Assembly (NCBI GenBank): GCA_035570055.1
Contig: DATMLM010000023.1
Coordinates: 5,876-69,875 of the forward strand
DNA: 64,000 nt
Source of the DNA: Gemmatimonadaceae bacterium
GTDB lineage: Bacteria > Gemmatimonadota > Gemmatimonadetes > Gemmatimonadales > Gemmatimonadaceae
Reading direction: 5' to 3'
Shown here: positions 1 through 64,000 of the stretch, one piece after another
How positions within the stretch are numbered: position 1 is the stretch's first letter
How the letters are laid out: each line of letters starts with the position of its first letter
The notes under the pieces: model-generated
What the model saw: only the letters and a program-made list of their open reading frames with translations
Told to the model about the DNA's origin: nothing
The model's database searches: none
Program-made: the position numbers and the translations under genes

Positions 1-254
1 TCGAGGCGGGACACGAGCGCATCCGGCCGGTGCTCATGACGGCACTCGCCATGATCATCGGCATGCTCCCAATGGCATTGGGCCTGGGCGAAGGTGGCGA
101 GCAGAACGCGCCGTTGGGGCGGGCCGTCATCGGTGGCCTTCTGGTCGCGACCTTCGCGACGCTATTCTTCGTTCCGGTCGTCTATGCATCCATTCGCGGG
201 CGGGTTGTGCCGCGCGACACCGGAGATGTGTCTCTGGCCGGAGTCGATCGATAA
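1..254 (+). CDS. RND efflux transporter permease (AcrB/CzcA family), C-terminal fragment; the gene starts upstream of the window
   Basis: In-frame translation from nt 3 gives ...[57 protein letters not shown], the hallmark last TM helices of RND pumps. Its stop TAA overlaps the start of the next gene (TAATG). Confidence 0.7.
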
Positions 255-1435
255 TGAAACACGTCCGCACCATCTCCTTCATCATCCTCGTCGCGGTGGC
301 GCTGCTCGTGGGCGGGCTGCCGCGCATCGCCCGCGCCCGCCGGCTCGCCGCCGCGGCGTCAGCGCGCAGCTCGAGCGCAGTCGGCGTCCTGGTCGCGACC
401 GTGCACCGCGCCGCCGCATCGTCCGACCTCGCGCTCCCCGGGACGGTCGAAGCCCTGCACGAAGCGTCGGTCTATGCCCAAACCGCCGGCTACGTGAAGC
501 GGTGGACCGTCGACATGGGCGCACATGTCAAATCCGGCCAAATCATGGCCCAGATCTCGACGCCCGAGGTCGATCAGCAACTCGAGGCGGCCCGGGCGAC
601 GCTCGCGCGCGCGCAGGCCACGTTGCTGCTCAACCGGACGAATCTCGTTCGGTGGAAAGACTTGGTACGCGATAGCGCGGTGTCAAAGCTGGAGCTCGAT
701 GAGCACCAAGCGGCGTTCGATGACGCGAACGCCGCCGTAATGGCCGACGAAGCCGACGTCCGTCGGCTCTCCGCTCTGCAACAGTTCTCCTACATCGTCG
801 CGCCGTTCTCCGGCGTCGTCACGTCGCGTTCGCTCGACGTCGGCCAGTATGTGTCAGCAGCGAGCGCTGGCCCGGCGACCAGCGGCATTGGGCGCGGCCT
901 CTACACGTTGGCGCAGATCGACACCGTGCGACTCCTCGTCAACGTCCCGCAGTCCGTGAGCTCGGCCATTACGGTGGGACAGCATGCCGCGGTCAGCGTG
1001 GCTGAGCGGCCAGGCAGAACATTTACGGGGACCGTGAGCCGGACGTCGGAGGCGCTGGATCCAGCCTCGCGGACGCTGCTCGTCGAAGTGCGGATCCTGA
1101 ATACCGACGGCGCTTTGGTGCCCGGGCTCTATGCGGACGTCCATTTTCAGATTGATCGAAGTGCCGCGCCGCTCCTCGTGACGGCCAACGCACTCGTCAC
1201 GCGGTCCGATGGTCCGCAAGTCGTCGAGGTGCGCTCGGACAGCACCGCGCACTTCTCGCCGATCAGGCTCGGCCGGGACTACGGCAGCGAAGTCGAGCTG
1301 ACGGATGGCGTCACGGAGGGCGCGACGGTGGTGGTCAACCCGTCGGACGACGTGATCGAGGGCGCGCGCCTCCGCGTGGTCAACTACAGCGACCGACCCA
1401 ATAGTGCTTCGAGCGATACGCGAGTGATAAAGTAG
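254..1435 (+). CDS. efflux RND periplasmic adaptor subunit (HlyD/membrane fusion protein family)
   Basis: 393 aa with an N-terminal TM/signal, coiled-coil region (QQLEAARATLARAQATLLLNRTNL) and beta-barrel/lipoyl-like segments typical of MFPs. Translationally coupled to the upstream RND gene. Confidence 0.75.
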   Translation: MKHVRTISFIILVAVALLVGGLPRIARARRLAAAASARSSSAVGVLVATVHRAAASSDLALPGTVEALHEASVYAQTAGYVKRWTVDMGAHVKSGQIMAQISTPEVDQQLEAARATLARAQATLLLNRTNLVRWKDLVRDSAVSKLELDEHQAAFDDANAAVMADEADVRRLSALQQFSYIVAPFSGVVTSRSLDVGQYVSAASAGPATSGIGRGLYTLAQIDTVRLLVNVPQSVSSAITVGQHAAVSVAERPGRTFTGTVSRTSEALDPASRTLLVEVRILNTDGALVPGLYADVHFQIDRSAAPLLVTANALVTRSDGPQVVEVRSDSTAHFSPIRLGRDYGSEVELTDGVTEGATVVVNPSDDVIEGARLRVVNYSDRPNSASSDTRVIK

Positions 1436-2748
1436 TTGTAGCGCGCGGTCACGAGGTCCGTCCGTGCTTGGGCCTCGTTGAGCTGCGCGGTCGTCAGATC
1501 GAGGAAGGTGGCGACGCCATTCCGGTAGCGCGCGAACATCACGCGCAGGTTCTCCTCGCCCGTCGCCACCTCCACTTCCGCCGACTGAATGCTCTCCTCG
1601 GCCAACCGCAAATTGGCGAGGAGCGCTTGGGCCTGACTCAGCGCGAACCGGTGCGTGTCCGACGCCGTCGACCGTGCGACGTCCATGTTGATCGAGGCCT
1701 GCTCGACGTCGTTCTCCCGCACGAACCCGTTGAACAACGGGAACGCCGTCCCCAACTGCACGAGCCATCCGGGGCGCGTCGCGTTGATGTTGAGCGACGT
1801 GTTCGCCCAGTTGTAGCCCCCCGAGAGGGTAATCGTCGGGAGATACTCGGTGCGCGCGGCGTCGAAGAACGCGCGCTGGGACCGCGCGCTCTGGTCGGCC
1901 GCGGTCACCGCGGGCGCCTGCGAGACGGCCAGCGCGATGATCTGCGAGTCGGCGAGCGCGAGGCGGAAGTCGATGACCGAGTCCACGCCGGTCACGCCTA
2001 CCGCGCCATCGACGCCAACGAGGCGACCGAGACTGTACGAGTACGTCGACAGCGTGTCCTCGGACGCGATCATCTGTTGGCGCGCTTGCTCGACCGCGAG
2101 CTGGGCTTGGAGCACGTCGGCGCGCGTCGCAGTCCCGGCGCGCAAGTTCGCGGATGCGTAGTCGAGCGCGCGCACGGCGTTTTCGATCCGTGTGAACGAC
2201 ACCTGTACGAGGTCGTGGCCGCGGAGTACGCCATACGCCTGCTGCTCGGCGGTCAGCGCCGTGCCGTACTTCTGCTCGACGAGCGCGGCATCCGCGGCGT
2301 GGGTCGTCGCTTTTGCCGCGGCGATCTCCGCGGGCCGCCGGCCGCCAGTGAAGACATCGTAGGACGCCGAGAACCCCGCCCAGTACGCATTCGGCGCGTA
2401 CGTAGTGCCCAAGCCGGAGCCCGTGAGAAAGCTTGGCGTACTCTTCGCGTTCTCTTGGAGCGCATTGGCATTGAACACGACGTTCGGCAAATACGCCCCA
2501 TAGGCGACGCGCTGGCCGGAGAGTCCAGAGTGGACAGCGCCACGGGCTTGTGCAACTGCCGGACTGTAGCGCAATGCGTTGGCGACGACCTGATCTATCG
2601 TCAGCATCGCCGCGTATCTGAATGTCGTATCGGGGGGCAACGTGTCCGCCATCGCCCGCGCCGTCAGACCTGGAGTCGGCGCCGTGGGGGTCTGTTGTGC
2701 ATTCGCGATCCCCACAACGCCGACTGTCGCAAAGTACCAGAGCTTCAT
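1384..2748 (-). CDS. outer membrane efflux protein (TolC/OMF family)
   Basis: 454 aa with a signal peptide (MKLWYFATVGVVGIANAQQ) and two repeated helical/OEP-like halves rich in Q/A/L. Convergent with the MFP gene, overlapping by ~50 nt. Confidence 0.7.
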   Translation of the reverse strand: MKLWYFATVGVVGIANAQQTPTAPTPGLTARAMADTLPPDTTFRYAAMLTIDQVVANALRYSPAVAQARGAVHSGLSGQRVAYGAYLPNVVFNANALQENAKSTPSFLTGSGLGTTYAPNAYWAGFSASYDVFTGGRRPAEIAAAKATTHAADAALVEQKYGTALTAEQQAYGVLRGHDLVQVSFTRIENAVRALDYASANLRAGTATRADVLQAQLAVEQARQQMIASEDTLSTYSYSLGRLVGVDGAVGVTGVDSVIDFRLALADSQIIALAVSQAPAVTAADQSARSQRAFFDAARTEYLPTITLSGGYNWANTSLNINATRPGWLVQLGTAFPLFNGFVRENDVEQASINMDVARSTASDTHRFALSQAQALLANLRLAEESIQSAEVEVATGEENLRVMFARYRNGVATFLDLTTAQLNEAQARTDLVTARYNYFITRVSLEALLGRSL

Positions 2749-2785
2749 CTGTTACCTACGGACAAGACGATCCAGTCGTTGCGTG

Positions 2786-4777
2786 CTAATGCTTCTTTGG
2801 CTCAGGTGCTGGGCGAGGCGGTGGTGCTGCCGGACGAGGTGCTGGCGCCGCGGGACGCGGCGGAGGCGCCGGCATCGCCTTCGCACCACTGCTACGTGCC
2901 TGCACGTAGTTATTGTCGAGGGTGCGATGCTCGGTCGCCTGCTGTTTCGCGAGCGCCTGCGGCTGAACGTTCGCTGGCGGATTCGCGGCCTCTTGCGCGT
3001 GCCGGTTTTCCATGTCGTTCCGCTGCTGCGTATACTGCTGCGCGAGATTGGGATGCGGAGCCGGTGCTGACGAAATCGTCGGTTTCGGCGGCGGCTGCGG
3101 AACGCGTGTCGCGGTTGCCGGACCACGCGTGGGCTCGGCCACCGGTGCGCGCGGTTGCGATGGCGTGGGATGCGGCACCGGCGTGGCGACGTATCCGGGG
3201 CGGGCGACCGGCTTTGGCGCGGTCGACGCGGCGACCGCCGGACGCGCGGGCTTGAGCGTCACGCCAGGCCGCACCGGTTGATTGGCGGGCCGCACCGCAA
3301 CCACTGGCTCGGGTGGCCGCTTGATCGTCGCCAGCTCGGACGCTGCGGCTGGACGGCCGGGATGTGCGGCGAGGAGCTTCGCCTGTTCGTCGAACGACGG
3401 CGGTGCCCTGGGTGGTTGCCGTACCGCGACGACGGTCCGGTTGATGAGTGCGGCGGGCGGACGATGCTGAGACACGATCGGCGCGATACTTTGGCGGGTC
3501 GGGACGAAGGGCGCGCTCGATCCGAGCCGCGGCGCCTGCTGAATCGCACCTGGTGGGACGCGCACGGCGTAGCGGGAGACCGGCTGTCCATTTCGGAACG
3601 CGTTGTCCGGAACGACGGTCACCGCGCCCGCCACTTCGCGGTTGCGATACGTAATGTTGGTGACGTTGGTGACGTTCGTGATATTCGTCACGTTGGTGAC
3701 GTTCGTGATGTTCACGTTCCGGACGTACGTGTTGCTCACGTGGTACGAGGGATAGTACGCCTCCTCGGGCGCGAGCGGGAACCAGCCGACCCCGACGCCG
3801 CCACCGAATGACACGCCGGCGTTCCATCCGCGGCCGCCGACGAACGCGACCAGCGCGGGTGCCCACACCGGCCGCTCGTAGACGCGGCCCGGGCACCAAC
3901 CCCAGTGGTCTTCGGCGTACACCCAACGGCCGTAGTGGAACGGCGCCCAACCCCACGGCGCGTCGTCGACCCACGTCCATCCATAGGGTCCTTCCCACAC
4001 CCAGTGGCCGTAGTGATACGGGCTCCATCCAGCGACGACGGTCGTCGGCGTCCACACCGCGCCGTACGTCGGATCGTCGCGCCACCCGCCGTTCCCATCG
4101 AGATCGTCGTACCCCGCGATGTCGGCCGAGACGTAGCGCGCGGAGGCCGAGGACTCTTCGCGATGGTCGCGGTCGTCGCTCCACTGATCCCAGCTGTCTT
4201 CGGGGCCGATGTCGACCACATCGTACGTCGGCGCGTCGGTGCCGTTCACCGTCGCGGCCTGTTTCGCGTTGACAGTGAACGATGAGCCGGCCGCGGTCAC
4301 GGCCACTTGGCCGGCCCACACTTTCACGGTCGACTGGCTGCCGTCCGGCGACACGTCGATGCGATAGTCGCCAGCCTGGCCGACCCCGATCGCGGCGTTC
4401 GGCGTGTCGAACTCTTCGGACTCGCCATCGTTCAAGTGGCGCACGCTGACCGTCGCCGTGCCCTGCGTGACGCTCGCCTGGATCGTGTTGTCGTCGAGGT
4501 TGGCGATGTCGAGCTCCGTCCCTCCCGCCAATCGGATCCGAGTCTGTCCGATCTGGACCTCGGCTCGGCCATTCGAGTCGACCCAGACGCGATCGCCGGT
4601 GGTGAGCGCGCGGTTCGGCACGGCCGCGGCCCACTCCGTGTCGCCCGCGGGCCGCAGCGAGACGGTGCCGGAGATGTAGCCGAGCCGGCCGGCGCGGGTC
4701 GGGGGATCCTGATCCTGCGCGGCCGCGGCGACACTCAGCACCGCGAGGGCGATCGTCATCGAGAACACAACTTTCAT
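2786..4777 (-). CDS. secreted DUF6600-like protein with Trp/Tyr/Gly-rich repeats (WxPYHYGHWVW, YGWTWVDDAPWGWAPFHYGRWVY), an internal (N-x-T)x8 run and a ~280-aa Pro/Ala-rich C-terminal tail
   Basis: 663 aa with a signal peptide (MKVVFSMTIALAVLSVAAAAQD). The aromatic repeat block is characteristic of the DUF6600 family. The tail is low complexity (PAPRPAAPPPRPAPEPKKH). Confidence 0.6.
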   Translation of the reverse strand: MKVVFSMTIALAVLSVAAAAQDQDPPTRAGRLGYISGTVSLRPAGDTEWAAAVPNRALTTGDRVWVDSNGRAEVQIGQTRIRLAGGTELDIANLDDNTIQASVTQGTATVSVRHLNDGESEEFDTPNAAIGVGQAGDYRIDVSPDGSQSTVKVWAGQVAVTAAGSSFTVNAKQAATVNGTDAPTYDVVDIGPEDSWDQWSDDRDHREESSASARYVSADIAGYDDLDGNGGWRDDPTYGAVWTPTTVVAGWSPYHYGHWVWEGPYGWTWVDDAPWGWAPFHYGRWVYAEDHWGWCPGRVYERPVWAPALVAFVGGRGWNAGVSFGGGVGVGWFPLAPEEAYYPSYHVSNTYVRNVNITNVTNVTNITNVTNVTNITYRNREVAGAVTVVPDNAFRNGQPVSRYAVRVPPGAIQQAPRLGSSAPFVPTRQSIAPIVSQHRPPAALINRTVVAVRQPPRAPPSFDEQAKLLAAHPGRPAAASELATIKRPPEPVVAVRPANQPVRPGVTLKPARPAVAASTAPKPVARPGYVATPVPHPTPSQPRAPVAEPTRGPATATRVPQPPPKPTISSAPAPHPNLAQQYTQQRNDMENRHAQEAANPPANVQPQALAKQQATEHRTLDNNYVQARSSGAKAMPAPPPRPAAPAPRPAAPPPRPAPEPKKH
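3650..3718 (-). repeat. seven imperfect tandem 9-bp repeats (plus strand GTTGGTGAC GTTGGTGAC GTTCGTGAT ATTCGTCAC GTTGGTGAC GTTCGTGAT GTTCACGTT), in frame within the DUF6600-like CDS, encoding NVNITNVTNVTNITNVTNVTNIT
   Basis: Read directly from the sequence. It maps to aa 354-376 of the CDS at 2786..4777. Confidence 0.8.
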
Positions 4778-4971
4778 AGCTGGCTCCTCAACTCACGCCA
4801 GATCGCCACGCGGTCGCGGGTGATCTCGTTGGGTGGGTCCGTCTCGTACCACGCGGGATACTCGCCGATCGGAAATCCGCCGGTGTAACCCGGCGGATAC
4901 GTCACAAAGATCTGGCCGCCTCGCAGGCTATACTCCAAGTTCACTCGGTCACGCATCACCCAAACATACAC

Positions 4972-5547
4972 ATGACGAGCCCGAGTACGGCAGTTCTGGT
5001 CTTCGAGGGGTTCGCCGACTGGGAGCCCTCCTATGCATTAACCGGGCTTCGGCGTTGGGGGAAGCGGTCGGTCACGACATACGGGTACAGCCTGTCCCCT
5101 ATCACGTCGATGGGCGGGCTCCGCGTCATGCCGGACCGTGTCCTCGAAGACCTCGACGCACCGGAGCTGCTGCTCCTGCCGGGCGGCGAGATGTGGGAGC
5201 AGGGATACCCGGCCGATCGCCTGCATCCCATCCTGCATGATCTTGCGGCCAACTCGATACCCATCGCGGGAATCTGCGCAGCGACCGTAGCGCTGGCGCG
5301 CGCGGGCCTGTTCCGCGACCACCGGCATACGAGCAACGGCCGCGATTTTCTCTCGCACTATGCGCCAAACTACGAGACGCCGTCTCTGTACATCGATACA
5401 TCGCGCGCCGTCGCCGACCGCGGCATCATCTCGGCCTCCGGCCTGGGCGCCGTCGAGTTCGCGGCCGAGATCTTCACGACGTTGAGGGCATTGCCCGATG
5501 AGGCCATCGCGCAGTTTCGCGCGATGTATCGCGCTCAAGCGTCGTAG
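4972..5547 (+). CDS. DJ-1/PfpI family protein (class I glutamine amidotransferase-like fold)
   Basis: 191 aa with a nucleophile elbow AGICAATVALARAGLF and the family-typical PGGxxxxxL spacing. Confidence 0.75.
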   Translation: MTSPSTAVLVFEGFADWEPSYALTGLRRWGKRSVTTYGYSLSPITSMGGLRVMPDRVLEDLDAPELLLLPGGEMWEQGYPADRLHPILHDLAANSIPIAGICAATVALARAGLFRDHRHTSNGRDFLSHYAPNYETPSLYIDTSRAVADRGIISASGLGAVEFAAEIFTTLRALPDEAIAQFRAMYRAQAS

Positions 5548-5840
5548 ATGATGTCGTAGTGCATGACGCGCTGGTCGTAGTCGATGAGCGCGGCCTGGCC
5601 TTCGGGTTCGACGACCGCGCGGTCGATGTTCGCGCCGGCGAACGCGCGGACCGCGTCCAGTGAAGTCCAGCGCGTCTCGACGACGTATTCGATGTCGTGC
5701 GCGCGGTACTGGCGCAGCAGCGTGGCGCCCGCAAAGCCATCGAGACGTTGCAGCTGCGGCAACACTGTGTCGATAAAATGGCGAGGGTACCCGGACGGAT
5801 TCGCCAAGGCGGCTCGTCCGTGCCAGACGCGGACGATCAT
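5535..5840 (-). CDS. small ABM/Dabb-like (antibiotic biosynthesis monooxygenase fold) protein
   Basis: ~101 aa from an internal ATG (MIVRVWHGRAAL...). Its size and ferredoxin-like pattern fit ABM domain proteins. The assignment is weak. Confidence 0.4.
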   Translation of the reverse strand: MIVRVWHGRAALANPSGYPRHFIDTVLPQLQRLDGFAGATLLRQYRAHDIEYVVETRWTSLDAVRAFAGANIDRAVVEPEGQAALIDYDQRVMHYDIIYDA

Positions 5841-5850
5841 GGTCGCTTGC

Positions 5851-7737
5851 TCATTGTCGGGGCCAGATGTTATTGGCATGATCGATATCCGGGAGTGATT
5901 TGTGTGGATCGAGCTCAGCGCGGGTTACGCGCTTCGTCCCGGGCACGTGATACGTGAACCGCGATCCCAGGTTCCACATCTCGATCGGCAGTCGCACCGC
6001 TATGTGCGTCCCGTCTTCGAACGTGACGGCGAGCTCGGCCGGCATGATCATCGTCCCACGATTCGAAAGATAAACTTTGCTCCCGCTGACGGAATCGATC
6101 GCTTGGTCGAGCCGGGCCGTCGTATAGATCCACCCGCGCCAGAACCAGTCCAGGTCCATGCCGGACTCGTCTCGCATCATCCGAAAGAAGTCCGCCGGCG
6201 TCGGATGCTTGAACTGCCACGCACGGATATACGCACGGAACGCGGCGTCGAAGCGCTCTTTGCCGAGGACTTCGTAGCGAAGCTCCTGCATCATGAGGGC
6301 CGGCTTCTGGTACGCGTCCCAAAAGAGATCGTGCACTTCGGTCGGCTTCGTGATGATCGGCTGCTCGGCGCCGGGCACCGCGTGGTCCGGATAGAGGTGC
6401 AGCGGATGCACCTCGATCGTGTCGCCATACGGCGTACCCGCGAAATATTTCGCGGCGTTGCCGAGGTCGATGAACGTGTTGAAGCCCTCGTCCATCCAGG
6501 GGTATAGCCGCTCGTTCGACCCGACGACCATCGGGAACCACTCGTGCCCGAACTCGTGCGCGAGGACCCACTGCTGCTCCTCGCGGCTCGGGCTGTTCGG
6601 CACGAACGTCAGCATCGGGTATTCCATGCCTTCGATCGGGCCCTCGACCGTGGTGGCGTGCGAGTACGGATACGGGAACCATTGCTCGCTGAAATACTGG
6701 ATCGCTCCCCGGGCCATCCGGTTCGCCTCTTCCCACTTGTCGGCGGATGGCCTGTAGAGAGTTTCAATCAGGATGCCACGATACCCACTCGCATCCCACC
6801 GAAAGTTCGGCGCGGCCGCGAAGGCCAAGTCGCGCACGCTGTCGGCCACGAAATGCCAGGTCAGCGTGCCGTTGGCCGTTGGTCTCGTCTGTCCGGCATC
6901 GCCGGCTTCCTGCTTGCTGATCACGGCAATCGCGGTGTCGGACGCTAACGCGCGCCGAAGGCGCGTGCGTTCCCGTTCCGTGAGCACGACGTCGGGATTC
7001 TGCAGCCGCCCGGTCGCCGCGACGATGTAGGACGCAGGCACGGTGATGAGCGCATCGAAGTGCCCGTACTCGAGATAGAACTCTCCGGCGCCGATATACG
7101 GCTCATGGTTCCACCCGTGCACATCGTCATAGACAGCCATGCGCGGATACCATTGCGCGATCTCGTAGAGCGTCCCGTCGTGTCCCATGCGCCCAGCGCC
7201 TTGCTCGGGCACATGGAATGACCACGCGAGATCCAAGTCGATGGTGTCGCCGGGAGCCAAGGGCCGGGCGAGATCGATCCGCATAGTTGTTCCGTAGATC
7301 GACTTTTGGGCTGCCTTGCCGCCGACTCTGACCGAGTCGAGCGTGAGGCCACCCGCGAACCCTTGGCACGAGAAGTCGAACGTCGATCCGAGGAACACGA
7401 GCGGCGGCTGATCGAGCACGTTCGTGATGCTCGACGGCGCGCAAATGTTCTGCTCCAGGAACATCCAGAGGTAGGGCAGTGCGTCGGGCGACCGATTGAC
7501 GTAATGGATGGTCTCGCGCCCCCGCACCTCGTTGTTCGCGGGATCGAGCGCAGCGCGAATCCGATAGTCGACGCGCTGCTGCCAATAGCGCGGCCCAGGC
7601 CGGCCCGCGGCGGTCCGGTATTCGTTCGGCGTACTCAGCCCGAGCGGCCGGAATGGCGATGAGTCGGCGACGCTCTGCGCCGGCAGCGGTGCGGCGGCGA
7701 GGACGCCGATCAGGATGAGGCGACACGGTGCGTTCAT
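5851..7737 (-). CDS. M1 family aminopeptidase (secreted/periplasmic)
   Basis: Signal peptide MNAPCRLILIGVLAAAPLPAQS. Zinc motif HEFGHEWFPMVVGSNERLYPWMDEGFNTF (HExxH...E) plus an M1 exopeptidase-like region. Confidence 0.8.
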   Translation of the reverse strand: MNAPCRLILIGVLAAAPLPAQSVADSSPFRPLGLSTPNEYRTAAGRPGPRYWQQRVDYRIRAALDPANNEVRGRETIHYVNRSPDALPYLWMFLEQNICAPSSITNVLDQPPLVFLGSTFDFSCQGFAGGLTLDSVRVGGKAAQKSIYGTTMRIDLARPLAPGDTIDLDLAWSFHVPEQGAGRMGHDGTLYEIAQWYPRMAVYDDVHGWNHEPYIGAGEFYLEYGHFDALITVPASYIVAATGRLQNPDVVLTERERTRLRRALASDTAIAVISKQEAGDAGQTRPTANGTLTWHFVADSVRDLAFAAAPNFRWDASGYRGILIETLYRPSADKWEEANRMARGAIQYFSEQWFPYPYSHATTVEGPIEGMEYPMLTFVPNSPSREEQQWVLAHEFGHEWFPMVVGSNERLYPWMDEGFNTFIDLGNAAKYFAGTPYGDTIEVHPLHLYPDHAVPGAEQPIITKPTEVHDLFWDAYQKPALMMQELRYEVLGKERFDAAFRAYIRAWQFKHPTPADFFRMMRDESGMDLDWFWRGWIYTTARLDQAIDSVSGSKVYLSNRGTMIMPAELAVTFEDGTHIAVRLPIEMWNLGSRFTYHVPGTKRVTRAELDPHKSLPDIDHANNIWPRQ

Positions 7738-7819
7738 GGCCCAAGAAAATCGCACTCGGTCGAGTCCGGCGTTAGGGTAGGTTGTTACACGACCTCCATG
7801 TCTTAATGGGCGGGATTGT

Positions 7820-9394
7820 GTGAAACTTCACTCTGCCGCCCACCCACTGAGTCACATGTTCCAAATGATGCTCGTGCAGGCCCTTGCGGCCGCCGCCGTC
7901 GCGACTTCGCAGCCGCCATTCATCGTCCAGCCCTATCTCCAGCTCGGCGACGCCCCCTCCGCCGGCGAGACGGTGACGATGGCCCTCCTCTGGCATTCGG
8001 ACACGACGAGCGCCGAGTGGACGGTCGATCTCAAGCCGGCGGGTGCGACCGCGTGGAAGCCGCAGCGGACGTTCTATCCGTCGCGCATTAACGTGCCTGG
8101 TCTCGATCCGTACGACGTCTATCACGGCACGCTCGGCGATCTCGCGCCGGGATCGACCTTCCAGTACCGCGTCAAGCGCAATGGCACCGTCGTCTTCACG
8201 AGCTCGGGACTCTCACGCAAGGCCGCGAGCGAGCCGTATCGCGTGGTCGTGTTCGGCGACGCCGGCCAGAATACGCCCGGGCAACGGGCGATCGCGTACC
8301 GCGCGTACCTCGAGCACCCGGATTTCGTGGCGATCCCCGGTGACATCGTGTACGGCTCCGGCCGGATGAGCGAATACCGCACGAAGTTCTTTCCGATCTA
8401 TAACGCGGACAGCGCGTCGCCGGCCAACGGGGCGCCGCTCACGCGATCGATTCCGTTCGTCGCGGCCATCGGCAATCACGACGCGAGCTATGCCCGCAAC
8501 CCGAACGACTCGATGGCGGACTACGGCGGATTCTTCGCCTTCTGGTCGATGCCGCTCAACGGCCCGACCACGAAGCCCGGCCACAACGCGCCGCTCATGG
8601 CGAGCGATTCGACGCTGGCGGCCGCGCTCGCGCGAAGCTACGGGCCCAACTATCCGCGTATGGCGAACTACTCGTTCGACTACGGGAATACGCACTGGAC
8701 GGTGCTCGATGCCGATCCGTACATGGACTGGACGGACCCCGTCTTGCGGAACTGGGTCGCGCAGGATCTGGCGCACGCGGCCGGCGCAACCTGGCGGTTC
8801 GTGATGTTCCATCAACCGGGATTCAACTCGTCGCGCGAGCATTTCACCGAGCAGCAAATGCGGCTCATGTCCGATGTGTTCGAGGCCGGCAACGTCGATC
8901 TCGTGCTGATGGGGCACGTGCACAACTACCAGCGCTCGTACCCGATGACCTTTCTCCCGAAGCTCTCGGGCGACCCCAAGACCGCGATCGATGGAACGTT
9001 GCACGCACCGGACTGGTATCGCACCAATGGCCGTCTGCCGTTCACCATCGACGGCGACTACCGGTTCGACCATGAGTTCGATGGCGTGAAGCGCACCGTG
9101 CCCAAGGGCATCATCTACATCGTGACGGGTGGCGGCGGCGCCGAGCTCTACAACCCCGAGCAGACAGGAGACCGGGGCAGTTGGCAGGCTTTTACTTACG
9201 CGTTCGAGGCCACGCAGCATTCGCTGAGCGCGATCGATGTCAAAGGCCGGACGATCACGTTCCGGCAGATCGGCGCCGACGGCTCGTTGATCGATCACTT
9301 CACGATCACGAAGCCCGTGCCGACGATTGCCGCTAAGCCAGGCAAGACGCTGGCGGTTCGCTCTGGTGGACGCTCGCCGGCGGGATCGCCATAG
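7820..9394 (+). CDS. metallophosphoesterase (calcineurin-like / purple acid phosphatase-like)
   Basis: Motifs GDAGQN, GDIVYG, GNHD and GHVHNYQRSYP (the dimetal phosphoesterase signature). The start is ambiguous between 7820 and 7856 (MFQMMLVQALAAAAVA signal). Confidence 0.75.
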   Translation: MKLHSAAHPLSHMFQMMLVQALAAAAVATSQPPFIVQPYLQLGDAPSAGETVTMALLWHSDTTSAEWTVDLKPAGATAWKPQRTFYPSRINVPGLDPYDVYHGTLGDLAPGSTFQYRVKRNGTVVFTSSGLSRKAASEPYRVVVFGDAGQNTPGQRAIAYRAYLEHPDFVAIPGDIVYGSGRMSEYRTKFFPIYNADSASPANGAPLTRSIPFVAAIGNHDASYARNPNDSMADYGGFFAFWSMPLNGPTTKPGHNAPLMASDSTLAAALARSYGPNYPRMANYSFDYGNTHWTVLDADPYMDWTDPVLRNWVAQDLAHAAGATWRFVMFHQPGFNSSREHFTEQQMRLMSDVFEAGNVDLVLMGHVHNYQRSYPMTFLPKLSGDPKTAIDGTLHAPDWYRTNGRLPFTIDGDYRFDHEFDGVKRTVPKGIIYIVTGGGGAELYNPEQTGDRGSWQAFTYAFEATQHSLSAIDVKGRTITFRQIGADGSLIDHFTITKPVPTIAAKPGKTLAVRSGGRSPAGSP

Positions 9395-9395
9395 C

Positions 9396-11147
9396 GTGAC
9401 CGGGCGTGGCCGGTGGATCGTTGCCGCCCTGTTGTGCGGCGCGATCACCGGCGCCCGTGGGGTCGGGGGAGATCTCGATGCCGCCCGGGCCGTTTACGCG
9501 GCACAGCTGGACACCCTGCGCCTGTCGCTGGACGCGCTGTCCGTCGCCCCGGGGACCGACACCGCCCTTGTGCGCGCAGCGTTTGCGCGCGCGCGCATCG
9601 CGTACAAGCACGCCGAGTGGTGGCTCGCGTACTCCGCCCCGCCGGTCGCGGCCGCGCTCAACGCACAGGACATCGAGGGTGGCAACGACGAGGCGGACGA
9701 CTCCGATGATTCGGCGGAAGTAGCCGCCGCGGGCGTGCAGTTCGTGGACCCGGTCGGCTTCCAGGCCGTTGAGCTCCGCCTCTATCCCACCGTGCTGCCT
9801 GGCGCAACGGCGCCGGTTGGGGCCATGCTCAGCGCGGTCGATCGGCTCCGCGTGTCGACCTTCGGCACATCGTGGACGCGAGAGGCGATCCTCGAGGCCG
9901 CGCGGCAGGAGCTCGCGCGCGTCGAGGCGATCGGGCTCGCCAACGGCGACTCCCGACTCGCCCACGCCGGCCTGCACGAGAGCGCCGCCGCATTCGAGGG
10001 CCTGGAGCGGGTCGTCTCGTTGATCGGCGCACCAGCGCTCGACTCCAGCCTCGGCGCCGCTGCGCTCGCGCTCAGGTCAGCGAACGACACGACGTTCGAT
10101 CGCTTACGGTTTCTCGCGCGCGAGGCTTCAGGTGTTGCCCACGCACTCCAGCGGCCCTCGGGCGAGGCGTTCTGGCGCACCGCGTCGCTTTTCGACTCGG
10201 CAGCATTTGATGTCTGGGCGTTCGCGCCGGCCGATGCACCCCCTCCGACCCCCAGCGAGATCGCCCTCGGCCAAACCCTGTTCAACGACCCGCGACTCGG
10301 CGGAACTTCCGGCCACGCGTGCGTGACGTGCCATCAGCCCGCGCGTGCGTTCACCGACGGCCAGACCGTGCACCCGACCCGGAACACGCCGACGCTGATC
10401 AATGCCGCGCTCGAGCACGATTTGTTCGCGGACCTGCGCGCTCCGACACTCGAGGCTCAGGTGCGCGATGTGATCGCCAACCCGCGCGAGATGTCAGGCC
10501 TGCCGATCGACAGCATTGCCGCTCGGGTCCAGATCCCGGCGACCCGCATCCAGCGCGCGCTCGCCGCGTACGTACGCACGCTCGTTCGCCTCGACAGCCG
10601 CTTCGACCGCGCGGTCCGCGGCGACTCGACGGCGCTCTCCGCCACGGAGCGACGGGGATTCAACGTGTTCATGGCAAAGGGCCAATGTGGCTTCTGTCAC
10701 ATGCTGCCCCTCTTCAACGGCATGGCCCCGCCCAACTTCGACCGCAGCGAGGTCGAGGTCCTCGGCGTTCCGCGCACCGCTGATACCGTGCACGCCTCTC
10801 CCGACCTCGATCCGGGGCGCTACGCCATCAGCCACGATGGCCGCGATCTCCACGCGTTCCGTGTGCCATCGCTGCGCAATGTCGCGGTGACGGCGCCCTA
10901 CATGCACAACGGTGTGTATCGCACGCTCGACCAGGTCATCGACTTTTACAATCGCGGCGGTGGCGAAGGCATCGGCGCACGTTTGGCGAACCAGACACTC
11001 TCGGTTCGCCGTCTCGATTTGAGCGCCGCCGACAGACGTGCGCTCGTCGCGTTTCTCGGCGCCCTCACCGACACTAGTGGAACAGTCGCCACCACCAGTC
11101 GAACGCCGGCACCGTCACCGGCACCCGCACCATCGGGTCACCGCTGA
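9396..11147 (+). CDS. di-heme cytochrome c peroxidase (CCP/MauG family)
   Basis: Two CxxCH heme motifs (CVTCHQPARAF and CGFCHMLPLFNG) and the conserved region RVPSLRNVAVTAPYMHNG. A likely GTG start (VTGRGRWIVAALLCG) gives a signal peptide. Confidence 0.8.
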   Translation: MTGRGRWIVAALLCGAITGARGVGGDLDAARAVYAAQLDTLRLSLDALSVAPGTDTALVRAAFARARIAYKHAEWWLAYSAPPVAAALNAQDIEGGNDEADDSDDSAEVAAAGVQFVDPVGFQAVELRLYPTVLPGATAPVGAMLSAVDRLRVSTFGTSWTREAILEAARQELARVEAIGLANGDSRLAHAGLHESAAAFEGLERVVSLIGAPALDSSLGAAALALRSANDTTFDRLRFLAREASGVAHALQRPSGEAFWRTASLFDSAAFDVWAFAPADAPPPTPSEIALGQTLFNDPRLGGTSGHACVTCHQPARAFTDGQTVHPTRNTPTLINAALEHDLFADLRAPTLEAQVRDVIANPREMSGLPIDSIAARVQIPATRIQRALAAYVRTLVRLDSRFDRAVRGDSTALSATERRGFNVFMAKGQCGFCHMLPLFNGMAPPNFDRSEVEVLGVPRTADTVHASPDLDPGRYAISHDGRDLHAFRVPSLRNVAVTAPYMHNGVYRTLDQVIDFYNRGGGEGIGARLANQTLSVRRLDLSAADRRALVAFLGALTDTSGTVATTSRTPAPSPAPAPSGHR

Positions 11148-13896
11148 TCGTAAACGCGGCCCACTCTCGCGGCGGCGCCCCGCGATCCAGTGCCGCGACT
11201 TCGGCGAGTCTCAGCGCGTCGCCTGCCGGGTGCCCGTCGGCCATGGCGCGATAGAAGTCGTGCACGAGCCTCACCGTCTGCTGATCGCCGATCTCCCAGT
11301 ATGACGCGACGACCGCGTGCGCTCCGGCGGCAAGCAGCGGCGCGGTAAGCCCGCGCACGCCCTCGCCGGCGATGATGCGCCCGCCGGCGGTTCGGCATGC
11401 GGAGAGCATCACGAGGTCAGCCTTGAGGTGCAGTGCCGCCAGGTCGGTCGGCGTCACGAACCCGCTCTCGCCGGATCCCGGCGCGAGCGCCAGCGCGGTG
11501 CGCGTCGCGGCGCGGTCATCGACGACCGCGTGTGTCGCGAGATGAATCACGCGAAACTTGTCGAGCGCGGTGTGCTTGAAGAACCAGGCGCTGGCGCTAT
11601 CGCGCAGTCGCACGATGCTCCGCGCGCCGAACCGCCCCACGAGCTCGGCCTCGGCCGCCGATCCTCTGAGCCGCGGCAGTCCGCCAGTCTCATCGAACGC
11701 CGATCGAAGCGTCTCCGTCTCGGCGTCGCCTGATTTCTCTTTCGCGAACTTGGGATCGCCGAGGGCCAGGACCGTGGCCGAGGTGTGGTGGTCCTGGCGG
11801 CGCCCCCACAACCACGCCTGCACGGCCGCCGACGGTGCCAGCGCGGTCGCGTACGTCTGCACGAGATACCGGCCATTCACGCGCAGTGCGCCGAATGGCA
11901 CGTGGTGCACGACGCCATCCGGCACGATCACGAGCCGCGTGATGCCGGCGGGGAGATCCGCGAGCGCCGGAGTAACGAGCGCCGAGCCCAAAGCGTCAGC
12001 GGGAGCGTTCGTCGTGATACCACTTTCGACGAATGCCACGAGTCGACTGACGTTGGCGGCCAGGCTATCGTTTGGTGGCAGCACGTACGCTCGCGCACGC
12101 TGTCGCGTGACGACGAACAGCGTCGTCGGCGCATCGGCGGGTCCGGTGACGTACTCGAAGAGCGCGGTTGCGTCGTCCGGCAGTGCGTGCTGGATCGTCT
12201 CGAGGACGTTGGCGGGAGCCGCGGCGGTTCGAGCGAACGATCTGTTTTGCACGAGGTGGTCGGAGAGATCCCGTGCCCGACGCCGCTCGGCCAGCTCGAA
12301 TGCCGGGCCTATGCGTCCGGTGTGCGCGACGGCCGCAATGACCTTGGCGACGCCGGGGTCGGGGCCGCCGATGAGTGAATGGAACTGGAACGCGAGCACC
12401 CGGGCTTCGCGGTCGTCGAGCGTCGCGCGCCATTGGTCGAACGCATCACTCGCGGCGGTGAGCTCCCGTTCCGCACGTGTGGTATCGCCGAGCTGGAGGT
12501 GGATCTCGGCGAGAAAGGCGCCGATCTCGTATCGGTCGCGGTGTTGGGTCGAATCGATCGCGCGCGACGCGATCACCATCCGACGCTCGGCGTCGCGCCA
12601 TTGCCCGGACCGCACGGCCAGCACGGCGCGATCGAAATCCTCGGTCGAGGCCCATCCCTGGAGGCGGCCATGCTGGATGGTGATGTGCTCGGCGTCGAGC
12701 CATCGACCGGCCTCGTCCCATCGCTCCTCGTGCATCGCGACATCGGCCAGCCACGCCTGCGCGTCGGCCACGTAGTTCGGATCCTTGATGCTGGTCGCGA
12801 GCTGATATTCGGACGCGAATGCCTGGCGTGCCGCGGCCGTATCGTCGCCGGCGAGGGCGACTTGTCCCACAGTCGTTATCGCGTTGAGCCGACCGATCAC
12901 GTCGCCGACCTGTGAGAAAACAGTCGCGGCGCTATCGGATGCGCGTGCCGCGGCCGTGATATCGCCGAGACCGAGATACACCGTCCCTTGGGTCATTCGC
13001 GCATACGCAATGACGTCGAGGCTGTGGGCGCGCTGGCCGTCGGCGATCGCCATGCGGGCCGAGCGCAGCGCGGCGCCGTAGTCGCCGATCGATTGCTCAC
13101 AGTATGCGCGGTGCTGGCGCACGCGGGCGCGATTGGTGAGATCGCCGGGAGCGAGCACCTGTCGCTCGAGTGTGTCGAAGACCGCTATCGCGCCGGCCAT
13201 GTCGCCGAAGCGTTCGAGCCCGGTGCCGAGGACGAACCAGCAGAAGCCCTCGATATCCGGCTCACCGGCTGCCTTGGCGAGTGCGGCGCCGCGGTGCAGC
13301 GTCGGCGCCGGGTCGGTGCCGCGCGGGAGCAGGCCGAGCGCGACGCGTGTGCACTGATAGTTCGCTTGGAGACCATCGTCTCCGTGCGGGATGAGCGCTT
13401 CGGCGCCGGTGAGGAGTGCCGCCCCCTCGGCGGCTGATCGACTATGCGCTCGCATCACGGCCCAGCCGAGCAGCGCTTCGACGAGCGCCGCGGAGTCTTT
13501 GGCGGCGCGCGCGGCGGTGGCGGCTTTGCTGTACGCGGTATCCGCGGGTCCAGGCGCGCTTTCCGCGAACTGCACTTGGGCCAGCCCGAGTTGGGCGTAC
13601 ACGCTCACCGCGTCGCGCGGTTGCAGCAGCGAAGCGTACCGGCGGTCGGCCTCGTCGTACCGCGCGTTGAGCCACGCGAGCGACGCGAGGCCGAGCGCGG
13701 CCAGTCGGTCAGAGGAATCCCGCGCGAGAGAACGAGTCCATTGTTGGGCGAGCGCCGCGGAGCTGTCGACTTCGTACGCGTGCCGCGCCTGGCGGACAGC
13801 GCTCCGTGCTTGCGCGGCAGTCTGCGCCCCACCGGTCGCGACTATCACTGCCGTCGCGACCGCCACGTGCAGGATCCTGCACGCGCATCGCCGCAT
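11074..13896 (-). CDS. secreted TPR-repeat protein with a C-terminal CHAT (caspase-like) protease domain
   Basis: 940 aa with a signal peptide (MRRCACRILHVAVATAVIVATGGAQTAAQA) and ~600 aa of TPR-like helical repeats. The C-terminal block carries a His motif (VIHLATHAVV) and a Cys motif (LVMLSACRTAGG), as in CHAT/caspase-HetF proteases. Confidence 0.75.
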   Translation of the reverse strand: MRRCACRILHVAVATAVIVATGGAQTAAQARSAVRQARHAYEVDSSAALAQQWTRSLARDSSDRLAALGLASLAWLNARYDEADRRYASLLQPRDAVSVYAQLGLAQVQFAESAPGPADTAYSKAATAARAAKDSAALVEALLGWAVMRAHSRSAAEGAALLTGAEALIPHGDDGLQANYQCTRVALGLLPRGTDPAPTLHRGAALAKAAGEPDIEGFCWFVLGTGLERFGDMAGAIAVFDTLERQVLAPGDLTNRARVRQHRAYCEQSIGDYGAALRSARMAIADGQRAHSLDVIAYARMTQGTVYLGLGDITAAARASDSAATVFSQVGDVIGRLNAITTVGQVALAGDDTAAARQAFASEYQLATSIKDPNYVADAQAWLADVAMHEERWDEAGRWLDAEHITIQHGRLQGWASTEDFDRAVLAVRSGQWRDAERRMVIASRAIDSTQHRDRYEIGAFLAEIHLQLGDTTRAERELTAASDAFDQWRATLDDREARVLAFQFHSLIGGPDPGVAKVIAAVAHTGRIGPAFELAERRRARDLSDHLVQNRSFARTAAAPANVLETIQHALPDDATALFEYVTGPADAPTTLFVVTRQRARAYVLPPNDSLAANVSRLVAFVESGITTNAPADALGSALVTPALADLPAGITRLVIVPDGVVHHVPFGALRVNGRYLVQTYATALAPSAAVQAWLWGRRQDHHTSATVLALGDPKFAKEKSGDAETETLRSAFDETGGLPRLRGSAAEAELVGRFGARSIVRLRDSASAWFFKHTALDKFRVIHLATHAVVDDRAATRTALALAPGSGESGFVTPTDLAALHLKADLVMLSACRTAGGRIIAGEGVRGLTAPLLAAGAHAVVASYWEIGDQQTVRLVHDFYRAMADGHPAGDALRLAEVAALDRGAPPREWAAFTISGDPMVRVPVTVPAFDWWWRLFH

Positions 13897-13898
13897 GC

Positions 13899-14795
13899 TC
13901 AGCGCCAGACTTCGACCACGTTCGTCTGTCCGCTCCCGGCTTTTGGTCCGCCACCGATCGCATAGATCTTATCGTCGACCGCGACGACCGCCAGCCCATG
14001 CCGCGCCGTCGGCATTGGTTCCGCGTCGCTCCACGTGTCGTGCGCGGGGTCGTACACCTCGTGATTCGCGAAGACGGAGTTTCGGGTCTCGCCGCCGAAG
14101 GTATGAATCTTCCCGGCAATGACGGCCGAGCCGAGTCCGCCGCGCTTACTCGGCATGCTCGCTTTCTTGGTCCACTGATTCGTCGCCAGGTCGTAGGCCT
14201 CGACGACATCATAGTTCTTGGCCGGGTCGAGCGGTCGGCCGCCGATGGCGTACAGGACGCCGTGGACCACGTCTGCCGTGAGGTGATCTCTGACGGTTGG
14301 AATCGGTGCGCGATTCGTCCAGCGATTCGTCGCGGGATCGTAGACCGTGATGGAGTCGAGCAGCTTGTACTTGGTCCCGAAGCCGCCGACGACGACAATC
14401 TTGCCGTCGACCACCCCAGCAGCCGACGCGCCCCGCGGCTTCGGCAAGGGCGCTCGCTCTTCCCACCGATTCCGGTCGACGCGATACATCCACATGGTCG
14501 CGACGGCTTCGAACGCCGAGTCGCCTTGCAGCCCGCCAACGGCGTACAGCGTGTCATTCAGCACGATGAGCGGCATGTGATGGCGCGACGCCGGCAGGTC
14601 CGCGATTCGCTCCCAGGTGTCGTGGCTCGGGTCATACCGATATGCCCGATTGGTCTGCACGTCGGTCGAGTCGAATCCGCCGGCGATGTAGATCTTTCCG
14701 TCGAGAAGCGCTCCGTGCTCCTCCTGTATCTTCTCCGGGATCGGGGCCGCGGTCGACCAGGCGCCGAGCAGCGTGAGCAGCAGTAATCGCTTCAT
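13899..14795 (-). CDS. Kelch-repeat beta-propeller protein (secreted)
   Basis: Signal peptide MKRLLLLTLLGAWSTAAP followed by six repeats of the Kelch pattern (..GKIYIAGG.., ..LYAVGG.., ..KIVVVGG.., ..LYAIGG.., ..KIHTFGG.., ..KIYAIGG..). Its stop lies 2 nt before the start of the CHAT gene, so the two form an operon. Confidence 0.75.
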   Translation of the reverse strand: MKRLLLLTLLGAWSTAAPIPEKIQEEHGALLDGKIYIAGGFDSTDVQTNRAYRYDPSHDTWERIADLPASRHHMPLIVLNDTLYAVGGLQGDSAFEAVATMWMYRVDRNRWEERAPLPKPRGASAAGVVDGKIVVVGGFGTKYKLLDSITVYDPATNRWTNRAPIPTVRDHLTADVVHGVLYAIGGRPLDPAKNYDVVEAYDLATNQWTKKASMPSKRGGLGSAVIAGKIHTFGGETRNSVFANHEVYDPAHDTWSDAEPMPTARHGLAVVAVDDKIYAIGGGPKAGSGQTNVVEVWR

Positions 14796-14809
14796 GGTGC
14801 ACACAGTGT

Positions 14810-16750
14810 GTGATGGGCTCACGCCAGGTTCAAGTTGCGCGTCAGGGATTTGACAGCGAATTGTTGACGCCACGTGTGCAGGACGTAGTTTGGGGGCCTA
14901 CGCCAATACTAAACGGACGATTCCGAGCCGCCTGCGCGGCAACCCTTGCGCTCATCGCAGTGCCGTTTGACCTCGGGGCGCAAGTTGTGAGCGGCACTGT
15001 ACTTTCGGCCGCGGACGGCCAACCTGTGCCGTACAGCACGATCAGCCTCGGGGACACGGCTGAGGGGCGGTTCGCCGATGTCGCCGGCCGGTTCGCCCTC
15101 GGCGCCCCGGCCACTGGCACCTATCGCCTCCGAGCCCAGCAGATAGGATTTCTGGCGCTGGATACGACGCTGAGCGCCGGCACCGGATCTCAGCACCTCG
15201 AGCTGCGACTCCAACCTCTCCCCGTTCGTCTCGCGAACGTCCCGGCCGAATCCCAGCACGGGTGCGCGGCGCCGAAGTTGGCCGGGTCGGGCGCTTCGCC
15301 CGCGGCCGCGATGATACTGGCGCAGGTGCGACAGAACGCCGAGCGGTACCGGATTCTTCTCGATCAGTACCCGTTCAATTACCGGTTGGAGGAAAGCCGG
15401 GCGGTTCTCCTCAACGTCCACACCAGGGACGAGACGGACAGCGTGATCGCGCTCGACACGGCAATGTATGACAGCCGGCAGCGGCATCAGTATGCCATCG
15501 GCGGAGTCGTCTACGAGCAGCGATCGGTGAGCGGTGGGAAGCACATGATGATGTTCATCCCGACGCTGAGCGATCTCGCCGATCCGGCGTTTGCGGACGC
15601 GCATTGCTTCGCGTATGCGGGCGATGCGGTCCACGAGTTGCGCATCGACTTTCGTCCAGCGGACGCGATCAAGGCGCCTGATGTCACCGGATCGGTCTAC
15701 CTCGACGATGCGCGGTACGTCGTCAAGCGCGCGGTCTTCAATTTGACGCACGCGGGCGCCATTGGCGGGGCGGCGGCGTATGTCAAAGTGACGACGACCT
15801 TCCGCGAGGTGGTGCCGTTCGTTCCGATGCTCGTCTCGGCGCGCACGGAGCAGCCGCTCGGGATCGTCACCTCTGGTGGTCTGCAATCGATGGGGTCTCT
15901 CGCGGCGGAAGGCGCCAAGAATCCCGGTGGATTCTCGGGCTTCTCGCCCTACTCGGATCAGCGGGTGTCCGTGCAGCAGGATCTCCTGCTCGACCACACG
16001 TTCATCGCCGACACGATTGGCTCCCAAGGTCAGGCGCACGCGCCTGGTCGAAGCGCGGGGTATGTCGTCACCGTCGCCTGCGCCATGCCCCCGTCCTTTG
16101 AGACGGCCGACGTACTCATTTACGGCACGCTCGGCGGCCCCGGTGCGTCGGACGCTCACGCCAGCGATGTGTTGGCGAAGGTCCGGCCGTTGTTCCACAT
16201 GCCGAATGAATTCGCGCTTCCCGTGTATGGTTACTCTGTCGGTTCCAAGGCTACGCAGACGTTGACCGCCCAGGTGGCGTTCATGCTCGACGCCACTGGA
16301 CACGCGACGGGTATTGCGGTGACGGCGACGTCGCTTTCGCCGTCGATCGACAGCAGCGTTGTCGACGCGATCCGCGGCGCCGATGCGGCGCACGCGTTCC
16401 GCGGGCTCAGGGCGGGGCGGTACACGTTGTCTCTCTCATCAGCCGCGCCATCGCCCGATGCGCCAGCCTCGATCCTCTTCGCGCGCCTTGCGGCCTCGGT
16501 CATGAATCTCGCCCGCACCGCGGAGCTCGATCCGGACTCGACACAACCGCGCTTGTCCGTGACTGGCCGGTTCGAGTTTGTTGTCGACGAACAAGGCCAC
16601 GCCATTCCCATGACGCTCTTCACGGCCGCGGCTTCGCCGGACGCCCTTGCCTCTGCAGCTCGAGTATTGCCTGCCTTCCGGTTCCGTCCAGCGCTCGCGG
16701 GCTCGTGCCCGGTCAAGCAGGAGGTCATGCTCACCGGGCTGCGCCAATAA
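14810..16750 (+). CDS. hypothetical secreted protein with an N-terminal carboxypeptidase-regulatory-like domain
   Basis: VVSGTVLSAADGQPVPYSTISLGDTAEGRFADVAGRFALGAPATGTYRLRAQQIGFLALDT fits a CarbopepD_reg fold. The start codon is uncertain. The large antisense ORF (14909..16393) is a GC artefact. Confidence 0.5.
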   Translation: MMGSRQVQVARQGFDSELLTPRVQDVVWGPTPILNGRFRAACAATLALIAVPFDLGAQVVSGTVLSAADGQPVPYSTISLGDTAEGRFADVAGRFALGAPATGTYRLRAQQIGFLALDTTLSAGTGSQHLELRLQPLPVRLANVPAESQHGCAAPKLAGSGASPAAAMILAQVRQNAERYRILLDQYPFNYRLEESRAVLLNVHTRDETDSVIALDTAMYDSRQRHQYAIGGVVYEQRSVSGGKHMMMFIPTLSDLADPAFADAHCFAYAGDAVHELRIDFRPADAIKAPDVTGSVYLDDARYVVKRAVFNLTHAGAIGGAAAYVKVTTTFREVVPFVPMLVSARTEQPLGIVTSGGLQSMGSLAAEGAKNPGGFSGFSPYSDQRVSVQQDLLLDHTFIADTIGSQGQAHAPGRSAGYVVTVACAMPPSFETADVLIYGTLGGPGASDAHASDVLAKVRPLFHMPNEFALPVYGYSVGSKATQTLTAQVAFMLDATGHATGIAVTATSLSPSIDSSVVDAIRGADAAHAFRGLRAGRYTLSLSSAAPSPDAPASILFARLAASVMNLARTAELDPDSTQPRLSVTGRFEFVVDEQGHAIPMTLFTAAASPDALASAARVLPAFRFRPALAGSCPVKQEVMLTGLRQ

Positions 16751-16755
16751 CCCCG

Positions 16756-17103
16756 TTGGCGCGGCTCCGCGCGATCTGCCTCAAGCTTCCCGAGGCGCAC
16801 GAGGTCAAGGCGTGGGGCGAGCCCACGTTTCGGGTGCGCAACAAGATCTTCGCGATGTACGCGTCGGCGAAGACCCATCACGGTGGCGGGCACCCGGCGG
16901 TCTGGTGCAAGGGCTCGCACATGGACCAGGAGTATCTGGTCGGCTCGAACCCGCGCCGGTTTTTCGTGCCGCCGTACGTCGGCCCCTATGGTTGGATCGG
17001 TGTTCGCCTCGATGGGAGGCCGAACTGGAAGGTCGTCACCGAGCTTTTGCGCACGGCCCACAAGCGAGCGGCGCCCAAGAAGCTCGCGGCGACGCTCCGC
17101 TAG
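16756..17103 (+). CDS. MmcQ/YjbR family DNA-binding protein
   Basis: ARLRAICLKLPEAHEVKAWGEPTFRVRNKIFAMYA ... VWCKG matches MmcQ/YjbR family motifs. A probable TTG start lies just after the upstream stop. Confidence 0.55.
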   Translation: MARLRAICLKLPEAHEVKAWGEPTFRVRNKIFAMYASAKTHHGGGHPAVWCKGSHMDQEYLVGSNPRRFFVPPYVGPYGWIGVRLDGRPNWKVVTELLRTAHKRAAPKKLAATLR

Positions 17104-17900
17104 AACGGGATCTCGTACAGGACGCGAAGCGTCTTGAGGTCGGCGTCGCTCAACTGCCACTTCTTGCCGTTCCCGGCGCTCGACATGATGTCGTCCGGGT
17201 TTGGCGAGTGGTCGAGACCGAGGGCATGACCTGCTTCGTGCAGGGCGGCGTTCTGGATACCCTCGATGGGAGCCGTGGACAGCAGCAGCACGTGCGCGAC
17301 GAGGATGCGGCCATCATTGTCGGTGAGCCGAAACGTGGTGCCGAGCTCCCCTTGGAAGGGAAGCGTCTGAGCCCACGTGACGTGTACGTCGGCCGCGGTC
17401 GAGTCGTCGACAATCACGTAGGTCACTGGAGCCTGGGCCTCGTTCCACCGGCGAAACGAGGTCCGCACAACCGACGCGTATGGATGCGCTGCGATCCAGA
17501 CGGCGACCGTATCCTTGTGGTCGGGCCAGCGCGAGATGCTGCCCGCGCCTTCGGCGATCACGCGGCGGATGTAGGTCCCGCCGGCATCCTCATCGAGGAT
17601 GGAGTCGATCCGATCTCTAGACGCTGCCGCCGGCGCGCTGTCGGTGGCGATCTGCTGCTGGGCCGCCAGCCGTAGCCGGTCGAGGTGCAGCTCGCGCAGC
17701 CAGGCCGGTGGCCCCGGATACTGGTTGCCCATGGACTGGACTTGGTTCTCGTACGCCCTGACCACTAACTCGCTGTCCGCGTGCGTCAGCTGCACCAGCG
17801 GGTGCTTCGCCGCCGCGCGCCGGTGGTTCCGTAGCGCCGCCGCGGCCACCACCAGTACGACCATCAGCACGGACACTCGAACGGCCTTCGCGACGGGCAT
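17100..17900 (-). CDS. M10 family zinc metalloprotease (matrixin/metzincin-like)
   Basis: Metzincin motif HEAGHALGLDHS (HExxHxxGxxH). Signal/anchor MPVAKAVRVSVLMVVLVVAAAAL. Confidence 0.75.
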   Translation of the reverse strand: MPVAKAVRVSVLMVVLVVAAAALRNHRRAAAKHPLVQLTHADSELVVRAYENQVQSMGNQYPGPPAWLRELHLDRLRLAAQQQIATDSAPAAASRDRIDSILDEDAGGTYIRRVIAEGAGSISRWPDHKDTVAVWIAAHPYASVVRTSFRRWNEAQAPVTYVIVDDSTAADVHVTWAQTLPFQGELGTTFRLTDNDGRILVAHVLLLSTAPIEGIQNAALHEAGHALGLDHSPNPDDIMSSAGNGKKWQLSDADLKTLRVLYEIPF

Positions 17901-17919
17901 CGTGAGGAGACGCGCGCGC

Positions 17920-17975
17920 GTGGCGCTCAGCAACGTTACTTGTTCAAGTGGCTCCGTAGAAATAACTTACGGGCT
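17920..17975. repeat. copy A of a repeated ~55-bp intergenic element (GTGGCGCTCAGCAACG + TTACTTGTTCAAGTGGCTCCGTAGAAATAACTTACGGGCT)
   Basis: The same element recurs at ~21074-21154 (copy B, upstream of a tRNA-Cys 5' half) and at ~23132-23170 (copy C, upstream of the intact tRNA-Cys). It is probably the tRNA-Cys promoter region. Confidence 0.6.
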
Positions 17976-18674
17976 CTTATGCGCGCCATTCGCTGTCTGC
18001 CGATGCTAGGAATGTTTATCACGGCGTGCAGTCACGACGCGACGGCTCCTCGGCCTTTGCCATCCGCGGCGGCGGTTGCACGCCGGCTCGACAGTCTCTA
18101 CGCACAGGCACTGGCCGCGCAGAATACCGAGGCGTACGACGTGCTTCGGTTTGCGGAGCTCGGCCCGGCATTCGGTGCGGCACCGGTCGCGGTCAGCGTC
18201 ACATACAACGGCAAGCCGGAACCGTGGATTGCGTTCGGCGCGGACCTCGTGGGTCAGGACACCTTGGGCAACAGAACGGACATCTATTTCGTCGTCGCGT
18301 CGCCCGATGCGAGCTTCGACACGATGGTGGTCGCTGAGCAATCTGACGGATTCCCTCCGCCCCCAGCTCAGACGACGGGCTATCTGTCCGTGGGCGGGGG
18401 AGAGGCATTGCCGTGGCCGGGAGTAGGGCCGGTGACAGCGAGCACACAGCAGCTTGGCGGCCCCTGCAACTTGGTCCCCGGTTTGGTTGGCTCCGATGTC
18501 ACCAAGTACAGCACTGATCCTTGTCGGTTGATGCAGATCCAAGCGAGTATGGCGCTGCGAATCGCGACGTTCGACTCCACCGATTCGGTGAGGATGCAAG
18601 TGACGGTGAACGGTGCAAGCCTGACCATCGGGCAGGACGAGGTGAATAGCGGTCAACGCATTTCGTGGCCGTAA
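17940..18674 (+). CDS. hypothetical lipoprotein
   Basis: Lipobox-like MLGMFITAC. Gly/Pro-rich with no recognisable domain. The start could be 17940 or 17979. Confidence 0.5.
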   Translation: MFKWLRRNNLRALMRAIRCLPMLGMFITACSHDATAPRPLPSAAAVARRLDSLYAQALAAQNTEAYDVLRFAELGPAFGAAPVAVSVTYNGKPEPWIAFGADLVGQDTLGNRTDIYFVVASPDASFDTMVVAEQSDGFPPPPAQTTGYLSVGGGEALPWPGVGPVTASTQQLGGPCNLVPGLVGSDVTKYSTDPCRLMQIQASMALRIATFDSTDSVRMQVTVNGASLTIGQDEVNSGQRISWP

Positions 18675-18688
18675 AGGTGCGGCCTACT

Positions 18689-19531
18689 ATGTCACGCCTC
18701 TTCGTGGTGTCGATCATCGCGTGCGGCACACTCGCCGGCGCCGAGGCGTCCGCGCAGGATTGCCACGGTGCGCCAGCGGCCGATTCCCAACTGGCCGCAA
18801 TCAACGCGCAGTTCTCGACGCCCGACGCTCGTGACAGTCTCACCACCGACGCGACTGACTCTCTTGGCGCGGCCATCAAGGCGGTGCTCAGGTTGCCGAG
18901 TCCTGTTCCGATTCCGGTGTGGATGTCAACGCCGGGGCTGGCGATCCCGTACGTCCACGGCGCCTTCGCGTTCACGATCGAGAAAGATGGGAAGGTCGGA
19001 AGCATCAAGGTCGAGCGGTCGACGCTCTCGCGCGGCCTGGACTCCGCGTTTACTAACGCGCTGGCTGCGGTGCCACCACAGATGCTCGGCCGCAAGGTCA
19101 AGCTCACGATGCTCGTGAGCCTCAACACGCACACGTCGCCGCCAGTCATGAGACAGATCACCACGCCGGGCGGCCATACGTACGATGCGGCGCATCCGCC
19201 GCCGGATAGCCTCAAGGTCGTGCCAGGCAAGCACTATGGCCCGCACACGATCAACTTGGATTCGCTCACTGTGCCGGTCTGGCCACAGCTGCCGCCGCCC
19301 AAGCTGGTCCGCCCAGGCACCGCGCCGCGCGGCTATCAGGGCATGGTCAACGCGATGGTCGTGATCGACGAGGAGGGGCGCGTGGCGAGCGTTGACGTCA
19401 TGAGCGCCAAGCAGGCGGACATGCTGGGCCCTACACGCGCGGCGCTCGCCGACATGCGAATGTCGCCGTCCTCCCTCGGCGGGTGCCCGGTGAAATTCGC
19501 GATCGTGGTCCCCGTCGTGTTCGGCGGCTGA
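18689..19531 (+). CDS. secreted protein with TonB C-terminal-like domain(s)
   Basis: Signal MSRLFVVSIIACGTLAGAEASAQD. The C-terminal GYQGMVNAMVVIDEEGRVASVDVMSAKQADMLGPTRAALADMRMSP...CPVKFAIVVPVVF resembles the TonB_C fold. An earlier segment (PVWMSTPGLAIPYVHGAFAFTIEKDGKVGSIKV) looks like a second such unit. Confidence 0.5.
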   Translation: MSRLFVVSIIACGTLAGAEASAQDCHGAPAADSQLAAINAQFSTPDARDSLTTDATDSLGAAIKAVLRLPSPVPIPVWMSTPGLAIPYVHGAFAFTIEKDGKVGSIKVERSTLSRGLDSAFTNALAAVPPQMLGRKVKLTMLVSLNTHTSPPVMRQITTPGGHTYDAAHPPPDSLKVVPGKHYGPHTINLDSLTVPVWPQLPPPKLVRPGTAPRGYQGMVNAMVVIDEEGRVASVDVMSAKQADMLGPTRAALADMRMSPSSLGGCPVKFAIVVPVVFGG

Positions 19532-19802
19532 TCCCGCCTACCGCACACGCAGACAGGCGCTAATCGTGGCTTCGAAGTCAGGTCGCCGCAGCGAGAAATC
19601 CGTGACAACGCGGGCCTCCCAGCCGAAGTAAAGCGCGACGATGGCGGTGAGCGGCCGCGATCACAGCCACGACCGCAAACCAAGCAGTTACTCACTCAGC
19701 CGTCATGTTCGACTGTGCTCCTTGGCGCGCGTACTAGACTGCGACTAGAGACAGCAGCTTGACATTAGCGTATTTTTCTTCAGGTCCCGCCCGGGAGTTT
19801 GC

Positions 19803-20042
19803 ATGCAAGAGAGTACTGCGACCAAGACAAGTGTCATCCACACTGACCCTGAGATCCAAAGCGGCACGCCGGTGTTCGTTGGTACGCGCGTGCCCGCCGC
19901 GTCGCTGTTCGACTGGCTGGAGGGCGGCTCAACGCTCGAGGAGTTCCTAGACAACTTTCCTAGTGTGACGCGCGACCAGGCGATCGCGGCGCTGGAAGAA
20001 GCAAAGGCGAGCGTGGTCGGCGGTGCGCGTCCTGCTCGATGA
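19803..20042 (+). CDS. DUF433 domain protein (antitoxin-like partner of DUF5615)
   Basis: 79 aa. IHTDPEIQSGTPVFVGTRVPAASLFDWLEGGSTLEEFLDNFPSVTRDQAIAALEEA matches the DUF433 consensus (..DPxxxxGxPxxxGTRIPVxxIxxxLxxGxSxEEILxxYPxLTxEDIxAAL). There is a good SD (GGGAG) 7 nt upstream. Confidence 0.7.
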   Translation: MQESTATKTSVIHTDPEIQSGTPVFVGTRVPAASLFDWLEGGSTLEEFLDNFPSVTRDQAIAALEEAKASVVGGARPAR

Positions 20043-20348
20043 GAACTTGCCGCGCCAGCTCGCGCGCGAGCTGGTAGGACACGACACGAAAACTGTCCCA
20101 CAGATGGGTGGGCGTCGCTAAAGAACGGAGCGCTGCTCACCGCCATGGCCCGGGCAGGATTTGACGCCCTGGTCACGATGGACAAAAACCTTCACAAGCA
20201 ACAACGAGTGGCTGATCTCCCGTTCGGCATCGTTCTGATCCGGGCACGGGACAATCAACTTGCGACTCTGTTGCCGCTAGCCCAAGACATGCTGAGCGCG
20301 CTCAAAGAGGTGCGGCAGGGTCAGGTCGTCAGTGTTGGGATCGACTGA
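20023..20348 (+). pseudogene. DUF5615 (PIN-like putative toxin) gene disrupted by a frameshift
   Basis: A GTG start overlaps the DUF433 stop by 20 nt and reads VRVLLDENLPRQLARELVGHDTKTVPQMGGRR*. The rest of the family sequence (...WASLKNGALLTAMARAGFDALVTMDKNLHKQQRVADLPFGIVLIRARDNQLATLLPLAQDMLSALKEVRQGQVVSV) is in the +2 frame. The shift falls in the G-rich run cagatgggtgggcg (~20104-20114). Confidence 0.6.
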
Positions 20349-20488
20349 CCTGCAGGACCGCTTGTGGGCTGCTACTTGCTGCCGGCGAGTCTGTAATCCC
20401 TTCTGCCATAGATGGTTGCTAGCGTCGGCCGTACCCGATAGTTTCCCGAAATGTACGGAGGTACGTGTAAACATCTATGGAGGCTTCT

Positions 20489-20617
20489 GTGTCAATCCCT
20501 CTCCCCATCTGCGACGCTTGCGGTCGGCGGACGGCGACAATCAAGCGGGACAACGTGTGGTACTGCCAGGTCTGCGATAACGGCCCGGGCGTGACGCGTC
20601 TATCTACCGGCCACTAG
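20489..20617 (+). CDS. possible small zinc-ribbon protein (42-46 aa, CxxC-x15-CxxC)
   Basis: It lies below the ORF-track size cutoff. Translation: (MEAS)VSIPLPICDACGRRTATIKRDNVWYCQVCDNGPGVTRLSTGH. GGAGG sits 5 nt upstream of the GTG at 20489. An alternative ATG is at 20477. Confidence 0.3.
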   Translation: MSIPLPICDACGRRTATIKRDNVWYCQVCDNGPGVTRLSTGH

Positions 20618-20898
20618 CGACAGCCGCCGTAGAAGCCGTCGCCTTGATAGCTCACAGCGCGGATCGTGTCCTGCTGCGTCGTGAGCGCCACCTTGCATGT
20701 GACGTTGCCGCCGCGCGTGACCTGGCGCCAGACCATGACCTTGCGTCCGTCGCTGAGATCGAACGCATCTCGGGGAGCACCCCACTTCTCGATCGCGACG
20801 TCGATGGGCTGGCCCTTCCAGCTCTCCATCTCACGGCGAAAGCCTCCGCTGCTGGCGCACGCTGCGACCAGCACGACCAGTCCTACCGCGACGCGCAT
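20614..20898 (-). CDS. small hypothetical lipoprotein
   Basis: MRVAVGLVVLVAACASSG (lipobox VAAC) + 75 aa. The longer annotated ORF up to 21087 runs through the repeat element and is unlikely to be translated. Confidence 0.45.
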   Translation of the reverse strand: MRVAVGLVVLVAACASSGGFRREMESWKGQPIDVAIEKWGAPRDAFDLSDGRKVMVWRQVTRGGNVTCKVALTTQQDTIRAVSYQGDGFYGGCR

Positions 20899-21073
20899 TC
20901 GCTCCTCAGCGATGGTTTGACAAGGGACGCGAACTCGGGTGTTGTGGCAACCTTTTTTGGCTGCAACCCTTTCGGTGGGTGCGACAGTACACCGGGGCTT
21001 AGCCACCGGACGTCTCGACGAGCCCACATGAACTCGCCGGGTCGGCGAATCCGGGCTAGGCGAAGTGCAACTC

Positions 21074-21154
21074 GTGGCGCTCAGCAACGCCGAGGCCCAC
21101 CGTTCCGTCGTCGCGTTACTTGGTCAAGTCGCTCAGTAAGAATAGCTCACGGGC
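21074..21154. repeat. copy B of the repeated intergenic element (GTGGCGCTCAGCAACG, a 26-bp insertion, TTACTTGGTCAAGTCGCTCAGTAAGAATAGCTCACGGGCT)
   Basis: The left arm is shared with copy A. The right arm plus GTTTCTG plus the tRNA 5' half is shared with copy C. Confidence 0.6.
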
Positions 21155-21161
21155 TGTTTCT

Positions 21162-21198
21162 GGCGCGGTAGCCAAGTGGTAAGGCAGCGGTCTGCAAA
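21162..21198 (+). other. truncated tRNA-Cys 5' half (37 nt; acceptor stem, D arm and anticodon stem/loop up to position 37), i.e. an att-site remnant
   Basis: GGCGCGGTAGCCAAGTGGTAAGGCAGCGGTCTGCAAA is identical to nt 1-37 of the intact tRNA-Cys at 23178. The sequence diverges immediately after the anticodon loop (TGGCTAGC instead of ACCGCTAT). Confidence 0.75.
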
Positions 21199-21353
21199 TG
21201 GCTAGCTCGAACAGGTGCCAGAGTGCACCTGAGTGCTAAGTAGGAATTCGAGTAGGCTTAGGGAGAGGGCGGTTTCCCACGGTGTCTGATGGGAGCCGCC
21301 ATGTTTCTCTCAGGGTGCCACCAATACTGCCACCGGCTCATGGAGCGCAGGCT

Positions 21354-21758
21354 ATGGCGAATGACGCGCGCATTGAGGCTCTCGTAGACGCGCAGCTCGC
21401 CCTCATCGAGGATCCTGAACGCAGGAATGCACTGGCGCGGCTGCTCGTGCCACCTCGTCACGAGGAGCGCGAATGGGACTACGGTGCCGAGGGAGAGCGC
21501 TACCCGTACTGGGTTGTTGCGGAGGCGCCCGATCGCGGCGTGATACTCGTGTATTGCGAGCACGGATTTGGTCCCGACGAGCCTTGGGGCTTCTTGTTCA
21601 CGGATGAGCCGGACTTCACGTCGCTCGGCATGGATAGTCAATGGGGCTGGTACTTGGAGGAGGCGTTCGTGCGGTCCGGCCTGTGGAAGGGCCAGACCAG
21701 CATCAGCGACGCCTTTCACAAGTCACCAGAACAGCGTTTCGGCTCGCACAAGACCTGA
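21354..21758 (+). CDS. hypothetical protein (possible immunity-like small protein) in the tRNA-flanked islet
   Basis: ~134 aa from MANDARIEALVDAQLALIEDPERRNALARLL... to ...SQWGWYLEEAFVRSGLW. No recognisable domain. The ORF could start at 21282. Confidence 0.4.
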   Translation: MANDARIEALVDAQLALIEDPERRNALARLLVPPRHEEREWDYGAEGERYPYWVVAEAPDRGVILVYCEHGFGPDEPWGFLFTDEPDFTSLGMDSQWGWYLEEAFVRSGLWKGQTSISDAFHKSPEQRFGSHKT

Positions 21759-21952
21759 GGCTCGCGAGCAGCGGACTGAAAACGCGAACTCGGTCGCGAA
21801 GTCCACGTAGCTGCCAAATTGCTTGCCTGGGCCCAGTTAGCGGAAAGGGCGATTTCTCACGGTGTACGCGAGAAGTCGCCCTTTCTTGTTATGTCTGCCC
21901 ACGGAATTGCCCTCGTTCGATAGATCGGGCATCGTCGACACGACGCGCCCCG

Positions 21953-22879
21953 TCACAGAGAATTGCCCTCAGCCGCAGTGCGGAAAGCGACGCCAGCGCG
22001 TCGTCGTGGAATTTCTCGCGCAACCAGGTTCCACCCGCGCCAGTCGTATACCGTTTGAGGCGTCGTGAACCGTGGAGTCGTCGGCCATATCAGAGACAAA
22101 TCGTACTGCTGAGCAAAGGCGTCCCCCATCGTTTGACGAGCATCTCCGACATTGTCGGGCATGCTAATCGTAAGCATGAACAGCTTGCCCATAACAAACC
22201 CAGTCGCCTGTCGGCAGACCCCACCGTTAAAGCGGGGGTCGACTATATCCCCGGGTTCATTCCACCCAACGTGGTTCATGACGCCCGACTGCACATCCGA
22301 GTATTTGCCAATCCAGACCGACCATGTCGGTGGCGCTTCCATTTTGTTGACGAACTCGAGGCGTTCCTCCTTCGAAGTCGCCTGTGTTGGAGGATGGGCA
22401 GTTTCCCGTACCATCGTGTTCATCGCGGCCCAGGTAGCCACAAGGTGTTGGCCCCGTTCGTCGAGCTGTGGCCAGTTCCCTAAAACCATCGACCGGAGAT
22501 ATTTCTTCGCTCGCTCTTGAAGGGCACTCATGCGGACGTTGTTGCAGTGTGCACAGAGCACTCGCAGTGCTTGCGAGTGGGGGTCGCCTGGACGATCGAG
22601 TTTTCCTCGGCTGAACTGGTATGGACCTAATGTGCCCGTTGAGATAGCAATGCCACGGATACTGACGGAATGACTAGTGTTCGTGAACCAGAGGCCGACA
22701 TACCGCCGCAACCAGCGCGGGTTGAGGTGCTCCTTGGTTAGCCGTCCCGCCTTTCCGCAAAACAGGCACTCATTGCGACTCGCTGACATCGCCGATCGCG
22801 AATCAGAACGCTTCAAGGCAAGTCCTCCCTCGACGGGCGCCGGCGTTGGAAACGTGAGCGGCGCGAATACGACCGACAC
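21953..22879 (-). CDS. HNH endonuclease domain protein (HNH_5-like N-terminus plus a domain of unknown function)
   Basis: CLFCGKAGRLTKEHLNPRWL .... VLCAHCNNVRMS gives CxxC...EH...CxxCN, as in HNH_5 nucleases. The probable start is the Met at 22789 (MSASRNECLFCGK). Local GC is ~55%. Confidence 0.55.
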   Translation of the reverse strand: MSVVFAPLTFPTPAPVEGGLALKRSDSRSAMSASRNECLFCGKAGRLTKEHLNPRWLRRYVGLWFTNTSHSVSIRGIAISTGTLGPYQFSRGKLDRPGDPHSQALRVLCAHCNNVRMSALQERAKKYLRSMVLGNWPQLDERGQHLVATWAAMNTMVRETAHPPTQATSKEERLEFVNKMEAPPTWSVWIGKYSDVQSGVMNHVGWNEPGDIVDPRFNGGVCRQATGFVMGKLFMLTISMPDNVGDARQTMGDAFAQQYDLSLIWPTTPRFTTPQTVYDWRGWNLVAREIPRRRAGVAFRTAAEGNSL

Positions 22880-23131
22880 CTGAAGCTTTCTAAGTTGGGT
22901 TCCCGCGTGCTGGCGAGTCGCTGAGAACAGCGGTCACGATACCCAGCATGCCGGGGGTTGGAACTGCTCAAACCTGCTCGCGTCGTCAATGCGAGTATCC
23001 GAGGGATCGGGGCAAGGCTAGAACAGCAGCCCGGGCGGAGACTGCGCGGGCAAGTATCAGGTTGGCTTAACGATGAGTGCCACCAATTTTGCCACCACTC
23101 GTCAGTACGAGAGTGTCACGCCGGTCCCGGC

Positions 23132-23170
23132 CGACTTGTTCAAGTCGCTCGCTCGAAATAGCTTACGGGC
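23132..23170. repeat. copy C of the repeated element (GACTTGTTCAAGTCGCTCGCTCGAAATAGCTTACGGGCT), immediately upstream of the intact tRNA-Cys
   Basis: ~90% identical to copies A and B over 39 nt. It is followed by the same GTTTCTG spacer as copy B. Confidence 0.6.
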
Positions 23171-23177
23171 TGTTTCT

Positions 23178-23249
23178 GGCGCGGTAGCCAAGTGGTAAGG
23201 CAGCGGTCTGCAAAACCGCTATTCGCCGGTTCGATTCCGGCCCGCGCCT
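23178..23249 (+). tRNA. tRNA-Cys (anticodon GCA)
   Basis: GGCGCGGTAGCCAAGTGGTAAGGCAGCGGTCTGCAAAACCGCTATTCGCCGGTTCGATTCCGGCCCGCGCCT. It has a 7-bp acceptor stem (GGCGCGG/CCGCGCC), an anticodon stem GCGGT/ACCGC with loop CTGCAAA (U33, G34 C35 A36, A37), a T-arm GGTTCGATTCC, and no encoded CCA. Confidence 0.85.
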
Positions 23250-23311
23250 CTCGACAACGAATGCAGACCCATACGAAGAGCACGGTGCGCGTTCTTCCTA
23301 GAGTCGACCGA

Positions 23312-23908
23312 TCAATGCCTCAACGGGTCCACTCGGTCAGCGTACGCCTCGGCCCAGGCAATCCAATCTGTGGTGGATAGACCTGGCGGAACGATTGGCA
23401 GCGGGCCGGCCGCATTTGCGACGTGATTTTCGCCGTCCGTGCTGGGGTCACGCCCGAGTTGCTTGCTAAGTTCGGCAATATAGCAACGAATCAGCCGGGA
23501 AAGTTGCCATGAATTGGCCTGCCGTTCGATCTCCTTAGCGAGGGCCGCTTCCCGAACCTGGATTCGTTGGGTTTCCGCAGCGCGGTTGGCGGCTTCGCGC
23601 TCCCGCTCGAGCTTTTGCTGCCAGTCCGCGATGACACGTCGGTACTCTGTCGCAGCGTCGACGATGCCGCCTATCACGGCGTCGAGTTGTTGCTCAAGCA
23701 AATCGCCCTGTTTCCCAGGTCGTGGATCGGACCAGATCCGGAATGTGCCCCACCCGCCCACATGATGCGGTATGGAGAGCGCGAGCCTGCCAGACGGGAT
23801 CACTTCGCGTACGCCATCGAGCGAACTCATCGAACGCCGCTGTTGTCCACGTAAGTGGGCTTCCGGCGCCGGTGTGGTTGGTTTGACCTGTTTGCGCAAC
23901 TCGCGCAT
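23312..23908 (-). CDS. hypothetical protein with a central coiled coil (second gene of a two-gene operon beside tRNA-Cys)
   Basis: 198 aa with a coiled-coil segment QQKLEREREAANRAAETQRIQVREAALAKEIERQAN. No known domain. Confidence 0.4.
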   Translation of the reverse strand: MRELRKQVKPTTPAPEAHLRGQQRRSMSSLDGVREVIPSGRLALSIPHHVGGWGTFRIWSDPRPGKQGDLLEQQLDAVIGGIVDAATEYRRVIADWQQKLEREREAANRAAETQRIQVREAALAKEIERQANSWQLSRLIRCYIAELSKQLGRDPSTDGENHVANAAGPLPIVPPGLSTTDWIAWAEAYADRVDPLRH

Positions 23909-23975
23909 CGTGAGAAGAACATCTTGATCGTCGACGTTGACACATGTGACATAGCCGTGCCATTGGGAAGGCCAC

Positions 23976-24284
23976 CTACGTCATCGGCTCAAGCTGGCCG
24001 CGCGAGTTCATCCGTGGCCGCGGCATCCGGCTCTCGACGCGATATCCTCGGTCCTCGAGCACTTTAAAAAGGGCATCGAGTATTCGGAGCGCCCGATCTC
24101 GCGTTTTGTCGGAGACCCTGAGATCGGGGTATAACGTCTCCGCTTGTCCGGTCGCGGCATGTTTTCGTCGAGACTTGACGAGAGTCACGAGAGGATGCCA
24201 CGGCTTAGCGTCATCGATATTCGCGGCAACGGCGATCGCTCCCAGACCCATCGACTCGCGTCGGGATTGAGTGGTTTTGGGCAT
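23976..24284 (-). CDS. hypothetical protein (first gene of the same two-gene operon)
   Basis: 102 aa, 67 nt upstream of the 198-aa gene on the same strand. The in-frame ORF after its stop (23694..23975) is GC-noise. Confidence 0.35.
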   Translation of the reverse strand: MPKTTQSRRESMGLGAIAVAANIDDAKPWHPLVTLVKSRRKHAATGQAETLYPDLRVSDKTRDRALRILDALFKVLEDRGYRVESRMPRPRMNSRGQLEPMT

Positions 24285-24371
24285 AGCTGTAACAATATAT
24301 AGGCACGCGAGTCAACGCTCATGAACATCGGCACCTCAACGACAGTGTTGTTCTCACCGGAGTGACGTTGG

Positions 24372-25529
24372 ATGGCAATCACATCACACCGACTGGTCGG
24401 AATTCTGGAGTTCCGGACGCTGCTAACAAATGAGCTCCACCTACGAGAACACTATGACGCGTTGTTAGCCGACTTCGCGGCAATCCCGACCGGCATGCCG
24501 ATATGGGGCCCCGCCATGTACGGCTCCTTCTCCGCGACCTCGCATTTGCGGTGGCGGTTTCAACGCTCCAATGGATCGGATGACCGGCTAGTGCAAAGCC
24601 TCTGTAGGCGCGCATTCCGTCGGCCACTGACCGAGGCGGTGTTCGTTCTGGATACGGTCTTCGTACCGGATAGCGAGACAATGGCGGAGCTTTCTCCCGA
24701 AATTGGCGAAGGCGGTCTTATCTCACTGGCGGCGAGTATGCTCGCCGATACGCTGCGGAGTCTCGTCTACGCCGCCAACATTGCTCGTCCGGCAACGCTG
24801 ACATCAGTCAGTGTTGCCGTTGCGATGGGAGACGGACGGCAGATGTTCGAGCGACACGATCTAATCGGTGACTTCGGGGCGGTCCGAGAGTACGCCACTC
24901 GGACTGGATGGCCCATCTTCGACGAGTTACCTATCCTCGATGTCTGGGTATGGACCTTGAAGAACTTCCTACCAACCCGTTGCGGCGATAGCCCGCTCTC
25001 CCGTGCATTCAACGCACACACGTACCTGTATGGTGTGGAAATTCCGACTCCCCTCAAGATGTTAGCCGCCCTGATCGGGGTGGAGGCGCTGTTTGGGGGT
25101 GGCTCGACCAATCAACTCATCGAGCGCGTTCACCTATTGCTGGGTCCGTCCAAGGACTTTAGGCGTGACCTCCGACGCATGTACGAAATCAGAAGTGCCG
25201 TTGTGCACGGATCAGCGGGATTTCCTCCACACTTATTCCCATATGCTGACCCCCCTGCATACGCCGGGCGCCGACGAGAGACTGACAAGGCGGCCGACGT
25301 TGGCTCAGCGATTTTGCTTGCCGCGCTTCAACGTTGCGCCAAGGTTGGCGCTAGCCGTCTCGAATACGAGGAGCACCTGACTCATCACACGGAGGACTAC
25401 GATCAGGAGCGCTCGGACGAGATAGGGACGAATTTTGTGCGCTACAGACTATCGGATGTCCAGGCCTACGAGACGGGCGTAAGGCGCGCCATGCGGCAAC
25501 GGTCACGGAAGACCGCGTCGCGAGGTTGA
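24372..25529 (+). CDS. HEPN domain protein (Apea-like / abortive-infection-like)
   Basis: 385 aa. The C-terminal block NQLIERVHLLLGPSKDFRRDLRRMYEIRSAVVHGS contains the HEPN R-x4-H motif (RSAVVH) in Apea-like context. The N-terminal ~250 aa are uncharacterised. It is divergent from the two-gene operon. Confidence 0.55.
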   Translation: MAITSHRLVGILEFRTLLTNELHLREHYDALLADFAAIPTGMPIWGPAMYGSFSATSHLRWRFQRSNGSDDRLVQSLCRRAFRRPLTEAVFVLDTVFVPDSETMAELSPEIGEGGLISLAASMLADTLRSLVYAANIARPATLTSVSVAVAMGDGRQMFERHDLIGDFGAVREYATRTGWPIFDELPILDVWVWTLKNFLPTRCGDSPLSRAFNAHTYLYGVEIPTPLKMLAALIGVEALFGGGSTNQLIERVHLLLGPSKDFRRDLRRMYEIRSAVVHGSAGFPPHLFPYADPPAYAGRRRETDKAADVGSAILLAALQRCAKVGASRLEYEEHLTHHTEDYDQERSDEIGTNFVRYRLSDVQAYETGVRRAMRQRSRKTASRG

Positions 25530-25547
25530 TCTCGACGCTCGTGAGCC

Positions 25548-25823
25548 TCAACGGGGTTGGTCCTTGTCGAGGCCCGCCGCTGCGGTCGCAAGGAATTGGT
25601 TGATCGACGTGCCATGCCGTTCGGCGAGCGCCGTTATGCGCTCGACGTCGGTATCGACAGGCGGATTCCCCGAGAATCTGTCGCGCGATCTTTTGCATTC
25701 GGGTAGAGTTTCACTGGGTGTAGCGCGTAGGATGTCATGAGACCCGGTCCGGCGCACCAGAGTTGATCGTGTGCCCATCGTCGCTACGTTCGATGACCAA
25801 GTGGCCGGCGTTCGAATGCACAC
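25548..25823 (-). CDS. small protein with a C-terminal ribbon-helix-helix/HicB-like antitoxin segment
   Basis: VERITALAERHGTSINQFLATAAAG resembles RHH antitoxin C-termini (..LAEREGVSLNQLIxTALA). A GTG start is at 25823. A shorter product could begin at MGTRST (25778). Confidence 0.35.
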   Translation of the reverse strand: MCIRTPATWSSNVATMGTRSTLVRRTGSHDILRATPSETLPECKRSRDRFSGNPPVDTDVERITALAERHGTSINQFLATAAAGLDKDQPR

Positions 25824-26153
25824 GAATGCCGAGTCCAGAAAGAACGAGCGCCCACTCTTCGGGTTATTGGCTTCGGCCGGCGCTAAAGTTTCTCGGCTGA
25901 GTCAAGCATTCGGCAGAGCAAATCTGAAAGGCGATCCCAGGGACCTGGCCAGCCAATATCTGGGTATGAAAACGGCTGCTAGTCTTCTTCTCCGACGCTT
26001 TGACTGGACTTTTCCTCTGAGTTGGCAGACGCATCCCGATTGATCAGCGAGGATGCAGTCGTCGTCTCCTTGAAAACCCAATCCGGTACGAGCGCCGCCG
26101 CCCTTTGCACCATAGTCCAAATGGATTGGAGATGGAGGGCTGAGCCAAGAGCC

Positions 26154-27746
26154 TCACCGCTTTGCGGCATCAATTACCTCCCTAATCTTGTCGAGATCGC
26201 GAGCGGCCAATGATTCACGGACCAAGTAGTCGAACGGCGAGAAAGGAACGCGTAGACCGATCCCCTCCTTCTTCGTCGCACCCTTGTCGTCTTTTGCTTC
26301 AAGTCTTTTACCCAAGACACTAAGCCTTCCAAAAAATTCTGTGAATCGGCTTGGTGCGATTCCGAAGAAGGTGTCAAACGCGACTCGATCATCTTGGTCC
26401 GAAGCTGGTCCTTCTTCACTTGTCACTCTGATACTGTCCTTGTGCATCTCCGGGGCCAAACTCTTCGGATACGGCTCAATGTACACTACTCGGCGAATGC
26501 CCGCTGCGACGATGTGTTTCGCGCATCCATGACATGGGAAAGTTGTAGAAAAGAGCGTTGCTCCTCTGACGGAGACACCGACCCGAGCAGCCGACGAGAG
26601 AGCTTCCATCTCCGCGTGAACAGCGCGCGTGAACTCCGTCAGGCTCGCGATTCGGGTCTCTTTTAGTCTCTCAACCGCGACCTCTGTCAGCCGAGCTTGT
26701 TGTGTTTGATCCATTCCACCCCAATCGGGGAGAAAGACTTCCAGCATTTCAGCCACGATTTTGTGCTTCATCCTATCGCTCTCGTCATACCCGATGACAA
26801 TATCGCGAGCGTCGCGAGGCGTTCCGTCCGGATGAGGCTCATCGCCCCAATACAAACCGCCAGGCCAGCACGGCACCTCATTTGTCCCTAGCGCCAGGGT
26901 CTCGCTAAATTCGCTGACAATCGAGGCGCCCACTTGGCGAGCCAAGGATGAAGAGCGTAGGCTAGCCGCGTAGGCGAGAAACATTCCATGTTCGTCTCGT
27001 GTCGGAGTCTCTAGCTTCGTTCCAAAGACGAGGTTCAGAAAGCGTTCAATCTGACGATTCGTACGATCTTCTTCCTGCGCACTTTCGACTGCAAAAAACG
27101 CATCAGCGAGATGGAACGTGTCGTTAACCCGCTGGCCGTGCTTCACTGCTTCGTCGGCATCACGATCTATGAGTTGGTCGGCTTGCTCGCCACTCATTCC
27201 GAACGCTTTCAGATTAGCACGGCGCGTCGGCTTCGGAGCAGCCACACCTAACAAGAGAAAATTCCTGCCGTAAATGCTGCGCAGGCGAAATGCTTCCTCC
27301 GGGTGCTTGAGCTGGTCAACAACGAACACAACCTTCGAAAGGTGCCGTGGCTCGGACGCTGGGCGCTCCGCACTCATCTGCGCTGCAGCGAAGAGTGCCA
27401 AAATATCGTTGCGGTACGAATCACCACGAAGCTTTGTTCCCAAGGTCATCAACGTGTCGTACCGTTCGAAATTGGGCAGCGAGAAGATCCCCCCTGACCC
27501 GGCTGCGTAGGCTGCTAGTCTGCTCAGTTTAATCGCTACAACGCCGTACTCACGTTTCTTCAAGGCTTGAGTCAAGAGCGCTACGAAATGCGGGATTGGA
27601 GTACCTATCGGCGAAACGAGCCCGATCACCAGCTCCGGCTGTGTCGGGTAGAAAACAGTATCCAAAGACGCTATCGACGGCTTTGTTTCCTGCGCTGGAG
27701 ACGACTCGCGCTTCACCTTGGGTCTCTTGCGACGGCGTCTCTGCAC
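26154..27746 (-). CDS. AvcD-like antiphage deaminase: N-terminal degenerate P-loop NTPase-like domain plus a C-terminal dCMP/dCTP deaminase (cytidine deaminase-fold zinc) domain
   Basis: 530 aa. Zinc motif VHAEMEAL(x27)PCHGCAKHIVAAGIRRVVYIEPYPKS, i.e. HAE...PCxxCAKxIxxAGI as in dCMP deaminases. The catalytic Glu is at residue 379. There is a degenerate Walker-A-like GLVSPIGT at residues 42-49. Local GC is ~52-55%. Size and domain order match the AvcD / defensive dCTP deaminase family. Confidence 0.65.
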   Translation of the reverse strand: MQRRRRKRPKVKRESSPAQETKPSIASLDTVFYPTQPELVIGLVSPIGTPIPHFVALLTQALKKREYGVVAIKLSRLAAYAAGSGGIFSLPNFERYDTLMTLGTKLRGDSYRNDILALFAAAQMSAERPASEPRHLSKVVFVVDQLKHPEEAFRLRSIYGRNFLLLGVAAPKPTRRANLKAFGMSGEQADQLIDRDADEAVKHGQRVNDTFHLADAFFAVESAQEEDRTNRQIERFLNLVFGTKLETPTRDEHGMFLAYAASLRSSSLARQVGASIVSEFSETLALGTNEVPCWPGGLYWGDEPHPDGTPRDARDIVIGYDESDRMKHKIVAEMLEVFLPDWGGMDQTQQARLTEVAVERLKETRIASLTEFTRAVHAEMEALSSAARVGVSVRGATLFSTTFPCHGCAKHIVAAGIRRVVYIEPYPKSLAPEMHKDSIRVTSEEGPASDQDDRVAFDTFFGIAPSRFTEFFGRLSVLGKRLEAKDDKGATKKEGIGLRVPFSPFDYLVRESLAARDLDKIREVIDAAKR

Positions 27747-27781
27747 CGTGCCTCAGAATCGGCAGGAAGGAAAGAAGACAA

Positions 27782-27834
27782 ACGGACGGGACAATTCTGC
27801 CGTGTCGACCGCAAATACGAAAGCCCCCGTCCGT
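27782..27834. promoter_or_regulatory. perfect 9-bp inverted repeat ACGGACGGG-(35 nt)-CCCGTCCGT, 36 bp upstream of the AvcD-like start, inside a 650-bp noncoding leader
   Basis: Seen directly in the sequence. It is not followed by a U-tract on either strand, so it is not an intrinsic terminator. Confidence 0.4.
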
Positions 27835-28394
27835 CCCTCGCAGTATCCGGGTGCACGCATAGGGAAAATGGCCTATGCGATCTGTAAATGCGCAGTCGCG
27901 TCGGCTCCACTACATCGGGTATGACACTAGTTGTGGACGGTTCGATGATGCTACGAACGGAACGACCTAGAGGTGCTACGAAGGGTTTTTCCAAACAGAG
28001 CGTCTTCATGCGCCTATAGCTATCCGGTGCCGTCAGCCGAGCGTCAGCGGCCGAGCCGCTGAATTGTGCCGGCCTTTAGATCACCACACCGCCGGTCACT
28101 CTGCAACTGGGGCATTTCTCGGGTAGAAGGTCACTCCCTACGAATATGCTAGCGCCCGAGGAGCAAGCACCACAGCCTCGAGCTCACGTACGACAATAGC
28201 CGCGCCAAGCGCGCCGGCTTCTACATCGATCCCGGCAGTGCCAGCGGTGACGTCACCTCGTTCTGGTTCAACGAGTATCGGTTCATTCGCGTGCCCTGAT
28301 TATCGGACGCAATGGTCGAGTGCGCTCGCGATTTGTGTGTCTTTATTTTTCCGTCCATGCTTAGGAGAACGAAAACGACCGAGGAGAACTACCA

Positions 28395-28886
28395 ATGGAC
28401 GCCCCGAAAACGATCCAGCTCTTTCCCAAAGACGACGACGCGAACGTCGAACCCGGCGAGCTCGCCCACTTGAGCGCGCTCACGGATTACCAGATCGAGG
28501 ACCCGGCTCCGGACATTCGCGGATGGACGGTCAAGCTTCGCGATGGCCAGACCGTGGGGAAAGTCGACGACCTGGTCGTCGATACCGACAACCTGGTCGT
28601 GAGGTACTTCGAGATGAAAGTCGCGCGTGAGTTTCGCCGCGGCGATGACGAGGAGTGGATGCTCATCCCGATCAGCGTGGCCCACCTGGACGATGCCGAC
28701 GACGTCGTTATGATCCATCGGCTGCCGTCGACGATCGCGAAAGCGCGGCGCTCGCGGATCGGCAAGGAGCCGCTGCGGACTCCCACGGACGCCGAGGCAC
28801 TCGCCGTGACCGCCGCATTCGAGCCGCTCGATGAGGGGCCCATCATCGATGCGGTCGAGGACGATCGCCCGTTCACGGGTAACTGA
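28395..28886 (+). CDS. PRC-barrel domain protein
   Basis: IEDPAPDIRGWTVKLRDGQTVGKVDDLVVDTDNLVVRYFEM fits the PRC-barrel pattern. GC returns to ~68% here, which marks the island boundary. Confidence 0.65.
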   Translation: MDAPKTIQLFPKDDDANVEPGELAHLSALTDYQIEDPAPDIRGWTVKLRDGQTVGKVDDLVVDTDNLVVRYFEMKVAREFRRGDDEEWMLIPISVAHLDDADDVVMIHRLPSTIAKARRSRIGKEPLRTPTDAEALAVTAAFEPLDEGPIIDAVEDDRPFTGN

Positions 28887-28945
28887 GCTATGATTACGGC
28901 CATGAGACTCGCGCTCATGGCCGTTGCGCTTGGCGGGGTTCTCCA

Positions 28946-30172
28946 TTGAATCTCCAGAGGAGGCTGCTGCCCTTCCTCCTCACGCTCTACGTCGTCGCGT
29001 TCATCGACCGCATCAATCTCGGCTTCGCGGCGCTCACGATGAACGCCGAGCTGGGGCTCACCAAGCAACAGTTCGGGTTCGCGGCCGGGATTTTCTTCCT
29101 CGGATACTTTCTGTTCGAGGTTCCCAGTAACCTCATCCTGCACAAGATCGGCGCGCGGGTGTGGATGGCGAGGATCCTGCTCACGTGGGGCGTGATCGCC
29201 ACGCTGACCGGGTTCGTGCAGTCCGCTTCGCAACTCTACTGGGCGCGGTTTGCGCTCGGACTCGCTGAAGCCGGCTATTTCCCCGGGATCGTGCACTATC
29301 TCGGGTATTGGTTTCGGCAACGAGAGAAAGCACGGGCGACGGCGATCATCCTGATGGGGATCCCGCTGGCGAGCATCCTCGGGGCGCCGGTGTCAGGGGT
29401 GATTCTCGATCATGTGCACTGGCTGGGGCTCAGCAGCTGGCGCTGGCTCTTCATTCTCGAAGGATTCCCGGCTGTCATCGGCGCGTTTTTGGCCGGGAAA
29501 TTCCTCCCCAGTCGACCCGCGGATGCTGCGTTTCTCACCGTGGCTCAACGGGCCGACATCGCTGAGTCGGTGAGCCAAGAGGATCGCGCGAAAGTGGCCG
29601 CGGCGGTCCCGACGTGGATCTCGATTCTCCGCGTGTCGCAGCTCAGCCTCATGGGATTTTGCCACGCCTTTGGTCAGTACACGTTCAACTTCTGGCTGCC
29701 ACAGATCTTCAAGTCCGCGTTCGCCGGCGTCTCGAACACAACTGTTGGGCTCCTGGTGATGGTGCCCAATTTGTTGGGTCTCGGCGTGATGATCGCGGTA
29801 TGCCAGCACTCCGACCGCACGCTCGAGCGCCGCTATCACATGGCACTGTCGATCGCGCTCGGCGGCCTCGCGTTGGTGCTGCTCGGTGCGCCACGCTGGC
29901 CGGCCGAGACACTGGCCCTATTCTCCCTCGTCGCGATCGGAGCGTACAGCTTCTTGCCGATCTTCTTCACCGTGCCCGGAGCCTTTCTCTCCGGCTACGC
30001 GGCGGCCGCCGCCATAGCGGTTATTGCCTCGGTGTCGAACATCGGCGGATTCGCGGGACCGTACATCACGGGCGTCATGCAGCAACGCGGTTTGGCGGTC
30101 GCCGGCGTTCTCTATCTGGTCGCAGCCGCCTTGTCGTTGGCGCTCCCGCGCGCCTTGCGAACGATGGCCTGA
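28946..30172 (+). CDS. MFS transporter (anion:cation symporter-like)
   Basis: 408 aa and 12 TM. The motif LYVVAFIDRINLGFAALTM is typical of the ACS family of MFS transporters. Confidence 0.8.
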   Translation: MNLQRRLLPFLLTLYVVAFIDRINLGFAALTMNAELGLTKQQFGFAAGIFFLGYFLFEVPSNLILHKIGARVWMARILLTWGVIATLTGFVQSASQLYWARFALGLAEAGYFPGIVHYLGYWFRQREKARATAIILMGIPLASILGAPVSGVILDHVHWLGLSSWRWLFILEGFPAVIGAFLAGKFLPSRPADAAFLTVAQRADIAESVSQEDRAKVAAAVPTWISILRVSQLSLMGFCHAFGQYTFNFWLPQIFKSAFAGVSNTTVGLLVMVPNLLGLGVMIAVCQHSDRTLERRYHMALSIALGGLALVLLGAPRWPAETLALFSLVAIGAYSFLPIFFTVPGAFLSGYAAAAAIAVIASVSNIGGFAGPYITGVMQQRGLAVAGVLYLVAAALSLALPRALRTMA

Positions 30173-30819
30173 ATCTGCGCGAGCGCGTCGTTCCGCGTCT
30201 GGTCGACGGGTGTGTGCAGCCAGCGCGCGACATCGGTCCACGCACGCGTCAGCCCGTCGTCCTGGTGATGCCGGAGCCGCCGGCGGCGATACTTGTCGAC
30301 CCACAACAGCGCCCGGCCCAATGCCGGCGGCCCGGACCAGCGCAAGCGGTGATCGTAGCCGTCATCCTGCCGCTGGATATCCACCAACTCGGCGCCCGGA
30401 AGCGAGAGGAGTAACGAGCGGAGATCGTGGGAAACCGGCGAGCGCGGCGGTCCGTCGATCCGAAACGTGGCCTTGTGCTCGACGTTGAACTGCGACGGCC
30501 AGAATCCCTGCTCGTAGAGTGCCTCGTCGGGCACGATGACAATGAGATGACCGCCGGGCCGGACGAGACTCCACCACTGCGCCACCGCCTGTCGCGGGTC
30601 GTTCATGTGCTCGAGACAATGGGAGCTGTGCACGCAGTCGAACTCGGCCCCTGCCAGGTATCGCGCAATCTCGTTCGCGTCGCCGTGCTCGCGGTCGAAC
30701 GGTTGCGCGTGCGGCACGACCGGATCCGGTCCCGAGCCGATATCGAGCACGGTGCCCGCGAAGTAGCGCGCACGAAACGCTTCGTCGCGCACCCGGTTGG
30801 TCTTACTCGCTTCTTTCAC
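30112..30819 (-). CDS. class I SAM-dependent methyltransferase
   Basis: VLDIGSGPD (motif I) ... FDCVHSSHCLEHMNDP ... LVRPGGHLIVIVP. It overlaps the 3' end of the MFS gene convergently by ~60 nt. Confidence 0.65.
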   Translation of the reverse strand: MKEASKTNRVRDEAFRARYFAGTVLDIGSGPDPVVPHAQPFDREHGDANEIARYLAGAEFDCVHSSHCLEHMNDPRQAVAQWWSLVRPGGHLIVIVPDEALYEQGFWPSQFNVEHKATFRIDGPPRSPVSHDLRSLLLSLPGAELVDIQRQDDGYDHRLRWSGPPALGRALLWVDKYRRRRLRHHQDDGLTRAWTDVARWLHTPVDQTRNDALAQIQAIVRKARGSANDKAAATR

Positions 30820-31745
30820 GGCGTGAGCGTACCCGCGTAGGCGGCCGCCGCGATCATGTCGGCCAAGGTCAGCGTCGTCGCGACCGCTCGCATCGGCGCG
30901 CCAGCGGCTGACGACCGCGTGCCCGTGTTGAAGGCCAGCAGCTGTCGCAGAAGGTAGGATGGTGACCGGCCCGCGAGCGGTGGCACGAGCGCGACGCCGC
31001 GGAGATCCGGGCCATGGCAGCTCGAACAGACCGTCCCCGCGAGCGTCTGTCCATGTGCAATGCTGCCGGGGGGCACGTAAGTGGTGTAGGCGACATACGG
31101 ATCATGACGCTCGTGCCGCTCGGCGTCCTCGGGGATTTCGATCAGTCGCTGGCCGAGTGGCTCGACCCCGCCATCAGGCGAGCGAAAGTACAGGCCGCGG
31201 CCGGTGACTGTCTTCGGGACCTCGGTGGCCTCGACCACCCGCCCGCGTTGTCGCGGCTTGACCGTCGCGAAATAGCGCGCGGCCTGTGCGACTTCGTCGG
31301 GCGTCGTCGCGCGGGCGATGTCCGCCATGCGCGCGGCCGGCACCGCGTTGATATTCGTGCCGAGCGATGCGCCCTTTCGCGCACCCGACCTCATGTCCGA
31401 CATCTGGGCGACGATATAGGAGGCCGAGAGACCCGAGAGCATCGCGTTCTCGGGTCGGCCAGCGCCGTCGGCCAGGTGGCAGTAGCCGCAAGCAAGAACG
31501 GACGGCTTCCGGCCTCGCGCGACGACGTCCGGCATCGGCGGATGGGCATCGGGAAACCAGTCCATCACGAAGAACGGATAGTTGGCCTGTGCTTCGGTGA
31601 ACGCTGCGTGGCTTCCCGGTATGTGCAGTGGCGTGATCGTGTCGACGACGCCAGGCGGGCCGCCTGGGGCTGCCGGGCTAACGGGGAACGCCCACGCCGG
31701 GACCTGCATCTGCACCAGCACGATGAGGAGCGCGACGTGTGTCAT
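30816..31745 (-). CDS. di-heme c-type cytochrome
   Basis: Two CxxCH motifs (CGYCH, CSSCH). Signal MTHVALLIVLVQMQVPAWA. Confidence 0.65.
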   Translation of the reverse strand: MTHVALLIVLVQMQVPAWAFPVSPAAPGGPPGVVDTITPLHIPGSHAAFTEAQANYPFFVMDWFPDAHPPMPDVVARGRKPSVLACGYCHLADGAGRPENAMLSGLSASYIVAQMSDMRSGARKGASLGTNINAVPAARMADIARATTPDEVAQAARYFATVKPRQRGRVVEATEVPKTVTGRGLYFRSPDGGVEPLGQRLIEIPEDAERHERHDPYVAYTTYVPPGSIAHGQTLAGTVCSSCHGPDLRGVALVPPLAGRSPSYLLRQLLAFNTGTRSSAAGAPMRAVATTLTLADMIAAAAYAGTLTP

Positions 31746-33001
31746 TGGCGCTTGTCTACGACGACGTGCCCGGCTTTCATGACCCACCTCACATGGCGGG
31801 TGACGGCCGTGATGTCGGTGACCGGATCACCCTCAACCGCGATCACATCGGCATAGTAGCCGGGCGCAATCGCGCCCAGCTCCTGTTCCATGCCGAGCAA
31901 GGAAGCCGCGGTGGTGGTCGCCGTCGCGATCGCCTGCAACGGCGTCATGCCCGCCGCCACGAACTGATCGAGCTCGCGCGTGTTCTCGCCGAATCCGGTG
32001 AACACGGCGTCCGAGCCCATCGCGATCTTGACGTGCGCACGGATCGCGCGTCGCAATGTCGCGATGTTACGGCGCATGTACTCGGTGAGCGCGGTCGAGT
32101 CGGTCTCGCTGTAGCCGTATTCGGCGCGGTGGGCGATGTAGTAGCGATTGTGATCGACCGTCGGCACGTACACCGTGCCGCGCCGCACCATCTCGGCCAA
32201 CGTCGAGTCGTCCATGTCGATCGCGTGCTCGACCGACTCCGCGCCAGCCCTCACCGCGGCCTTCGCGCCGGCCGGTCCGTACGAGTGAATCGCGATCCGC
32301 TTCCCCGCGAAGTGCGCGACATCGGCCGCCGCCTTCATCTCCTCGTAGGTGAACGTCTCGTATCCTGACGTGTCGCGATCGCTGCCGGTCGAGCCGTAGA
32401 CCTTGACCCAGTCGGCGCCCGCGGCAAGTTGTTGGCGCGCGACCCGTTGAACTTCGGCTACGCCATCCGCGGTGCCCGGATCCGGTGTTGACGCGGCTCC
32501 CGGGCGGATGGGCGAGCCGTTGACGTGCAGCCCGTACCCCGCGACGAACATGCGCGGCCCGACCATGGCACCGCGATTGATGAGATCGCGCATCGCGATG
32601 TCGTCATAATCAGAGGAGCCGAGGTCGCGAACAGTCGTGACGCCGGTCTCGAGCGTCTTGCGCGCGTTCTCCTGCGCCATGAATACGGTGACTTGTGGAC
32701 CGAGCGTCCCCTGCTGCGCCCACGGGCGCGTGCCGAGGTTCGGGTCCCACCAGAACGTCATGTGCGTGTGGACGTCGATGAGGCCCGGAAGCCCGGTGTA
32801 CCGGCTCAAGTCAATGACCGTCGCTCCGGCTGGCACGGCGGCGTCGCCGGTTCCCACTTTCGTGATGCGATCGTGCTCGACGACCACCACCGCGTCGCGG
32901 TGGACCTCGCCACGCGCGTCGATCAATCGGCCAAATCGGACCGCGGTCACTTGAGCTTGGGCGCACGTGGCGAAGCCCAAAAGCAGTGTCAGTCGTCGCA
33001 T
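31742..33001 (-). CDS. amidohydrolase family metallo-dependent hydrolase
   Basis: Signal peptide followed by GLIDVHTHM (the HxH metal site) and an amidohydrolase-like TIM barrel. Confidence 0.75.
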   Translation of the reverse strand: MRRLTLLLGFATCAQAQVTAVRFGRLIDARGEVHRDAVVVVEHDRITKVGTGDAAVPAGATVIDLSRYTGLPGLIDVHTHMTFWWDPNLGTRPWAQQGTLGPQVTVFMAQENARKTLETGVTTVRDLGSSDYDDIAMRDLINRGAMVGPRMFVAGYGLHVNGSPIRPGAASTPDPGTADGVAEVQRVARQQLAAGADWVKVYGSTGSDRDTSGYETFTYEEMKAAADVAHFAGKRIAIHSYGPAGAKAAVRAGAESVEHAIDMDDSTLAEMVRRGTVYVPTVDHNRYYIAHRAEYGYSETDSTALTEYMRRNIATLRRAIRAHVKIAMGSDAVFTGFGENTRELDQFVAAGMTPLQAIATATTTAASLLGMEQELGAIAPGYYADVIAVEGDPVTDITAVTRHVRWVMKAGHVVVDKRQ

Positions 33002-33630
33002 GGCATAAGATAGGACACCACGAGTCGCGTCGCCTCCTCGATCAACTCGGCGAAGGGCAGCTCGGGCTCCGGCGCGGTGTCGTTGAACACAATGCGCGCT
33101 TGCAGCAGCGACGCGGCGGACGAGATCGCGAACGGGACCGCGACCTCCGGCCGCGGATGGGTGATCTCCGCCCGGTGACGGTCGAAGATGCCTTGGAGCG
33201 CCGTGAGCGTTCGCGCGTTGTGCGCCGCGGCGCGCTCGCGAAACTCGCTCGACGGGTGCGATCTCGCGTACAGGAGCAACGCCCGTACGAGTCGAGCGTG
33301 CCGGCGATACCCCTCGGCGATGCCCGTCACGAGCGCGTGCGCCACCTCGGCCAGCGATGCGCGCTGGAACCGGTCGCTCGACAGGGAGCGGGTGTTCGTC
33401 GCGCCGAAGCGCTCGAAGAAACGCGTGTAGACCGCGCGCAGAATCGCATCCTTGTCGGGAAACCGCCGGTAGACGATGCCGAGCGATACGCCTGCTCGCT
33501 CGGCGATGGCCCGGAGCGTCGCGGCGTCGGCCCCTCCCTCTTTTAATAGCTCCTGGGCGGATTCAAGGAGGTGCTCAGTCGTGTCCCGGCTCCGCTGCTG
33601 CAACGCGGGAAGCGGTTCGTCCATTGACAC
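32989..33630 (-). CDS. TetR/AcrR family transcriptional regulator
   Basis: N-terminal HTH ATLRAIAERAGVSLGIVYRRFPDKDAIL. Confidence 0.75.
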   Translation of the reverse strand: MSMDEPLPALQQRSRDTTEHLLESAQELLKEGGADAATLRAIAERAGVSLGIVYRRFPDKDAILRAVYTRFFERFGATNTRSLSSDRFQRASLAEVAHALVTGIAEGYRRHARLVRALLLYARSHPSSEFRERAAAHNARTLTALQGIFDRHRAEITHPRPEVAVPFAISSAASLLQARIVFNDTAPEPELPFAELIEEATRLVVSYLMPCDD

Positions 33631-33658
33631 ATGTCAAATGTGATCGTATGATCACATT

Positions 33659-34750
33659 ATGTCAACAGTGCTACCGTTCAGATTGAGATCGCATCACGTC
33701 TTCCTCGACGCGCGGATCAACGGCGCGCCCGCCTCGCTCGTCCTCGATACCGGCTCCGGCATGTGCGCGCTCGACGCCACGTGGGCGACCACCGTGGGGC
33801 TCACACCGTCGGCGAAAGACGCTCGGGTGGTGGGCACCGACAACATGAGCATCGCCCTCGCGACCATAGGCTCGCTCGCGCTCGGCGACTCGGTCGAGCT
33901 TCGCGACGAACCGGCCGCACTCGTGCCGCTCCACGATGTCAGCGCCAGACATGGGCAGGTGGTGCACGGAACCATCGGCTATGGGCTTTTCATGCGATAC
34001 GTCGTCGAGATCGACTACGCGTCGCGCATGCTGCGACTGCATGACCCGGCGACATTCATCTATCAGGGCGATGGCGAGCGCATCCCGGTGGATCTCTCGA
34101 AGCGCGTCCCGATCCTGGCGGCGGAGCTCGTCGCGAACGGCACGACGATCCCCGTTCGACTGCTCCTCGACCTCGGCACCAGCGGGTACGCCTCCGTACT
34201 CACGAAAGCGTTCGTCGATCGGCACGCGAACGCACTCGGTGGATCGTCTCGCGAGCGGCTGATCGGTACCGGCGTCGGCGGATCGGCGCACGGACGCGTG
34301 GCGACGCTCGACGCCTTGCGACTCGGCAACGTGCGCGTGCCGCATCCGTACGTCGCCATGCCGTCGGACGCGCGCGGCTTCTTCGGAGTAACCTGGGTCG
34401 ATGGCACGCTCGGCGCGCCGGTCTTGAGCCGCACACGGTTGATTCTGGATTACCCGCACCAGCACGTCATCATCGAGCCCGCGACGGCGATGGACGCACC
34501 GTTCGCGGTTGACCGGAGCGGCCTCGCGTTCCGCGCCGAGGGCCCGGACTTCGCGACCGTCGTGGTCGACGACGTCGCTCAGGGGTCTGCGGCGGCTCGC
34601 GCGGGGATCGCGGCAGGGGATGTCATTCGGACTATCGATGGACGCCCGGTCAGAGGAGAGTCGATCGACTGGCTCGACGAAATGTTTACGCGCGCTGGCG
34701 CGACGTACTCGCTCGGTCTCGAGCGCGAGGTGTCGCTCACCCTCGAATGA
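33659..34750 (+). CDS. retropepsin-like aspartic protease domains plus a C-terminal PDZ domain
   Basis: LVLDTGSGMCALD (the D-T/S-G active site), a second pseudo-repeat LLLDLGTSGYA, and a PDZ-like tail GIAAGDVIRTIDGRPV. Confidence 0.6.
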   Translation: MSTVLPFRLRSHHVFLDARINGAPASLVLDTGSGMCALDATWATTVGLTPSAKDARVVGTDNMSIALATIGSLALGDSVELRDEPAALVPLHDVSARHGQVVHGTIGYGLFMRYVVEIDYASRMLRLHDPATFIYQGDGERIPVDLSKRVPILAAELVANGTTIPVRLLLDLGTSGYASVLTKAFVDRHANALGGSSRERLIGTGVGGSAHGRVATLDALRLGNVRVPHPYVAMPSDARGFFGVTWVDGTLGAPVLSRTRLILDYPHQHVIIEPATAMDAPFAVDRSGLAFRAEGPDFATVVVDDVAQGSAAARAGIAAGDVIRTIDGRPVRGESIDWLDEMFTRAGATYSLGLEREVSLTLE

Positions 34751-34771
34751 GCTTCATTATATTGGCGTTCG

Positions 34772-36502
34772 ATGCAACGACGCCTGGCGACGCTGCTGCT
34801 CCTGGCGGTTGCCTGCACGGATCCCCCGAGCTCCCCAGGTTTGGGTCCTGGCGTGAGCTCGTTACCGCGGCGGGGGCCGACCTTGGCGATCGTGTTCATC
34901 CCGAACCAGGTCGCGCAGGGGCAGGACGCTGCCTTTACCATCACACTTCCGCCCGCGGCGTACGCAGGCGGCATCCCGCTCATCTTCACGTTCTCCGGTG
35001 AGGCCACCGGGGTCGACACACTCACCCTGCCGCCAGACAGCAGCGGACAGCCACTCAAAGGCGACATCCAGGTTCCCGCTGATGCGCCAGACGGTGTGCT
35101 GTCGGTGGCGATCAATCTGCCGACCACCGGACAGCGTGCCACGACCACGCTGACCATCAAAGACACGCAAGCCCCGCAGCTCACCATGAGTGGCCTCACG
35201 GCCCGCGTCGCCGGATTCGACGCGCGGAATCTGCTCCTCGCCGGGACCACCGACACGATCGTCGTCTCGGCCACCGACAATCACGCGCTGGCCCGGGTCG
35301 GGTGGAGTATCAACGCACCTGTCTCGCTTGGCGACTCGGTGCCCGTGTCGGGCATCGCGACTACGGTGAGCCTGCCGATCCCGGTCGCCGCATCGCTCGC
35401 CGGCGATTCACTCTCGCTCAGCGTGTTCGCGGCCGATAGCGATGGCAATGTCGTGACGGTGAGTCAGCCCGGCGTGCTCGTGGCGCGGGTGACGACGCAT
35501 CCCGTGCAGAGTGTTCCCCGAGGGGGGCGCATCACCGACATCGCGTTCGACTCCCTTCGCGGTCTCCTCTATCTCGCGAAACCCGACAGTCAGATCGTCG
35601 CGGTGCTGTCGCTCAGCGGACTCACGTATCAGGCACCGATACCGGTCAACGGTACGCCGGTCGCGGTCGATCTCTCGCCCGGCGGCGACTCGCTCATCGT
35701 CGGCCTCGCGTCGCCCGCGACCGCGGCCATCGTCAGTCTCACATCGCCTTCGCATCCTCTCATCGGTACGATGCCATTCGGTACCACGGACACGCTGAGG
35801 TCCATGCGCGTGACGGGCGACAATAAAGCGCTGGCGTTCGCCAACTCCGCGGCGGTGGAGCTCGATCTCGCGAGTGGAGCGACGCAGGCACTCGCGTCGT
35901 CTGGCCCCGGCTGCCTGGGTCGTCCCACGCGGAGCGGCGACCATACGCACGTCATGCTCCTCAACTGTCCGACGCAAGTGTACGTCTCGACGACGCACAG
36001 CTTCGAAAGCGGCGGATATCTCGGCGCTCCGACTGGAGGCGTGAACACGTTCACGAGCGCGAATGCCTCCGGGTCCCTGGTCTATCAGATCAATCACGTG
36101 TTGGTCGACTCGACGATCAGCGTGGTGTTCGCGGGCGGGTATGATCAGGCGTACGGCGCGGCCGTGGCGCCGAATGGGATTGATTTCTATGTCGGCGAAG
36201 GGTCCGCCGACTCGCTGCCCGGGGTCTATCTGCACTACGTGCGGCCAACGACGTCGCCCGTCGAGATCTCTCTGGTACCACACCCCGCGTATGAGCTAGC
36301 GATCGATCGGAGCGGGACTACGCTGATTGGCATTACGGCCGACACTATTTTCGCCATCGATCTGACGCAGGCGACCGCGGCGCACGTGGCCACCAAGCAC
36401 ACGAGCCGCCGCGTTCGACGCGCGACGGCCCGGTGTGCTCAGCCTGGGGCTTTTCAGTTGCAGCTGCCGGGCACAATGCGGTGCGTCAACAGGTCGACCT
36501 GA
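34772..36502 (+). CDS. hypothetical lipoprotein (beta-propeller/Ig-like repeats)
   Basis: Lipobox LLLAVAC. 576 aa, Thr/Ser/Gly-rich. Confidence 0.5.
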   Translation: MQRRLATLLLLAVACTDPPSSPGLGPGVSSLPRRGPTLAIVFIPNQVAQGQDAAFTITLPPAAYAGGIPLIFTFSGEATGVDTLTLPPDSSGQPLKGDIQVPADAPDGVLSVAINLPTTGQRATTTLTIKDTQAPQLTMSGLTARVAGFDARNLLLAGTTDTIVVSATDNHALARVGWSINAPVSLGDSVPVSGIATTVSLPIPVAASLAGDSLSLSVFAADSDGNVVTVSQPGVLVARVTTHPVQSVPRGGRITDIAFDSLRGLLYLAKPDSQIVAVLSLSGLTYQAPIPVNGTPVAVDLSPGGDSLIVGLASPATAAIVSLTSPSHPLIGTMPFGTTDTLRSMRVTGDNKALAFANSAAVELDLASGATQALASSGPGCLGRPTRSGDHTHVMLLNCPTQVYVSTTHSFESGGYLGAPTGGVNTFTSANASGSLVYQINHVLVDSTISVVFAGGYDQAYGAAVAPNGIDFYVGEGSADSLPGVYLHYVRPTTSPVEISLVPHPAYELAIDRSGTTLIGITADTIFAIDLTQATAAHVATKHTSRRVRRATARCAQPGAFQLQLPGTMRCVNRST

Positions 36503-37332
36503 CACGTCAGCGCGATCTGGCCGGTCTCGACGTTGTACACGTTGAGCGGCACGAACTCCGTACCGTTGAACGTGACGACCACGTGGCGTTGCACCGTCTC
36601 GTTCTTGGTGACCGCGCCGGTGACCGTCAGGTTCCACGTCGCCCAACGCGTCCACGTGCCGCTCATCGGATAGATCTCGCCGTTGCGCGGGTGATTGAAC
36701 GTGACCGACGACGCCGTGTCATACGCGATACCGGCGTAGTTCCGGGTGTTCACGGAGCCGACGACGTTGATCGTGTCGTGCACGAGCGCGTTCGCGTTCC
36801 AGACGTGCGCGGTGGCCGAGTCGAGCGTCGGGCTGCCCATGACGGACGAGTTGCGCACCCGGTCGGCGTGCTGTGTCCAGTTCCCGCTGACATCAGCCAG
36901 GTCCTCATCCCACGTGCCCACGTACTCGACGGAATCGACTGCGGGGCTCCATGACGTGGCGCACGCGCCATTCGCGAACCACTCGCGCGTGCGATTGAAG
37001 CTGATCGTGTCTTGGAGGTTCCGGCCGAAGTAGTAGTTGATCATGACCGTCGTGCTCGGACCGCAGGGTCCGGCCGACGCGGACATGCCGCCGAAGCGTG
37101 AGCTCGGCGAGCCGACCATCAGGCCGAAGTTCGTGCCACCTTGGCCTTCGGTGCCGAAGTCCGCGGCATCGCCCGCCGCGTCCGGGGCCGACACAGTGGC
37201 CACGTCGTTCGAGACTTGCTGGTCGGATACGGCCGGCGTGCTGTTCGGGGACGTGGCGCTGCCGGAGCAGGCCGCGAGGGCGGCGACCATGATCGCGGCC
37301 CCTATCGTGGTTGTGAACTTTACGTGCGACAT
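36454..37332 (-). CDS. hypothetical lipoprotein
   Basis: MSHVKFTTTIGAAIMVAALAACSGS lipobox. 292 aa. Confidence 0.5.
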   Translation of the reverse strand: MSHVKFTTTIGAAIMVAALAACSGSATSPNSTPAVSDQQVSNDVATVSAPDAAGDAADFGTEGQGGTNFGLMVGSPSSRFGGMSASAGPCGPSTTVMINYYFGRNLQDTISFNRTREWFANGACATSWSPAVDSVEYVGTWDEDLADVSGNWTQHADRVRNSSVMGSPTLDSATAHVWNANALVHDTINVVGSVNTRNYAGIAYDTASSVTFNHPRNGEIYPMSGTWTRWATWNLTVTGAVTKNETVQRHVVVTFNGTEFVPLNVYNVETGQIALTCQVDLLTHRIVPGSCN

Positions 37333-37467
37333 CGGTTTCGCCTCCCTGGGTTGAAATTCTGTCAGGGAGACGGAGGCCATTTCGCGGCCGTTAAGTGGCC
37401 ATCAAAAGAAACAGCCGGCCGGGGTCATTGCGTGACGACTCCGGCCGGCTGCGTGACGAACGTCTGT

Positions 37468-37740
37468 TTATTTATCGAAGTCCAGGCAGGTGTGCAGCTG
37501 GGCCAGCGCCGCGTCAATCGCGTGAATCGCATCGACGCGATGGCCACCGAAGTCGTGCGCCGCATGCTGCAGATGCTCCTTCGCATGCTCGAGCGAATGG
37601 ATGGCGGCCCAGATCTCTGGGTGCGGCTCGTTCGCCGTGACGACGACCGGCGCGAGGGTCACGACTGGCGCGGGCGCCGGGGCGCTGCGCGTTCCGATGA
37701 AGCCCATGAATGCCAACGCTGCGAAGGCTGTCCGGATCAT
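37468..37740 (-). CDS. small secreted His-rich helical protein (90 aa)
   Basis: MIRTAFAALAFMGFIGTRSAPAPA signal, then EIWAAIHSLEHAKEHLQHAAHDFGGHRVDAIHAIDAALAQLHTC. The long ORF 37468..38367 is otherwise antisense to the PEBP gene. Confidence 0.35.
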   Translation of the reverse strand: MIRTAFAALAFMGFIGTRSAPAPAPVVTLAPVVVTANEPHPEIWAAIHSLEHAKEHLQHAAHDFGGHRVDAIHAIDAALAQLHTCLDFDK

Positions 37741-37796
37741 GCGGTGTCTCCTGGTTGTGAGTGACGACGATATGAGACGATCGAACGCACAACACG

Positions 37797-38384
37797 TTAG
37801 GGACGGCCGAATCGACCCTCGATCTGTCCTTGCGCCAGCACGTGCCCACGCATCAGGAACGTCAAGGTGGCGAGCGTCGTCCCCGGACCGGCGCCGTTCA
37901 ACGCCGGCACATCCAGGGCTGAGACGGTGAAGAGGTAGCGATGCGGCTTGTCGCCCGGCGGTGGGCATGGCCCACCATACGCGTGCATGCCGAAATCGGA
38001 GTACCCGGTGACACCGCCACCGGGCGTCGCGGCGGCGCCCGCGTTCTCGGCGAGGCTCGTGACGTTGGCCGGGATGTTGAACACGAGCCAGTGCACGTAA
38101 CCGATTCCCGTCGGTGCATCCGGATCCCAGAGCGTGACCGCGAAGCTCTTGGTCTCCGCCGGGAATCCGCTCCACGCGAGTTGTGGCGAGGCGTTGCCGC
38201 CCGTGCAACCGAAGCTGTTGAACACGGTCTGCATCGGCAGCGAGCCGCCCGCCTTGAACGTCGTGCTCGTGACCGTGATCAGTTTCGCGCTGCTCGGCTT
38301 CTGCGGCGCGACCGGCGTGGGCATCTGCGCCACCGCCGTCGTCGCGGTCCAGAACATCGCCATGCACAATGCCAGTCGTCGCAT
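37797..38384 (-). CDS. YbhB/YbcL family Raf-kinase-inhibitor-like (PEBP) protein
   Basis: Signal peptide MRRLALCMAMFWTATTAVAQM, then PQLAWSGFPAETKSFAVTLWDPDAP ... GYVHWLVFNIP ... PPPGDKPHRYLFTVSALD. Confidence 0.75.
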   Translation of the reverse strand: MRRLALCMAMFWTATTAVAQMPTPVAPQKPSSAKLITVTSTTFKAGGSLPMQTVFNSFGCTGGNASPQLAWSGFPAETKSFAVTLWDPDAPTGIGYVHWLVFNIPANVTSLAENAGAAATPGGGVTGYSDFGMHAYGGPCPPPGDKPHRYLFTVSALDVPALNGAGPGTTLATLTFLMRGHVLAQGQIEGRFGRP

Positions 38385-38481
38385 GCGGGGCAAGCTAGTC
38401 GCGCCAGGTCGCGATGTCACGTGGCCGTCAGGGAAATTTTCCCTCTTCCCGCGTCTCGTCTACGTGACGATACTTGGGGCC

Positions 38482-39048
38482 ATGCGATACTCATTAGCAG
38501 TCATCGTCGCGGCCGCCACGATAGCGGGTGCGGCCCGCGCGCAGGACGTCCCGAATCGCGCAGACGCGATCGAGATCCGCAAGCAGTTCATGAACGACCT
38601 CGACACCCTCCACGCGAAATTCACGGCGCTCGCCAACGCCATCCCCGCCGAGAAATACTCGTGGCGCCCCGCGCCGGGCGTGCGATCCATCGGCGAGGTC
38701 TTCATGCATGTGTCGAGCGAGTTCTATGTCTGGGCGCCCATCTCGTACGGCGCGAAGGCGTCGCCGGTCATCGGCACTACGAGTGACGCCGTGATGAAGC
38801 AGTACGAGTCGAAGTCGACGAAAGCCGACGTGCTCAAGGCGCTGAAGGACGGATTCGCGTACACGCGGGCGAGCATCGACGGACTCGATCCGAACGCGCT
38901 CGTGGGAACGAGAAAGCTCTACGACGGGCAGCTGACCGGCACGATCATCGAAGCGTCGTTCGGCATGGCCGGTGATCTCCACGAGCATCTCGGGCAGCTC
39001 ATCGCTTATGCACGCATGAACGGAATCACTCCGCCCTGGAGTAAGTAA
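38482..39048 (+). CDS. DinB-family (DinB_2 / damage-inducible four-helix bundle) protein
   Basis: Signal peptide MRYSLAVIVAAATIAGAARAQ. His triad context ...VFMHVSSEF...DLHEHLGQLIAYARMNG. Confidence 0.7.
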   Translation: MRYSLAVIVAAATIAGAARAQDVPNRADAIEIRKQFMNDLDTLHAKFTALANAIPAEKYSWRPAPGVRSIGEVFMHVSSEFYVWAPISYGAKASPVIGTTSDAVMKQYESKSTKADVLKALKDGFAYTRASIDGLDPNALVGTRKLYDGQLTGTIIEASFGMAGDLHEHLGQLIAYARMNGITPPWSK

Positions 39049-39158
39049 CGCCGTGTAACAGGCGCATCGCCGTGCGCACGCTGTAGATAGCGCACGGCGT
39101 CACTTTCGATCTCGCATACACGTAGTATTCGACGTCCCTTGAATCGGGTGTACGTCGT

Positions 39159-39797
39159 GTGATGCGGGTATTCCTGTGTTGTGCGGCGGCCGGCGGCGCG
39201 TTTCTCGTCCTGCAGTTCCTGCTCGGCGTCCTCGGTGTTCACCATCGCCATCACGGTGGTCATCACGTCAGCCATCATCACGGTGGCCGGCTTGGTGGTC
39301 GCGTCGGTGCTCGCGCGGGTGGACGCGCCGGCGGACGTCACGGCGCCAAGATGGCGCGGACGCGCTGGGGCAGCTACCTCACAAACCTCCAATCGATTGC
39401 GGCCGCCTTCGCGTTCTTCGGCCTAGGCGGAGCGGCTGTCCTTTCGAGCGGCGCGGCCGTGTGGAGCGCCGTCGCGGTTGGCGCGGTCGCGGCTGTGGCG
39501 GCAGCCAGCGGAGTCGCGGCACTACTGCGGTCGATGACCGCGTTCGAAAGTGACGGCTCGTTGCCAATCGACGCCGCGATTGGCGCGCTTGGGCAGGTGT
39601 ACGTGTCGATCCCGGCCCGTCAGGCGGGACGCGGCAAGGTGCACGTGACCGTGCGGGATCGCCTCGTCGAGTACGAGGCGCTCACGAACGGCGAGGCGCT
39701 CGCGTCGGGTGAGCCGGTGTTGGTGACGGACGTCGTCGGCACCGATGCACTCGTGGTGTGCGCGGTCGATGAACCTACTCTTCTCCAAGGAAACTGA
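39159..39797 (+). CDS. NfeD-family membrane protein (OB-fold; partner of SPFH/flotillin)
   Basis: TM segments plus a C-terminal OB-fold region GKVHVTVRDRLVEYEALTNGEALASGEPVLVTDVVGTDALVV. It sits immediately upstream of the flotillin gene. Confidence 0.65.
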   Translation: MMRVFLCCAAAGGAFLVLQFLLGVLGVHHRHHGGHHVSHHHGGRLGGRVGARAGGRAGGRHGAKMARTRWGSYLTNLQSIAAAFAFFGLGGAAVLSSGAAVWSAVAVGAVAAVAAASGVAALLRSMTAFESDGSLPIDAAIGALGQVYVSIPARQAGRGKVHVTVRDRLVEYEALTNGEALASGEPVLVTDVVGTDALVVCAVDEPTLLQGN

Positions 39798-39801
39798 TTG
39801 T

Positions 39802-41337
39802 ATGATCAACTCTCCGATCGTGTTCGAGCTAGTCGCGGCTGGCCTGGCCGCGGTCGTCTTCTTCGGCCTCGTGTCGATGTTCGTCGGACGCTACAAACGC
39901 TGTCCGTCGAACATGATCCTGGTCGTGTCCGGCAACGTCGGCGAGGGCAGCGTCGCCAAGTGCATCTCGGGCGGTGGCACCTTCGTGTGGCCGGTGATTC
40001 AGGAGTATGCGTATCTCACGCTGGAACCGATCCGCATCGACGTGCCGCTGACCGACGCGCTGTCGCTCGAGAATATCCGGCTCAGCGTGCCGAGCGTGTT
40101 CACCGTCGCGGTGGGCACGGATAGCGAGATTCGCCAGAACGCGGCGATGCGGCTCCTCGGTCTCTCGTCCAAGGACATCCAGGAGACGGCACACGACATC
40201 ATCGTCGGGCAGATGCGGCAGGTGATCGCCGGCATGAAGATCGACGAGGTGGCGCGTGACCGTGATTCATTCCTGCATCGCATCCAGCATCAGCTGGAGC
40301 CAGAGCTCAAGAAGCTCGGGCTCGTGGTCATCAACGTGAACATCACCGACCTGAAAGACTCGGCCGGGTATCTGGAGGCACTCAGCAAGCAAGCCACGCA
40401 ACAGGCCATTCAACAAGCGCGCGGCGACGTCGCCGAGCAGGAAAAGCTCGGCGAGGTGCGGGTGGCGAGCGCGGTCCGCGACAAGACCGTGCAGGTCGCC
40501 GAGGCGGACAAGCAGCGGCAGCTCGGTCTCCGCGAGATGCAGCGCGACCAGGCCGTGCGCATGGCCGAGATGGACAAGGAGCAACAGGTGGCCGAGCAGA
40601 CCGCCGCGTACCAGCGGGAGGCCCAGGTCAAAGACGCCGATTTCAAGAAACGCGTCGCGGTCGCCGAGGCGGATGCGAAAGCCGTCGCTGGCGAGGCGCA
40701 GTCGCGGGCGTTGGTGGTTGCCGCGCAGGCGCAGTTGCAGGTCAAGACCGCCGAGTCGTTTCGGATCGGCGAGATCAGCAAGCGGGAGGCCGACGCGGCC
40801 GTTGCCGAGGCACAGAACCGCGCGATGGCCAAGGCCGCGGTGGCCGAGGCCGAGCGTGTAGAGGCCGAGCAGCGGGCGAAATTGGAGGCGCCCGCGAAGG
40901 CGGAGAAAGCGCGGACGATCGTCGAAGCGGAAGCGGCCGCCGAACGTCGTCGGATCGAGGCGAATGCCGAAGCGGCGGCGATCTACGCGAAGCTCGAAGC
41001 CGAGGCGCGCGGCCAGTTCGAGATCATGAGTAAGAAGGCGGACGGCCTAGCGCGTGTGGTGGCCGCCGCGGGTGGTGACGCGCGGGCCGCGTTTCAGTTG
41101 TTGATGGTCGAGCAAATTCCGATGCTGGCCGATAGCGCAGCCCGGGCGGTGCAGAACATCAAGTTCGACAAAGTTGTCGTGTGGGATAGTGGACATCCGA
41201 ATGGCGGTGCGGCGGGATTCGTTCAGAACGTCGCCCATGCTGTTCCGCCGATCATGCAGGTGCTCAAGGACGTGGCGGGCATTGATCTGCCGCCCGTGCT
41301 CGGCGCGCTGAAGGACGAGGCACTAGTCCAGAAGTAG
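39802..41337 (+). CDS. flotillin-like SPFH/band-7 protein
   Basis: An N-terminal TM, an SPFH domain, and a long Ala/Glu/Gln-rich coiled coil (AEADKQRQLGLREMQRDQAVRMAEMDKEQQVAEQTAAYQREAQ...). Confidence 0.8.
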   Translation: MINSPIVFELVAAGLAAVVFFGLVSMFVGRYKRCPSNMILVVSGNVGEGSVAKCISGGGTFVWPVIQEYAYLTLEPIRIDVPLTDALSLENIRLSVPSVFTVAVGTDSEIRQNAAMRLLGLSSKDIQETAHDIIVGQMRQVIAGMKIDEVARDRDSFLHRIQHQLEPELKKLGLVVINVNITDLKDSAGYLEALSKQATQQAIQQARGDVAEQEKLGEVRVASAVRDKTVQVAEADKQRQLGLREMQRDQAVRMAEMDKEQQVAEQTAAYQREAQVKDADFKKRVAVAEADAKAVAGEAQSRALVVAAQAQLQVKTAESFRIGEISKREADAAVAEAQNRAMAKAAVAEAERVEAEQRAKLEAPAKAEKARTIVEAEAAAERRRIEANAEAAAIYAKLEAEARGQFEIMSKKADGLARVVAAAGGDARAAFQLLMVEQIPMLADSAARAVQNIKFDKVVVWDSGHPNGGAAGFVQNVAHAVPPIMQVLKDVAGIDLPPVLGALKDEALVQK

Positions 41338-41826
41338 GACCATCAGGGTGGTATCGAGCCACGCGCCATCATGCAGTTGGGCGCGTGGCTTGCGCCCGTA
41401 CTCGCGAAACTCGAATCGCTCATACAGGCTACGCGCCGGAGCGTTCTCCGCCGCCAACTCCAGTCCGACCCAGCGCAGCCCCAGGTTCCGCGCGTGTGCG
41501 ATGAGCCGTTCCATGATGCCATCGGCTACTCCAGCGCCACGCGCCGATGGCGTGACATACATGCCGACGATCTCTCCCCTATGGCGAACCGTCGTCCGGG
41601 TCTCGCGCAGGAGGGTGCCGATGCCAACCAAATTGTCTTGACTGAATGCGCCGATCGTGGCGTTGTCCGGCGTCGCCAGGCGAGCCGTGTATCCGTCGAG
41701 GGTGAGGGCTGACTCCTCCTCGATGGTGCTCTGAAAGGCGCGGGACGCCAGGCGCAGCCCCTCCAGGCGGAGGGCCCGGTACACGGCCGCGTCAGCTGGC
41801 GCTAAGCGGCGAAAGGTGACCTCCAT
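41323..41826 (-). CDS. GNAT family N-acetyltransferase
   Basis: From MEVTFRRLAP..., with the acetyl-CoA motif VGMYVTPSARGAGVADGIMERLIAHARNLG. Confidence 0.7.
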   Translation of the reverse strand: MEVTFRRLAPADAAVYRALRLEGLRLASRAFQSTIEEESALTLDGYTARLATPDNATIGAFSQDNLVGIGTLLRETRTTVRHRGEIVGMYVTPSARGAGVADGIMERLIAHARNLGLRWVGLELAAENAPARSLYERFEFREYGRKPRAQLHDGAWLDTTLMVLLLD

Positions 41827-41858
41827 CCCGCAAGCTACGCGGGATGGAGGTCGCCCAG

Positions 41859-44800
41859 CTAGAACGCGTAGTGCACGCCCACTTCCATTCGCCAGACGGA
41901 CGGCTCGAACACGCCGGTCCCGAAATCGGTCACCACTTGCTTCGGCGTCGGCGTGTACTGGTACGCGAACCGGTGATTCGCGGGGTCGAAGCCCTGCGTG
42001 TACAAGATGTCGGCGTCTTCGAACGGCGTGACCTGCTTGTACAGGCCCCAACCGCGATCGAGCAGGTTCGGCAGGTTGAAGATGTCCCACGAGAGCTCGA
42101 ACGACTGGCCAGCGACGTGGAAGTCTTTCGCGATCCGGGCGTTAATGATGTCCTGCCACGGATTGCGGCACGCGTTGCGGGCCATGATCGTCCCGCGGGC
42201 CGAGGCCAAGCACGAGATGGAATTGATGTAGGAATTGAGCTGATTCCACGCTTGCTGCTGCGCGGGGCCGGACACCACTTTCCCGGTTGCGTCAGTGAGG
42301 GTGATATCGTTGATGTTCTTGGGGACGTAGATCATGTTCGTCGTCCCGCCGGAGCTGACTCCCAGGCCGCTGACATCGCCGCTCACCGCGTACGAGTACG
42401 GCGTGCCCGACCGGCCGACGTAGAACATCGACCCCTTGATGCCGAGCGGGAAGACGTTCATGGCGCTGACCTTGATCTGGTTCGGCGTCGACCATTCCGA
42501 CGGCGTCAGCGGCCGGTTGAAGATCGTCGCGTTCCCACTCAGCTCGCTGTACTGGTAGTTCGAGGTGGCGATGCTCGACGAGAGCGACATCCGGTCGAAG
42601 CTCTGCGCGTAGGTGTACGACGCGTGGATCTCGCCGTACGATCCGAGCAACCAGCGCCCGAACGTCTTGCCGATCTGCGGCGTGATCGAGTAGCCGTAGT
42701 CACCGCTGCGGTTGATGCCCGTAATGATCGGCCCGAAGTTCGGGTTGAGGTGCGTCGGGTTGATGTAGTACTGGAACGGATCGGTCGGCTCGGAGCCGTA
42801 AATCGGCCGGTTGCCTTCGCCCGCGAGGTAGCCCTGCACCTTGATGTTCTGATCGATCAGATAGATCTGGTGCTCGGTGAGCGAGTACTGGCCATCGAGC
42901 TTGGCGATGAAGCCGTCGCCGAGCCGGCGATCGATGCCGAGCGACGACCGCCAGATCTGCGGGAACTGGACGTTGCTATTGAACGTGTTGATGGTCGGCA
43001 CGGGCGGCGAGGAGCCGGCGCCGCCGTTGCACTGCGTCGGCTGCGCGCTCGGCACCGGCGTGAAGTTCGGCACGACATTGCCACGGCACGTGAGCAAGGT
43101 CTGATCGACACCCGTATTGCTGTACGCGTCGGACAGCCAGACGAATGCCGGCCGGCCTTGGAACAGTCCGGTACCGCCGCGAATGATCGTCGAGTGGTCG
43201 CCGAGGATGTCGTAGTTGAAGCCGATGCGTGGTGAGAACTGGGCGTTGCCGTTGGGGAACGAGGCGGTATTGATGCCGGACTGCGAGAGCAGCGTGGGGT
43301 TCTGTTTCGGACCCGTCGGGATGAGCGGCACATCGACCCGGACTCCGCCCATCAGTGTCAGTCGATCACTTGGCGCCCACTGATCTTGGACATAGCCGCC
43401 GAGCTGGTTCGCGGTCCAGTTCGCGTAGGGGCCGCCCGGACGCAGCGGGAGCGCGATCTGGTACTCACTGGCATTGCCGGCGAGGAAACTCTGAACGGAC
43501 GTGAACGTCCACTGCCCGAATGCTTGCGGGAAGAAGTTGTTCTGGAACTGATAGAACTCGTTGTGCGTGCCGATGGTCAGGTGGTGATCGCCGAGCGCCA
43601 TCGTCAGGTTGTCGGTCAGCTCGATGATGTTCTGGTTCAGATTATTGTCCTGCGAGTACTCCTCGGCGCCGGCCACGTAGTAGCCGCTGGAGCCCGCGTC
43701 CGGCCCGGACGGTGTGGTGTACCGGACGGAGATTTGCGGAGAGTTGGAGTTGGGCGGCCGGTTGTCGCGGATCAGCATGCCCGAGACGATGAGGCTGTTC
43801 GAGAAAATGCCGCCGAACGTCGCGTCGTAGTTGAACCGCGTCGTCGAGTTCCAGTTCTTGATCTTGTAGCCATCCGACGAAAAGTCGTAGTTGCCGGACG
43901 TGATGTAGTTGCGATCGATGAAATCATTGTACCCGCTCGCGTAGTTCTCCGAGATCGTCATCGTGTTGCCCGGCGCGAGCTGAAAGTCCACTTTGCCGAA
44001 GATGATCGGATTCGGGTTGTTCAGATTTTGTTGGCTGAGCGTGCCGGGATTGACGCCGTACGAGGAGATCTTCTGGGCGATCTGTTGCGCGGCCGCCATC
44101 GAGTACCCGATCTGGTCGATGTTCTGCGTGTCGTTGGATCCCAGGGTCGGCGAGGTTGGCGACTGCAAGTAGCGGGTCTCGAACGCGACGAAGAAGTGGG
44201 CAACATTTCTCACGATCGGGCCGCTGAACGATCCACCGAAGTCGTGTTGCGCGAAGGGTGGGATGTGCTGGCCGAAAATGTTCTCGCCGACGAGGCTCTG
44301 ATTTCTGAAGTACTCGAGCAGCGAGCCGTGGAACTCGTTCGTGCCCGATCGCGTGACGACGTTCACGAGCCCGCCCGTGAATCCGCCGAGTCGGACGTCG
44401 TACGGCGCGATCTGCAGCTGTAACTGGTCGACGGCCTCGAGCGGGATCGCCCGCGCGTTGACCTGGCCGCCTGGCAGCCCGTTGTCGGCCAACCCGAACA
44501 GGTCGTTGTTGACGCTGCCGTCGATCAGAATGTTGTTGAAGCGATTGTTCTCGCCCGCGATCGAGAGACTGCCCTGCGAGAAGCTGACTTCCGGCGCCAT
44601 CTCGAGCAGGGCCTGGAAGTCGCGGTCGACCGACGGCGTCGAGTGGACCAGCGAATCGCTGATCGTGTACGATGCCCCGGTGCGGGTCGCGTCATCGAGC
44701 TCGGACTTGGGCACGGTCACTTGCACGGCCTGGAGCTCGACCGGTGACGCCGTCAGCGTGAAATCGCCGACGAAGCGTTGGCCGAGGACGAGAAAGATTC

Positions 44801-45101
44801 CGTTCAGCTGCTCGGGCCTGTAGCCGACCGTGCGGGCGATGAGGTGGTATGGTCCGCCGACTGGGACATTTTCGATCGCGTAGCGTCCCGTTGTTCCGGT
44901 CACGGAGCCCCACCGCTCGCCGGTGGCCGGGTTCGTCAGCAGTACCGTGACGTTGGGGAGTGGTTGCTTCTGCGCATTGAGAACGGTGCCTTGCACCGCT
45001 GCGGTGTACACACCTTGTGCGCGCGCCGTGACAGTAACGGCGAGCGACAGCGCGAACGCGAGAAGCGTTGCGCCCGCCCGACTAATGATACGCACCTGCA
45101 T
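41859..45101 (-). CDS. TonB-dependent receptor with N-terminal carboxypeptidase-regulatory-like domain
   Basis: 1080 aa. A signal peptide, then a CarbopepD_reg region (GTVLNAQKQPLPNVTVLLTNPATGERWGSVTGTTGRYAIENVPVGGPYHL), a plug, and a barrel with a C-terminal aromatic residue (..VGVHYAF). Confidence 0.85.
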   Translation of the reverse strand: MQVRIISRAGATLLAFALSLAVTVTARAQGVYTAAVQGTVLNAQKQPLPNVTVLLTNPATGERWGSVTGTTGRYAIENVPVGGPYHLIARTVGYRPEQLNGIFLVLGQRFVGDFTLTASPVELQAVQVTVPKSELDDATRTGASYTISDSLVHSTPSVDRDFQALLEMAPEVSFSQGSLSIAGENNRFNNILIDGSVNNDLFGLADNGLPGGQVNARAIPLEAVDQLQLQIAPYDVRLGGFTGGLVNVVTRSGTNEFHGSLLEYFRNQSLVGENIFGQHIPPFAQHDFGGSFSGPIVRNVAHFFVAFETRYLQSPTSPTLGSNDTQNIDQIGYSMAAAQQIAQKISSYGVNPGTLSQQNLNNPNPIIFGKVDFQLAPGNTMTISENYASGYNDFIDRNYITSGNYDFSSDGYKIKNWNSTTRFNYDATFGGIFSNSLIVSGMLIRDNRPPNSNSPQISVRYTTPSGPDAGSSGYYVAGAEEYSQDNNLNQNIIELTDNLTMALGDHHLTIGTHNEFYQFQNNFFPQAFGQWTFTSVQSFLAGNASEYQIALPLRPGGPYANWTANQLGGYVQDQWAPSDRLTLMGGVRVDVPLIPTGPKQNPTLLSQSGINTASFPNGNAQFSPRIGFNYDILGDHSTIIRGGTGLFQGRPAFVWLSDAYSNTGVDQTLLTCRGNVVPNFTPVPSAQPTQCNGGAGSSPPVPTINTFNSNVQFPQIWRSSLGIDRRLGDGFIAKLDGQYSLTEHQIYLIDQNIKVQGYLAGEGNRPIYGSEPTDPFQYYINPTHLNPNFGPIITGINRSGDYGYSITPQIGKTFGRWLLGSYGEIHASYTYAQSFDRMSLSSSIATSNYQYSELSGNATIFNRPLTPSEWSTPNQIKVSAMNVFPLGIKGSMFYVGRSGTPYSYAVSGDVSGLGVSSGGTTNMIYVPKNINDITLTDATGKVVSGPAQQQAWNQLNSYINSISCLASARGTIMARNACRNPWQDIINARIAKDFHVAGQSFELSWDIFNLPNLLDRGWGLYKQVTPFEDADILYTQGFDPANHRFAYQYTPTPKQVVTDFGTGVFEPSVWRMEVGVHYAF

Positions 45102-45230
45102 ACCCTCCGGCTCGGAGAAAAAGTTGACCGTTGAGCAAGAGGGCCATGCTATACGCCGATAGCAGAATCCCAGAACGTGAGCGGCAACGACCTCGTAACG
45201 ATGTAGTTGTTCGCGGCGGCGCCGCGGTCG

Positions 45231-45641
45231 TTAGCTCTTCTTCAGCGCCGGCATGCCTTCGAGCACGCGCTCGATGGTCGCGACGACCTCGCGCGGCGTG
45301 CACGGCTTCGCCAAGTAGGCGGCGCAGCCGGCCTCCGCGGCGCGCTCGGGCGCGGGCGGCACGGCGTACGCGGTGAGCGCGACAACGGGAATGCGTTGCG
45401 TCTCGGGATCGGCTTTGAGCCGTCGCGTCGCCTCGAACCCATCCATTTCGGGCAACGCGATGTCCATGAGAATGACGTCGATCGGTTCATGGCGGGCGAG
45501 CGCGAGCGCGGCGGCGCCAGTCGCCGCTTCGCGCACGTGGTATCCCACGTGACGGAGGTACGCGCCGTACATCACGCGCGTATCCTCGCTGTCATCCACG
45601 ACCAACACGGTGCGCGGAGACTCTGTCACGCGCTCGAGCAT
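45231..45641 (-). CDS. single-domain response regulator (CheY-like receiver)
   Basis: VLVVDDSEDTR ... ILMDIALPEMDG ... VVALTAYA ... AAYLAKP. Confidence 0.7.
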   Translation of the reverse strand: MLERVTESPRTVLVVDDSEDTRVMYGAYLRHVGYHVREAATGAAALALARHEPIDVILMDIALPEMDGFEATRRLKADPETQRIPVVALTAYAVPPAPERAAEAGCAAYLAKPCTPREVVATIERVLEGMPALKKS

Positions 45642-45863
45642 TGGCACTCCCTCAATCTGGCGATACGTTCGGCGGCCGGACTGGCGTAGCGTCCACATGA
45701 ACGCCGTAGCCTCCAGAGCTTTGCGTCCCCGCCTTTCAGCGGGTCTGCCATTGTCGCGAGCACCCCAGGAGGGACCCTCGACGCCTGTTTCGTGCGATTG
45801 CTCTTACAATCTACCATCGCGGCAGAGGTCGACAAGCGGACAGTATGTCGCTTTCTTGTTGTT

Positions 45864-46313
45864 ATGTCGACATACACAAAGCCGGACGACGCCGAGCTGA
45901 AAACGCGGCTCACACCATTGCAGTACAAAGTCACGCAACACGAGGGAACGGAGCCACCGTTCCGCAACGAGTATTGGGATAACCACGACGCAGGCATATA
46001 TGTCGACGTGGTCTCCGGCGAACCACTTTTCAGTTCACTGGACAAGTTCGAATCCGGTACGGGGTGGCCGAGCTTCACGAAGCCCCTCGTTCCAGCCAAC
46101 GTACGGACGAAAGAAGACCGGCATTTGTTAATGAGCCGCACGGAAGTGCGCTCGGCCAACGCCGATTCGCACCTCGGGCACGTGTTTGACGATGGCCCGG
46201 CGCCGACTGGGCAACGATACTGTATGAACTCGGCATCGCTCCGATTCATCCCTGTCGATCGCCTCGAGGCCGAGGGCTATGGTCAGTTTCTGCCACTTTT
46301 TGCTCACCAGTAG
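45864..46313 (+). CDS. msrB: peptide-methionine (R)-S-oxide reductase MsrB
   Basis: [46 protein letters not shown] ... [17 protein letters not shown] ... RYCMNSASL is the canonical SelR/MsrB sequence. Confidence 0.85.
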
Positions 46314-47142
46314 CGTCGTTTGGGCTGCCCAAACCGATACGATCACCGTTTTTGATGCCGGGAGTCTGGCGCTGCCGATCAAGGTCGCGCTGGACTCTTT
46401 TGCTGTTCGTACGCACACGGTCGTGCAGCAAGAGAACGCGGGGAGCCTGGAGACCGCCCGCAAGCTGACGGAGCTCGGGCGCATTCCCGATGTCATTGCG
46501 CTCGCGGACTACGAGGTCTTTCCGCGCTATCTCATGCCGATCCACGTGACCTGGTACGTCCAGTTCGCGCGGAATCGCATGGTGATCACATATTCCAAGA
46601 AGCAGATCACCGCGGCGAACTGGTTCGACGTGCTGACCAAGCCTGGCGTCGAGGTCGGGCGGAGCGATCCGAAGCTCGACCCGGCTGGATATCGGGCGCT
46701 GCTCGTGTGGCAGCTGGCCGAGCAGTACTACAAGCGCCCCGGGCTCGCGGACCGGCTGCTGGCTGCGGCACCGCCGCGCAATATGCGTCCCAAATCGGCC
46801 GATCTGACCGCGCTCGTGCAAACCGGCGACCTGGACTATGCATGGGAGTACGAATCGGTCGCGCAGGCCGCCGGGCTGTCCTACGTCGCGTTGCCGCACG
46901 AGATCGACCTCAGTGACGCAAAAGATTCGGCGTTCTACGCCGAGGCGAGCGTGCGTGTGGATACCGTGTTGGTTCGCGGTGAGCCGATCGTGTATGGGCT
47001 TTCGATTCCAGCACATGCGCCACACCCGGGTCCGGCGAATGCCTTTGTGCGGTTTCTGCTTTCGGCCGACGGACGGGCGATTCTGCGGCGGGAACATCTC
47101 GATGCCCTGGACGCGCCCATAACGGTCGGCCAGCGGCCATAG
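46279..47142 (+). CDS. periplasmic substrate-binding protein (molybdate/tungstate/sulfate-type, PBP-like_2)
   Basis: A signal peptide, then [21 protein letters not shown] ... [13 protein letters not shown], which is typical of ModA/TupA/WtpA-like binding proteins. Confidence 0.65.
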
Positions 47143-47185
47143 CGAGCGGGGCCCGGACGCTACGCGCAAGGGGTGATCTCGCCAC

Positions 47186-48571
47186 TTGCCCCTGGGGGGC
47201 GGCGGATCAATGTTGGGTCTTACGATGCCACTCGACATGATGACCGGCCTCGCCGGAGTGTCGGCCGGCGCGCGACGCGCGACCGCGCACGAGGGGTTCT
47301 TTGCGGTTCTCAGGGATTTGGCCGAGGCAGGCCAGGCACGCGGCCTCGACGGCGCGGCCATTGAGCAGGAACCAGCCTGGCGTGTCACGATGGCCGGACT
47401 GGTCACCATGCGGTTGGTCGACCGCTGGGCGAACAGTCGAGCGCCCGCGGTGCCCACGCCGACGCTGGAAGAGATCGAGGCCGTGCAGCGCGCGGTCATC
47501 GCGTGCGAGGCGGGGCCCATCCCGAACATCCTCACGGGCATGGTGCTCGCCGTCACGCGCTGGTGGGCGCGGCGGTCGCCGGTCGTGCTGACCAGCGTTC
47601 TCGCCTACGCGCGGTTGCTCGACGGCGACGATCAGCAGAACTGGAAGCTCGCCGAGGACGTCTACTTCACGTTCCTCACGCATGCGCGCACCGCCGACGA
47701 GTTCGAGCTCGTGCCCAATGCCTCGGTGCGTCTCGGCCGGTGCCGGCGCTACCTGGGCAGGCTCGCCGATGCGTCGGCGGCGTACGAGATGGCGGTCGAT
47801 GCGGCGAGCAGCGTCGGCGACGCGTACAACGCGCTGCTCGGTCGCATCGGCGCGGCGTCGGTCGTACGGCTGCGCGGCGATCTGCCGGCGGCCGAAGCGC
47901 TCCTCGACGTCGTGATCGAGGATGCACGTGCGATGTCGAATCAGCATCCGTCCTACTTCGAGACGTTGGCGCGGGCGCTGCACGAGCGAGCCTACGTCGC
48001 GTACGAGCGGGAGCAGTTCGAGTGCGCGTTGACGCACCTCCATGAAGCCATGCGCGCATACACCGAGGACCGGCTGCGGGACAATGCGCTCCATGACGTT
48101 GCCCAGGTCCTGATCGACTTGGGTCACCGCGATGCGGGGCGCGATGCGTTGCTCGTGCTGCGCGCGGCCGCATCCTCGCCCGCGCAACGCTGGCTGGCCA
48201 CCATCAATCTCCTGGAGATGGCCAGCGGTGACGGGCACGAGGTGGTCTTCGATCGGTTCGCGCGCGAGCTCTCCGCGGTGAAGACGCTGCCGCCGTACCT
48301 CGCGGCTCGGTATTACCTGAAGCTCGGCGATGGGTATCGACGCTTCGGCCACGCGGCTGCCTCGCGCAATGCGCTGGCGCGAGCGATTCATATCGCCGAG
48401 CAGCATCGATTTAATCAAGTTTTGATCATGGCGGAGCAACTCAGCGCGGCGCCGGTCTTGGCTACGCCGGATGCACGACGCCTTACTCAACCGCCCACAT
48501 CGGCCGTCGCCCGGGTCGCGAACTTCGTCCGGGAGCTACGAGAGCTAGCGACTGCTGGGGAGGCCGACTGA
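47186..48571 (+). CDS. hypothetical protein with TPR-like helical repeats
   Basis: 461 aa. An equally long antisense ORF exists (47207..48490, R-rich and noise-like). The plus-strand product has a protein-like composition. Confidence 0.35.
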   Translation: MPLGGGGSMLGLTMPLDMMTGLAGVSAGARRATAHEGFFAVLRDLAEAGQARGLDGAAIEQEPAWRVTMAGLVTMRLVDRWANSRAPAVPTPTLEEIEAVQRAVIACEAGPIPNILTGMVLAVTRWWARRSPVVLTSVLAYARLLDGDDQQNWKLAEDVYFTFLTHARTADEFELVPNASVRLGRCRRYLGRLADASAAYEMAVDAASSVGDAYNALLGRIGAASVVRLRGDLPAAEALLDVVIEDARAMSNQHPSYFETLARALHERAYVAYEREQFECALTHLHEAMRAYTEDRLRDNALHDVAQVLIDLGHRDAGRDALLVLRAAASSPAQRWLATINLLEMASGDGHEVVFDRFARELSAVKTLPPYLAARYYLKLGDGYRRFGHAAASRNALARAIHIAEQHRFNQVLIMAEQLSAAPVLATPDARRLTQPPTSAVARVANFVRELRELATAGEAD

Positions 48572-48580
48572 GCGATTAGG

Positions 48581-48739
48581 TCAGGTGTCGCTGCCCATCA
48601 ATGTGCCAGCGGATTGCATAGGCACGTTGACCCGATGCGCGCTTGGCGAAGCAGACGTGGGGGCCGTGGGGCTCGTGCACGCCGCGAGCGCGCCCGTGAC
48701 CAGCGCAACTGCCGCTAGAAGCACGAAACGTTTGGCCAT
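48581..48739 (-). CDS. small putative lipoprotein (52 aa)
   Basis: MAKRFVLLAAVALVTGALAACTSP lipobox. Confidence 0.3.
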   Translation of the reverse strand: MAKRFVLLAAVALVTGALAACTSPTAPTSASPSAHRVNVPMQSAGTLMGSDT

Positions 48740-48902
48740 GCGTTCCTCGGTATCGTGGGGGGTGTCGATCCCGTCAACTGAATAGTTGGGTCGCGTCTGG
48801 GGGGTGCCCATGTCGTCATCGCGCCAATCTCAGTCGTGAGCCAGCCACTACCGCACCGATACCTGCACGATTCCTGCCGAGTTCGCTCGATCGTTCTGTC
48901 AC

Positions 48903-49733
48903 ATGGACATAGCTGCCTATTTGCCTGACCAACTCCTGCGCCCCTTCCGTGCTGTCGTCCGCGGCGTGCACGCGGTGCACGACGTCATGGGGCTGTCGGA
49001 GCTCGAGGGCGCACTCAGGTTCTATCCAATCGATGTCGCCATTATCGATCCGCAACTCGTCGGACTCGACTCGCTGCCGGCGCTCGTCGCCGTGCTCGCG
49101 CGTCATTCGTCGGTCCACGTGATCGCATACACGACGGTGTCACCCGACGCAGTGCGCGCGCACGGCGTGCTCGCCGCGCACGGCTATCGGCACTTAATGC
49201 TCCGTGGATTCGACGACAGTCCAGAAGCGATACGGACTTTGCTGGATGCGCTACCAGCGGACACCTTGACCGAGTTGCTCCTGCCGATGATCGACGAGCT
49301 GCTCCGCAAGGTGCCGCCGTCGCTCGCGCACGCGATCGAAGAGTTGCTCCGCGCGCCGCATACGATCGCGAGCGTCGACGAGCTCGCGCGCACCGCCGTG
49401 ATGTCACGCCGCACATTCGACCGCGCCCTCGAACGCGCGGGATTGGCGCCCGGTTGGATGATCGTGCGCGTCGCGCGCGTGGTGCGGGCGTATCACTACC
49501 TGCGCACCGCGCGCGCCTCCGTGCGCGACGTCGCCAGCAAACTCGGCTACGCGACCGAGCGCGGGTTCGCCAACGAAGTGCACATCGTCTCGGGATTCCT
49601 GCCGTCGTCACTCGCCGTGCAGCTCGAGCCGCACGATTTTCTCCTGCGCATGGCCGCGCGCTTGGAGCGCACCGCCACCATGACCGACGAAGACGCCCCG
49701 CATGATTCGCACGCTGGTCATCGATCGGCCTGA
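48903..49733 (+). CDS. AraC family transcriptional regulator
   Basis: C-terminal HTH_18: SVDELARTAVMSRRTFDRALERAG ... VRDVASKLGYATERGFANEVHIVSG. Confidence 0.75.
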   Translation: MDIAAYLPDQLLRPFRAVVRGVHAVHDVMGLSELEGALRFYPIDVAIIDPQLVGLDSLPALVAVLARHSSVHVIAYTTVSPDAVRAHGVLAAHGYRHLMLRGFDDSPEAIRTLLDALPADTLTELLLPMIDELLRKVPPSLAHAIEELLRAPHTIASVDELARTAVMSRRTFDRALERAGLAPGWMIVRVARVVRAYHYLRTARASVRDVASKLGYATERGFANEVHIVSGFLPSSLAVQLEPHDFLLRMAARLERTATMTDEDAPHDSHAGHRSA

Positions 49734-50439
49734 CAAGAAGAACGCGATCACGGCCGCGATGTATACATCGCTCGCGGCCGACCTCAACGCCGCCCGCCAG
49801 GACGATGCGGTCGGCGCGGTGCTCATCACCGGCGCGGGATCGACATTTACCGCCGGTAATGACCTGCGCGACTTTCTGGAGCACCCGCCCGTGGGCGAGG
49901 ACTCCCCAGTCTTCCGCTTCCTCTTCGCGCTGGCTGAATTCGACAAGCCACTCGTCGCCGCGGTCCGCGGTCCCGCCATCGGCATCGGCACGACCATGCT
50001 GCTGCACTGCGACTTTGTTTTTGTCTCGCCGTCGGCGCGATTTCAAATGCCCTTCATCGATCTCGGGCTCGTGCCGGAAGCCGCGAGTACGCTGCTCCTG
50101 CCTCGCCTCGTCGGCTATCGGCGCGCCGCACAATGGCTGATGCTTGGCGAGCCGTTCAACGCCGAGATCGCGGTCTCCGTTGGCATCGCCAACGAGATCG
50201 TGCCTGACGACGCCCTCCTGGGCCACGCACAGGCCATCGCGGAACGGCTCGATGCCAAGCCTCGGCAAGCCATGCGATACACGAAGCATTTGCTGAGGCA
50301 CGATCGCGCCGACGTGCTGGCCGCGATTCGGCGCGAGGTGGAGTTATTTCGGGAAGCGCTGCACTCAAACGAAGCCCGCGCGGCGTTCCAAGCTTTTCTC
50401 ACTTCACAAAAAAGTACACCGTCATCGCGACCCCAATAA
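49702..50439 (+). CDS. enoyl-CoA hydratase/isomerase (crotonase) family protein
   Basis: VLITGAGSTFTAGNDL ... AAVRGPAIGIGTTMLLHCDFVFVS. Confidence 0.8.
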   Translation: MIRTLVIDRPDKKNAITAAMYTSLAADLNAARQDDAVGAVLITGAGSTFTAGNDLRDFLEHPPVGEDSPVFRFLFALAEFDKPLVAAVRGPAIGIGTTMLLHCDFVFVSPSARFQMPFIDLGLVPEAASTLLLPRLVGYRRAAQWLMLGEPFNAEIAVSVGIANEIVPDDALLGHAQAIAERLDAKPRQAMRYTKHLLRHDRADVLAAIRREVELFREALHSNEARAAFQAFLTSQKSTPSSRPQ

Positions 50440-51136
50440 CGATGACCAAGGCGCGAATGTGTGCTGGACTGACCCGCCGCGCAATCGCCCCACCCGCGTA
50501 GCCGCCGACGATAGCTGCCACCGCCATGAGGAGCGCCGGCGGCCACACGATCTTGTGCGCAATCGCAAACGTGACGACGGCGACCGCGTTCAAGCAGCCA
50601 GAGAGCAACGCCTTGATGCCGTTCATCTGATGCACGTCGGTGAACCCGGCCACGGTCATCATGCCGAGCATCAAGATGCCGATGCCGCCGCCGAAGTAGC
50701 CGCCGTAGATCGCGATGAAAAATTGCCCGATGAGAATGGCATTCGGGCTCACGTGGACGCGCGAGCGGACAGCCTGTGCGACGTGGCGCCCACCGGCAAA
50801 TAGCAGCGTCGCGCCAAGCAGCAGCCACGGAATGAGTCGCGAGAATGTGGTCTCGGGTGTCCACAGGAGCAAAAGCGCGCCAACCAGCCCGCCGACCAAG
50901 CTGATCGAGACGAGCCCGATCAAGAACCCGCGGCCGAGCCCCGCGACGTCGCGGCGATAAGCCAGCGCACTGGCCAGCGCACCCGGACAGACGGCCGCGG
51001 TGCTCGTCGCGTTGGCCGCGATCGGCGAGATACCCGCGACGATGAGCGCCGGGAACGTGAGAAATGTGCCGCCGCCGGCGACGGCATTGATGGCTCCCGC
51101 CAGAAACGCGGCGGAAACGAGGAGCAGGGCGTTCAG
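50399..51136 (-). CDS. sulfite exporter TauE/SafE family membrane protein
   Basis: The track ORF begins at TTG 50923. The in-frame upstream 71 codons still encode a bona fide TauE N-terminus (NALLLVSAAFLAGAINAVAGGGTFLTFPALIVAGISPIAANATSTAAVCPG) with no ATG/GTG/TTG. A candidate CTG start at 51136 overlaps the upstream TGA (CTGA). Confidence 0.6.
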   Translation of the reverse strand: MNALLLVSAAFLAGAINAVAGGGTFLTFPALIVAGISPIAANATSTAAVCPGALASALAYRRDVAGLGRGFLIGLVSISLVGGLVGALLLLWTPETTFSRLIPWLLLGATLLFAGGRHVAQAVRSRVHVSPNAILIGQFFIAIYGGYFGGGIGILMLGMMTVAGFTDVHQMNGIKALLSGCLNAVAVVTFAIAHKIVWPPALLMAVAAIVGGYAGGAIARRVSPAHIRALVIVIGVAMTVYFFVK

Positions 51137-52149
51137 TGGAACGACCGCAGCGCTTTCTTGGCGTCGCCGTCCTTCGGATCGATCGTCACCGCCAATTCAT
51201 ACTCGGCCCGCGCCGAATCCGGCAAGTTCACCCGCGCGAACACCTGGGCGAGTCGGGAGTGCGCGCGAGACAGTTGCACGCGCTTCGAGGGATTCACGCC
51301 GGCGGGCGAGGCGATGAAGCGCTCGAGTGCGGTCGCCGCGTCCTCGAGCCGGCGGCCGGACAGTGCGCCGACGCGGCCAAGCTCATAGAGCGTCTGCCAA
51401 TCGTCGGGATGGAGCGCCAGCCGCCGGTCGAGCACCGCGAACGCCGAGTCGTACTGCTCACCGGTGGCGAGCCAGTCCGCCCGGGCGACATACCCCAGGC
51501 TCGAGTCGGGAAACGCCGTCATGAGTGAGTCGGTCGTGATGTGCACGCACGTCGAGTCGCGCGATACACGACAGGTGATCAGCATCGACTGGAGTCCGTA
51601 GTACGGCGCCCACTGGCCGAGCTCGACCGACATCTCGCGGGCGCGATCTTTGTTTCCGCCGACGATGCCCGGGGCCTGCGCATAGTACTCGATCAAGTCC
51701 GTGCGCGCGTCGAGGTTCGTCGAGTCGAGCGTGACAGCTTTCTCGAATGCGGCCTTACACCGGTGCGCGAGCTTGTACTTCATGAAGAAATCGGATTCCA
51801 GCGCGTGCCCGGCGTAGGCTTGGCCGAGTTTGTCCCAGTACATCGGGTTGTCGGGATCGAGCGCGACGGCGCGCTCGAACCAGTCGACCGCCGGACCGTA
51901 ACGGCCATCGTCGAGCGCCGCGAGTCCGAGATCGAACGCGGCAACCGCGCTCGTTTTCCCGTAGGGCTCGAGCAGCGGGACCGCCGCCGTGCGATTGCCC
52001 GCATCGAACAGCGCCAGGCCGGTCGCGAGGCCCGAGTCGGGCGCGACCTGGGCCTGGAGCTGCATCGTGAGCAACACGCAGAGCGCGAGGTGCACAGAAA
52101 CCCCCCTGATCCGGGACTGGCCGAAGCCGCATAACGTAACGCGTGCCAA
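51133..52149 (-). CDS. secreted TPR repeat protein
   Basis: A signal peptide plus multiple TPR units (AVALDPDNPMYWDKLGQAYAG..., LAVTIDPKDGDAKKAL). Confidence 0.6.
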   Translation of the reverse strand: MARVTLCGFGQSRIRGVSVHLALCVLLTMQLQAQVAPDSGLATGLALFDAGNRTAAVPLLEPYGKTSAVAAFDLGLAALDDGRYGPAVDWFERAVALDPDNPMYWDKLGQAYAGHALESDFFMKYKLAHRCKAAFEKAVTLDSTNLDARTDLIEYYAQAPGIVGGNKDRAREMSVELGQWAPYYGLQSMLITCRVSRDSTCVHITTDSLMTAFPDSSLGYVARADWLATGEQYDSAFAVLDRRLALHPDDWQTLYELGRVGALSGRRLEDAATALERFIASPAGVNPSKRVQLSRAHSRLAQVFARVNLPDSARAEYELAVTIDPKDGDAKKALRSFH

Positions 52150-52154
52150 GCAGT

Positions 52155-52508
52155 TCAGCCGCGCGCCCGCCGCAGGACGGCAGCAAATGCCCCTGGGTCG
52201 ATCGGCAGCGTGATCATCGGCAGTCCGTACGGTTGAGCGCGCTCCAGCACTTCCGACGTGAGTCGGCCAGGGCTGAACGCGACCGCGGAAATCCCCTCGC
52301 GCTGGAGTCCCTGCAGAAACTCGGGCGCGAAGCCGTCCGGGTGGTCAATGTCGATCAGGATGATGTGTGGGCGGGCTCGTCGAATGGCGTCTTCAGGCGT
52401 CTCACGCGCGTCATCGTGGATCTCGACGTCATACCCCTCGACCTGCGCAAATGCTCCGAGCAGGGCCGCCGTGGGCGAGTCCGTCGAGACGATCAGCACC
52501 GTGAGCAT
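52155..52508 (-). CDS. receiver (REC)-like stand-alone domain protein
   Basis: MLTVLIVSTD ... PHIILIDIDHPDG ... follows the CheY-fold pattern. The assignment is weak. Confidence 0.4.
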   Translation of the reverse strand: MLTVLIVSTDSPTAALLGAFAQVEGYDVEIHDDARETPEDAIRRARPHIILIDIDHPDGFAPEFLQGLQREGISAVAFSPGRLTSEVLERAQPYGLPMITLPIDPGAFAAVLRRARG

Positions 52509-52516
52509 AGCCGGCG

Positions 52517-53872
52517 TTGATCATCGCACGGCCTATGCCTGTCTCTATAAGTATGGGATCGCTGTCACTCGTTGTGTTCGCCTTTGGTGCGACAGTCGCG
52601 CTGCTCGCTATGGTCGCGCAGGTCGTACGCGGCCGATCGAGCGACGCCTGCGGGAGTGCCACGTGGGACGATGGGCGATCGTTGCACCGGCGCGAGGGGC
52701 TCATCGTCGGCCGCACGCGCTGGCGGTTGCTCCGATATGCCGGTTACGGACATATCGTGACCGTCGCGCCGACACGATCCGGCAAAGGCGTGGGAGCGGT
52801 GATCCCGAACTTGCTGCTCTATCCCGGATCGATCGTCGTCACGGACCCCAAGGGCGAGAACTACGCGGTCACCGCCGCGCGGCGCCGTGCGCTCGGACAC
52901 CGCGTGCTGGCGTACGACCCGTTCGGTGTGATCGCCTCGGATGACGATCGCGCGTCGTACAATCCGCTCGATCACGTCAGGGGTGTCGACGATGCCCGGC
53001 TCGTCGCGGACATGCTCGTTGTCCCGGACGGCCGCAACGAGCCGTTCTGGGAAGAAGAAGCGCGCGCGCTGCTTGTCGGCTTGATTCTTCACGCGAGAAC
53101 GTCGCTCGTGACCGTGCGCGGATACCTCACGCTCTCGGCACGCGAGCTTCGGGGGCTGCTCGCGGAGATGGCCGCGAGCAAGAACGCGATCGTGCGGCGG
53201 GCAGCGGCCCAGATCGGCCAAAAGAGTCCCCGCGAGCGCTCGGCCGTGCTCTCGACCGCCCAGAGCCATACCCATTTTCTCGACAGCCCGGCGATGATTC
53301 AGGCGCTCGGCGAGACGCGGCGACCCGGTGGAGGCGCGGAGACGACGACGTATCTGATCCTGCCGCCCGAGCGCATCGATGGCTACCGGCGTTGGCTCCG
53401 GCTCATGATCGGCTCGATGCTGAATCTCATCACGCGCCAGCGTCGCGCGCAACGCGTCCTGTTCCTGCTCGACGAGTTCGCGCACCTGGGGCGGATGCGT
53501 CCGGTCGAGCAGGGTATCTCGCTCGTCGGCGGCTACGGCGTCGGATTCTGGCTGCTCATTCAGGATCTCGCGCAGCTGCGCGCGATCTATGGCGAGAACG
53601 CTTCGACGTTTCTCGCCAACGCCGAGGTATTGCAGGCGTTCGGCATCAACGACTACGAGACGGCCGAGCACCTCTCGCGACTCGCCGGTGAGACGACGGT
53701 GGAGACGCGCGGGCGGCGGCTCATCACGGCCGACGAGATTCGCCGATTGGCGCCCGATCTCCAAATGCTGTTCCTGCGCGGTCACGCGCCGATCGCGGCG
53801 CGGCGTGTGAGCTATCTTCGCGATCGAGCGTTTCGTGGACTGGCTGAGCCGAATCCTCTCGCTCTGGATTAA
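52517..53872 (+). CDS. type IV secretion coupling protein (TraG/VirD4/TraD family), short form
   Basis: Walker A VAPTRSGKGVGAVIPNLL, Walker B VLFLLDEFAHLG, and an N-terminal TM. It is 451 aa, shorter than typical T4CPs. Confidence 0.7.
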   Translation: MIIARPMPVSISMGSLSLVVFAFGATVALLAMVAQVVRGRSSDACGSATWDDGRSLHRREGLIVGRTRWRLLRYAGYGHIVTVAPTRSGKGVGAVIPNLLLYPGSIVVTDPKGENYAVTAARRRALGHRVLAYDPFGVIASDDDRASYNPLDHVRGVDDARLVADMLVVPDGRNEPFWEEEARALLVGLILHARTSLVTVRGYLTLSARELRGLLAEMAASKNAIVRRAAAQIGQKSPRERSAVLSTAQSHTHFLDSPAMIQALGETRRPGGGAETTTYLILPPERIDGYRRWLRLMIGSMLNLITRQRRAQRVLFLLDEFAHLGRMRPVEQGISLVGGYGVGFWLLIQDLAQLRAIYGENASTFLANAEVLQAFGINDYETAEHLSRLAGETTVETRGRRLITADEIRRLAPDLQMLFLRGHAPIAARRVSYLRDRAFRGLAEPNPLALD

Positions 53873-54299
53873 TCTCAGTCCGAGTTTGCCGCTCGGCGTC
53901 TATCGGCCAGTTAATGCTCCGGTGACGCGCGGCGCTATCGTCGTCGTCTGCCTGCCGTTGGCGATCGGGCGCTTGGCTCGTGAGCGCGGGTATCTCGGCT
54001 ACGGGCCGTGTCCCGGGCACGTGGAACGGTTGGGCAAACGGGTCGCCGCTGTCGCGGGCGACACCGTCGAGACCCATGCCGAGGGCGTTCGCATCAACGG
54101 GTTTCTGATTCCCGGGAGCCGCCCGCTCGACGCCGATTCGCGCGGGAGGAAATTGCCGCGACCCGAGGAGCGAATAGTCGTGCGACCGGGCGAGCTATTC
54201 CTGCTGGCCACAGACAACCGGCGTAGCTTCGACAGTCGCTACTTCGGCCCAGTCGCCGCCACTGATCTCGTTGTTGTCGAGCGCCTAGTCCCGCATTGA
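53835..54299 (+). CDS. S26 family signal peptidase, conjugative TraF-like
   Basis: GAIVVVCLPLAIG ... LGKRVAAVAGDTVETHAEGVRINGFLIP ... RRSFDSRYFGPV, as in TraF/S26 peptidases. It lies directly after the TraG-like gene. Confidence 0.65.
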   Translation: MDWLSRILSLWINLSPSLPLGVYRPVNAPVTRGAIVVVCLPLAIGRLARERGYLGYGPCPGHVERLGKRVAAVAGDTVETHAEGVRINGFLIPGSRPLDADSRGRKLPRPEERIVVRPGELFLLATDNRRSFDSRYFGPVAATDLVVVERLVPH

Positions 54300-56006
54300 G
54301 ATCGGGTCGGTGCGCTCGAACACGCCCCCCAGCCAACGCATCGCGAGCGCGATCTCGAAGGCCGCTATCGCTAAGCCGATCACGACGCCGAGCGTCACCG
54401 CTGGAGGGCTGCCACCCGCGAGGATCGATACGAGGACCGCGGCCCCCGTCGCGGGCGCGAGGGCGAGCGCGAGCGCCATCAACGCCGCGATGGCGCCGAG
54501 CGCGCGCTGGCCGAGCGCTTCGAACGCGATCTGGCCGGAGTCGAGCGGCCCACCGATGCGGACCCACGCCGGCACGAGCAGCGCAATCGCGTTCTGGATC
54601 GTGAGGCTCATGAGATTCACGACGGGCAGAATCACGATGGCGGCGAGCAGCACGCCGAAGCGCTCACCGATCGGCCGTTCGGTCAGCGTCCCAAACGCGA
54701 CGGCCAGGAGCGCCACCTGCATCGCGGTCAGGGTCAGTGTCGACGACAAGACCTCGGCGAACACGACGGTGCGCCCGTGGAGCGGGTACGTGCGCAGCAT
54801 CGGCAGATGCGCGAGATCGGCGCGCAGATCGTTCCGGATCGTGAGCGGCCCGGCGAGCGCCAGGTAAGCCACGGCCACGAGCGCGGCCAGTCCGACGAGC
54901 ACCACGGGGCTCTTCTCTCTCGTCGCCTGGAACCCGACGGCACGCCACACCGAGAATGTCACCACGAGCACAAACGTGAACCGGATCGTCGCGGTCAGCT
55001 TGAGCCCGCGCGCGGCGGCGGTCACGTTCTTCCATACGATCGCAGCCCACGCCGGTCCGTGAGCCGACAGCCGGATCAGCGTTCGGGTGTTGGTGGTGGC
55101 GGGGCGCGTCGTGGTGGCGCGAGCCCGGAGCCGCGCGGCCCGGCGTGCCGATGCATCGACCGCGGCATCCTCGAACACGGCGTCGGCGCGCAGCACCCAG
55201 ATGTAATGAAAGACGAGCAGCAGCAGCGCCGGCCCGATCGCCACGAGCCAAGCGTGGTTCGACTCGGCGTACGCCGGCGCGATGACCCAGCGAAACGGCG
55301 CGAGGATCGCGCTCGGGATCGGCTGGTGCATCGCGTCGCCGACTCGTCCCAATGCCCCGGACACGTCTCCGAGCGAATGGATCGACAGGAGCGCGGGGGC
55401 CAACGAGTACGCGAGGAGGCCGATGGCCGTCAAGACGACGACGAGCGCCGGTAGGTTGCGCGCGAGCCCGCGGCCCCGCTGCGCCGCGGCGGTCCGGACC
55501 AGTGTCACGCCCATCTGGTGCATGAACGAGGTCGCGAACAGGATCCAGAGCCCAATCATCCGGAGCGGCAAGGCGAGCGGAAACCCGGCGCCGCGGCTCC
55601 GCCACAGCAGCAAAGAAATGAACGCGGCGCTCACGAGCATCGAGATCTGCACGCGGAGCAACCGATAGAGAATGAGATCCCGCCGCCGGAGCGGCGCCGG
55701 GAACAGCAGCTGGATCTCGGCCGGCGTGAACGCCAGCGGTATCGTCGATGCACCGAAGATCCACCACTTCGCGGCGAGCACCGCGAGCAGGAACGCGCTC
55801 AGGAGCCCGAACCCGCGCTGGATCGGCAAATACGCGGTCGGCGACGATGCGGCATCGCCCTCGGGTCGATAAAAAATCAGCCCGAGGTAGAGCAGACCAA
55901 CGACGAGCGCGGCCGCGTAGACTGGTTTGCGGAGGCGCGCCAGCGATGCCCGGAACCGGTTTCGCGCCGACCGGCCGAGCAGGTACGCGAGCGCGTCGAG
56001 TCTCAC
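54285..56006 (-). CDS. ABC exporter permease (putative ABC exporter family, multi-TM)
   Basis: 573 aa with ~12 predicted TM helices. Its start overlaps the upstream ATPase stop by 4 nt. Confidence 0.6.
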   Translation of the reverse strand: MRLDALAYLLGRSARNRFRASLARLRKPVYAAALVVGLLYLGLIFYRPEGDAASSPTAYLPIQRGFGLLSAFLLAVLAAKWWIFGASTIPLAFTPAEIQLLFPAPLRRRDLILYRLLRVQISMLVSAAFISLLLWRSRGAGFPLALPLRMIGLWILFATSFMHQMGVTLVRTAAAQRGRGLARNLPALVVVLTAIGLLAYSLAPALLSIHSLGDVSGALGRVGDAMHQPIPSAILAPFRWVIAPAYAESNHAWLVAIGPALLLLVFHYIWVLRADAVFEDAAVDASARRAARLRARATTTRPATTNTRTLIRLSAHGPAWAAIVWKNVTAAARGLKLTATIRFTFVLVVTFSVWRAVGFQATREKSPVVLVGLAALVAVAYLALAGPLTIRNDLRADLAHLPMLRTYPLHGRTVVFAEVLSSTLTLTAMQVALLAVAFGTLTERPIGERFGVLLAAIVILPVVNLMSLTIQNAIALLVPAWVRIGGPLDSGQIAFEALGQRALGAIAALMALALALAPATGAAVLVSILAGGSPPAVTLGVVIGLAIAAFEIALAMRWLGGVFERTDPISMRD

Positions 56007-56719
56007 GCGGTCAGCGCGAGGAAGAGATCCTCGAGATCGAGTCCCGCCAGATCCGGTCGCGCGGCGACGATGTCGGCCACCGTGCCGTAGGCGACCATCC
56101 GGCCGCGGCGCAACACGAGGATTTGCGTGCAGAGCTCCTCGACCACGTGCAGCAGGTGAGAGCTCAACACGACCGCGGCGCCGGCCGACGCGCGCTCGAC
56201 GATCGTCTCCTTCATCCGCTTGATGCCCGCGGGATCGAGCCCGGTGAGCGGCTCATCGAGGATCAACACGGCAGGATCGTGGATCAAACCGCAGGCAATG
56301 GCGAGCTTCTGCCGCATCCCGCGCGAGAGCTCGGCCGGCAGCGATCCGCGCTTGTCCGTGAGCTCCAACTCGTCGAGCAGCGGCGGCACCCGCTCGTCGA
56401 TGTGCGTGACCGAGTAGATCCGCGAGACGAACCGGAGATGCTCCTCGACCGTCAGGTACTCGAAGAGCTCGGGCTCGTCGGGGATGAACGCGAGCGCGCG
56501 TTTGGCGGTGAGGGGATCCTTCGCCAGGTCCGCGCCGGCGATCGTGATCGTGCCAGCGGTGGGACGGATGATGCCGGCGACGCTGCGGAGCGTGGTGGTC
56601 TTGCCGGCGCCGTTTGGACCAACCAGGCCCATGATCTCGCCCGGGCCGACTCGGAAAGACAGTTGGTCGACGGCGACGAGCTCACCGTACAACCGGGTCA
56701 GGCCGGAGACATCAATCAC
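56003..56719 (-). CDS. ABC transporter ATP-binding protein
   Basis: Walker [13 protein letters not shown], signature [12 protein letters not shown], and Walker [13 protein letters not shown]. Confidence 0.85.
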
Positions 56720-58394
56720 GCCCGGAAAGATAACCGAGCACCGCGCCGTTGCTGGCGTTGGTCACGAGCGCCGCGTATCGCGCGAGCCAACCCTTGAGTT
56801 GCCGCGGTCGCCGCTGGACCGTGCGTGTGCTCAGATCCGCAACGACCTCGATGGACCGCGCGGCGAGGTCGATCGTGATCGTATCGCCGTCTCGGAGCAA
56901 CCCAATCGGACCACCCTCGGCGGCCTCCGGCGACACATGCCCAATGCAAAGCCCGCGTGTGCCGCCAGAGAATCGGCCATCGGTCACCAGCGCGACCGAT
57001 GCACCAAGCGGCATGCCTTTGAGCATGCTGGTGAGCGAGAGCATCTCGCGCATGCCAGGCCCGCCCTTGGGTCCTTCGAAACGCACCACGACCACATCGC
57101 CTGGCTGAATAGAGCCGTTGCAAGCAGCGTTCGTCGCGTCCTCTTCGCTATCGAACACGCGCGCGGGCCCGCGGAATGTCATCTCATGCTGCTCGACCGC
57201 ACCGACTTTGATCACGGCCCCTTCGGGCGCCAGAGAGCCGAACAACACCGCGAGCGCTCCGCGCTTCGAGTGCGGACGCGATGCGGGTCGAATGCAGTCC
57301 GGATTGAAGGTCTCGGCGAGCGCGACCGTCTCGCCGAGCGTCCGGCCGGTGACCGTGAGCGCATTCGGCGACAGTGCGCCGGGAACGTCAATGAGCTGAC
57401 GCAGGATGGCCGAGACGCCGCCGGCCGCGTGCACGTCCTGCATGTGCCATTGCCGCGGGCCATCCCACGCGGGCGAGATCTTAGCGAGATGCGGCACGCG
57501 CTCGGCCACGTCGTTGAATCGACTGACCGGATAGTCGAGCCCGGCCTCGCGCGCGAGCGCCAGCACGTGCAGCACCGTGTTTGTCGATCCGCCCATGGCC
57601 ATGTCCAGCGCCATGGCGTTATCGATCGCCGCCGCCGTCACGATGTCGAGGAAGCGCACATCGTCGCGCACGAGTCTGAGAACGGTGCGCGCGGCTTCGA
57701 CGACGAGGTCACGGCGTTCCGGCGCGATCGCGAGGACCGAGCCGTTGCCCGGCAGCGCGACGCCGAGCGCTTCGCACAGGCAGTTCATCGAATTTGCCGT
57801 GAACATGCCGGAGCAGCTGCCGCAGGTGGGACACGCGAGCCGCTCTAGCTCGTCGAGTCGCGCGTCGTCGATCGTGCCGGCGGCGTGCGCGCCGACGCCT
57901 TCGAACACCGAGATCAGGTCGATGGCGCGACCCGACGAGTCGATGCCTTTCGCCATCGGACCGCCCGAGACGAATATCGTCGGGATATTCACGCGGGCCG
58001 CGCCCATCAGCATTCCCGGCACGATCTTGTCGCAGTTCGGGATGCAGATCATGCCGTCGAAGCAGTGCGCGGTCGCCATTGTCTCGACGCAGTCCGCGAT
58101 CAGCTCGCGGGACGGCAGCGAATAGCGCATGCCGTCGTGGCCCATCACGATGCCGTCGTCGACGCCTATCGTGTTGAACTCGAACGGCACGCCACCCGCT
58201 TCGCGTACGGCCGCCTTGACCGCGCGGCCTAGCTCCTGTAAGTGCGCGTGGCCCGGGATGATGTCGACATAGCTGTTGCAGACGGCGATGAACGGCTTGT
58301 CGAAGTCATCCCGGTCGCGGATCTGGCCCGTGGCCCGCAGGAGCGAGCGATGGGGGGCGCGATGATTCCCTACTTTGATCGTGTCGGAGCGCAA
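56712..58394 (-). CDS. ilvD: dihydroxy-acid dehydratase
   Basis: [14 protein letters not shown] ... [27 protein letters not shown] ... [16 protein letters not shown] are the IlvD/EDD family signatures. Confidence 0.9.
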
Positions 58395-58418
58395 GAACGA
58401 AGACTTTCCCGGCGATCC

Positions 58419-58949
58419 TCAGGTGTCAAGGATCTCGGAGACGCTACACGTAAACCCTTCGATTACGTCCTCGCCGGACAATGTGTCGCCCGGTAGCAGT
58501 ATCGTTCGCGAACCATCCGCACGGTAGACGTCGATTTGTCCGCGACGTGGGTCGATATACCAGACCAATCGGGTGCCGACCGATAGGTACTGCGAGAGCT
58601 TCTGTGCCATGTAACGAGGGTTATTGCTCGGCGAGATCACCTCGATCGCGAGGTCAGGTTCGAGAAGCCAGCGTTCGTCCGTCAGGGGGAGCCGCTCTTT
58701 CCGAACAAAGGCCACATCAGCGCCGCGTACGGTGTTGTGATCGATGAAGACCGATGTGTCGCCCCCGTAAACCTTGCCGAGCCTGTGTTGGCGCACGTAA
58801 CCGCAGACTGTGAAGGCGATATTCATCAGGGCCGACCCGTGAATCGGTGCGGGTGGCTCTCTGACGGAGAGCTCCCCACAAACGAGCTCGAACCGATAGT
58901 GCTCAGAGTAAAGCTCGACATCGAGTTTGGCGAATTCTTCCGCTGTCAT
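58419..58949 (-). CDS. Uma2 family (DUF820) putative restriction endonuclease-like protein
   Basis: MTAEEFAKL ... YELVCGEL ... the PD-(D/E)xK-like core DLAIEVISPSN ... fits the Uma2 pattern. Confidence 0.7.
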   Translation of the reverse strand: MTAEEFAKLDVELYSEHYRFELVCGELSVREPPAPIHGSALMNIAFTVCGYVRQHRLGKVYGGDTSVFIDHNTVRGADVAFVRKERLPLTDERWLLEPDLAIEVISPSNNPRYMAQKLSQYLSVGTRLVWYIDPRRGQIDVYRADGSRTILLPGDTLSGEDVIEGFTCSVSEILDT

Positions 58950-59034
58950 CGTTGCCTCCTGTGTATAAGCCGAGCGTAACGCCGAGGAGTCGGCGTCGGC
59001 AACGCGCAATGTCGAACGGTGCGTCAGCCGATCG

Positions 59035-60102
59035 TCAGCTGATCTTCAGCTTCGCAATGACGGCGGATCCGACGTCGTGCGTCGTCGCAGGCCGAATTCC
59101 TGACGGGGCGAGATCGGGCGTGAGGCAACCGGAGTCGATCGTTGCCAAAACGGCCGTCTCGATCGCGCGTGCCTCGGAGTCGAGGCCGAGGGAGTGGCGG
59201 AGCAGGAGGGCGACACTCAGTATCGTGCCGACAGGGTTAGCGATTCCCTGGCCGGCGATGTCGGGCGCCGACCCGTGGATCGGCTCGTAGAGCCCGCGTC
59301 GCGTGTCGCCGAGTGACGCCGAGGGCAGGAGGCCCACCGAACCGGCGAGCACGGATGCCTCGTCGGTGAGAATGTCGCCGAACATGTTGTCGGTGACGAT
59401 GACATCGAAGTCCGCCGGCCGGCGGATGAGGTGCATCGCGCACGCATCGACGAGCACATGCTCGACCGTGAGGTCGGGAAATTCCTCGCGAGCCAAGCGC
59501 GCGACGACGTTGCGCCACAGGCGGGACGTCATCAACACGTTGGCCTTGTCGACCGACGTGAGCCTGCCGCGCCGCGTGCGCGCGATACGGGCGGCGCGTC
59601 GCACGACCCGCTCGACCTCGGCCGTCGTGTAGACGCACGTGTCGAACGCCCGGTCGCCGTCTCGGCCCTGTGGCCCGAAGTACAACCCACCGGTGAGCTC
59701 ACGCACGACCAGGATGTCGACGCCGGTGAGTCGTTCCGGACGGATCGGCGACGCGGCCAGAAGCGAGGGCTGAACCGTGACCGGTCGAAGATTCGCGTAC
59801 AGCTCGAGCGCCTTCCGAAGCCCGAGCAATCCCATCTCCGGTCGCTGGGGCGCGTCGGGATTGTCCCACTTCGGCCCGCCAACGGCGCCGAGCAAAATGG
59901 CGTCCGACGACTTGGCGATGGCCAACGTGTCGGTCGGGAGCGCCGTACCACAGGCATCGAGCGCAGCGCCGCCAATCAACGCCTGCGTGCAATCAAACGT
60001 GTGTCCGAATCGCTCGGCGATAGCGCCGAGCACGCGCACGCCTTGGGCTACGACTTCCGGGCCGACGCCGTCGCCCGGCAGTACCGCGATGTGTGCCTTC
60101 AC
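59035..60102 (-). CDS. leuB: 3-isopropylmalate dehydrogenase
   Basis: GTG start (V)[17 protein letters not shown] ... NLRP ... the family signature region [27 protein letters not shown] ... [21 protein letters not shown]. Confidence 0.9.
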
Positions 60103-60177
60103 GCTGAACTTGGTTTCACGATCCGTGCCGGATGCGCGTGCATCGCCGGGTCTACGCGGACCCAATATACTTGTCGC

Positions 60178-60561
60178 ATGACTGAAACCAAGTGGCAGAC
60201 CCTGACTCACACGCTGCTGAGGGTGTTCGCGGCCGGTGTGTACATGCAGCACGGCGTGCAGAAGGTGATTTCATTCATGCACCACGAGCCGATGGGGCCG
60301 CTCCAGGACATCGCCATGGTGATGGAGACGGTGTTCGCCGCGTGCATTATTCTCGGTTTGTTCACGCACGTCCTCGCGTTCCTCTGCTCGGGCGAGATGG
60401 CGGTCGCGTACTTCATGTTCCACGCGCCGCGCGGATTGTTGCCCGTCGTGAACCATGGCGAGACGCCCTCGCTGCTCTGCTTCATCTTCTTGTATCTGTC
60501 GGCCATCGGCGCGGGCGCGTTCTCGCTCGACGCGGTGCTCCGTCGCAAACGCAGCGGATGA
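60178..60561 (+). CDS. DoxX family membrane protein
   Basis: 127 aa with four TM helices ([18 protein letters not shown] ...). Its stop overlaps the next start (ATGA). Confidence 0.65.
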
Positions 60562-61457
60562 AGATCGCGGTCGCGGGCGCCACGGGGTTCATTGGCAGCG
60601 CGCTCGTCGCACACCTCGGCGCGACCGGACATCGGGTGGTGCGCCTCATGCGACGCGGCGCCGATGCCTCGCGCGGGGATGTGACGTGGGATCCGGCGCG
60701 GAGCGTGCTCGATCCCGCGGCGCTCGACGGAGTGCAGGCCGTCGTGAACCTTGCCGGTGAGCCGGTCGCCGAGCGATGGACGGCCGAGCGGAAGCGGCGC
60801 ATCAAGGCGAGCCGTGTGGAGGCGACGACGGTGCTGGCCAAGACGCTCATCGGCTTGGCCCGCCCGCCGCGCGTGCTCGTCAACGCATCGGCCATCGGCA
60901 TCTATGGCGATCGTGGCGACGAAGTGCTCGATGAGACTTCGGCGCCAGGTACCGGGTTCCTCGCCGACGTCGCGAGGTCCTGGGAGTCTTCGGCCGCGCC
61001 CGTCATCGAGCGCGGCATCCGTACCGTGTTCACGCGATTTGGCATCGTGTTGAGCGCGGCGGGCGGGGCGCTCGAGAAAATGCTGCCGCCGTTCAAGCTC
61101 GGCGCCGGCGGGCGGCTCGGCAACGGAAAACAGTGGATGAGTTGGGTAACGCTCGACGACGTCGTCGCGGCCATCGATTTCGCGATCACGTCCGATCTCG
61201 TGAGTGGGCCCGTCAATGTCGTGGCGCCAAATCCGGTGATCAACGCCGACTTTACCCACGAGTTGGGGCATGCGCTGCACCGGCCGGCCGTCGCGACGGT
61301 CCCCGGGTTTGCGCTGCGGCTGGCCTATGGGGAAATGGGGGAGGCCGTACTCCTCGCTTCGCAACGCGTCCTTCCACACGCGCTCGAACGCGCGGGGTTC
61401 GTCTTCAAGCACGTCCTATTGGCCGACGCCCTAAAACAAATCCCCTTGGGGCGGTGA
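60558..61457 (+). CDS. TIGR01777 family NAD-dependent epimerase/dehydratase-like oxidoreductase (YfcH-like, with DUF1731 C-terminus)
   Basis: [20 protein letters not shown] (Rossmann GxxGxxG) and a C-terminal DUF1731-like region. Confidence 0.75.
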   Translation: MKIAVAGATGFIGSALVAHLGATGHRVVRLMRRGADASRGDVTWDPARSVLDPAALDGVQAVVNLAGEPVAERWTAERKRRIKASRVEATTVLAKTLIGLARPPRVLVNASAIGIYGDRGDEVLDETSAPGTGFLADVARSWESSAAPVIERGIRTVFTRFGIVLSAAGGALEKMLPPFKLGAGGRLGNGKQWMSWVTLDDVVAAIDFAITSDLVSGPVNVVAPNPVINADFTHELGHALHRPAVATVPGFALRLAYGEMGEAVLLASQRVLPHALERAGFVFKHVLLADALKQIPLGR

Positions 61458-61985
61458 GTAGGCCAACGATCCGGGCGTGATCATCGCCGGCGTCGTGCCG
61501 GTGTGAATAGTGACGCCGGAGTCGTTGATGTGCCGGACTTCGATCCCGCCAGCGGTGAGGTAATCGGAGATGAGACTCCGATGGCAACGCCACCAGAGGG
61601 CCTCGGCGCACATGAACACGAGCGGCGATCGCAACGAGAGCGCTGAAATAATGCCTCGCTGAAATTTCGGGGTTTCCATATAATCGGCATAGCCGCGGAA
61701 TGCATCCAGACGCCAACCGGTGTTGATCGAGTCTGGCGCGGGGTCACGCCGGCCGCCGAGGTCGACGAAGTGAGCGTAATTGATGTCGGCGGCACGCAGT
61801 GACGCGGCCAGTGCATCGCTGCCGAACTGCGGATGCCGGCGCGACCCTGGAAACCGACGCACGTCGATGAGCGTCGCGACCTGTTGCGCCGTGAGAAGAG
61901 ACAAGAACACGTCGATCGGGCGCGTGGAATGCCCGATCGTGTAGACCGCGGATGGCGCGCGCGGGACGTCGGCGAGTGAGACTAT
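61431..61985 (-). CDS. DUF488 family protein
   Basis: ...VFMCAEALWWRCHRSLISDYL (conserved CxxxxxxCHR). The conserved N-terminal motif AVYTIGHSTRPIDVF lies upstream of the first canonical start (GTG 61910). The only candidate initiator is ATA at 61985, overlapping the upstream TAG (ATAG). Confidence 0.6.
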   Translation of the reverse strand: MVSLADVPRAPSAVYTIGHSTRPIDVFLSLLTAQQVATLIDVRRFPGSRRHPQFGSDALAASLRAADINYAHFVDLGGRRDPAPDSINTGWRLDAFRGYADYMETPKFQRGIISALSLRSPLVFMCAEALWWRCHRSLISDYLTAGGIEVRHINDSGVTIHTGTTPAMITPGSLAYSPPQGDLF

Positions 61986-62290
61986 CGCGGCGGATGACCG
62001 CCGTGGCGCAGTAGCTCGGCCGCTTCTTCGATGCGACGAATGTATTGGCCGACTCGCTCGCCAGCGCGCCGTTTCGGCAGCACGAAGTCGGGGTTGTCCG
62101 GCTCATCGCCGCCCTCATCGACGTAGAGATCGCCACCTTGGCGCTCCACCACGGACTCCCAGTTCTCGACGGCATCGAGAAGGTCGCCGACTTCGTCGCT
62201 CGTTTCCTTCCCAGTTAGCTCGACGCCACGGCGGCGGAGCTTGTCCGCGAGCTCGGCGACCACGTCGGCTCGCTCCCTATTCTCCTCCAT
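61982..62290 (-). CDS. hypothetical acidic protein (102 aa)
   Basis: An ORF with protein-like composition, co-directional with and 4-nt-overlapping the DUF488 gene. Confidence 0.35.
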   Translation of the reverse strand: MEENRERADVVAELADKLRRRGVELTGKETSDEVGDLLDAVENWESVVERQGGDLYVDEGGDEPDNPDFVLPKRRAGERVGQYIRRIEEAAELLRHGGHPPR

Positions 62291-62327
62291 GCCTGATCTT
62301 AGCCCCGTCGGGCGTTATTTTCCAATT

Positions 62328-62822
62328 ATGCCGTTGGTATCATTTTCATCGCTCCCCCCGGACGCCCGCGTCTGGGTCTTCGCGGCCGACCGGCCGCTCG
62401 CGCCGACGCAGGCTGAGCTACTGCTCGCCGAGGTCGATGCGTACCTCGAGCAGTGGCGCGCGCATGGCCAGCCGTTGACGGTCGCGCGTGAGTGGCGGGA
62501 CGACCGGTTTCTCACGATCGCCGTCGATCAGACCGACGCCTATGCGTCCGGGTGTTCCATCGACGGGCTCTTCCGCAGCCTCCGCGGTTTGGAATCACGA
62601 CTCGGCGCCGGGCTCGTTGGCGGCGGTCGCGTGCACTTCCGCGACGAGACCGGGGCGATCCAGACTGTCACGCGGGACGAGTTTTCCCGGCTCGGCGAGT
62701 CCGGTGTCGTCACACGGCATACGACCGTGTTCGATCCGACGGTCGCCACCGCCGGCGAGTGGCGCGAGCGCTTCGAGACGGAAGCCGCGCATTCCTGGCA
62801 CGCCGCCGTACTCCCGGCGTAG
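62328..62822 (+). CDS. hypothetical protein
   Basis: ~164 aa from MPLVSFSSLPPDARVWVF... No recognisable domain. Confidence 0.4.
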   Translation: MPLVSFSSLPPDARVWVFAADRPLAPTQAELLLAEVDAYLEQWRAHGQPLTVAREWRDDRFLTIAVDQTDAYASGCSIDGLFRSLRGLESRLGAGLVGGGRVHFRDETGAIQTVTRDEFSRLGESGVVTRHTTVFDPTVATAGEWRERFETEAAHSWHAAVLPA

Positions 62823-63460
62823 TGCTCCGCGTTTCGAGCTTCTCGGTCTCGCTCGATGGCTACGGCGCGGGGCCCAATCAGAGCCTAGAGCATCCCCTCG
62901 GCGTCGGCGGGCTCGAGCTTCACCAGTGGTTTTTCCCGACCCGCACCTTCCAGCGCATGCACACCAACGGTGATGGAGCCACCGGCGTCGACGACGAGTT
63001 TGCCGCGAGAGGGTTCCAGAACATCGGGGCGTGGATCCTGGGACGCAATATGTTCGGGCCGATTCGCGGGCCCTGGCCCGATGATGCGTGGAAAGGCTGG
63101 TGGGGTGCGAACCCGCCGTATCACGTGCCTACGTTCGTGCTGACCCATCACGCGCGGCCGTCGATCACCATGGAAGGAGGCACGACGTTTCACTTCGTCA
63201 CTGATGGGATCCACGCCGCCTTGGAGCGCGCGACGGCGGCGGCGAACGGGAAAGACGTGCGCGTCGGCGGTGGGGCCGCGACGGTCCAGCAGTACCTGCG
63301 CGCTGGGCTCGTGGACGAGATGCATTTGGCCATCGCGCCCGTCATCCTCGGTTCGGGCGAGCTACTCCTGGCCGGCTTGAACCTGCGAGCCATGGGATAT
63401 TCTTGCCGTGAGTTCGTTCCCGGTACGAACGCTACTCACGTGGTGCTGGCGCGGGCGTAA
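62822..63460 (+). CDS. dihydrofolate reductase family protein (RibD C-terminal domain-like)
   Basis: GTG start VLRVSSFSVSLDGYGAGPNQ ... WILGRNMF ... GGGAATVQQYLRAGLVDEMHLAIAPVILGSG. The fragment 62822..63460 is contained in a longer track ORF (62492..63460). Confidence 0.7.
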   Translation: MLRVSSFSVSLDGYGAGPNQSLEHPLGVGGLELHQWFFPTRTFQRMHTNGDGATGVDDEFAARGFQNIGAWILGRNMFGPIRGPWPDDAWKGWWGANPPYHVPTFVLTHHARPSITMEGGTTFHFVTDGIHAALERATAAANGKDVRVGGGAATVQQYLRAGLVDEMHLAIAPVILGSGELLLAGLNLRAMGYSCREFVPGTNATHVVLARA

Positions 63461-63656
63461 GCGGCCAGAGCGTCTTATGCGTGCCGTCGCAATACGGTTT
63501 TTTCATCGACGCGCCGCAGCGACAGAGTGCGATGGCCTTCTTGTCGGGCCGCGGTGACGGAATCACGTTGCCGGCTTCGTCGACGACCACGACCTGGTCG
63601 GCATCCTCGGCCGAGATGCGATAGGGGCCGTTCTCGCTGACCTTAATGCGAATCAT
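63432..63656 (-). CDS. CDGSH-type iron-sulfur domain protein
   Basis: CRCGASMKKPYCDGTHK (the CDGSH zinc-finger-like 2Fe-2S motif). Confidence 0.65.
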   Translation of the reverse strand: MIRIKVSENGPYRISAEDADQVVVVDEAGNVIPSPRPDKKAIALCRCGASMKKPYCDGTHKTLWPLTPAPAPRE

Positions 63657-64000
63657 GCGCCGCCTGAGCATAGCGTTTGACTCTCGCGAGCATGGCATTG
63701 AGGCCGATCTCGCGGCTACTCAGGCCGATGTCGCTCATCACCTGCGCCACGAAATCGTTCGGTAGCGCCAACGCGACCTCGGGCGGCTGATCGTTGATCG
63801 CCGAGAAGAGGATCGCGAGAAATGCCGCGATCGTCGGTGACTGACGGCAGTTCAGATCAGCGTAGAAGTGCAGCTTCCCGTCGACGAGCTCCGGGAACAG
63901 ATCGACCCGAGTCTGACACTCGGGCACCGTGAACTCGGCCCGATCGAGTCCCAGGAATCGCTCGGGCACCGGCTCGAGCTGCTTCGAGTACTGCACGAGG
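63643..64000 (-). CDS. SufE-like sulfur acceptor protein, N-terminus beyond the window end
   Basis: VPECQTRVDLFPELVDGKLHFYADLNCRQSPTIAAFLAILFSAI matches the SufE core around the conserved Cys. Confidence 0.65.
   Translation of the reverse strand, partial: LVQYSKQLEPVPERFLGLDRAEFTVPECQTRVDLFPELVDGKLHFYADLNCRQSPTIAAFLAILFSAINDQPPEVALALPNDFVAQVMSDIGLSSREIGLNAMLARVKRYAQAAHDSH

Follow-up and report, generated by a model that had tools for sequence, protein, structure and literature searches.

The window, by which we mean the whole 64-kb stretch of DNA analysed, contains a single strong compositional outlier, and the features found in and around it are collected in Table 1. Between ~19.5 and 28.5 kb the windowed GC content is 0.53-0.62, against 0.65-0.69 in the flanks; the minimum (0.526) falls at 26.0-26.5 kb, and no gene in the window is poorer in GC than that of the AvcD-type deaminase. 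Mean GC is 0.585 for this region and 0.657 for the remaining window, and the tetranucleotide distance is 0.28-0.37 inside and at most 0.25 elsewhere. These two measures bear out the patchy fall in GC described in the initial annotation; the 68% GC that it gave for both flanking genes was too high, the TonB-like gene measuring 0.663 and the PRC-barrel gene 0.640. GC3 is 0.58-0.65 for five genes (HNH308, p198, p102, p385 and AvcD) and 0.81-0.85 for the flanking genes, and between the island pieces it ranges from 0.58 to 0.83. The low-GC patch is acquired DNA.

Table 1. Features at the tRNA-Cys locus, with positions in the window, strand and the evidence for each
Peptidase M10-like gene	17100..17933	-	Pfam Peptidase_M10 4.4e-11
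R0, oldest remnant of tRNA-Cys upstream (promoter-containing) region	17934..17975	+	alignment with L068, L063; blastn
Older inserted segment: lipoprotein-like ORF (17940-18674) and TonB_C protein (18665-19531)	17940..19531	+	Pfam TonB_C 1.2e-9
DUF433 gene (19803-20042), then frameshifted DUF5615/PIN-like gene (20024-20348)	19803..20348	+	Pfam
46-aa CxxC...CxxC mini-ORF	20477-20617	+	zinc-ribbon matches sub-threshold (0.018)
94-aa lipoprotein-like gene	20614-20898	-	phrog_3716, 6.7e-12; GC3 0.82
R1, displaced native upstream region and tRNA-Cys 5' half (21162-21198)	21073..21198	+	repeat, blastn
Left arm of 5'-side integrative element family	21199..21336	+	78-86% identity to relatives
orf134, conserved gene at element's left end	21354..21758	+	tblastn
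Second, partial left-arm copy	21835..21912	+	blastn to L076 2082-2160, 80% identity; inverted repeat I5
HNH308	21953..22879	-	CxxC...EH and CxxCNN motifs; phrog_38451 2.9e-9; PHROG HNH 1.5e-3
Right arm of element	22990..23133	+	94% identity to L073 5693-5956; also matches L062, L071
R2, element-supplied upstream region (23134-23177) and intact tRNA-Cys(GCA) (23178-23250)	23134..23250	+	ARAGORN, Rfam, copy alignment
Single frameshifted gene, annotated as two ORFs of 102 aa and 198 aa (p102, p198)	23312..24284	-	homologue coverage
p385, intact, 385 aa	24372..25529	+	N-terminal alpha/beta region; predicted C-terminal HEPN-like helical domain
91-aa ORF	25548..25823	-	Pfam HicB E = 0.046, below threshold
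AvcD-type anti-phage dCTP deaminase, intact	26154..27746	-	PADLOC, NCBIfam, Pfam
C-terminal 46 codons of truncated gene	28159..28296	+	tblastn 85% over residues 131-176
PRC-barrel gene, conserved right neighbour	28395..28886	+	Pfam PRC 4.2e-8

The window has just one tRNA, the intact tRNA-Cys noted initially (ARAGORN; Rfam tRNA, 70.8 bits). The proposal that the island is anchored on it is correct in that this tRNA is the insertion site, but the tRNA sits mid-island and not at an edge. The reported 5'-half remnant is an exact 37-nt copy, for which 0 matches are expected by chance, inside an 81-nt direct repeat (21118-21198 and 23134-23214, 91% identical) with a spacing of 2,016 nt. R0 carries neither the 5' half nor a left arm and breaks off ~8 nt short of the expected tRNA start; its alignment to the uninterrupted loci of L068 and L063 holds up to ...TTACGGGCT and diverges beyond, and by blastn window 17938-17978 matches L060 872-912. 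R1 stops precisely where the anticodon loop finishes on its 3' side, and is the attL-side junction. Upstream of the 5' half it resembles the flank native to L067, L076, L069 and L061, and it includes ~45-75 nt of native-type flank, with the first peptidase-gene codons, from a different sequence variant. Integrase accretion in its simple form does not account for how the left-most segment (17976-21072) arose.

In this lineage the gene that is truly conserved to the left of tRNA-Cys is that of the peptidase, which is 85-97% identical in L004, L063, L067-L070, L074 and L076 (tblastn), with its start abutting the tRNA upstream region. The older inserted segment beside it, in which the listed N-terminus of the lipoprotein-like ORF is translated R0, has orthologues (80-87% identity) only in L004, with weak matches of 23-24% in L069 and L070. 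The TonB-like gene (GC3 0.83) had been taken as a stable core flank, with the left edge of the island at 19540; most relatives, however, have the tRNA-Cys upstream region right after 17975. The left edge is corrected to ~17976, and the TonB-like gene belongs inside the variable zone, not outside. Further right, the DUF433 match is strong (E = 1e-16), while the DUF5615 frame is broken near 20106-20112, as read from the sequence; the repaired protein scores 9.2e-7 (PIN_10, 6e-3), and an independent JGI assembly has the identical 67-aa truncated gene call. The toxin-antitoxin-like pair of the initial annotation therefore stands as to both models, but as a decayed putative pair with one frameshifted member. 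Neither this pair nor the mini-ORF nor the 94-aa lipoprotein-like gene is present in L004.

Between R1 and R2 lies a 2-kb relic (21199-23133) that has kept both element arms and lost the integrase. The left arm matches the sequence after the 5'-half remnant in seven loci (L061, L062, L067, L070, L073, L074 and L076) and contains a long hairpin that is conserved but shows hardly any covariation; in relatives the right arm corresponds to non-coding DNA that separates the integrase gene from the tRNA. As first reported, profile and homology searches of the window found no surviving integrase coding sequence, and the integrase of this element has been deleted. The product of orf134 is 73-89% identical in L073, where it adjoins the left arm, and 77% identical in L074 (tblastn), with no match in Pfam, NCBIfam, PADLOC or PDB. 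HNH308 has no Pfam or PADLOC match and no curated model supports it; the HNH call retains one PHROG match and motifs recognised by eye, and is a weak one. These motifs are kept in seven homologues, and homologues adjoin ParE or PIN toxin-antitoxin pairs or sit in an integrase/resolvase island, having the coding part alone in common with the window. The predicted structure is unreliable (pLDDT 42). Carried as single-gene cargo, HNH308 is probably a nuclease of the HNH type, with an uncharacterised C-terminal domain. It had been paired with orf134, but the second, partial left arm suggests that the two probably come from two different relics.

The 3' segment (23251-28163) contains no attR-type 3' fragment and no integrase, and is a separately replaced segment. 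Homology to L004 resumes at 28164 (blastn), so that on the right the foreign DNA reaches 28163/28164 rather than 28394; the gene truncated here is complete (176 aa) in L004, and the PRC-barrel gene is 73-96% identical in L067, L004 and L062. What had been described as a two-gene operon and a candidate for novel defence functions is one frameshifted gene, a pseudogene. It belongs to an unnamed family of 310-441-aa proteins whose members span 93-99% of the joined ORFs, the block WP..TCV.V.DQDVLL, missing from the ORFs, is found in the third reading frame, and Pfam and PDB gave no match. In p385 the HEPN-like domain carries an invariant Rx4H motif (R274...H279). The earlier Apea-like label is replaced by HEPN-like, by predicted fold and motif, since no Pfam HEPN model, Apea included, matches p385 or 60 relatives. 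PADLOC gave no model match for p385, Foldseek no significant solved or viral match, and its N-terminal half no informative match. The 91-aa ORF, previously called an RHH protein, does resemble the ribbon-helix-helix end of HicB antitoxins at its C-terminus, but weakly and below threshold; over 81 nt it matches the island of L004 at 75% identity, and it may be a remnant. The AvcD-like deaminase is confirmed by PADLOC dCTPase (5.5e-146) and by the NCBIfam equivalog NF041025 (423.4 bits, above its cut-off of 400; aligned over positions 1-432 of the 437 in the model), together with a Pfam dCMP_cyt_deam_1 match and HAE and PCxxC motifs visible in the translation. No AvcI-like antitoxin RNA was identified, and Rfam gave no match in the AvcD region.

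The state of the same site in 18 relatives, all metagenome assemblies, had been set beforehand as the check on acquired content, and its outcome favours acquisition. The closest genome (L004, a Gemmatimonadales MAG at ~90% nucleotide identity) lacks 19534-23112, its TonB-like gene lying ~70 nt from tRNA-Cys, and between tRNA-Cys and the PRC-barrel gene it has a different 3.5 kb with other genes, to which window 23252-28163 is unrelated (blastn); it also has a 37-nt 3'-half repeat. Among the 18 the site occurs in three states: empty, with an intact element, or with other cargo. The empty state is that of L063, L068 and L069, where the peptidase gene is directly beside the intact tRNA. L067 has the intact element, 8.3 kb long and bounded on one side by a 5'-half remnant and on the other by the tRNA, which is adjoined by a 420-aa Phage_integrase protein (5e-24); integrases of this type (88-91% identity) are immediately upstream of tRNA-Cys in L064, L066 and L077. 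In the remaining relatives the cargo is largely defence genes, with AvcD in three loci. The others among these genes are DarT with a macro-domain partner (DarTG), Mrr_cat-nSTAND3, HD phosphohydrolase, RelA_SpoT, FRG, HNH and XRE/ImmA. The AvcD copies at this hotspot are only 40-45% identical to that of the window, and in L061, L062 and L067 AvcD is cargo within single 5'-side elements.

Very probably the locus is a composite genomic island, dead for the most part, that grew as elements integrated site-specifically, and time after time, at the tRNA-Cys gene of a soil Gemmatimonadaceae lineage. The view of it as an integrative-element graveyard or defence hotspot is supported by the site states in relatives, by their defence cargo and by direct decay in the window (frameshifts in two genes, truncation of a third, loss of the integrase, and broken copies of the tRNA and its upstream region). 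The elements, which have a tyrosine integrase, recombine in the anticodon loop, each bringing its own copy of the upstream region and tRNA 5' half, so that insertion rebuilds the tRNA while the previous upstream region and 5' half are displaced leftwards. Successive rounds stack the leftovers R0, R1 and R2 with the intact tRNA, 21199-23133 being the youngest unit, and the arrival or later trimming of the 3' segment removed part of the neighbouring gene. This is a real yet fairly ordinary defence hotspot, in which mobile elements insert on both sides of tRNA-Cys, and the island works today only through its surviving cargo. Three cargo genes (AvcD, p385 and HNH308) are intact and probably functional. 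When phage infection brings host transcription to a halt, AvcD would deaminate dCTP/dCMP and so starve the synthesis of phage DNA; p385 probably acts alone as a HEPN-type RNase that causes abortive infection, and HNH308 is probably a nuclease. Frameshifts would leave both the DUF433/DUF5615 pair and the 23312-24284 gene inactive.

Other histories were weighed against repeated integration. That the whole of 19.5-28.4 kb is one integrative, or still-mobile, element anchored at the tRNA would agree with the lowered GC over the whole stretch and with the carriage of AvcD by single elements in relatives. It is very unlikely given the central tRNA, the three copies of the upstream region and the additional, incomplete left arm that divide the 5' part, the spread of GC3 among the pieces, the presence in L004 of one piece and not the others, and searches of the window that found no integrase, excisionase or transfer genes. 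The single ~8.8-kb island first proposed gives way to at least three separate pieces. More doubtful still is a metagenome assembly chimera joining strains at a common tRNA sequence. The source is indeed a short-read metagenome contig (k141 name) with repeats of 48-81 nt that could mislead an assembler, but the genes running from AvcD past the tRNA region to the TonB-like gene are arranged identically in an independent 10-kb JGI contig, the 3' part (AvcD to p198) recurs at 100% protein identity in L002, a Logan contig of another run, and L062, L067 and L073 likewise have a remnant paired with a tRNA.

The conserved arms just inside both repeats, which in relatives enclose 3.8-8.3 kb of varied cargo and an integrase, weigh against an origin of the 21118-23214 unit in which the tRNA 5' region was duplicated locally in tandem and then diverged, with no mobile element involved. 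The upstream parts of the repeat copies also differ, matching different lineage variants, and this origin is scarcely credible even though the repeats are so close together with no integrase between them. Equally improbable is ancestral core DNA whose GC was lowered by weak expression or relaxed selection: the near-native GC3 of the TonB-like and 94-aa lipoprotein genes, and the occurrence of the TonB-like gene and its neighbour in L004, are set against the DNA absent from or unrelated to L004, the empty 5' site in three relatives, and the tRNA or upstream-region fragments and element arms that border the pieces.

The cargo can be compared with known systems. The window AvcD resembles the anti-phage dCTP deaminases (NF041025; PADLOC dCTPase) in its full-length match above cut-off, its two motifs and an apparent N-terminal nucleotide-binding-like region covered by the NF041025 model. 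p385 differs from the HEPN abortive-infection and toxin RNases (AbiA C-terminal domain, HEPN/MNT toxins, Csm6) in matching no Pfam HEPN model, and from HEPN/MNT toxins in that neither MNT nor any other partner gene is present; its homologues in three longer contigs are solitary among housekeeping genes, outside defence islands. The DUF433/DUF5615 genes are like other such pairs, presumed type II toxin-antitoxin systems with a PIN-like toxin, in being adjacent and overlapping with both Pfam models matched; because its DUF5615 partner is frameshifted, the window pair is probably non-functional.

As a whole, the locus is most like the tyrosine-integrase tRNA islands catalogued by Islander, specifically the minority class with a 5' tDNA fragment (159 of 3919 islands; PMC4383910). 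Intact tDNA and displaced fragment in direct orientation, a crossover at the anticodon loop, tandem arrays by repeated use of the site and, in relatives, an integrase adjoining the regenerated tRNA are common to both. Unlike these islands, the window unit is without an integrase and only 2,016 bp long, and the element also replaces ~45 nt of upstream, presumably promoter, sequence. To our knowledge, such behaviour is undescribed for the phylum Gemmatimonadota or for this integrase lineage. Cis-mobilisable elements (CIMEs) are att-flanked remnants of integrative elements without a recombination module. By analogy, 21118-23214 may be seen as a putative CIME that keeps both att-type junctions and arms, has no integrase and has accreted in tandem with older relics.

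The tRNA-Cys(GCA) gene is the sole tRNA of the window according to ARAGORN (70.8 bits in Rfam), and its first 37 nt, through the anticodon loop, are repeated exactly upstream, where the chance expectation is none. This copy belongs to an 81-nt direct repeat (21118-21198 versus 23134-23214) that also takes in some 45 nt in front of the tRNA, and the 5'-half remnant and intact gene described in the initial annotation are both confirmed. Allowing at most 3-4 mismatches, the window contains no displaced tRNA 3' fragment that would mark the segment on the 3' side (23251-28163), the 3' part being single-copy, and no viral contig matched the 5' half exactly, as a phage attP might.

The site was compared with that of the closest genome found, a Gemmatimonadales MAG (L004), and with 18 loci from a metagenome scan using the upstream region and tRNA 5' half as query. 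The alignment blocks of L004 (see the table) leave about 70 nt between its TonB-like gene and tRNA-Cys and show that it lacks 19534-23112; in the metagenome loci L063, L068 and L069 the intact tRNA stands beside the peptidase gene. The empty site expected for acquired content is thus present in relatives. The window lies on a 175-kb contig from a soil metagenome. An assembly chimera, which would make the arrangement in the window an artifact, is unlikely, because the order AvcD, tRNA region and TonB-like gene is repeated in an independent 10-kb JGI contig and a Logan contig holds the 3' portion of the same order, from the PRC-barrel gene to p198.

Features of the tRNA-Cys region and of genes used for comparison. 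Positions are those of the window; strand is given in brackets; GC3 ranges are those of groups of genes.
Feature	Position	GC3	L004 position and identity
Aligned block, left		 	
 	13927-19533		1-5593, 89.6%
Peptidase M10-like gene	17100-17933 (-)	0.81-0.85	
R0, upstream-region copy	17934-17975		
TonB-like gene		0.81-0.85	
DUF433 gene		0.70	
DUF5615 frame break	near 20106-20112		
R1, upstream-region copy with tRNA 5' half	21073-21198		
Exact copy of tRNA 5' half	21162-21198		
Left arm	21199-21336		
Left-arm hairpin	21260-21312		
18/20 repeat, left and right copies	21315-21334, 23077-23096		
orf134	21354-21758	0.75	
Second, partial left arm	21835-21912		
HNH308	21953-22879 (-)	0.63-0.65	
Right arm	22990-23133		
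Aligned block, tRNA	23113-23251		5600-5737, 95%
R2, upstream region with intact tRNA-Cys	23134-23250		
tRNA-Cys(GCA)	23178-23250		
p198	23312-23908 (-)	0.63-0.65	
p102	23976-24284 (-)	0.63-0.65	
p385	24372-25529 (+)	0.63-0.65	
p91	25548-25823 (-)	0.63-0.65	
AvcD	26154-27746 (-)	0.58	
Aligned block, right	28164-40141		9228-21170, 91%
Last 46 codons of 176-aa gene	28159-28296		
PRC-barrel gene	start at 28395	0.81-0.85	
MFS transporter gene	28946-30172	0.81	
Methyltransferase gene		0.81-0.85	
94-aa lipoprotein gene		0.82	
1080-aa outer-membrane protein ORF	41859-45101		

The relatives reveal an integrative element family on the 5' side of the tRNA. In seven of the metagenome loci (L061, L062, L067, L070, L073, L074 and L076) a conserved arm, about 135 nt long and 78-86% identical to the left arm of the window, comes directly after the 5'-half remnant. 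In L067 the intact tRNA is separated from the remnant by 8.3 kb, the element containing an XRE regulator, an ImmA/IrrE peptidase, an HNH endonuclease and a 504-aa AvcD homologue, and a 420-aa tyrosine integrase (Phage_integrase, 5e-24) adjoins the tRNA. Integrases of this type (88-91% identity) stand directly upstream of tRNA-Cys in L064, L066 and L077, and L073 has a truncated copy. The right arm of the window shares 94% identity with the non-coding DNA that separates integrase from tRNA in L073, and orf134 is kept at the left end of the L073 element and is present in L074 too. As had been stated from the sequence, no integrase survives in the window: none of its ORFs matches one, and a search of 15-31 kb with the integrase of the related elements returned nothing. 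The unit 21199-23133, which retains both arms, orf134 and HNH308 and lacks the integrase, is thus a relic of this family. The second, partial left arm suggests a fusion of two relics.

Two features of the arms recur in relatives. The sequence GTGCCACCAAnnnTGCCACC occurs just inside both element ends as an 18/20 repeat with the motif GTGCC(A/C)AC-N5-8-GCC(A/C)AC. It turns up again in L064, L066, L067 and L077, close to the integrase or the right end, and in L070 and L076 within the left arm; as a guess, it is a candidate arm-type integrase binding site. Also conserved in the left arm is a G+C-rich hairpin, about 50 nt long, with TTTCTC after it; the matching arms are those of L061, L062, L067, L070, L074 and L076. 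This hairpin might stop transcripts that begin in the displaced upstream region of the tRNA, or might bind a protein; it shows almost no covariation, and therefore no RNA is claimed. A scan for consensus promoters and terminators performed no better than shuffled sequences.

The left boundary of the island lies further out than initially drawn. In most of the 18 loci the tRNA upstream region abuts the start of the peptidase M10-like gene, and in the window a 42-nt copy of this region (R0) remains at that point, beyond which the sequence diverges into an ORF beginning at 17940 and the TonB-like gene. The TonB-like gene, previously taken as the outer flank, thus falls inside the variable zone, and belongs to an older insertion common to the window and L004 only. 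R0 has neither the 5' half nor the left arm, and R1 bears a native-type flank of a different sequence variant, including the first peptidase-gene codons; 17976-21072 was therefore not delivered by the simple integrase mechanism. The two copies could be accounted for if a circle had integrated through homologous recombination within the upstream region, although this is speculation. The N-terminus of the 244-aa ORF (17940-18010, LFKWLRRNNLRAL) is translated from the upstream-region remnant, and ORF 20614-21087 opens with six codons (MLSATS; 21070-21087) that come from the duplicated peptidase-gene start; the listed starts of both ORFs are by-products of rearrangement.

On the 3' side of the tRNA, the interval up to the PRC-barrel gene is different in every relative; in L062 it shrinks to about 660 nt with one redoxin gene. 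In L004 a different 3.5 kb encodes a 214-aa protein without assignment and an AAA_14/DUF4143 ATPase, and includes a small island (5737-8100) that closes with a 37-nt copy of the tRNA's 3' end and has no integrase. L004 also has a 176-aa gene of which the window retains only the 3' end. In L066 another tyrosine integrase, which shares 36% identity with the first, lies on the opposite strand just past the tRNA on this side, which indicates that two integrase families use opposite sides of one tRNA. Neither an att-type repeat nor an integrase was seen in the 3' segment of the window. Within p91, 81 nt (25574-25654) are 75% identical to 6607-6685 of the otherwise unrelated L004 island and may be a shared small antitoxin-like remnant; p91 itself matches HicB below threshold and nothing else.

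Composition sets the island apart from its surroundings, and the drop noted originally is real and the strongest break anywhere in the window. In 500-nt windows GC is 0.65-0.67 over 16-19.5 kb, 0.53-0.62 over about 19.5-28.5 kb (minimum 0.526 at 26.0-26.5 kb) and 0.66-0.69 past 30 kb; in 2-kb windows the island falls to 0.549 and the rest of the 64 kb never below 0.616. Mean GC is 0.585 in the island versus 0.657 in the remainder, and tetranucleotide distance, taken relative to the window as a whole, is 0.28-0.37 within it and at most 0.25 outside. The flanking genes measure 0.663 (TonB-like) and 0.640 (PRC-barrel) rather than the 68% GC first given. A milder dip (0.62) with strong GC skew at 42-45 kb does not look like a second island; it coincides with a large, unrelated ORF for a TonB-dependent-receptor-like outer-membrane protein. 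The MFS transporter gene beyond the PRC-barrel gene has a GC of 0.63, under the local norm, with native-like GC3; its best genome matches are a Gemmatimonadales MAG (92%) and then exclusively Acidobacteriota (61-69%), which hints at cross-phylum exchange.

A known anti-phage gene of the window is that of the AvcD-like deaminase. Its product scores 423.4 bits against the NCBIfam equivalog NF041025, "anti-phage dCTP deaminase" (cut-off 400), over positions 1-432 of the 437-position model, and matches PADLOC dCTPase (5.5e-146) and Pfam dCMP_cyt_deam_1 (4.8e-14). The zinc-dependent deaminase motifs H-A-E and P-C-x2-C are present (AVHAEMEAL and FPCHGCAKH), upholding the original call as a predicted function. 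The AvcD system of Vibrio has a cognate inhibitory small RNA, AvcI; an Rfam scan of 18-31 kb (E <= 1) matched the tRNA alone. AvcD homologues in L061, L062 and L067 are just 40-45% identical to that of the window and are therefore independent acquisitions. Other cargo at the site comprises DarT with a macro-domain (DarG-like) partner in the 5'-side element of L066 (oriented 1306-2887 and 5906-7261, together with the second integrase), an Mrr_cat-nSTAND3 NTPase in L073, a RelA_SpoT protein in L074, an FRG protein in L070 and, on the 3' side, an HD-domain phosphohydrolase in L063. The reading of the region as a decayed integrative-element graveyard serving as a defence hotspot stands, with its boundaries and several gene labels corrected.

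Matches to curated models support the TonB-like (TonB_C, 1.2e-9), PRC-barrel (4.2e-8) and MFS (1.6e-39) assignments. In the proposed DUF433/DUF5615 pair, the DUF433 gene is intact (1e-16) and the DUF5615 frame is broken, only the repaired protein matching (9e-7); the truncated 67-aa product is called in an independent assembly too. The supposed two-gene operon at 23312-24284 is instead one gene in halves, p102 and p198: homologues of 310-441 aa span 93-99% of the joined ORFs, and the third frame encodes the conserved block that is absent at their junction. The HNH nuclease call for HNH308 is a weak one. No Pfam, NCBIfam or PADLOC model matches; it matches phrog_38451 (2.9e-9) and, weakly, PHROG 5956 "HNH endonuclease" (E = 1.5e-3). 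CxxC...EH and CxxCNN are kept in seven homologues (C40xxC43, E50-H51 and C109xxC112-N113), with unusually long spacing, and the structure model built from 7 sequences is poor (pLDDT 42). Relatives of HNH308 at 67% identity adjoin ParE/antitoxin or PIN_3 pairs, and one at 30% identity lies in a mobile region of a JGI contig (L078, Ga0373476_0000864) amid ParB_N, DUF4145, resolvase, DUF2971 and a large integrase.

The gene p385 had been labelled Apea-like HEPN. It has no HEPN_Apea HMM match and no Pfam match at E <= 0.1 except an irrelevant PSD5. A word-indexed search for homologues found p385 alone; an exhaustive search found at least 570 representative clusters (50% identity). Among 60 aligned members none matches Pfam (E <= 0.01) or PADLOC. 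In this alignment E238, R274 and H279 are invariant and S275 nearly so (GLEAL...RSxxVHG), so that p385 conforms to the HEPN R-x4-6-H motif (R274, H279). Its AlphaFold model is confident (pLDDT 91.6) and has no significant Foldseek match in the PDB or viral library. Searches of plasmid and phage records by tblastn found no match to p385, and a PDB sequence search with p385, HNH308, orf134 and the repaired 23312-24284 gene found nothing meaningful. In three longer contigs the homologues are solitary genes amid housekeeping genes. Given the motif, the model, the Pfam, PADLOC and Foldseek outcomes and these contexts, p385 is called HEPN-like rather than Apea, and it probably carries an RNase domain; a role in defence is unproven. 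A more far-reaching and rather doubtful proposal is that the family consists of partner-free defence or stress effectors, scattered as single-gene insertions, in which an N-terminal double alpha/beta sensor would control a C-terminal HEPN RNase and, secondarily, that the integrase-less 2-kb unit could be mobilised in trans by an L067-type integrase. Were that unit mobilisable, the 5' side of tRNA-Cys would still work as a shuttle site for individual defence genes.

For the poorly studied soil phylum Gemmatimonadota, the comparisons together document tRNA-Cys as a landing pad that receives defence cargo on both sides; among genomes 90-97% identical nearby, the site is vacant, holds an intact element or is filled with relics. 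Current ideas on defence islands are unchanged by this; members and a usable example are added. The main value lies in a recoverable 5'-side integrase system, whose integrase and arms would permit a direct recombination assay, and in bringing to light a sizeable HEPN-like family outside curated models.

With respect to the definition of tDNA islands used by Islander, the window has an intact tDNA with a cognate 5' fragment upstream in the same orientation, and the island is absent from the same site in L004, L063, L068 and L069. A tyrosine integrase inside the island is lacking in the window, whereas L067, L066, L077 and L064 possess one; the window copy is thus an island relic and not a complete member. 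The relatives follow the rarer 5'-side mode, in which upstream region and tRNA 5' half are both exchanged for those of the element, and from which the integrase and both arms can be recovered; islands with a 5' fragment are a known minority in Islander, 159 of 3919 (PMC4383910).

Follow-up and report, generated by a model that had tools for sequence, protein, structure and literature searches.

A probable integrase-less remnant of an integrative element in the anticodon loop of a Gemmatimonadaceae tRNA-Cys gene

Organization of the tRNA-Cys locus

The window, by which we mean the whole 64-kb stretch of DNA analysed here, contains a single tRNA gene recognized by ARAGORN, an intact tRNA-Cys(GCA) on the forward strand at 23178–23250 that matches Rfam family RF00005 with 70.8 bits. 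A truncated 5′ half of the same gene lies upstream on the same strand at 21162–21198. This fragment comprises nt 1–37, including the whole anticodon loop, and matches 23178–23214 exactly; the 37-mer occurs twice in the window, with 0 occurrences expected from 100 shuffles. The similarity extends upstream of the tRNA, such that 21118–21198 and 23134–23214 align without gaps and are identical at 74 of 81 nt (91%). The repeated block consists of a promoter, a leader and tRNA-Cys nt 1–37, and the copy at 23134–23214 runs on into the complete tRNA. All seven mismatches are located within the upstream 44 nt, and the leader GGGCTGTTTCT and tRNA nt 1–37 show no differences between the two copies.

These alignments confirm the duplication proposed in the initial annotation, which had expected about 90% identity. 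The repeat is real, but its length is 81 nt and not the 84 bp originally given, since 21115–21117 and 23131–23133 mismatch. The break was placed correctly at the anticodon loop: the last letters of the truncated copy, ...CTGCAAA, end at linear nt 37 (canonical position 38), the final base of the 7-nt loop, and the similarity reaches into the tRNA body. No second copy of the tRNA-Cys 3′ half was found anywhere in the window, and a search for a 3′ fragment delimiting the low-GC island on the downstream side of the tRNA gave nothing above the shuffled background.

Each copy of the repeat contains a predicted sigma-70-type promoter. The left one belongs to a native-type tRNA-Cys promoter region on the forward strand (21074–21161), identified by homology to the flank–tRNA junction in relatives and made up of the flank GTGGCGCTCAGCAACG, a 26-nt segment, a −35 hexamer (TTGGTC, 21120–21125), a 17-nt spacer, a −10 hexamer (TAGCTC, 21143–21148) and the leader up to 21161. 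The right one, with its leader (23134–23177, forward strand), is assigned to the element by its identity to copies in the related loci L138 and L129. Its hexamers are TTGTTC (23136–23141) and TAGCTT (23159–23164), and it is 100% identical over 117 nt to the element-borne copy of L138 and 99% identical to L129. The general plan CTTGnn-17-TAnnTT recurs upstream of tRNA-Cys across Gemmatimonadaceae; a generic promoter scan left the −35/−10 pair uncalled, the hexamers falling below that tool's threshold. There is also a third, stranded promoter copy at 17920–17978, placed exactly where relatives have a promoter followed by tRNA-Cys. We had considered that the left copy might adjoin host DNA directly, and rejected this because the third copy and a further 3.1 kb (17979–21073) intervene; the left copy in the window is non-contiguous with the host flank, contrary to the sister loci.

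The islet between the truncated and the intact tRNA has a GC content of 57–61%, compared with about 67% for the genome, and encodes two plausible ORFs in convergent orientation. The smaller, of 134 aa (21354–21758, forward strand), has homologs in 83 clusters, mostly from Gemmatimonadota, and no match in Pfam, NCBIfam, PHROGs or PADLOC. It also lies beside the left end in L138 and L143, is present in L139, and occurs outside elements in L144/L145. The larger ORF, of 287 aa (21953–22816, reverse strand; 308 aa from an upstream GTG at 22879), is identical to protein P0001 and is represented by only 7 clusters among 5.8 billion proteins.

The larger ORF had been labelled an HNH_5-domain protein, a label that our searches do not sustain. 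By eye, its N-terminus displays a CxxC...EH...CxxCN motif. Pfam (even at E ≤ 10), NCBIfam and PADLOC all returned no match, and hhalign assigned a probability of 2% to similarity with a genuine HNH_5 protein. Among PHROGs, the ORF matches phrog_38451, of unknown function, at 4.7e-9, and HNH families marginally (E = 0.015 and 0.09). An AlphaFold2 model built from 7 sequences reached a pLDDT of 57.5, and Foldseek comparison with the PDB returned no fold match (TM about 0.12). Support for an HNH-like assignment is weak. Homologs with 67% identity are located beside toxin–antitoxin pairs with no tRNA nearby, so that the gene fails as the marker for tRNA-Cys-associated elements that had been suggested; judged by sequence comparison, it is interchangeable cargo.

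Empty and occupied sites in related genomes

The uninterrupted locus, which the initial annotation proposed to seek in relatives, is seen in three loci from other strains or species (L128, L133 and L134). There, the promoter and an uninterrupted tRNA-Cys come directly after a host flank 84–95% identical to window positions 16750–17919; these islet-less relatives have an intact gene, and not a stable pseudo-tRNA, at this place. Neither this result nor the similarity within the tRNA body is the one that the initial annotation had named as refuting its reading. Region 21074–21161 of the window is homologous (85–89%) to the region that joins the host flank directly to tRNA-Cys in the empty site L134, and to its counterparts in the occupied sites L132, L141, L126 and L127. 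Another syntenic relative, L104, proved misleading as an uninterrupted locus, as it matches the flank of the right copy, and it is probably a deletion derivative itself. Because the 18 nt upstream of its promoter are common with the right copy and not with the left, the promoter copies are mosaic, and the terms “native” and “element-borne” do not apply cleanly at the level of single bases.

At least 16 other truncated tRNA-Cys 5′ halves were found on Gemmatimonadaceae contigs (9 species-representative genomes and 7 metagenome contigs), and all are broken after ...GCAAA, at the same nucleotide as in the window. Most of the sequences compared in this study are MAG or metagenome contigs, among which an occasional chimeric assembly is possible. 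The cargo associated with the 16 truncated copies is unrelated. Wherever both are on one contig, the window included, the truncated copy lies upstream of the intact tRNA-Cys. One further candidate, in L060, was set aside as ambiguous, with about 84% similarity along the whole tRNA.

Three occupied sites could be followed from end to end, namely L132 (8.3 kb), L138 (5.7 kb) and L127 (3.7 kb). Their first half comprises the host flank, the native promoter with the truncated 5′ half and a conserved left end; their second half comprises cargo, the right end, and the element promoter with a 5′ half that is fused to the tRNA 3′ half. Occupation is also evident at the left junction in L135, L126 and L141, and further occupied loci are L139 and L076/L043. 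Tandem arrays are present in L076, L139 and L045. On these comparisons, 21162–21198 is the displaced native tRNA half, contained within attL. Classical 3′ fragments of tRNA-Cys also occur in relatives (47 nt in L143 and 33 nt in L104), so a single site serves both orientations in this clade.

Conserved element ends and an integrase remnant

The sister elements have a left end of about 140 nt and a right end of about 145 nt in common with the islet. The conserved left end, or P′ arm, at 21199–21340 (forward strand) shows 75–90% identity just inside the break in eight relatives (L132, L138, L127, L135, L126, L141, L139 and L076). It contains a small hairpin (CAGGTGC/GCACCTG, 21212–21231) and a terminator-like hairpin (21267–21300) with a T-rich tail (21301–21311). 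The left-end hairpin is conserved in 10 sequences with modest covariation support, and folding the truncated half together with the left end as one transcript gave no improvement over shuffled sequences (z = −1.1). Situated just inside attL, the terminator-like hairpin probably stops read-through from the orphaned native promoter.

Candidate arm-type direct repeats are found at both ends. On the left, TGCCACCA (21316–21323) is followed by TGCCACCG (21328–21335). The right arm, or P arm (23072–23133, forward strand), was recognized by its likeness to L149, L150 and L138, and carries TGCCACCA twice (23078–23085 and 23090–23097), followed by TCACGCCGGTCCCGGCCG; its GATGAGTGCCACCAaTTTTGCCACCACTC is near-identical in the same three loci. 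In L132, L131, L076, L146 and L148, comparable repeat pairs come after the stop codon of the integrase gene. The strict pattern TGCC[AC][AC]C-N5-TGCC[AC][AC]C occurs in the 64 kb only at 21316–21334 and 23078–23096, and the TGCCACC pairs, with a spacing of 12 nt, are separated from the core by 130 nt on the upstream side and 118 nt on the downstream side. In four of five end-to-end elements the repeat variant (GCCACC or GCCCAC) is the same at both ends, and the left end of L127 is mixed. These direct repeats are putative arm-type binding sites for the integrase.

Between the convergent ORFs, a second copy of the left-end hairpin (stem 21843–21885) is found within 21803–21919 (forward strand), followed by TGCCCAC..TGCCC. 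This region includes an inverted repeat, I2, that is 89% complementary, and it resembles the distal left-end region of L141, L076, L135, L139 and L126 (74–80%). The hairpin motif has only these two occurrences in the window. This internal copy is a terminator acting in both directions or else an incomplete second left end.

The initial annotation described the islet as lacking an integrase. This holds for an intact gene, but a 3′ remnant of a tyrosine integrase is retained at 22990–23070 (forward strand), consisting of the last 26 codons and a TAA stop (...TAARAETARASIRLA*). It came to light only through homology at the DNA level in the right end and a comparison codon by codon; in tblastn, neither the E132 integrase nor any of 120 family members had a match in the 64-kb window. 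Positions 22990–23254 are 94% identical at the DNA level to the right end of L138, and 22990–23070 aligns with the 3′ end of the integrase genes in L149/L150, which are intact and encode 407 aa. At the peptide level, 13 of 17 residues match the C-terminus of the L149/L150 integrase P0092, and there is likeness to the C-terminus of E132 (...EGARASVRLA*).

Intact sister elements encode an Xis-like protein and a tyrosine integrase of 407–420 aa that points to the tRNA. The integrase gene is followed by two candidate arm-type repeats, the sigma-70 promoter and the tRNA 5′ half, the promoter directly following the integrase and arm repeats; every intact element, like the window, has a sigma-70-like −35/−10 pair, spaced by 17 nt, in the interval from the integrase stop codon to the tRNA. 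An intact integrase immediately upstream of the element promoter is present in L132, L131 (88% identical), L009 and L149/L150, and the gene adjoins an att site in L132, L131 and L149/L150, whereas the islet has no such gene. E132 and P0092 match PF00589 (5e-24 and 1.7e-19, respectively), with SAM-like domains and a match to phrog_1 at 2e-52 in addition; in E132, TGMRIGE, HDLRH, LGH and MRY can be recognized by eye at the usual places and are candidates for the catalytic residues (R-K-H-R-H/W-Y) of tyrosine recombinases. The Xis-like HTH gene lies upstream of int and abuts it directly in L146, L149 and L150. In L044, an ORF of 413 aa that lies upstream of the tRNA shows motifs reminiscent of integrases on visual inspection; having no Pfam match, it was left out of the counts.

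Origin of the islet and its place among tRNA-targeting elements

We consider it highly probable, from sequence comparison, that the islet at 21199–23214 is the decayed, integrase-less remnant of a small integrative element in the anticodon loop of tRNA-Cys(GCA). According to this model, the element would have entered the chromosome of the Gemmatimonadaceae bacterium through a heterobivalent tyrosine integrase that used the anticodon loop of tRNA-Cys(GCA) as its target. The right end of the element family reads, in order, Xis-like HTH gene, int, two putative arm-type repeats, sigma-70 promoter, leader and tRNA nt 1–37. Since it closes with the promoter, leader and tRNA nt 1–37, attP would carry the promoter-proximal half of the tRNA. 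The crossover would take place inside the loop, and strand exchange within its 7 nt (CTGCAAA) would strand the native promoter and 5′ half as attL (21074–21198) and create attR (23134–23250), in which the promoter and 5′ half of the element are fused to the native 3′ half. The intact tRNA-Cys would then be a hybrid, with nt 1–37 from the element and nt 38–73 native. The tRNA would stay intact, and an essential-looking gene would now be transcribed from a foreign, predicted promoter supplied by the element. Deletions following integration would have removed nearly all of the integrase gene, and probably further genes, leaving two cargo ORFs between intact att arms. This is the presumed order of decay events, and the islet may represent the collapse of two tandem elements.

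That attP carried the promoter-proximal half was one of two explanations offered initially, and it gains support from the empty sites, the shared break point, the conserved ends and the architecture of the intact sisters. The duplication of the 5′ half can be accounted for without the other, a second rearrangement, though later deletions did affect the locus. On this view, the puzzling pseudo-tRNA and the 2-kb islet would together be what is left of an integrative element between its att sites.

Alternatively, the truncated copy could also, or instead, be the right junction of an older element at 17979–21198, in which case the locus would be a two-member tandem array and the left promoter would be element-borne. 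We regard this as possible but unlikely. The stranded promoter at 17920–17978 does occupy the place of the promoter and tRNA-Cys in relatives, but no truncated 5′ half follows it. Similarly, the GC content of 19.6–21.1 kb is below the genome mean, but 17979–21073 contains no arm-repeat pair, left-end hairpin or integrase remnant. The left promoter core resembles element-type promoters (L104 and subtype A2), and relatives have tandem arrays; against this, the left promoter is preceded by 44 nt with homology to the native flank, which adjoins host DNA in L132, L141, L126, L134 and L127.

Cis-mobilizable elements (CIMEs) are flanked by att sites and lack recombination genes, and have been described for the ICESt1/ICESt3 family of Streptococcus thermophilus. 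Like CIMEs, the islet is att-flanked, has no functional integrase and occupies a site used by integrase-bearing relatives, and accretion is seen in relatives; unlike CIMEs, it retains a visible integrase remnant, which makes it demonstrably a deletion derivative, and its mobilization in trans is putative. It seems improbable that the islet is a live element of this kind, with functional attL and attR, excised and transferred by P0092-type Int/Xis acting in trans. The core and both repeat pairs are intact, those of the right arm being near-identical to their counterparts in L149/L150, and several subtype-A1 elements (the window, L138 and L127) keep their ends without an intact integrase; recent decay may nevertheless account for the conserved ends by itself. 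The arrays in L076, L139 and L045 would be substrates for accretion and mobilization, but the 64-kb window contains no integrase of the family, neither an excised or circular form nor an attP junction of this subtype was observed, and the internal partial left end suggests deletions, perhaps of accessory sites that are needed. Since only an integrase remnant is left, we class the islet as a remnant and not as a functional member of the family; it would be immobile alone and could at most be mobilized in trans by a P0092-like integrase.

Duplication without site-specific recombination, whether an ancestral tandem duplication of promoter and tRNA-Cys in which the first copy later decayed and cargo was inserted, or homing of an HNH protein or group I intron, is extremely improbable, given that islet-less relatives have a single intact gene and that the break point recurs with unrelated cargo, always together with conserved ends and an integrase or its remnant. 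Two points speak for homing: bacterial tRNAs carry their group I introns at the anticodon loop, and a weak HNH-like motif is present in the larger ORF. An intron or homing endonuclease is rejected here on account of the contiguous, unsplit tRNA, the full second 5′ half that follows the insert, and Rfam hits confined to the tRNA and a distant riboswitch, with no intron family, and the homologs of the 287-aa ORF do not lie beside tRNAs.

Classes of tRNA integration defined by sublocation, including crossover in the anticodon loop, were reportedly set out by Williams in 2002. The element family resembles classical anticodon-loop islands and prophages in its dyad-symmetric stem-loop target, in an identity block that ends at the loop, in the int 3′ end facing the att core with an Xis-like HTH gene upstream of int, and in a lambda-like attP of about 270 bp with putative arm-type repeats on both sides. 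It differs in its mirrored orientation, attP comprising the promoter and nt 1–37 and not nt 32–76. In connection with such elements, a “symmetry hypothesis” has been discussed (PMC7192596). The present family offers a clean natural data set on what sets the orientation of recombination at a dyad-symmetric anticodon stem-loop.

Recombination that displaces the 5′ part of a tRNA is described, in a statement of PMC6563490, as “considerably less frequent”. The same source cites a “reversed target gene orientation” (Zhao & Williams 2002, J Bacteriol 184:859) and a few archaeal cases. As far as these statements go, our islet is like such 5′-distal elements, in which a tyrosine integrase replaces the 5′ part of the tRNA, leaving a displaced 5′ fragment upstream of the intact gene, so that the element would have to supply the tRNA transcription signals. 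Compared with what the title and the citing statement convey of those elements, the layout here is seen in most of the readable loci of a large integrase family, and the copy in the window is decayed. Integration of the 5′-distal type is rare yet documented, and the islet adds a decayed case.

The integrase family comprises at least 729 clusters, mostly from Gemmatimonadota, and judging from its sequences appears to use the reversed layout systematically. This layout was found in 6 of the 7 family loci with readable DNA, targeting tRNA-Cys and tRNA-Phe. Two distant members are both located 109 nt upstream of a tRNA (P0097 at tRNA-Phe and P0200 at tRNA-Cys), and both spacers contain repeat pairs and a promoter. 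The family is further marked by a recognizable sigma-70-like promoter within attP and, just inside attL, by a conserved hairpin resembling a terminator; its tandem arrays bear defence-type cargo. An abundant integrase family of soil Gemmatimonadota appears to make a supposed rarity systematic, in conjunction with arrays of anti-phage defence genes. Island finders and tRNA annotators assume 3′ fragments, and will miss or mis-bound such elements.

More speculatively, and in our estimation quite improbably, the clade may be dedicated to reversed integration with an attP that constitutes a full promoter–leader–5′-half module, its integrase-less derivatives mobile in trans and the orphaned promoter/5′-half module possibly functional. 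If so, a strong orphaned promoter with a 5′ half at the entry of the element could, for example, yield abundant RNA resembling 5′ tRNA halves. Transcription from this promoter could also pass a regulated terminator to reach the first cargo gene, and the expression of defence cargo would be linked to tRNA-promoter activity.

As in defence islands at tRNA hot spots, the sister elements carry dCTP deaminase, Mrr-nSTAND3, OLD-family ATPase, RelA/SpoT-like, HNH and FRG proteins. Unlike in such islands, the two ORFs of the islet match no known defence family (PADLOC none). Outside the islet, a dCTP deaminase defence gene is located just downstream of the tRNA in the window.

Duplication of the tRNA-Cys 5′ half with its predicted promoter

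We identified an ungapped direct repeat of 81 nt, with a left copy at 21118–21198 and a right copy at 23134–23214, in which 74 of the 81 positions are identical. All seven mismatches fall within the first 44 nt, and the identical last 48 nt comprise the leader GGGCTGTTTCT followed by nucleotides 1–37 of tRNA-Cys. The right copy continues into tRNA-Cys(GCA) (23178–23250, + strand; Rfam, 70.8 bits), the sole tRNA gene of the window. The left copy ends after ...GGTCTGCAAA, where the 7-nt anticodon loop also ends (linear nucleotide 37, canonical position 38). The initial annotation had placed the break at this point, at the end of the tRNA 5′ half, and had described the duplication accurately apart from its length, which it gave as 84 nt. 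The 37-mer formed by tRNA nucleotides 1–37 occurs exactly twice in the window versus zero times as expected from shuffles, and a second copy of the tRNA 3′ half, sought across the window, is absent.

The upstream element of the repeat is the predicted tRNA promoter. At about 110 tRNA-Cys loci of Gemmatimonadaceae, the family to which the organism belongs, the gene is preceded by the motif CTTGnn-17 nt-TAnnTT, with ~13 nt between the motif and the mature 5′ end. The corresponding hexamers on the + strand are TTGGTC (−35, 21120–21125) and TAGCTC (−10, 21143–21148) in the left copy, and TTGTTC (−35, 23136–23141) and TAGCTT (−10, 23159–23164) in the right copy.

Empty and occupied sites, element ends and the integrase remnant

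A metagenome scan with the clade-specific leader and 5′ half recovered 18 contigs. The site is empty in three relatives (L128, L133 and L134), where the promoter and an intact tRNA-Cys come after a homolog of window positions 16750–17919 (84–95% identity). Seven of the 18 contigs (L132, L138, L127, L135, L126, L141 and L139) carry truncated copies of type A, with GGCT...GAGAGTGCACCTGAGTGCTAAGTAG inside the break as in the window. The whole element is seen in L132, L138 and L127, in the order host flank, native promoter with truncated 5′ half, conserved left end, variable cargo, right end, and a second promoter and 5′ half fused to the tRNA 3′ half. Their left ends are 75–90% identical to window 21199–21340, and the right ends of L138 and L127 are ~90% identical to window 22990–23133. 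The same left junction is present in L135, L126 and L141, while that of L139 sits within a longer array. PRC-barrel and MFS genes come next in L132 and L127, and lie at 28.3–30.2 kb in the window. By sequence comparison, the empty and occupied sites form the presence/absence pattern expected of site-specific insertion. The three empty sites supply the uninterrupted locus that the initial annotation had proposed to look for, and the relatives without the islet carry no stable pseudo-tRNA, the alternative it had raised to an att remnant.

The conserved left end contains, on the + strand, a small inverted repeat CAGGTGC/GCACCTG (21212–21231), a GC-rich hairpin (11-bp stem, T-rich tail; 21267–21311), and the direct repeats TGCCACCA and TGCCACCG, which form a pair at 12-nt spacing (21316–21335). 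The same pair recurs on the + strand at the right end (23078–23097), just past the integrase stop codon, and the strict pattern TGCC[AC][AC]C-N5-TGCC[AC][AC]C matches only these two pairs in the whole 64 kb. Within an element, both ends tend to carry the same repeat variant: GCCACC stands at both ends in the window and L138, GCCCAC at both ends in L132 and L076, and L127 has GCCACC on the right with a mixed pair on the left. Where one end was seen, it carries GCCACC on the left in L126, GCCCAC on the left in L135, L139 and L141, and GCCCAC on the right in L131. Analogous TACCCACA pairs occupy the same position in more distant members of the integrase family. We infer that the direct repeats are putative arm-type sites to which a lambda-like integrase would bind. 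The attP would then be ~270 bp long and run from a P arm through the promoter, leader and tRNA nucleotides 1–37 to a P′ arm. Both occurrences of the hairpin motif in the window fall within the islet (21199–23214); judging by its position, the left-end hairpin may terminate transcripts of the orphaned native promoter, and covariation support for it is modest.

A candidate recombinase is encoded in L132, where a 420-aa ORF (E132) reads toward the tRNA and stops 64 nt short of the element promoter. Its product matches PF00589 (5e-24), Phage_int_SAM_1 and phrog_1 (2e-52), scores below the cut-offs of the NCBIfam Xer and integron models, and displays by eye TGMRIGE, HDLRH, LGH and MRY where catalytic residues usually stand; we assign it from these matches as a tyrosine recombinase. 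L131 has an 88% identical integrase in the same place, and L009 has one that is 49% identical; copies are partial or frameshifted in L129 and L142, and reduced to fragments in L138, L043, L099 and L136. A tblastn search of the window with E132 gave no match. At the DNA level, the right end of the window is homologous to the 3′ end of the integrase gene, and a frame with a TAA stop at 23068–23070 reads ...TAARAETARASIRLA, compared with the C-termini ...EGARASVRLA of E132 and ...AAARAELARASIRLA of P0092, an intact integrase of 407 aa (PF00589, 1.7e-19). In L149 and L150, an HTH_17 Xis-like gene precedes P0092, which is followed by GATGAGTGCCACCAtTTTTGCCACCACTC, the promoter and tRNA-Cys; the repeats there are essentially identical to window 23072–23100. 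The DNA homology and the matching C-terminal frame together indicate that the last 26 integrase codons were kept (22990–23070, + strand) and the rest deleted. The islet, initially reported to have no integrase, indeed lacks an intact gene but retains this 3′ remnant.

The right copy is 100% identical to the element copy of L138 over 117 nt. This identity, the integrase remnant and arm repeats before the right copy, and the native-type flank on the left copy identify the right copy as the element-borne one. The cores of the promoters have a mosaic appearance that points to gene conversion between copies and leaves this identification unaffected.

Probable mirrored integration and its recurrence

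Integration would involve an Int-mediated exchange inside the anticodon loop, between attP and the chromosomal tRNA-Cys. The resulting attL would consist of the native promoter and native 5′ half, and attR of the element promoter and 5′ half joined to the native 3′ half, such that the tRNA would be kept whole and driven by the imported promoter. The 3′ end of int faces the core here as it does in classical elements; the arrangement is mirrored only in its orientation relative to the tRNA. The initial reading of an integration footprint, with an attP carrying the promoter-proximal tRNA half, is supported by the occupied and empty sites and by the order of the sister elements. We interpret the feature as what is left, between its att sites, of a reversed-orientation tRNA-Cys integrative element whose integrase has been deleted. 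The islet is a decayed member of a rare, known variant that recombines with the 5′-distal part of its tRNA; our search of the searchable literature found no description of this reversed layout in Gemmatimonadota.

A 47-nt 3′ fragment of the same tRNA, from the anticodon loop to the 3′ end, lies 6 kb downstream in L143 (15833–15879), and a 33-nt 3′ fragment lies on the reverse strand about 2.3 kb downstream of the tRNA of L104. In L131, a second integrase (5957–7066; 36% identical) converges on tRNA-Cys from the downstream (3′) side. These fragments and the converging integrase indicate that classical elements use this tRNA too, and that both orientations exploit one dyad-symmetric site.

Scanning one genome per species with the 37-mer returned at least 119 loci, nearly all in Gemmatimonadota. 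Among them are nine further truncated copies (seven with the exact 37-mer, two slightly diverged), all broken at ...GCAAA. Wherever one contig carries both, the truncated copy lies upstream of an intact tRNA-Cys, 1.2 to 20 kb away. Type A recurs in L076 (twice), and type B, with TTC... inside the break, is found in L016, L027, L045 (twice), L058 and L117. In L060, a "truncated" copy (7394–7459) retains ~84% similarity along the full tRNA, across ~68 nt. This copy, which may be a complete tRNA in decay and not a clean 5′ half, was left out of the firm count. The junction in L027 runs integrase 3′ end, 5′ half, left end, an attP-like order of the kind usual at junctions inside tandem arrays. Type-B copies also adjoin a gene for an AcrB-like RND efflux pump of 1040 aa, whose DNA is 95–99% identical in three species (L016, L049+L027 and L045); the only flank that two of the loci have in common shows ~85% identity. 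This points to a recent horizontal transfer in which the pump travelled within such elements or next to them.

The integrase family comprises at least 729 clusters. At six of the seven loci with readable DNA (L132, L131, L009, L146, L148 and L149/L150), the integrase gene sits immediately upstream of the tRNA gene and reads toward it; at the seventh, L147, tRNA-Cys is 3.4 kb downstream of the integrase. The targets at these loci are tRNA-Cys and tRNA-Phe. Another integrase lineage, unrelated to this family (type B; PF00589 fragment), has the same layout. Beyond the single case, this large family thus appears to adopt the mirrored layout systematically. In L146 (3410–7408), the 68%-identical family member P0097 is encoded 109 nt upstream of tRNA-Phe, in an element that has genes for a relaxase and a MobC/NikA-like protein as well and is thus probably both integrative and mobilisable. 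On the other side of tRNA-Phe are type IV secretion genes and another integrase.

Islet cargo and flanking segments

The islet today holds two convergent ORFs. A contig of matching gene order is present in metagenome JGI 3300050821. The first (21354–21758, +; 134 aa) has 83 homolog clusters and is without family assignment; it occupies the same position in L138 and L143, and also occurs in ordinary chromosomal contexts elsewhere. The second (21953–22816, −; 287 aa) belongs to a family of only seven clusters and carries the motif CxxC...EH...CxxCN. Its earlier HNH_5 label finds no support from Pfam or hhalign and only marginal support from PHROGs; the structure model is poor, and a fold search gave no match. 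The suggested search for the same gene beside tRNA-Cys elsewhere led to 67%-identical homologs that adjoin toxin–antitoxin pairs, away from any tRNA. Cargo of the sister elements is typically defence-related, including dCTP deaminase, Mrr-nSTAND3, an OLD-family ATPase and a RelA/SpoT-like protein, as well as HNH, FRG, and an IrrE-type peptidase with an HTH protein.

Between the two ORFs lies the second hairpin copy (21803–21919), which could be a bidirectional terminator put to use again, or else part of a second left end. It is followed by TGCCCAC..TGCCC, and the segment matches the distal portion of left ends in other elements; two tandem elements may thus have collapsed into the present islet.

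Upstream, host-flank homology stops at 17978, inside a third tRNA-Cys promoter copy (17920–17978) with the native flank GTGGCGCTCAGCAACG, and the left copy is separated from this host flank. The third copy occupies the exact position of the promoter and intact tRNA-Cys in L128, L133 and L134, and abuts, essentially without a leader, the ATG (17979) of a lipoprotein ORF. This ORF opens a module (17979–21073) that also holds a TonB_C gene (18665–19531), a DUF433 gene (19803–20042) and small ORFs. The left copy then starts at 21074 with the same native flank, GTGGCGCTCAGCAACG, and its 26-nt segment is also found in the native flanks of L132, L141, L126, L134 and L127. No element-end signatures were found in the 3.1-kb segment 17979–21073. 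In L104, right-arm-like sequence and a tRNA directly follow the TonB_C stop codon, and in L139 a truncated promoter is followed by a 29-nt TonB_C fragment. Two histories fit: the promoters may be old paralogs, with relatives repeatedly losing the module through recombination between them, or the module may have been inserted along with a promoter duplication.

Directly downstream of tRNA-Cys lies a low-GC island of about 5 kb (23251–28270), in which neither an integrase nor a 3′ tRNA fragment was found. It contains a dCTP deaminase anti-phage defence gene (26154–27746, −; PADLOC dCTPase, 5.5e-146) and three unassigned ORFs of 198, 102 and 385 aa. A gene about 70% similar to this dCTP deaminase is internal cargo of the sister 5′-type elements L132, L127 and L126. 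Sequence common to the window, L138 and L132 resumes at about 28272. Further downstream, a c-di-GMP-I riboswitch aptamer is located at 45668–45759 (−; Rfam RF01051, 65.4 bits).
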